The notes beneath the pieces are model-generated. The model did no database searches, was not told the origin of the DNA, and saw only the letters and a program-made list of their open reading frames with translations. Positions 1 through 29,409 of a stretch of 29,409 bases of DNA are shown here, piece by piece. Location: positions 496,001 to 525,409 of the forward strand of contig JASTWF010000337.1 in the NCBI GenBank assembly GCA_030390025.1, in the 5' to 3' direction. The DNA comes from Squalus acanthias (Eukaryota). A program made the position numbers and the translations under genes. Every line of letters begins with the position of its first letter. The first letter of the stretch is position 1.

Positions 1-3000
1 CACTGTGTGGGGTACAGTGCAGTGTATGGAGTCTGGGTTCAGTGCAGTGTATGGAGTCTGGGTTTAGTGCAGTGTATGGAGTCTGGGTACAGTGCTCAAT
101 GTGTGGGGTTCAGTGCAGTGTATGGAGTCTGGGTACAGTGCAGTGTGTGGAGTCTGGGTTCAGTGCAGTGTATGGTGTCTGGGTACTGTGCAGTGTATGG
201 AGTCTGGGTACAGTGCTCACTGTGTGGGGTTCAGTGCAGTGTATGGAGTCTGGGTTCAGTGCTCACTGTGTGGGGTTCAGTGCAGTGTATGGAGTCTGGG
301 TACAGCGCTCACTGTGTGGGGTTCAGTGCAGTGTATGGAGTCTGGGTTCAGTGCTCACTGTGTGGGGTTCAGTGCAGTGTATGGAGTCTGGGTTCAGTGC
401 TCACTGTGTGGGGTTCAGTGCAGTGTATGGAGTCTGGGTTCAGTGGTCACTGTGTGGGGTTCAGTGCAGTGTATGGAGTCTGGGTACAGTGCTCACTGTG
501 TGGGGTTCAGTGCAGTGTATGGAGTCTGGGTTCAGTGCTCACTGTGTGGGGTTCAGTGCAGTGTATGGTGTCGGGGTACAGTTCACTGTGTGGGGTTCAG
601 TGCAGTGTATGTAGTCTGGGTACAGTGCTCACTGTGTGGGGTTCAGTGCAGTGTATGGAGTCTGGGTACATGGGCCCACTGTGTGGGGTACAGTGCAGTG
701 TATGGTGTCGGGGTTCAGTGTAGTGTATGGTGTCGGGGTACAGTGCAGTGTATGGAGTCTGGGTACAGTGCTCACTGTGTGGGGTACAGTGCAGTGTATG
801 GAGTCTGGGTTCAGTGCAGTGTATGGAGTCTGGGTTTAGTGCAGTGTATGGAGTCTGGGTACAGTGCTCAATGTGTGGGGTTCAGTGCAGTGTATGGAGT
901 CTGGGTACAGTGCAGTGTGTGGAGTCTGGGTTCAGTGCAGTGTATGGTGTCTGGGTACTGTGCAGTGTATGGAGTCTGGGTACAGTGCTCACTGTGTGGG
1001 GTTCAGTGCAGTGTATGGAGTCTGGGTTCAGTGCTCACTGTGTGGGGTTCAGTGCAGTGTATGGAGTCTGGGTACAGCGCTCACTGTGTGGGGTTCAGTG
1101 CAGTGTATGGAGTCTGGGTTCAGTGCTCACTGTGTGGGGTTCAGTGCAGTGTATGGAGTCTGGGTTCAGTGGTCACTGTGTGGGGTTCAGTGCAGTGTAT
1201 GGAGTCGGGGTACAGCGCTCACTGTGTGGGGTTCAGTGCAGTGTATGGAGTCGGGGTACAGCGCTCACTGTGTGGGGTTCAGTGCAGTGTATGGAGTCGG
1301 GGTACAGTGCTCACTGTGTGGGGTTCAGTGCAGTGTATGGAGTCTGGGTACAGCGCTCACTGTGTGGGGTTCAGTGCAGTGTATGGAGTCTGGGTACAGC
1401 GCTCACTGTGTGGGGTTCAGTGCAGTGTATGGAGTCGGGGTACAGTGCTCACTGTGTGGGGTTCAGTGCAGTGTATGGTGTCGGGGTTCAGTGCAGTGTA
1501 TGGTGTTGGGGTACAGTGCAGTGTATGGTGTCGGGGTACAGTGTCCACTGTGTGGGGTTCAGTGCAGTGTATGGAGTCTGGGTACAGTGCTCACTGTGTG
1601 GGGTTCAGTGCAGTGTCTGGAGTCTGGGTACAGTGCAGTGTATGGTGTCGGGGTTCAGTGCAGTGTATGGAGTCTGGGTACAGTGCAGTGTATGGTGTCG
1701 GGGTTCAGTGCAGTGTATGGAGTCTGGGTTCAGTGCAGTGTATGGAGTCGGGGTTCAGTGCAGTGTATGGTGTCGGGGTTCAGTGCAATGTATGGAGTCT
1801 GGGTTCAGTGCTCACTGTGTGGTGTTCAGTGCAGTGTATGGAGTCTGGGTGCAGTGCTCACTGTGTGGGGTTCAGTGCAGTGTATGGTGTCGGGGTTCAG
1901 TGCCCACTGTGTGGGGTACAGTGCAGTGTATGGAGTCTGGGTACAGTGCTCACTGTGTGGGGTTCAGTGCAGTGTATGGAGTCTGGGTACAGTGCTCACT
2001 CTGTGGGGTTCAGTGCAGTGTATGGAGTCTGGGTACAATGCTCACTGTGTGGGGTTCAGTGCAGTGTATGGAGTCTGGCTACAGTGCTCACTGTGTGGGG
2101 TTCAGTGCAGTGTATGGTGTCGGGGTTCAGTGCTCACTGTGTGGGGTTCAGTGCAGTGTATGGAGTCTGGGTAAAGTGCTCACTGTGTGGGGTTCGGTGC
2201 AGTGTATGGTGTCTGGGTACAGTGCAGTGTATGGTGTCGGGGTTCAGTGCAGTGTATGGTGTCGGGGTACAGTGCAGTGTATGGTGTTGGGGTACAGTGC
2301 CCACTGTGTGGGGTTCAGTGCTCACTGTGTGGGGTTCAGTGCCCATTGTGTGGGGTTCAGTGCAGTGTATGGAGCCTGGGTACAGTGCTCAGTGTGGGGT
2401 CAGTGCAGTGTATGGTGTCGGGGTTCAGTGCAGTGTATGGTGTCGGGGTACGGTGCTCACTGTATGGGGTACAGTGCTGTGTATAGTGTCTGGGTACAGT
2501 GCCCACTGTGTGGGGTTCAGTGCAGTGTATGGTGTCTGGGTACTGTGCCCACTGTGTGGGGTTCAGTGCAGTGTATGGTGTCGGGGTACAGTGCTCACTG
2601 TGTGGGGTTCAGTGCAGTGTATGGAGTCTGGGTACAGTGCCCACTGTGTGGGGTTCAGTGCAGTGTATGGAGTCTGGGTACAGTGCGCACTGTGTGGGGT
2701 TCAGTGCAGTGTATGGAGTCTGGGTACAGTGCTCACTGTGTGGGGTTCAGTGCAGTGTATGGAGTCTGGGTACAGTGCCCACTGTGTGGGGTTCAGTGCT
2801 GTGTATGGAGTCTGGGTGCAGTGCTCACTGTGTGGGGTTCAGTGCAGTGTATGGAGTCTGGGTACAGTGCTCACTCTGTGGGGTTCAGTGCAGTGTATGG
2901 TGTCGGGGTACAGTGCCCACTGTGTGGGGTTCAGTGCAGTGTATGGAGTCTGGTACAGTGCCCACTGTGTGGGGTACAGTGCAGTGTATAGTGTCTGGGT

Positions 3001-6000
3001 ACTGTGCTCACTGTGTGGGGTTCAGTGCAGTGTATGGTGTCGGGGTTCAGTGCCCACTGTGTGGGGTTCAGTGCAGTGTATGGAGTCTGGGTGCAGTGCT
3101 CACTGTGTGGGGTTCAGTGCAGTGTATGGAGTCTGGGTGCAGTGCTCACTGTGTGGGGTACAGTGCTGTGTATGGAGTCTGCTACAGTGCCCACTGTGTG
3201 GGGTACAGTGCAGTGTATAGTGTCTGGGTACTGTGCTCACTGTGTGGGGTTCAGTGCAGTGTGTGGTGTCGGGGTTCAGTGCAGTGTATGGAGTCGGGGT
3301 ACAGTGCTCACTGTGTGGGGTTCAGTGCAGTGTATGGAGTCTGGGTTCAGTGCTCACTGTGTGGGGTTCAGTGCAGTGTATGGTGTCGGGGTACAGTGCT
3401 CACTGTGTGGGGTTCAGTGCAGTGTATGGTGTCGGGGTACAGTTCACTGTGTGGGGTTCAGTGCAGTGTATGGAGTCTGGGTACAGCGCTCACTGTGTGG
3501 GGTTCAGTGCAGTGTATGGAGTCTGGGTACATGGGCCCACTGTGTGGGGTACAGTGCAGTGTATGGTGTCGGGGTTCAGTGTAGTGTATGGAGTCTGGGT
3601 ACAGTGCTCACTGTGTGGGGTACAGTGCAGTGTATGGAGTCTGGGTTCAGTGCAGTGTATGGAGTCTGGGTTTAGTGCAGTGTATGGAGTCTGGGTACAG
3701 TGCTCAATGTGTGGGGTTCAGTGCAGTGTATGGAGTCTGGGTACAGTGCAGTGTGTGGAGTCTGGGTTCAGTGCAGTTTTTGGTGTCTGGGTACTGTGCA
3801 GTGTATGGAGTCTGGGTACAGTGCTCACTGTGTGGGGTTCAGTGCAGTGTATGGAGTCTGGGTTCAGTGCTCACTGTGTGGGGTTCAGTGCAGTGTATGG
3901 AGTCTGGGTACAGCGCTCACTGTGTGGGGTTCAGTGCAGTGTATGGAGTCGGGGTACAGTGCTCACTGTGTGGGGTTCAGTGCAGTGTATGGAGTCTGGG
4001 TTCAGTGCTCACTGTGTGGGGTTCAGTGCAGTGTATGGAGTCTGGGTACAGCGCTCACTGTGTGGGGTTCAGTGCAGTGTATGGAGTCGGGGTACAGTGC
4101 CCACTGTGTGGGGTTCAGTGCAGTGTATGGAGTCTGGGTACAGTGCCCACTGTGTGGGGTACAGTGCAGTGTATGGAGTCTGGGTACAGTTCACTGTGTG
4201 GGGTTCAGTGCAGTGTATGGAGTCTGGGTGCAGTGCTCACTCTGTGGGGTTCAGTGTAGTGTATGGTGTCGGGGTACAGTGCCCACTGTGTGGGGTTCAG
4301 TGCAGTGTATGGAGTCTGGTACAGTGCTCACTTTGTGGGGTTCAGTGCAGTGTATGGAGTCTGGGTACAGTGCTCACTCTGTGGGGTTCAGTGTAGTGTA
4401 TGGTGTCGGGGTACAGTGCCCACTGTGTGGGGTTCAGTGCAGTGTATGGAGTCTGGTACAGTGCTCACTGTGTGGGGTTCAGTGCAGTGTATGGAGTCTG
4501 GGTACAGTGCTCACTCTGTGGGGTTCAGTGTAGTGTATGGTGTCGGGGTACAGTGCCCACTGTGTGGGGTTCAGTGCACTGTATGGAGTCTGGGCACAGT
4601 GCCCACTGTGTGGGGTTCAGTGCAGTGTATGGAGTCTGGGTACAGTGCCCACTGTTTGGGGTTCAGTGCAGTGTATGGAGTCTGGGTAAAGTGCTCACTG
4701 TGTGGGGTTCGGTGCAGTGTATGGTGTCTGGGTACAGTGCAGTGTATGGTGTCGGGGTTCAGTGCAGTGTATGGTGTCGGGGTACAGTGCAGTGTATGGT
4801 GTTGGGGTACAGTGCCCACTGTGTGGGGTACAGTGCTCACTATGTGGGGGACAGTGCAATGTATGGTGTCGGGGTTCAGGGCACTGTATGGAGGTTGGGT
4901 ACAGTGCTCACTGTGTGGGGTTCAGTGCAGTGTATGGTGTCGGGGTACAGTGCAGTGTATGATGTCGGGGTTCAGTGCAGTGTATGGTGTCGGAGTTCAG
5001 TGCAGTGTATGGTGTCGGGGTTCAGTGCTCACTGTGTGGGGTTCAGTGCACTGTATGGAGTCTGGGTACAGCGCTCACTGTGTGGGGTTCAGTGCTCACT
5101 GTGTGGGGTTCAGTGCCCATTGTGTCGGGTTCAGTGCAGTGTATGGAGCCTGGGTACAGTGCTCAGTGTGGGGTCAGTGCAGTGTATGGTGTCGGGGTTC
5201 AGTGCAGTGTATGGTGTCGGGGTACGGTGCTCACTGTATGGGGTACAGTGCTGTGTATAGTGTCTGGGTACAGTGCCCACTGTGTGGGGTTCAGTGCAGT
5301 GTATGGTGTCTGGGTACTGTGCCCACTGTGTGGGGTTCAGTGCAGTGTATGGTGTCGGGGTACAGTGCTCACTGTGTGGGGTTCAGTGCAGTGTATGGAG
5401 TCTGGGTACAGTGCTCACTGTGTGGGGTTCAGTGCAGTGTATGGAGTCTGGGTACAGTGCTCACTGTGTGGGGTTCAGTGCAGTGTATGGAGTCTGGGTA
5501 CAGTGCTCACTGTGTGGGGTTCAGTGCAGTGTATGGTGTTGGGGTTCAGTGCTCACTGTGTGGGGTTCAGTGCAGTGTATGGAGTCTGGGTACAGTTCAC
5601 TGTGTGGGGTTCAGTGCAGTGTATGGAGTCTGGGTACAGTGCTCACTGTGTGGGGTTCAGTGCAGTGTATGGAGTCTGGGTACAGTGCTCACTGTGTGGG
5701 GTTCAGTGCAGTGTATGGTGTCGGGGTACAGTGCCCACTGTGTGGGGTTCAGTGCAGTGTATGGTGTCGGGGTTCAGTGCAGTGTCTGGAGTCTGGGTGC
5801 AGTGCTCACTGTGTGGGGTACAGTGCTGTGTATGGAGTCTGCTACAGTGCCCACTGTGTGGGGTACAGTGCAGTGTATAGTGTCTGGGTACTGTGCTCAC
5901 TGTGTGGGGTTCAGTGCAGTGTATGGTGTCGGGGTTCAGTGCAGTGTATGGTGTCGGGGTACAGTGCCCACTGTGTGGGGTTCAGTGCAGTGTATGGAGT

Positions 6001-9000
6001 CTGGGTACAGTGCTCACTGTGTGGGGTTCAGTGCAGTGTATGGAGTCTGGGTTCAGTGCTCACTGTGTGGGGTTCAGTGCAGTGTATGGTGTCGGGGTAC
6101 AGTTCACTGTGTGGGGTTCAGTGCAGTGTATGGAGTCTGGGTACAGTGCTCACTGTGTGGGGTTCAGTGCAGTGTATGGAGTCTGGGTACATGGGCCCAC
6201 TGTGTGGGGTACAGTGCAGTGTATGGTGTCGGGGTTCAGTGTAGTGTATGGTGTCGGGGTACAGTGCAGTGTATGGAGTCTGGGTACAGTGCTCACTGTG
6301 TGGGGTACAGTGCAGTGTATGGAGTCTGGGTTCAGTGCAGTGTATGGAGTCTGGGTTTAGTGCAGTGTATGGAGTCTGGGTACAGTGCTCAATGTGTGGG
6401 GTTCAGTGCAGTGTATGGAGTCTGGGTACAGTGCAGTGTGTGGAGTCTGGGTTCAGTGCAGTGTATGGTGTCTGGGTACTGTGCAGTGTATGGAGTCTGG
6501 GTACAGTGCTCACTGTGTGGGGTTCAGTGCAGTGTATGGAGTCTGGGTTCAGTGCTCACTGTGTGGGGTTCAGTGCAGTGTATGGAGTCTGGGTACAGCG
6601 CTCACTGTGTGGGGTTCAGTGCAGTGTATGGAGTCTGGGTTCAGTGCTCACTGTGTGGGGTTCAGTGCAGTGTATGGAGTCTGGGTACAGCGCTCACTGT
6701 GTGGGGTTCAGTGCAGTGTATGGAGTCTGGGTTCAGTGCTCACTGTGTGGGGTTCAGTGCAGTGTATGGAGTCTGGGTTCAGTGGTCACTGTGTGGGGTT
6801 CAGTGCAGTGTATGGAGTCGGGGTACAGCGCTCACTGTGTGGGGTTCAGTGCAGTGTATGGAGTCGGGGTACAGCGCTCACTGTGTGGGGTTCAGTGCAG
6901 TGTATGGAGTCGGGGTACAGTGCTCACTGTGTGGGGTTCAGTGCAGTGTATGGAGTCTGGGTACAGCGCTCACTGTGTGGGGTTCAGTGCAGTGTATGGA
7001 GTCTGGGTACAGCGTCCACTGTGTGGGGTTCAGTGCAGTGTATGGAGTCTGGGTACAGTGCTCACTGTGTGGGGTTCAGTGCAGTGTCTGGAGTCTGGGT
7101 ACAGTGCAGTGTATGGTGTCGGGGTTCAGTGCAGTGTATGGAGTCTGGGTACAGTGCAGTGTATGGTGTCGGGGTTCAGTGCAGTGTATGGAGTCTGGGT
7201 TCAGTGCAGTGTATGGAGTCGGGGTTCAGTGCAGTGTATGGTGTCGGGGTTCAGTGCAATGTATGGAGTCTGGGTTCAGTGCTCACTGTGTGGTGTTCAG
7301 TGCAGTGTATGGAGTCTGGGTGCAGTGCTCACTGTGTGGGGTTCAGTGCAGTGTATGGTGTCGGGGTTCAGTGCCCACTGTGTGGGGTACAGTGCAGTGT
7401 ATGGAGTCTGGGTACAGTGCTCACTGTGTGGGGTTCAGTGCAGTGTATGGAGTCTGGGTACAGTGCTCACTCTGTGGGGTTCAGTGCAGTGTATGGAGTC
7501 TGGGTACAATGCTCACTCTGTGGGGTTCAGTGCAGTGTATGGAGTCTGGCTACAGTGCTCACTGTGTGGGGTTCAGTGCAGTGTATGGTGTCGGGGTTCA
7601 GTGCTCACTGTGTGGGGTTCAGTGCAGTGTATGGAGTCTGGGTAAAGTGCTCACTGTGTGGGGTTCGGTGCAGTGTATGGTGTCTGGGTACAGTGCAGTG
7701 TATGGTGTCGGGGTTCAGTGCAGTGTATGGTGTCGGGGTACAGTGCAGTGTATGGTGTTGGGGTACAGTGCCCACTGTGTGGGGTTCAGTGCTCACTGTG
7801 TGGGGTTCAGTGCCCATTGTGTGGGGTTCAGTGCAGTGTATGGAGCCTGGGTACAGTGCTCAGTGTGGGGTCAGTGCAGTGTATGGTGTCGGGGTTCAGT
7901 GCAGTGTATGGTGTCGGGGTACGGTGCTCACTGTATGGGGTACAGTGCTGTGTATAGTGTCTGGGTACAGTGCCCACTGTGTGGGGTTCAGTGCAGTGTA
8001 TGGTGTCTGGGTACTGTGCCCACTGTGTGGGGTTCAGTGCAGTGTATGGTGTCGGGGTACAGTGCTCACTGTGTGGGGTTCAGTGCAGTGTATGGAGTCT
8101 GGGTACAGTGCCCACTGTGTGGGGTTCAGTGCAGTGTATGGAGTCTGGCTATAGTGCCCACTGTGTGGGGTTCAGTGCAGTGTATGGAGTCTGGGTACAG
8201 TGCGCACTGTGTGGGGTTCAGTGCAGTGTATGGAGTCTGGGTACAGTGCGCACTGTGTGGGGTTCAGTGCAGTGTATGGAGTCTGGGTACAGTGCTCACT
8301 GTGTGGGGTTCAGTGCAGTGTATGGAGTCTGGGTACAGTGCCCACTGTGTGGGGTTCAGTGCAGTGTATGGAGTCTGGGTACAGTGCCCACTGTGTGGGG
8401 TTCAGTGCAGTGTATGGAGTCTGGGTACAGTGCCCACTGTGTGGGGTTCAGTGCTGTGTATGGAGTCTGGGTGCAGTGCTCACTGTGTGGGGTTCAGTGC
8501 AGTGTATGGAGTCTGGGTACAGTGCTCACTCTGTGGGGTTCAGTGCAGTGTATGGTGTCGGGGTACAGTGCCCACTGTGTGGGGTTCAGTGCAGTGTATG
8601 GAGTCTGGTACAGTGCCCACTGTGTGGGGTACAGTGCAGTAATTAGTGTCTGGGTACTGTGCTCACTGTGTGGGGTTCAGTGCAGTGTATGGTGTCGGGG
8701 TTCAGTGCCCACTGTGTGGGGTTCAGTGCAGTGTATGGAGTCTGGGTGCAGTGCTCATTGTGTGGGGTTCAGTGCAGTGTATGGAGTCTGGGTGCAGTGC
8801 TCACTGTGTGGGGTACAGTGCTGTGTATGGAGTCTGCTACAGTGCCCACTGTGTGGGGTACAGTGCAGTGTATAGTGTCTGGGTACTGTGCTCACTGTGT
8901 GGGGTTCAGTGCAGTGTGTGGTGTCGGGGTTCAGTGCAGTGTATGGAGTCGGGGTACAGTGCTCACTGTGTGGGGTTCAGTGCAGTGTATGGAGTCTGGG

Positions 9001-12000
9001 TTCAGTGCTCACTGTGTGGGGTTCAGTGCAGTGTATGGTGTCGGGGTACAGTGCTCACTGTGTGGGGTTCAGTGCAGTGTATGGTGTCGGGGTACAGTTC
9101 ACTGTGTGGGGTTCAGTGCAGTGTATGGAGTCTGGGTACAGCGCTCACTGTGTGGGGTTCAGTGCAGTGTATGGAGTCTGGGTACATGGGCCCACTGTGT
9201 GGGGTACAGTGCAGTGTATGGTGTCGGGGTTCAGTGTAGTGTATGGAGTCTGGGTACAGTGCTCACTGTGTGGGGTACAGTGCAGTGTATGGAGTCTGGG
9301 TTCAGTGCAGTGTATGGAGTCTGGGTTTAGTGCAGTGTATGGAGTCTGGGTACAGTGCTCAATGTGTGGGGTTCAGTGCAGTGTATGGAGTCTGGGTACA
9401 GTGCAGTGTGTGGAGTCTGGGTTCAGTGCAGTTTTTGGTGTCTGGGTACTGTGCAGTGTATGGAGTCTGGGTACAGCGCTCACTGTGTGGGGTTCAGTGC
9501 AGTGTATGGAGTCGGGGTACAGTGCCCACTGTGTGGGGTTCAGTGCAGTGTATGGAGTCTGGGTACAGTGCCCACTGTGTGGGGTACAGTGCAGTGTATG
9601 GAGTCTGGGTACAGTTCACTGTGTGGGGTTCAGTGCAGTGTATGGAGTCTGGGTACAGTGCTCACTCTGTGGGGTTCAGTGCAGTGTATGGAGTCTGGGT
9701 GCAGTGCTCACTCTGTGGGGTTCAGTGTAGTGTATGGTGTCGGGGTACAGTGCCCACTGTGTGGGGTTCAGTGCAGTGTATGGAGTCTGGTACAGTGCTC
9801 ACTGTGTGGGGTTCAGTGCAGTGTATGGAGTCTGGGTACAGTGCTCACTCTGTGGGGTTCAGTGTAGTGTATGGTGTCGGGGTACAGTGCCCACTGTGTG
9901 GGGTTCAGTGCAGTGTATGGAGTCTGGTACAGTGCTCACTGTGTGGGGTTCAGTGCAGTGTATGGTGTCGGGGTTCAGTGCAGTGTATGGAGTCTGGGTG
10001 CAGTGCTCACTGTGTGGGGTACAGTGCTGTGTATGGAGTCTGCTACAGTGCCCACTGTGTGGGGTACAGTGCAGTGTATAGTGTCTGGGTACTGTGCTCA
10101 CTGTGTGGGGTTCAGTGCAGTGTATGGTGTCGGGGTTCAGTGCAGTGTATGGTGTCGGGGTACAGTGCCCACTGTGTGGGGTTCAGTGCAGTGTATGGAG
10201 TCTGGGTACAGTGCTCACTGTGTGGGGTTCAGTGCAGTGTATGGAGTCTGGGTTCAGTGCTCACTGTGTGGGGTTCAGTGCAGTGTATGGTGTCGGGGTA
10301 CAGTTCACTGTGTGGGGTTCAGTGCAGTGTATGGAGTCTGGGTACAGTGCTCACTGTGTGGGGTTCAGTGCAGTGTATGGAGTCTGGGTACATGGGCCCA
10401 CTGTGTGGGGTACAGTGCAGTGTATGGTGTCGGGGTTCAGTGTAGTGTATGGTGTCGGGGTACAGTGCAGTGTATGGAGTCTGGGTACAGTGCTCACTGT
10501 GTGGGGTACAGTGCAGTGTATGGAGTCTGGGTTCAGTGCAGTGTATGGAGTCTGGGTTTAGTGCAGTGTATGGAGTCTGGGTACAGTGCTCAATGTGTGG
10601 GGTTCAGTGCAGTGTATGGAGTCTGGGTACAGTGCAGTGTGTGGAGTCTGGGTTCAATGCAGTGTATGGTGTCTGGGTACTGTGCAGTGTATGGAGTCTG
10701 GGTACAGTGCTCACTGTGTGGGGTTCAGTGCAGTGTATGGAGTCTGGGTTCAGTGCTCACTGTGTGGGGTTCAGTGCAGTGTATGGAGTCTGGGTACAGC
10801 GCTCACTGTGTGGGGTTCAGTGCAGTGTATGGAGTCTGGGTTCAGTGCTCACTGTGTGGGGTTCAGTGCAGTGTATGGAGTCTGGGTTCAGTGCTCACTG
10901 TGTGGGGTTCAGTGCAGTGTATGGAGTCGGGGTACAGTGCTCACTGTGTGGGGTTCAGTGCAGTGTATGGTGTCGGGGTTCAGTGCAGTGTATGGAGTCT
11001 GGGTTCAGTGCAGTGTATGGTGTTGGGGTACAGTGCAGTGTATGGTGTCGGGGTACAGTGTCCACTGTGTGGGGTTCAGTGCAGTGTATGGAGTCTGGGT
11101 ACAGTGCTCACTGTGTGGGGTTCAGTGCAGTCTCTGGAGTCTGGGTACAGTGCAGTGTATGGTGTCGGGGTTCAGTGCAGTGTATGGAGTCTGGGTACAG
11201 TGCAGTGTATGGTGTCGGGGTTCAGTGCAGTGTATGGAGTCTGGGTTCAGTGCAGTGTATGGAGTCGGGGTTCAGTGCAGTGTATGGTGTCGGGGTTCAG
11301 TGCAATGTATGGAGTCTGGGTTCAGTGCTCACTGTGTGGGGTTCAGTGCAGTGTATGGAGTCTGGGTGCAGTGCTCACTGTGTGGGGTTCAGTGCAGTGT
11401 ATGGTGTCGGGGTTCAGTGCCCACTGTGTGGGGTACAGTGCAGTGTATGGAGTCTGGGTACAGTGCTCACTGTGTGGGGTTCAGTGCAGTGTATGGAGTC
11501 TGGGTACAGTGCTCACTCTGTGGGGTTCAGTGCAGTGTATGGAGTCTGGGTACAATGCTCACTGTGTGGGGTTCAGTGCAGTGTATGGAGTCTGGCTACA
11601 GTGCTCACTGTGTGGGGTTCAGTGCAGTGTATGGTGTCGGGGTTCAGTGCTCACTGTGTGGGGTTCAGTGCAGTGTATGGAGTCTGGGTAAAGTGCTCAC
11701 TGTGTGGGGTTCGGTGCAGTGTATGGTGTCTGGGTACAGTGCAGTGTATGGTGTCGGGGTTCAGTGCAGTGTATGGTGTCGGGGTACAGTGCAGTGTATG
11801 GTGTTGGGGTACGGTGCTCACTGTATGGGGTTCAGTGCTCACTGTGTGGGGTTCAGTGCAGTGTATGGAGCCTGGGTACAGTGCTCAGTGTGGGGTCAGT
11901 GCAGTGTATGGTGTCGGGGTTCAGTGCAGTGTATGGTGTCGGGGTACGGTGCTCACTGTATGGGGTACAGTGCTGTGTATAGTGTCTGGGTACAGTGCCC

Positions 12001-15000
12001 ACTGTGTGGGGTTCAGTGCAGTGTATGGTGTCTGGGTACTGTGCCCACTGTGTGGGGTTCAGTGCAATGTATGGTGTCGGGGTACAGTGCTCACTGTGTG
12101 GGGTTCAGTGCAGTGTATGGAGTCTGGGTACAGTGCCCACTGTGTGGGGTTCAGTGCAGTGTATGGAGTCTGGCTATAGTGCCCACTGTGTGGGGTACAG
12201 TGCAGTGTATGGAGTCTGGGTACAGTGCTCACTGTGTGGGGTTCAGTGCAGTGTATGGAGTCTGGGTACAGTGCGCACTGTGTGGGGTTCAGTGCAGTGT
12301 ATGGTGTCGGGGTACAGTGCCCACTGTGTGGGGTTCAGTGCTGTGTATGGAGTCTGGGTGCAGTGCTCACTGTGTGGGGTTCAGTGCAGTGTATGGAGTC
12401 TGGGTACAGTGCTCACTCTGTGGGGTTCAGTGCAGTGTATGGTGTCGGGGTACAGTGCCCACTGTGTGGGGTTCAGTGCAGTGTATGCAGTCTGGGTACT
12501 GTGCTCACTGTGTGGGGTTCAGTGCAGTGTATGGTGTCGGGGTTCAGTGCAGTGTATGGTGTCGGGGTACAGTGCCCACTGTGTGGGGTTCAGTGCAGTG
12601 TATGGAGTCTGGGTACAGTGCTCACTCTGTGGGGTTCAGTGCAGTGTATGGTGTCGGGGTACAGTGCCCACTGTGTGGGGTACAGTGCAGTGTATAGTGT
12701 CTGGGTACTGTGCTCACTGTGTGGGGTTCAGTGCAGTGTATGGTGTCGGGGTTCAGTGCAGTGTATGGTGTCGGGGTACAGTGCCCACTGTGTGGGGTTC
12801 AGTGCAGTGTATGGAGTCTGGGTGCAGTGCTCACTGTGTGGGGTACAGTGCTGTGTATGGAGTCTGCTACAGTGCCCACTGTGTGGGGTACAGTGCAGTG
12901 TATAGTGTCTGGGTACTGTGCTCACTGTGTGGGGTTCAGTGCAGTGTGTGGTGTCGGGGTTCAGTGCAGTGTATGGAGTCGGGGTACAGTGCTCACTGTG
13001 TGGGGTTCAGTGCAGTGTATGGAGTCTGGGTTCAGTGCTCACTGTGTGGGGTTCAGTGCAGTGTATGGTGTCGGGGTACAGTGCTCACTGTGTGGGGTTC
13101 AGTGCAGTGTATGGTGTCGGGGTACAGTTCACTGTGTGGGGTTCAGTGCAGTGTATGGAGTCTGGGTACATGGGCCCACTGTGTGGGGTACAGTGCAGTG
13201 TATGGTGTCGGGGTTCAGTGTAGTGTATGGAGTCTGGGTACAGTGCTCACTGTGTGGGGTACAGTGCAGTGTATGGAGTCTGGGTTCAGTGCAGTGTATG
13301 GAGTCTGGGTTTAGTGCAGTGTATGGAGTCTGGGTACAGTGCTCAATGTGTGGGGTTCAGTGCAGTGTATGGAGTCTGGGTACAGTGCAGTGTGTGGAGT
13401 CTGGGTTCAGTGCAGTTTTTGGTGTCTGGGTACTGTGCAGTGTATGGAGTCTGGGTACAGTGCCCACTGTGTGGGGTTCAGTGCAGTGTATGGAGTCTGG
13501 GTACAGTGCTCACTGTGTGGGGTTCAGTGCAGTGTATGGAGTCTGGGTTCAGTGCTCACTGTGTGGGGTTCAGTGCAGTGTATGGAGTCTGGGTACAGCG
13601 CTCACTGTGTGGGGTTCAGTGCAGTGTATGGAGTCTGGGTTCAGTGCTCACTGTGTGGGGTTCAGTGCAGTGTATGGAGTCTGGGTTCAGTGCTCACTGT
13701 GTGGGGTTCAGTGCAGTGTATGGAGTCGGGGTACAGTGCTCACTGTGTGGGGTTCAGTGCAGTGTATGGTGTCGGGGTTCAGTGCAGTGTATGGAGTCTG
13801 GGTTCAGTGCAGTGTATGGTGTTGGGGTACAGTGCAGTGTATGGTGTCGGGGTACAGTGTCCACTGTGTGGGGTTCAGTGCAGTGTATGGAGTCTGGGTA
13901 CAGTGCTCACTGTGTGGGGTTCAGTGCAGTGTCTGGAGTCTGGGTACAGTGCAGTGTATGGTGTCGGGGTTCAGTGCAGTGTATGGAGTCTGGGTACAGT
14001 GCAGTGCAGTGTATGGAGTCTGGGTTCAGTGCAGTGTATGGAGTCGGGGTTCAGTGCAGTGTATGGTGTCGGGGTTCAGTGCAATGTATGGAGTCTGGGT
14101 TCAGTGCTCACTGTGTGGGGTTCAGTGCAGTGTATGGAGTCTGGGTGCAGTGCTCACTGTGTGGGGTTCAGTGCAGTGTATGGAGTCTGGGTACAGTGCT
14201 CACTGTGTGGGGTTCAGTGCAGTGTATGGAGTCTGGGTACAGTGCTCACTCTGTGGGGTTCAGTGCAGTGTATGGAGTCTGGGTACAATGCTCACTGTGT
14301 GGGGTTCAGTGCAGTGTATGGAGTCTGGCTACAGTGCTCACTGTGTGGGGTTCAGTGCAGTGTATGGTGTCGGGGTTCAGTGCTCACTGTGTGGGGTTCA
14401 GTGCAGTGTATGGAGTCTGGGTACAGTGCCCAGTGTGTGGAGTTCAGTGTAGTGTATGGAGTCTGGGTACAGTGCTCACTGTGTGGGGTTCAGTGTAGTG
14501 TATGGAGTCTGGGTACAGTGCTCACTGTGTGGGGTTCAGTGCAGTGTATGGTGTCGGGGTTCAGTGCTCACTGTGTGGGGTTCAGTGCAGTGTATGGAGT
14601 CTGGGTACAGTGCTCACTGTCTGGGGTTCAGTGCAGTGTATGGAGTCTGGGTACAGTGCTCACTGTGTGGGGTTCAGTGCATTGTGTGGTGTCGGGGTAC
14701 AGTGCTCACGGTCTGGGGTTCAGTGCAGTGTATGGAGTCTGGGTACAGTGCCCACAGTGTGGGGTTCAGTGCAGTATATGGTGTCGGGGTTCAGTGCTCA
14801 CTGTGTGGGGTTCAGTGCAGTGTGTGGTGTCTGGGTACAGTGCTCACTGTCTGGGGTTCAGTGCAGTGTGTGGTGTCGGGGTTCAGTGCTCACTGTGTGG
14901 GGTTCAGTGCAGTGTGTGGTGTTGGGGTACAGTGCTCACTGTGTGGGGTTCAGTGCAGTGTATGGTGTCGGGGTTCAGTGCTCACTGTCTGGGGTTCAGT

Positions 15001-15068
15001 GCAGTGTATGGAGTCTGGGTACAGTGCTCACTGTCTGGGGTTCAGTGCAGTGTATGGAGTCTGGGTAC
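1..15068. repeat. Intronic compound satellite/minisatellite with two related monomers, A (25 bp, cagtgcagtgtatggWgtcKgggtW) and B (21 bp, cagtgcYcactgtgtggggtW), mostly as AB 46-mers with runs of A; extends beyond the window start
   Basis: Read directly from the sequence. The array ends at ...gagtctgggtac (15068), 35 bp from the SGSM3 exon donor. Rare variants recur at multi-kb spacing. Confidence 0.98.
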
Positions 15069-15103
15069 ATTACCTGTCTGACTCAGCAGTACCTCACACC
15101 TAC

Positions 15104-15259
15104 CGTGATGATGTCATTTTTACGGAATCCAAGCTCATCGTCATCATGACGTTCGAAATCTAACAGCGCCTTGGCTCTGCGCCTTCGATTACGCGACACG
15201 GCAACGTAGTTCTCATGGTCCTTCTGGTGGCTCTCCATGGAGTAGTCTGGGGTCAGCTC
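15104..15259 (-). CDS. SGSM3: SGSM3 (small G protein signaling modulator 3) coding exon, 156 nt, phase 0/0, including the start of the SH3 domain
   Basis: Manual translation of the minus strand gives [52 protein letters not shown], which matches the vertebrate SGSM3 segment as I recall it. [16 protein letters not shown] is the SH3 signature. Acceptor is gacag|GAG and donor is ACG|gtaggt. The supplied ORF track does not show this exon. Confidence 0.96.
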
Positions 15260-15659
15260 CTGTCAAGGGAGAGACGGTTCACTCGCTTGCTTAGTACATT
15301 CCACAAACACAGCGGGTCAGGCATGGTATGGTGACAGGTGCGTCTCGAGAGACAGAAGGGATTTAGGGATATGAGGAATCTCTGGGTAGGTGGGTGTGAT
15401 CTAAACCTTGCGCAGCTTAAGATAAAGGTCACCTTCACCTGGAACTTAACAGTAAAATATAGAATAATTTTTAAATATTACACAATCTATAGGCTACTAA
15501 ACAAAAGAAGAAGAAATGTGTCATTGGGCATAAACAACTCTGTCCCTTTTCCAGAAATCAACTGCACCTACCCACTATATCCCGTCACCCCACCTACCCA
15601 ATATAGTCGTTAACCCCACGTATCCACACTTCGATCTCACCATTCAACATTGCCCTTCA

Positions 15660-18248
15660 ATCCCACCCAGTCCCTCAACCCCGCCCGCCCCGTCCCTCAA
15701 CCCCGCACGCCCCGTCCCTCAACCCCGCCCGCCCAGCCACTCCCTCAACCCCACCCGCCCCGTCCCTCAACCCCGCCCGCCCAGCCACTCCCTCAACCCC
15801 GCTCGCCCCGTCCCTCAACCCCGCCCGTCCCGTCCCTCAACCCCACACACTCACCCAGTCCCTCAACCCCGCCCGCCCCGTCCCTCAACCGCGCCCGCCC
15901 CGTCCCTCAACCCCGCCCGCCCCGTCCCTCAACCCCGCCCGCCCCGTCCCTCAACCCCGCCCGCCCCGTCCCTCAACCCCGCCCAGCCACTCCCTCAACC
16001 CCGCCCAGCCACTCCCTCAACCCCGCCCAGCCCCGTCCCTCAACCCCGCCCGCCCCGTCCCTCAACCCCACACCCACCCAGTCCCTCAACCCCACACACC
16101 CACCCAAACCCTCAACCCCACACACCCACCCAATCCCTCAACCCCACACACCCACCCAATCCCTCAACCCCACACACCCACCCAATCCCTCAACCCCACA
16201 CACCCACCCAATCCCTCAACCCCACACACCCACCCAATCCCTCAACCCCACACCCACCCAATCCCTCAACCCCACACACCCACCCAATCCCTCAACCCCA
16301 CACACCCACCCAATCCCTCAACCCCACACACCCACCCAATCCCTCAACCCCACACACCCACCCAATCCCTCAACCCCACACACCCACCCAATCCCTCAAC
16401 CCCACACACCCACCCAATCCCTCAACCCCACACACCCACCCAATCCCTCAACCCCCCACACCCACCCAATCCCTCAACCCCCCACACCCACCCAATCCCT
16501 CAACCCCCACACACCCACCCAATCCCTCAACCCCCCACACCCACCCAATCCCTCAACCCCCCACACCCACCCAATCCCTCAACCCCCCACACCCACCCAA
16601 TCCTCAACCCCCCACACCCACCCAATCCCTCAACCCCCCACACCCACCCAATCCCTCAACCCCCCACACCCACCCAATCCCTCAACCCCACACACCCACC
16701 CAATCCCTCAACCCCACACACCCACCCAATCCCTCAACCCCACACACCCACCCAATCCCTCAACCCCACCTCGCCCAATCCCTCAACCCCACCTCGCCCA
16801 ATCCCTCAACCCCCCACACCTCGCCCAATCCCTCAACCCCACACCCACCCAATCCCTCAACCCCACACACCCACCCAATCCCTCAACCCCCCACACCCAC
16901 CCAATCCCACAACCCCACACACCCACCCAATCCCTCAACCCCACACCCACCCAATCCCTCAACCCCCCACACCCACCCAATCCCTCAACACCCCACACCC
17001 ACCCAATCCCTCAACCCCACACCCACCCAATCCCTCAACCCCACACACCCACCCAATCCCTCAACCCCACACACCCACCCAATCCCTCAACCCCACACAC
17101 CCACCCAATCCCTCAACCCCACACCCGCCCAATCCCTCAACCCCCCACACCCGCCCAATCCCTCAACCCCACACCCACCCAATCCCTCAACCCCACACAC
17201 CCACCCAATCCCTCAACCCCCCACACCCACCCAATCCCTCAAACCCCACACCCACCCAATCCTTCAACCCCACACCCACCCAATCCCTCAACCCCACACC
17301 CACCCAATCCCTCAACCCCACACACCCACCCAATCACTCAACCCCACACACCCACCCAATCCCTCAACCCCACACACCCACCCAATCCCTCAACCCCACA
17401 CACCCACCCAATCCCTCAACCCCACACACCCACCCAATCCCTCAACCCCACACACCCACCCAATCCCTCAACCCCACACACCCACCCAATCCCTCAACCC
17501 CACACCCGCCCAATCCCTCAACCCCCCACACCCGCCCAATCCCTCAACCCCACACCCACCCAATCCCTCAACCCCACACCCACCCAATCCCTCAACCCCA
17601 CACCCACCCAATCCCTCAACCCCACACACCCACCCAATCTCTCAACCCCACACACCCACCCAATCCCTCAACCCCACACCCGCCCAATCCCTCAACCCCC
17701 CACACCCCCCCAATCCCTCAACCCCACACCCACCCAATCCCTCAACCCCACACCCACCCAATCCCTCAACCCCACACCCACCCAATCCCTCAACCCCACA
17801 CACCCACCCAATCCCTCAACCCCACACACCCACCCAATCCCTCAACCCCACACCCACCCAATCCCTCAACCCCACACCCACCCAATCCCTCAACCCCACA
17901 CCCACCCAATCCCACAACCCCACACCCACCCAATCCCTCAACCCCACACCCACCCAATCCCTCAACCCCACACACCCACCCAATCCCTCAACCCCACACA
18001 CCCACCCAATCCCTCAACCCCACACCCACCCAATCCCTCAACCCCACACCCACCCAATCCCTCAACCCCACACCCACCCAATCCCACAACCCCACACCCA
18101 CCCAATCCCACAACCCCACACACCCAATCCCTCAACCCCACCCACCCACCCAATCCCTCAACCCCACCCACCCACCCAATCCCTCAACCCCACACACCCC
18201 CCAATCCCTCAACCCCATACACCCAGCCAATCCCTCAATCCCACCCAC
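15660..18248. repeat. C-rich minisatellite: 22-26 bp CpG-containing units at left (ccctcaaccccgcccgccccgt), grading into 24/26 bp units (ccctcaacccca(ca)cacccacccaat)
   Basis: Tandem structure seen directly. The 915 aa Pro/Thr/His ORF is its translation. Confidence 0.97.
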
Positions 18249-18249
18249 A

Positions 18250-18500
18250 TCATTCAACTTCACATGGCTACCTTGTCTTCATATCCTCCAATCCCTTCTC
18301 TCCAAAAACACATCTAATTGTCTCTTCACCATGTATATACTCTCTGCTTCAATGTTCTCTGCTAATTTATTCCACAACTTCATTACACTTTGGGTGAAAA
18401 GGTACCCCCGATTTCCCTTCTTACTCCTAATATTTCAATTGTAACATCAGTCCCTGCTTTGTGCACCTTCATCACAATGAATAATGACCTGGAACAGTTC
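18250..18500 (-). mobile_element. Old, degraded CR1 LINE 3' fragment (ORF2 C-terminus)
   Basis: The minus strand reads ..LFTQSVMKLWNKLAENIEAESIYMVKRQLDVFL..GYEDK.., resembling the CR1 ORF2 end FTQRVVNLWNSLPQRAVEAQSLSIFKTEIDRFL..GYGD seen in the younger copies in this window. Confidence 0.7.
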
Positions 18501-18521
18501 CCATTTCACCAACTTCCCTTC

Positions 18522-18631
18522 CAAGAACCACAGAAGGAGGCCATTCATCCCACCTTGTCTGCGCCAGCCCATCGCCAGAGCAATCAGAACTAGCCTTCCG
18601 CTGCTGCAAATGCCTAACCACTTCTCCCCTT
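18522..18631 (-). mobile_element. 3' end/3' UTR of an old CR1 LINE; the body continues at 22443-22930
   Basis: The minus strand reads (ttc)aaggggagaagtggttaggcatttg (FKG..RHL-like), then gctggcgcagacaaggtgggatgaatggcctccttctgtg. This resembles the CR1 terminal motif gggccgaatggcct..ttctgtgctgt, also seen at ~26940-26970. Confidence 0.7.
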
Positions 18632-18807
18632 GAAATATGCACTGGTCTCCAGCTCACTCACTGTGTGGAAATATGCACTGGTCTCCAGCTCACTCACTCA
18701 CTGTGTGTGGAAATATGCACTGGTCTCCAGCTCACTCACTGTGTGTGGAAATATGCACTGGTCTCCAGCTCGCTCACTCACTGTGTGGAAATATGCACTG
18801 GTCTCCA
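18632..18807. repeat. Left part (4 full units + 1 partial) of the gaaatatgcactggtctccagct(cact)2-3(gt)2-3g minisatellite
   Basis: Same unit as 20317-22442; broken off at ..ggtctcca by the CR1 insertion. Confidence 0.97.
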
Positions 18808-20318
18808 ATTTTGGAGTTCATTATTAAGGAAACAGTAACAGGACATTTGGATAATCATAATTTAATAGGACAAAGTCAGCATGGTTTTACGAAGGGGAAG
18901 TCATGTTTGACAAATTTGCTGGAGTTCTTTGAGGAAGTAACATATAGAGTGGATAAAGGGGAACCAGTAGACGTAGTGTATTTAGACTTCCAAAAGGCAT
19001 TTGACAAGGTGCCACACAAAAGATTATTGCTTAAGGTAAAAAATCACGGGATTGGGGGTAATATTCTGGCATGGATAGAGGATTGGCTATCTAACAGAAA
19101 GCAAAGAGTTGGGATAAATGGTTCATTCTCAGACTGGCAATCAGTAACTAGTGGTGTTCCACAGGGGTCAGTGCTGGGTCCCCAACTCTTTACAATCTAT
19201 ATTAACGATTTGGAGGAAGGGACCAAGTGTAACATATCAAAATTTGCAGATGATACTAAGATGGGAGGGAAAGTAGTGAGTGAGGAGGACATAAAAAACC
19301 TGCAAGGGGACATAGACAGGCTAAGTAAGTGGGCAGAGATTTGGCAGATGGAATACAACACTGGAAAGTGTGAGGTGATGCATTTTGGCAGGAAAAATCC
19401 TAGAGCAATTTATTATCTTAATGGCAAGAAACTGGAGAGTACTGAAGTGCAAAGGATCTGGGGGTCCTGGTGCACGAAACTCAAAAGGTTAGTATGCAGG
19501 TGCAGCAAGTGATTAAGAAGGCAAATGGAATGTTGGCTTTCATTGCTAGGGGGATAGAATATAAAAATAGGGAGGTATTGCTTCAGTTGTACAAGGTATT
19601 GGTGAGACCGCACCTGGAATACTGCATACAGTTTTGGTGTCCTTACTTAAGGAAAGACATCCTTGCTCTCGAGGCAGTGCAAAAAAGGTTCACTCGGTTA
19701 ATCCCGGGGATGAGGGGGTGGTCATATGAGGAGAGGTTGTGTAGATTGGGACTCTACTCATTGGAGTTCAGAAGAATGAGAGGCGATCTTATTGAAACAT
19801 ATAAGATTGTGAAGGGGTTGGATCGGGTGGATGCGGGGAGGATGTTCCCTATGACGGGTGAGACTAGAACTAGGGGACATAGTCTTAGAATAAGGGGCTG
19901 CTCTTTCAAAACTGAGATGAGGAGGAACTACTTCACTCAGAGGGTGGTAGGTCCATGGAATATGCTGCCACAAAAAGCTGTAGAAGCTACATCATTAAAT
20001 AAATTTAAAACAGAAATAGACAGTTTCCTAGAAGTAAAGGGCATTAAGGGTTACGGGGAGCGGGCAGGAATTTGGACATGAGTCTAGGTTCGGATCGGTC
20101 ATGGCCCTGTGGGTAGTGGAGCGGGCCCAGGGACCGTGTAGCCTGATTCTGCTCCTATTTCGTGTGTGCCATTCTGTTAGATGCAGGAGATGGTTCTGTG
20201 ATAGTAGATAGTAGATTGGCGGTTAGGATCAGATCAGCCATGATCTTATTGAATGGCGGAGCAGGCTCGAGGGGCCGATTGGCCTACTCCTGCTCCTATT
20301 TCTTATGTTCTTATGTTC
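18808..20318 (+). mobile_element. 5'-truncated, relatively young CR1 LINE (RT domain to 3' tail) inserted in the minisatellite
   Basis: RT motifs QHGFTKGKSCLTNL, YLDFQKAFDKVPH, GVPQGSVLGP and KFADDTK. One 1-bp deletion near 19455 (VQR-DLG) separates ORF 18637-19512 from ORF 19470-20081. Stop at 20081; tail ctcctatttcttatgttcttatgttc. Confidence 0.96.
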
Positions 20319-22442
20319 ACTCACTCACTGTGTGTGGAAATATGCACTGGGCTCCAGCTCACTCACTGTGTGTGGAAATATGCACTGGTCTCCAGCTCAC
20401 TCACTGTGTGTGGAAATATGCACTGGTCTCCAGCTCACTCACTGTGTGTGGAAATATGCACTGGTCTCCAGCTCACTCACTCACTGTGTGTGGAAATATG
20501 CACTGGTCTCCAGCTCACTCACTCACTGTGTGTGGAAATATGCACTGGTCTCCAGCTCACTCACTGTGTGGAAATATGCACTGGTCTCCAGCTCACTCAC
20601 TGTGTGGAAATATGCACTGGTCTCCAGCTCACTCACTCACTGTGTGTGGAAATATGCACTGGTCTCCAGCTCACTCACTGTGTGGAAATATGCACTGGTC
20701 TCCAGCTCACTCACTCACTGTGTGTGGAAATATGCACTGGTCTCCAGCTCACTCACTGTGTGTGGAAATATGCACTGGTCTCCAGCTCACTCACTGTGTG
20801 GAAATATGCACTGGTCTCCAGCTCACTCACTGTGTGTGGAAATATGCACTGGTCTCCAGCTCACTCACTGTGTGGAAATATGCACTGGTCTCCAGCTCAC
20901 TCACTCACTGTGTGTGGAAATATGCACTGGTCTCCAGCTCACTCACTGTGTGGAAATATGCACTGGTCTCCAGCTCACTCACTGTGTGGAAATATGCACT
21001 GGTCTCCAGCTCACTCACTCACTGTGTGTGGAAATATGCACTGGTCTCCAGCTCACTCACTCACTGTGTGTGGAAATATGCACTGGTCTCCAGCTCACTC
21101 ACTCACTGTGTGTGGAAATATGCACTGGTCTCCAGCTCACTCACTGTGTGTGGAAATATGCACTGGTCTCCAGCTCACTCACTGTGTGGAAATATGCACT
21201 GGTCTCCAGCTCACTCACACACTGTGTGTGGAAATATGCACTGGTCTCCAGCTCACTCACACACTGTGTGTGGAAATATGCACTGGTCTCCAGCTCACTC
21301 ACACACTGTGTGTGGAAATATGCACTGGTCTCCAGCTCACTCACTCACTGTGTGTGGAAATATGCACTGGTCTCCAGCTCACTCACTGTGTGTGGAAATA
21401 TGCACTGGTCTCCAGCTCACTCACTGTGTGGAAATATGCACTGGTCTCCAGCTCACTCACTGTGTGGAAATATGCACTGGTCTCCAGCTCACTCACTCAC
21501 TGTGTGTGGAAATATGCACTGGTCTCCAGCTCACTCACTGTGTGTGGAAATATGCACTGGTCTCCAGCTCACTCACTGTGTGTGGAAATATGCACTGGTC
21601 TCCAGCTCACTCACTCACTGTGTGTGGAAATATGCACTGGTCTCCAGCTCACTCACTGTGTGTGGAAATATGCACTGGTCTCCAGCTCACTCACTGTGTG
21701 TGGAAATATGCACTGGTCTCCAGCTCACTCACTCACTGTGTGTGGAAATATGCACTGGTCTCCAGCTCACTCACTGTGTGGAAATATGCACTGGTCTCCA
21801 GCTCACTCACTGTGTGGAAATATGCACTGGTCTCCAGCTCACTCACTGTGTGTGGAAATATGCACTGGTCTCCAGCTCACTCACTGTGTGTGGAAATATG
21901 CACTGGTCTCCAGCTCACTCACTGTGTGGAAATATGCACTGGTCTCCAGCTCACTCACTGTGTGTGGAAATATGCACTGGTCTCCAGCTCACTCACTGTG
22001 TGGAAATATGCACTGGTCTCCAGCTCACTCACTCACTGTGTGTGGAAATATGCACTGGTCTCCAGCTCACTCACTCACTGTGTGTGGAAATATGCACTGG
22101 TCTCCAGCTCACTCACTGTGTGGAAATATGCACTGGTCTCCAGCTCACTCACTCACTGTGTGTGGAAATATGCACTGGTCTCCAGCTCACTCACTGTGTG
22201 TGGAAATATGCACTGGTCTCCAGCTCACTCACTCACTGTGTGTGGAAATATGCACTGGTCTCCAGCTCACTCACTCACTGTGTGTGGAAATATGCACTGG
22301 TCTCCAGCTCACTCACTCACTGTGTGTGGAAATATGCACTGGTCTCCAGCTCACTCAGTGTGTGTGTGGAAATATGCACTGGTCTCCAGCTCACTCACTG
22401 TGTGGAAATATGCACTGGTCTCCAGCTCACTCACTGTGTGTG
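20317..22442. repeat. Right part (roughly 55 units) of the 36/38/42 bp minisatellite, highly homogeneous
   Basis: Seen directly. Length variants come from the number of internal cact and gt repeats; the copy number is estimated from array length divided by unit size. Confidence 0.98.
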
Positions 22443-22930
22443 TCAAAACATTCTGTGTTTCCAGCAGTCTGCTGTGTAAAAAAATCCTAACCTCTCTCCT
22501 GGTGAGAATTTTAAATTGATAATCTGTTGTTCCTGACTCTCACCAGAGGAAATAGTCTGTCCCCATTCAGCTATCAAAACCCTTCACAATTGTAAAAACC
22601 TCTATAGAATTACCTCTTTTCAGTATCTCCTTCCTCCTCATAATTAGAGTTTCTGCTATTATCCTGGTGAGTCTACACTGTAAGTGCGCTACAATTTTAT
22701 TGTCCTTTCCATAATGGGGCTCCCATGCCTATCCACTGCCTTGTACACATTTATCATTACCTCTTTGCTCTTGTAGATTACGCTCCCTTTATAGAACCTA
22801 AAAGGCTATTGAGCTTTTGACGGCTTTCTATCCATCTGCACTTGCACGTTCAAGAAATTACACATTTGGACCCCACCTTCCCAATCTTCAACATCTTTGC
22901 ACCGTGTCTATCCTCCGTTACAAATCCAGA
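22443..22930 (-). mobile_element. Old, degraded CR1 ORF2 C-terminal segment, collinear with 18522-18631 across the minisatellite
   Basis: Minus-strand remnants in CR1 order: GVQMCNFLNV, AVK..LLG, IKGSVIYKSKEVMINVYKA, RLTRII, RGNSIEVFTIVKGFD, RREVRIFFTQ, ending at gaatgttttgacac (WN.LP-like) at the array edge. Confidence 0.75.
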
Positions 22931-23098
22931 CAGCCTCTTGGGTTTAGTGGTGTTAGTCGCTCGCGGAAACAGCCTGGCCATCTTACTTCTTATGAGAGCT
23001 AAGTCACACTGCCTTATATCTGCTGTACAAGAGCAGAACTCGGGGTGTAACCATATTGACCCCTTGAGACCTGAACCTGATATTCGTATCTTTCTTCC

Positions 23099-23584
23099 AC
23101 ATTAATAAACTTGCAGAATGGGCGTAAGTGGCAAATGAACTTCAATATAGCTAAGTGTGAGGTGGTACAATTTGGTAGGACGAGTAAGGAGGCCACGTAG
23201 TGCTTGGATAATAAGTGTCTAAATGGGGTAGAGGAGCAGGGGGATCTGGGGGTACAGATACACAAATCACTAAAAGGAGAGATAAACAAACAAGGCCCTG
23301 AGGTTTATTTCTAGAGGGATAGAATTGAAAAGCAGGGAAGTTATGTTAAACTTGTATGGAACCTTGGTTAGACCACACTTGGAGTACTGTGCACAGTTCT
23401 GGTCTCCATATTTTAAAAAGGATATAGAGGCACTGGAGAAGGAGCAAAAACGATTTACCAGAATGATACCAGAACTGAGAGGTTATACCTATCAGGAAAG
23501 ATTGAATAGGCTGGAACTCTTTTCTATAGAAAAGAGAATACTGAGGGATGAACAAATAGAGGTCTTTAAGATAGGGTAGACATA
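23099..23584 (+). mobile_element. Intermediate-age CR1 LINE, 5' part (interrupted by the minus-strand CR1)
   Basis: INKLAEWA..WQMNFNIAKCEVVQFGR, then KSREVMLNLYGTLVRPHLEYCAQFWSPY..RFTRMIP..EVFK, ending at gatagggtagacata. Contains stops and indels. Confidence 0.9.
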
Positions 23585-26500
23585 TAAACATAAGAAATAG
23601 GAGCAGGAGTAGGCCATTTGGCCCTTCGAGCCTGCCTCACCATTCAATAAGATCATGGCTGATCTTCTACCTCATCTCCACTTTCCTGCACTATCCCCAT
23701 ATCCCTTGATTCCCTTAATATTCAAAAATCTATCTATCTCTGTCTTGAATATACTCAACGACTGAGCCTCCACAGCCCTCTGGGGTAGAGAATTCCAAAG
23801 ATTCACCACCCTCTGAGTGAAGAAATTTCTCCTCATCTCAGTCCTAAACGGCCGACCCCTTATTCTGAGACTGTGACCCCTGGTTCTAGACTCCCCAGCC
23901 AGGGGAAACATCATCCCTGCATCTACCCAGTCAAGTCCTGTAAGAATTTTGTATGTTTCAATGAGATCACCTCTCATTCTTCTAAACTCTAAAGAATATA
24001 GGCCTAGTCTACTCAATCTCTCCTCATAGGACAATCCCCCAAATCCCAGGAACCAGTCTGGTGAACCTTCGTTGCACTCCCTCTATGGCAAGTATATCCT
24101 TCCTTAGGTAAGGAGACCAAAACTGTACACAATACTCCAGGTGTGGTCTCACCAGGGCCCTATATAATTGCAATAAGACGGCTTTACTCTTATACTCAAA
24201 TGCTCTTGTAATAAAGGCCAACATACCATTTGCTTTCCTAATTGCTTGCTGTACCTGCATGTTAACTTTCAGTGATTCGTGTACAAGGACACCCAGGTCC
24301 CTCTGAACACCAACAGTTCCCAATCTCTCTCCATTTAAAAAATACTCTGCTTTTCTATTTTTCCTACCAAAGTGGATAACTTCACATTTCTCCACCTTAT
24401 AATCCATTTGCCATGTTCTTGCCCACTCACTGAGCCTGTCTATATCCCCTTGAAGCCTCCTTGCATCCTCCTCACAACTTACATTCCCACCCAGCTTTGT
24501 ATCATCAGCAAACTTGGATACGTTACATTTGGTCCCCTCATCCAAATCATTGATGTAGATTGTGAATAGCTGAGGCCCAAACACTGATCCTTGCGGTATC
24601 CCACTAGTTACAGCCTGCCAACCCGAAAATGACCTGTTTATTCCTACTCTCTATTTTCTGTCCGTTAACCAATCCTCAATCCATGCTAGTATATTACCCC
24701 CAATCCCATGAGCCCTAATTTTGTTTAATAACCTCTTGTGTGGCACCTTATCGAATGCCTTCTGAAAATCCAAATACACCACATCCACTGGTTCTCCCTT
24801 ATCTATTCTGTTACTTACAATCTCAAAAAATTCTAACAGATTTGTCAAACACGATTTCCCTTTCAGAAATCCATGTTGACTCTGCCCAATCCTATTATTA
24901 TTTTCTAAGTGCCCTGTTACCACGTCATTAATAATAGATTCTAGCATTTTCCCTACTACTGATGTCAGGCTAACTGGTCTGTAGTTCCCCGTTTTCTCTC
25001 TCCCTCATTTCTTAAATAGTGGGGTTACATTTGCCATCTTCCAATCCGCAGGAACCGTTCTAGATTCTATGGAATTTTGGAAAATGACAACCAATGGATC
25101 CACTATCTCTATAGCCATCTCTTTCAAAACCCTAGGATATAGGCCATCAGGACCAGGGGATTTATCGTCTTTCAGTCCCATTAATTTCTCCAGTACTATT
25201 TTTTTACTAATACCAATTTCTTTCAGTTCCTCATTCTCACTAGAGCCTTGGTTCTCCACTATTTCCGGGAAGTTTTTTGTGTCTTCTTCCGTGAAGACAG
25301 ACACAAAGTATTTGTTTAATTTCTCTGCCATTTCCTTATTCCTCATTATAATTTCTCCTGTCTCAGCCTGTAAGGGACCCACATTTACATTCGCTAATCT
25401 TTTCCTTTTTACATACCTACAGAAGCTTTTACAATCTGTTTTTATGTCTCTCATTAGTTTACTCTTATTTTATTTTCCCTTTCTTGATCAATTTCTTGGT
25501 CCTCCTTTGCTGAATTCTAAAATCCTCCCAATCCTCAGGCTTACTACTCTTTTTAGCAACATTATAAGCCTCTTCCTTTGATTTAATACTATCTTTAATT
25601 TCTCTTGTTAGACACAGTTGGACCACTTTTCCTGTGGGGTTTTTGTGCCTTAAAGGAATGTATATTTGTTGTAAATTATGTATTAATTCTTTAAATGCTA
25701 GCCATTGCTTGTTTACCGTCAAACCTTTCAATGTAGTTTCCCAATCTACCTTAGCCAACTCGCCCCTCATACCTACGTAGTTTGCTTTGTTTAGATTTAA
25801 GACCCTAGTTTCGGATTTAACGAAAACACTTTCAAACTCAATATAAAATTCTATCATATTATGGTCACTCTTCCCTAAAGGCTCCTTTACTACAAGGTTA
25901 TTAATTAACCCTTTCTCATTGCACAATACTAGATCTAAAATAGCCTGTTCCCTAGTTGGTTCCTCAACATACTGATCTGGAAAACTATTTTGCATACATT
26001 CCATGAATTCGTCCTCCACACTATTACTGCAAATTTGGTTTGCCCAGTCAAGATGAAGATTAAAGTTCCCCATGATTACTGTATTACCCTTGTTACATGC
26101 GCCTCTAAATTCCTGATTTCTACTCTGTCCTACATTACAACTACTGTTTGGGGGCCTATAAACAACTCCCACCAATATTTTCTGCCCCTTGCTGTTTCTT
26201 AGCTCCACCCAAACTCATTCTACTTCTTGATTTTCAGAGCCAAGATCCTTTCTCTCTACTGTCTTTATCCCATCCTTTATTATCAGGGCTACCCCTCCTC
26301 CTTTTCCATTTTGCCTATCTCTTCTAAAAGTTAAGTATCCTGGAATATTTAGTTACCAACCTTGGCCACTTTGCAACCACGTTTCCGTTATGGTTATTTG
26401 ATCAAACCTGTTAATTTCTATCTGTGCTATTAATTCATCTATTTTGTTGCAAATGCTTCGCGCATTCATATATAGTGCCTTTAGCTTTGACTTATTTCTA

Positions 26501-26654
26501 TTTTTCCCTTGTGTCACCTTAGTCACTGATGCCTTATTACTCTTGTTACTCTCGCTGTCCCTTCCTGATGCACTCTGCTTATTTTTACCCAAAACTCTAC
26601 TCTGCTCTCGAGCCTTGACATTTCTCTCACTGCTCTTAAATTTACTCTTTCCTG
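23585..26654 (-). mobile_element. CR1 LINE with near-complete ORF2 (APE endonuclease + reverse transcriptase), inactivated by frameshifts and stops, 5'-truncated
   Basis: Collinear ORF pieces: LYMNARSICNK..ITETW, GVVYRPP, MGNFN, LDLVL, LGKSDH (APE endonuclease); KSPGPDG, QHGFLKGKSCLTNL, LDFQKAFDKVPH, KFADDTK (RT); 3' UTR and ttatg tail at ~23585. Confidence 0.97.
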
Positions 26655-26975
26655 CATAGAGAAGATGTTTGCACTTGCGAGGGAGACCAGAACATAGGAC
26701 CATAAATGTAAGATAGTCACTAATAAATCCATTAGGGAATTCAGGAGAAACTTTATGCAGAGAGTGGTTAGAATGTGGAACTCGCTACCACAAGGAGTAG
26801 TTGAGGCGAATACCATAGATGAATTCAAGGGGAAGCTCGATAAGCATGAGAGAAAGGAATAGAAGGATCTGTTGATGTGGTTAGAAGAAGAAGGGTGGGA
26901 GGAGGCTCGTGTGGGGCATAAACATTGGCATGGACCAGTCGGCCTGAATTACCTGTTTCTGTGCTGTAAATACTT
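26655..26975 (+). mobile_element. Intermediate-age CR1 LINE, 3' part and 3' UTR (continuation of 23099-23584)
   Basis: Resumes at catagagaagatgttt (D-IEKMF), then REFRRNF..QRVVRMWNSLPQGVVEANTIDEFKGKLDKH, then the terminal motif ..cctgtttctgtgctgtaaat. Confidence 0.9.
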
Positions 26976-27391
26976 TCCAAAGGCCAACTAACTGGACACA
27001 TGGTGCCGGTAAGCTTCATACGAATCGTTAAACAGATTAGTTTTATAGTAAGACGAACATACAGAGCAACATTTATGATCAGATTCACTTAGTTCAATTT
27101 ATCTTTGCATAATGATACAAAATAAGGAACATGCCACACTTCTCCGTATCAGTGGGTCATGTTACTTTACTTAAAGGGTCTTCTAACTATTCTCCAGCAT
27201 TTCTAACCCATTTACTTCAGTGAAGGCCCTCACTGCATTCCCTTCAACCAAACTGCTAGCATGTGGGTCTTTTTTACTTTGTTCCCATCCCCACAGGAAT
27301 TGGAGCTTAGTTTGTGACTCTTCTGTCCAGGGTGTGGCCAAAGCAGCCACTAAACCTGTCACCATGGCCCCTCCTTTGGAACACCAGCTTC

Positions 27392-27743
27392 ACAGGGTAG
27401 ACTCTGGGAGGATGTTTCCCCTGGTTGGGGAGTCTAGAACCAGGGGTCACAGTCTCAGAATAAGGGGTCGGCCATTTAGGACTGAGATGAGGAGAAATTT
27501 CTTCACTCAGAGGGTGGTGCATCTTTGGAATTCTCTACCCCAGAGGGCTGTGGAGGCTCAGTCGTTGAGTATATTCAAGATAGAGATCGATAGATTTCTG
27601 AATATTAAGGGAATCAAGGGATATGGGGATAGTGCAGGAAAGTGGAGATGAGGTAGAAGATCAGCCATGATCTTATTGAATGGCGGAGCAGACTCGAAGG
27701 ACCAAATGGCCGACTCCTGCTCCTATTTCTTATGTTCTTATGT
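27392..27743 (+). mobile_element. Short (~350 bp) 5'-truncated CR1 copy, same subfamily as 23585-26654
   Basis: RVDSGRMFPLVGESRTRGHSLRIRGRPFRTEMRRNFFTQRVV..GKWR*, 3' UTR and tcttatgttcttatgt tail. About 19 mismatches in ~350 nt against the reverse complement of 23580-23931 by manual count. Confidence 0.95.
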
Positions 27744-27744
27744 C

Positions 27745-28300
27745 CCACTCTTCATTTCTCTTCCCAAAATCCATTAACTCTCAGTTATCTGCATTAAAAT
27801 TCATCCAGCAGCAAATTCCAAGATCCTGCTCCTTTGGCCCGTGTCCAAATATACTAGAGACAGACCCCTAGGGTGTATATTTCTAACACTCATCCAATCT
27901 GAGTACCACCCATTTATCCGAACTTCGTGTCCTGCACTTTAGACACATTTCTCAAGTTATAATCCCTGTCCAATTCTCTATGCACGCTGCTACATTTTTC
28001 TGATACCATGCACCTGAATTTCTAACAAGCCTGCTGTGAAACATCTTTATCAAATGTCTTTCAAATCCAATCCAAATCTTCGAAAAAATTCAGAACTCAA
28101 AAAATGCTATTAAATCCATTTATCAGGCATTTCCACAGTCTCTCCGCATCCAAAGGCGATAAGCACACATCATTAACTTTCTTCAGAACTTGGGGACATA
28201 ACTATGTTCCAAATAAGGCCTGTTCAAAAGAATAAATTAGTCTTACCAGGAATTTCTTTGACTTTATTTCAAAAAACTGCTCATTCTATTTTGGCCACAG
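27745..28300 (-). mobile_element. Very old, degraded CR1-like RT fragment
   Basis: Minus-strand remnants in RT order: cctggtaagact (PGNYRP-like), ggaaatgcctgataaat (KSCLTN-like), KTFDK..HSRL, WMNFNADN*ELMDFGKRNEE. Confidence 0.6.
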
Positions 28301-28313
28301 AGACAACAGGTAT

Positions 28314-28612
28314 GGACTCACCCACTGCCCCTCCCCCCCCACTCCGCGGGTCAACGGATCGGGACTGACTCACCCTCTGCCCCTTCCCCCCAGCCCGCCC
28401 ACTCCGTGGGACAACGGATCGGGACTGACACACACACTGCCCCTCTCCCCCCCCCCACTCCGCGGGTCAATGGATTGGGACTGACTCACCCACTGCCCCT
28501 TCCCCCCCACTCCGCGGGTTAATGGATTGGGACTGACTCACCCACTGCCCCTTCCCCCCCACTCCGCGGGTCAACGGATTGGGACTGACTCACCCACTGC
28601 CCCTCCCCACAG
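28314..28612. repeat. GC-rich minisatellite, ~52-60 bp unit gggactgactcacccactgcccct(c)nactccgcgggtcaacggatY, about 5.5 copies
   Basis: Unit starts at ~28361, 28421, 28477, 28529 and 28581, plus a partial copy at 28314. Confidence 0.93.
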
Positions 28613-28877
28613 GCCACTCCACCGGGACCACGGGTATGGAGCAAGCTCTTGGTTAGGACCCTCCGGTGATGTGGAGATGAGACTCCAAACTGGTCCAAAC
28701 TTTGGGAAGTCGCACTACAGGCTGCAAAGACATAGCCGCCCTACTCCTGTCCTGCTTTGTGTGTATCAGTATACACCTTGGGATATATCCTGATGGCGGT
28801 GGCAGCTGCTCTAATGGAGCTAGAGTTGTCATGTGGCTCTGTATCGCGTGCCAGTTCTTCCTTTGCCGTTTACTCAC

Positions 28878-29008
28878 AATGCTGCAATTTTTGGGGTCCA
28901 GGCATTGAAAGTGTCGAGCTACTTGCAGAATGGCTTCTCGTAAATCTGCTACCAACTCAGTCTGTTTAATGTTTTTTGCCTTCAGTGCCTCAGCATCTTC
29001 ATTGTCAC
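28878..29008 (-). CDS. SGSM3: SGSM3 coding exon, 131 nt (phase 1 start, phase 0 end)
   Basis: (G)[43 protein letters not shown], inside ORF 28653-29096. Polypyrimidine tract with ttgacag| acceptor; ATT|gtgagt donor. Matches SGSM3 ..[36 protein letters not shown] as I recall it. Confidence 0.95.
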
Positions 29009-29304
29009 CTGTCAATAAGAGAGTAAGAAAGAGTATGAAAGTAAGCGAGCAAATGAGCGTGAGTGAGCAGTGCAAGTGAAGCACTTCAGTCAACAATTAG
29101 GAAAACAGCACCATCAAAACACAAAAAGGATGTGCCTGGCAGGTCGGTCAATATGCGTCACTTTGCACCCACTCACTCGTCATTACCTCATCAGGAGTCT
29201 TCTCATTAAGTCAGCGAGGTGCTCGGTCACACAGCTCGGAGAATCCTGAACGCTCAATACGTAAATGCACAATCTAGGATGGCATGGAGATGAGAGGCTG
29301 TGGT

Positions 29305-29409
29305 TGGAGGAAGAGGAGGGATAAAGAGAGGGGAGGAGGGGAAGGGAAAGGGGGGGGGGGGAGGAGGGGAAGGGAAACGAGGGGGAGGAGGGGAAGGGAA
29401 AGGGGGGGG
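29305..29409. repeat. Purine/G-run low-complexity repeat (gggaggaggggaagggaaa(g)n), continuing past the window end
   Basis: Seen directly; about 3 imperfect units of ~28-32 bp. Confidence 0.85.

What the first reader, a model, noticed from the sequence alone, without database searches (positions are those of the whole stretch)
18522..22930. A minisatellite apparently born from the 3' end of a CR1 LINE, then split by a younger CR1
Seen: on the minus strand an old CR1 runs ..RREVRIFFTQ..gaatgttttgacac straight into the array. One array unit reads aca-gtg-agt-gag-ctg-gag-acc-agt-gca-tat-ttc (TVSELETSAYF). On the far side the sequence resumes aaggggagaagtggttaggcatttg (KG..RHL-like) followed by a CR1 3' terminal motif. 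Collapsing the array to one unit restores the CR1 ORF2 C-terminal pattern WN.LP..V.E..T...FKG.LD.HL (compare WNSLPQGVVEANTIDEFKGKLDKH at ~26775-26850). Inference: a 36 bp piece of a dead LINE was amplified about 60-fold in place, probably seeded by the internal (cact)n/(gt)n slippage tracts. The order would be old CR1, then satellite birth, then young CR1 insertion, then one-sided expansion.
Basis: partly seen in the sequence, partly recalled or inferred. Interest (0 to 1): 0.72.

Follow-up and report, generated by a model that had tools for sequence, protein, structure and literature searches.

The report
Intronic minisatellite born from dead LINE
A 59-copy tandem repeat in an intron of a shark-like fish grew out of 38 bases of an old, dead jumping gene and was later cut by a younger one; the record is unusually clean, but repeats born this way are a well-known kind.

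Summary
Confirmed in the main. The array has 58 whole units of 36-42 bp plus one split unit. It lies inside a decayed minus-strand CR1 in an SGSM3-like intron of a cartilaginous fish. The unit is CR1 ORF2 DNA in register: its peptide's best of 194 placements on an outside CR1 profile is the one the flanks predict (p=0.002), and it matches a neighbouring CR1 at 22/38 bases (p=5e-5). A young 5'-truncated CR1 (18808-20318) cuts one unit, with 2-3 bp lost and no target duplication.

Two inferences fail or stay open. Seeding by (CACT)n/(GT)n slippage is not supported: the tracts lie inside the unit and the length variants travel as whole units. One-sided expansion after the insertion is unproven: all three main unit types occur on both sides. 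A relative about 6% diverged appears to carry the tandem too. No single-unit state was seen directly, and other arrays in the genome could not be searched.

Transposon-derived minisatellites are a known class (at least 23% of human ones). This scan already noted three LINE-born satellites on other DNA of this genome. New member of a known kind; low interest.

The parts
22443..22925 (-). Old decayed CR1 LINE, 5'-truncated, ORF2 C-terminal region upstream of the unit
   Evidence: Profile hits at nodes 4-52 (17.3 bits) and 61-150 (20.8 bits). Many paralogous contigs lie on 22485-22605 and 22727-22775 in 4 of 4 runs.
20337..22442 (.). Main block of the minisatellite, 54 units of 36-42 bp; the last unit (22405-22442, 38 bp) is in CR1 register
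20318..20336 (.). Distal 19 nt of the split unit (42-bp type)
   Evidence: Junction printed; sequence
18808..20318 (+). Young 5'-truncated CR1: RT domain and ORF2 C-terminus, one frameshift near 19450, no stop in 421 codons, doubled 3' tail, ends in short TTCTTATG repeats; 2-3 bp of target lost, no target duplication
   Evidence: Pfam RVT_1 E=1e-24; homologues in sharks and rays 66-73% identical among named hits
18632..18807 (.). Short block of the minisatellite: units of 36, 42, 38 and 40 bp, then the first 20 nt of the split unit
18522..18631 (-). Old CR1 continued: last ORF2 codons and 3' tail motif (about 18529-18565)
   Evidence: Continues the alignment to the CR1 at 26650-26985. Tail motif matches 4 of 5 window tails weakly, p 0.01-0.15.
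15107..15261 (-). Host-gene exon (context): start of the SH3 domain of SGSM3/RUTBC3
   Evidence: PDB 2yuo, RUN and TBC1 domain containing 3, E=3.6e-11; Pfam SH3_1
28875..29009 (-). Probable upstream exon of the same gene (context); its assignment to SGSM3 is recalled, not tested
   Evidence: Open frame; no Pfam hit

Best explanation
A single-locus, non-coding minisatellite derived from a transposon. (1) An old CR1 inserted in the sense orientation of an SGSM3-like intron and decayed (shown). (2) A 38-bp piece of its ORF2 end was duplicated head to tail in place (shown by register). The first duplication had no usable flanking repeat, so its trigger is unknown; a blunt local duplication during repair or replication is my guess (inferred). 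(3) The array grew and was kept uniform by whole-unit unequal exchange or gene conversion. A few one-off slips in the internal tracts made the 36- and 42-bp types, which then spread as whole units (inferred from their linkage). (4) A young CR1 inserted into a 42-bp unit near one end of an already diversified array, with a 2-3 bp target truncation (shown). (5) Turnover probably continued afterwards away from the insertion (weakly inferred). No function is implied.
For: Register: the unit peptide's best of 194 placements on a profile of 82 outside CR1 proteins is the predicted column; p=0.002 against 20,000 base shuffles; flank-to-flank spacing 73 nt against 72 in the consensus. DNA: 22/38 identity to the nearest CR1 at the anchored register, p=5e-5, best of 5 copies tested. 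Gap-free alignment through the unit. Junctions. Linkage of tract lengths, p=1.4e-4. Both of the 2 substitutions in the 27-nt core of 57 units lie in the two whole units that touch the insertion (noticed after the fact). Organism G holds the orthologous flank about 6% diverged; its contig begins inside the last unit, and contigs crossing the unit-to-unit junction give depth 102-190 against 11-20 on the flank. Precedent for the class: PMC3389668, PMC3648361.
Against: The unit scores only 2.2 bits on the profile where true homologues score 12-28. The other 4 window copies match it at 8-14/38, not significant. The left flank is weakly CR1-like on its own. No paralogous or orthologous single-unit sequence was read across the unit. 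No genome was held, so a true subfamily consensus and a genome-wide unit search are missing.
Confidence: 0.87

Rival explanations
1. One reading: internal (CACT)n/(GT)n slippage seeded the duplication, and most of the 54 right-hand units arose after the young CR1 inserted (one-sided expansion).
For: The tracts exist and lie at one end of the unit. The right block is very uniform, with 3 substitution events in about 2.1 kb. Private substitutions sit next to the insertion, so turnover after the insertion is likely.
Against: No exact microhomology at the ends; the near-repeat is at background level. Tract lengths are linked across units. All main types are on both sides and the split unit is the 42-bp type. 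A 5:54 split has 15% probability by chance. A tandem is indicated in organism G, which probably diverged before the insertion. Homogenisation explains uniformity without net growth.
Confidence: 0.2
2. The unit is a dispersed satellite family that arose once from a CR1 elsewhere (or inside a mobile CR1 subfamily) and was carried or converted into this homologous CR1 copy.
For: Records matching the unit appear in organism C at depth 37-41 against 7.5 on the flank, source unknown. A genome-wide search was impossible.
Against: The last unit runs seamlessly into the decayed flank, and organism G shows the same junction. No look-alike among the scan's noted windows of this genome (weak). Organism B, with hundreds of CR1 paralogue contigs laid, shows depth 0 on the unit.
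Confidence: 0.1
3. An unrelated minisatellite replaced or sits between two separate CR1 fragments, and the likeness to ORF2 is chance.
For: Low absolute profile score of the unit; weak left flank.
Against: Needs the length to fit within 1 nt and two tests against different references to be met by chance (p=0.002 protein, p=5e-5 DNA).
Confidence: 0.03

Closest known systems
Human TE-derived minisatellites (Ahmed and Liang 2012, PMC3389668; abstract, first part of Results and section 3.4 read)
   Same: A piece of a retrotransposon amplified in place. They count 7,276 of 31,472 human minisatellites as TE-derived, 601 from L1, mostly single-locus. Only 6% show a flanking direct repeat or an incomplete end unit; no flanking direct repeat is seen here either.
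   Different: Parent is a CR1 in a cartilaginous fish; 59 copies against typically 2-3; later split by another LINE.
Chicken HinfI (SCR1) repeat and chicken centromeric CR1-related satellites (seen only as cited in the reviews PMC9659126 and PMC6947457; passages read)
   Same: Tandem repeat related to the CR1 ORF2 end and 3' UTR.
   Different: As cited, the CR1 piece is embedded in the monomer of a satellite. Here the whole 38-bp monomer is ORF2 DNA and the parent copy still flanks it on both sides.
Maize CRM1TR and CRM4TR arrays (PMC3648361; passages read)
   Same: Arrays derived wholly from a retrotransposon, homogenised locally, and interrupted by later retrotransposon insertions used to date them.
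   Different: LTR element, monomers of 700-800 nt, centromeric.
Minisatellites from Alu, B1 and MaLR; Haber and Louis flanking-repeat model (seen as cited in PMC6947457; passages read)
   Same: Short units expanded inside an interspersed repeat.
   Different: The 5-10 bp flanking direct repeats that the model needs are not found here above background.

Membership tests
TE-derived minisatellite | Head-to-tail array of units of about 10-100 bp | tested here: met
   58 whole units of 36-42 bp plus a split one
TE-derived minisatellite | Unit is homologous to a transposon sequence | tested here: met
   Best of 194 profile placements, p=0.002; 22/38 DNA identity, p=5e-5
TE-derived minisatellite | Array lies collinearly inside the parent copy | tested here: met
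   Spacing 73 against 72 nt; gap-free alignment through the unit; profile alignment extends across it
TE-derived minisatellite | Single-unit state in an outgroup orthologue or subfamily consensus | tested here: inconclusive
   Organism B's orthologous contig runs 666 letters past 22575 unbroken and the unit has depth 0, but the letters were not shown; organism G appears tandem
Single-locus (not dispersed) minisatellite | Unit in tandem at this locus only | not testable with these tools
   No genome held; scan notes show no look-alike, which is weak
Haber-Louis flanking-repeat origin | Direct repeats of 5-10 bp at both ends of the founder unit | tested here: not met
   No exact overlap at the ends; best 9-mer 6/9, reached at 14% of background positions
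CR1-clade LINE (young copy) | Non-LTR reverse transcriptase with CR1-type ORF2 C-terminus | tested here: met
   Pfam RVT_1; relatives in sharks, rays, turtles and birds. The clade name rests on the motif pattern and tail as recalled; no Dfam or Repbase here.
CR1-clade LINE (young copy) | 5' truncation, short-repeat 3' tail, no or altered target site | tested here: met
   Junctions; target-site truncation as a known outcome in PMC4494074 (passage read)
CR1-clade LINE (old copy) | Both flanks belong to one subfamily | tested here: inconclusive
   Both flanks continue one alignment to the copy at 26650-26985, but no subfamily library was available and an invertebrate DNA profile was too distant

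The most novel reading that the evidence does not exclude
In this shark lineage dead LINEs are a routine nursery for tandem repeats (this locus plus three others noted by the scan), and this locus is a datable natural experiment. The array would have been born after the split from organism B (about 16% diverged) and before the split from organism G (about 6%). It stayed nearly uniform by concerted evolution, and the young CR1 froze the two units beside it, so their private substitutions clock homogenisation along the array. A genome-wide census could show that LINE-born arrays drive intron and genome growth in sharks.
Probability: 0.3. Interest if true: 0.45.

Novelty: new member of a known kind. 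Interest (0 to 1): 0.27.

Why it matters
It is a well-preserved case of a minisatellite birth, with the parent LINE on both sides and a later insertion as a time mark. It suits a study of how arrays start without flanking repeats (most human TE-derived arrays are unexplained in that respect, PMC3389668) and how an insertion shields neighbouring units. Alone it changes nothing: the class, CR1 as a parent, and later insertions into such arrays are all in print, and no effect on the host gene is indicated.

Tried and rejected
No whole genome was held, so no genome-wide unit search or subfamily consensus. Viral contigs: no CR1 relative, 0 matches to a 26-nt unit pattern. Metagenome scan: 80 CR1-like loci at 37-52% protein identity; a DNA profile from 73 of them, with or without 5 window copies, gave 3.6 bits whether the unit was present, absent or shuffled, so it was uninformative. 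Collapsed element against three window copies (27380-27750, 23100-23580, 15470-15665) did not exceed the highest shuffle; the comparison with 18225-18520 overlapped the query and is void. Higher-order structure in unit types: none (adjacent same type 18 against 16.4 expected, p=0.37; longest repeated string 5 against 5.8). Copy number from run X1: not usable; depth on the unit was only 34-38 against 28 on the flank although the window has 59 units, only about 55% of the run was read and a filter drops records. Runs X5 and X10 show no cover or unexplained cover on the unit; treated as hints only. The idea that the neighbouring 26-bp array is also CR1-born: its far side does not align to any of 5 CR1 tails (p 0.16-0.80). 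Converting 6% divergence to years with the epaulette shark rate of 7e-10 per generation (PMC10587355, abstract only) gives about 4e7 generations per lineage, which is not credible, so no date is given. Searches were translations in the wrong frame. Literature searches listed no paper on LINE-born minisatellites in sharks; I saw only listings for most hits, and the library lacks most subscription journals.

Full report
Setting. The window is from a cartilaginous fish: the named relatives closest to the young LINE's protein are from skates, rays and sharks at 66-73% identity. Two minus-strand exons bracket the finding. The one at 15107-15261 matches the SH3 domain of RUN and TBC1 domain containing 3, that is SGSM3 (PDB 2yuo, E=3.6e-11). 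The one at 28875-29009 is an open frame without a Pfam hit; I assign it to the same gene from recall only. The region is crowded with tandem arrays (46-bp units over 15 kb, 26-bp over 2.6 kb, 52-bp) and CR1 pieces. No genome was held.

The array. There are 59 unit starts: 5 at 18632-18807 and 54 at 20337-22442. Of 57 intervals under 60 nt, 22 are 42 bp, 17 are 36, 16 are 38 and 2 are 40. Units differ only in the number of CACT and TG repeats and in a handful of substitutions: 2 in 1,539 core bases.

Is the unit CR1 DNA in register? I built a profile from 82 of the 120 outside homologues, those reaching the C-terminus, leaving out the window's own copy. The right flank alone aligns to nodes 61-150 (20.8 bits). 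With the array reduced to its last, 38-bp unit the alignment goes on in the same frame to node 188 (27.2 bits). The unit's 11-residue peptide scores best, of 194 possible placements, at exactly the column that the flanks predict, with p=0.002 against 20,000 base shuffles. The distance between anchors in the two flanks is 73 nt against 72 in the consensus. At DNA level the unit matches the CR1 at 26650-26985 at 22 of 38 bases in the anchored register (p=5e-5, the best of 5 copies; the other four give 8-14 of 38, not significant). The collapsed element aligns to that copy with no gap through the unit (106 against a highest shuffle of 83). It also beats all 200 shuffles against the young copy and the copy at 23575-24350, though with gaps near the unit.

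Against this: the unit's absolute score is 2.2 bits where intact homologues give 12-28; the left flank needs a 1-nt shift after FKG, scores nothing alone on the profile, and its tail motif matches 4 of 5 window tails only at p 0.01-0.15. A DNA profile from invertebrate-like CR1 loci was too distant to help. On balance birth in place is well supported.

The young CR1. It spans 18808 to 20316-20318 on the plus strand, starts just before the RT domain (Pfam RVT_1), has one frameshift and no stop in 421 codons, and departs at 0 of 49 strongly conserved profile columns. By a hand estimate from these two counts it has decayed by under about 2%. It cuts a unit after base 20; the far side resumes with the last 19 bases of a 42-bp unit, so 2-3 bp are lost and nothing is duplicated. 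Target-site truncation is a described outcome of non-LTR insertion (PMC4494074, passage). Whole units on both sides mean that the array came first.

How it grew. The internal tracts cannot by themselves copy 38 bp. There is no exact overlap at the array's ends, and the best near-repeat flanking the founder (6 of 9) is reached at 14% of positions in other CR1 copies. Three CACT go with four TG in 22 of 23 such units, whereas two CACT go with either (17 and 16); Fisher p=1.4e-4, one odd unit left out. So the length types arose rarely and spread as whole units, which fits unequal exchange or conversion (inferred). The 36, 38 and 42 types are all among the first three units on the left, and the split unit is a 42, so the array was diversified at insertion, unless units were exchanged across it later. 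A uniform insertion falls this close to an end 15% of the time. One-sided expansion is therefore neither needed nor excluded. Both core substitutions lie in the two whole units touching the insertion (18748, 20337), as expected if these are shielded from homogenisation; this rests on two bases and was noticed after the fact.

Relatives. A search with the right flank listed 24 runs from 7 coded organisms; I laid 4 on 22369-23110 at 80% likeness. Organism G has two contigs covering 22409-23110 with 43 other letters in about 717 (6%) and 21 gap letters, so it is an orthologue. The first contig begins inside the last unit. Depth over the two units is 102-190 against 11-20 on the flank, and no record fits two places, so the records cross the unit-to-unit junction or run off the left end. 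I read this as a tandem in G too; the tool warns that depth is no copy number. At about 3% per lineage this split is probably older than the young CR1 (inferred, not shown). Organism B has a 1,165-letter contig matching 22575-22725 and 22863-23013 at about 84%, with 666 letters before the match and depth 0 on the unit. That hints at no array, but the letters were not shown and an indel could explain it. Organism C has an orthologous piece at about 87% and unexplained cover on the unit. The same-species run gave an allele-like contig (4 other letters in 539) and no usable copy number.

Comparison with the known. Ahmed and Liang count 7,276 of 31,472 human minisatellites as TE-derived, most at one locus, and only 6% explained by flanking repeats or incomplete ends (PMC3389668; abstract, first part of Results, section 3.4). 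Reviews list CR1-related satellites in chicken and LINE ORF2-related satellites in mammals (PMC9659126, PMC6947457; passages). Maize CRM1TR arrays are retrotransposon-born and interrupted by later insertions (PMC3648361; passages). PMC3747384 (passages) gave only the HE1/HER1 pairing in sharks. My searches listed no shark case; supplements were not read, and most subscription papers are outside the library. The scan's own notes hold three other LINE-born satellites in this genome, which I did not check; none matches this unit.

Verdict. The slippage seed is not supported and the one-sided expansion is open. It is a neat new member of a known kind, with no sign of function. Interest 0.27.

Noticed in passing
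window 20085-20178 and 20224-20317: The young CR1 has two 3' tails in tandem, about 70% alike. The distal one is 84-86% like the tails of two other window copies; the proximal one looks decayed. It may be a subfamily that acquired a new tail, or a second short insertion.
   Followed up: partly
window 18803-18816: At the 5' junction of the young CR1 the last 5 target bases are the reverse complement of 5 CR1 bases 4 nt further on, a possible tiny fold-back.
   Followed up: no
window 15662-18248 and 18225-18520: A 104-copy 26-bp array starts right at the ORF2 end of another decayed minus-strand CR1 (28.5 bits on the profile). Its far side did not align to CR1 tails, so a LINE origin is unsupported.
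   Followed up: partly
window 1-15069: A 46-bp array of at least 15 kb runs up to about 40 bases from the SH3 exon and off the window's end, with strong strand skew.
   Followed up: no
window 23579-23935 and 27388-27744: Two CR1 3' ends 94% identical lie in inverted orientation about 3.5 kb apart; with the young copy they could pair in the pre-mRNA.
   Followed up: no
window 21189-21314: Three adjacent units share one substitution, a trace of local serial duplication.
   Followed up: partly
window 28315-28608: A 5-copy 52-bp GC-rich array about 270 bases from the upstream exon.
   Followed up: no
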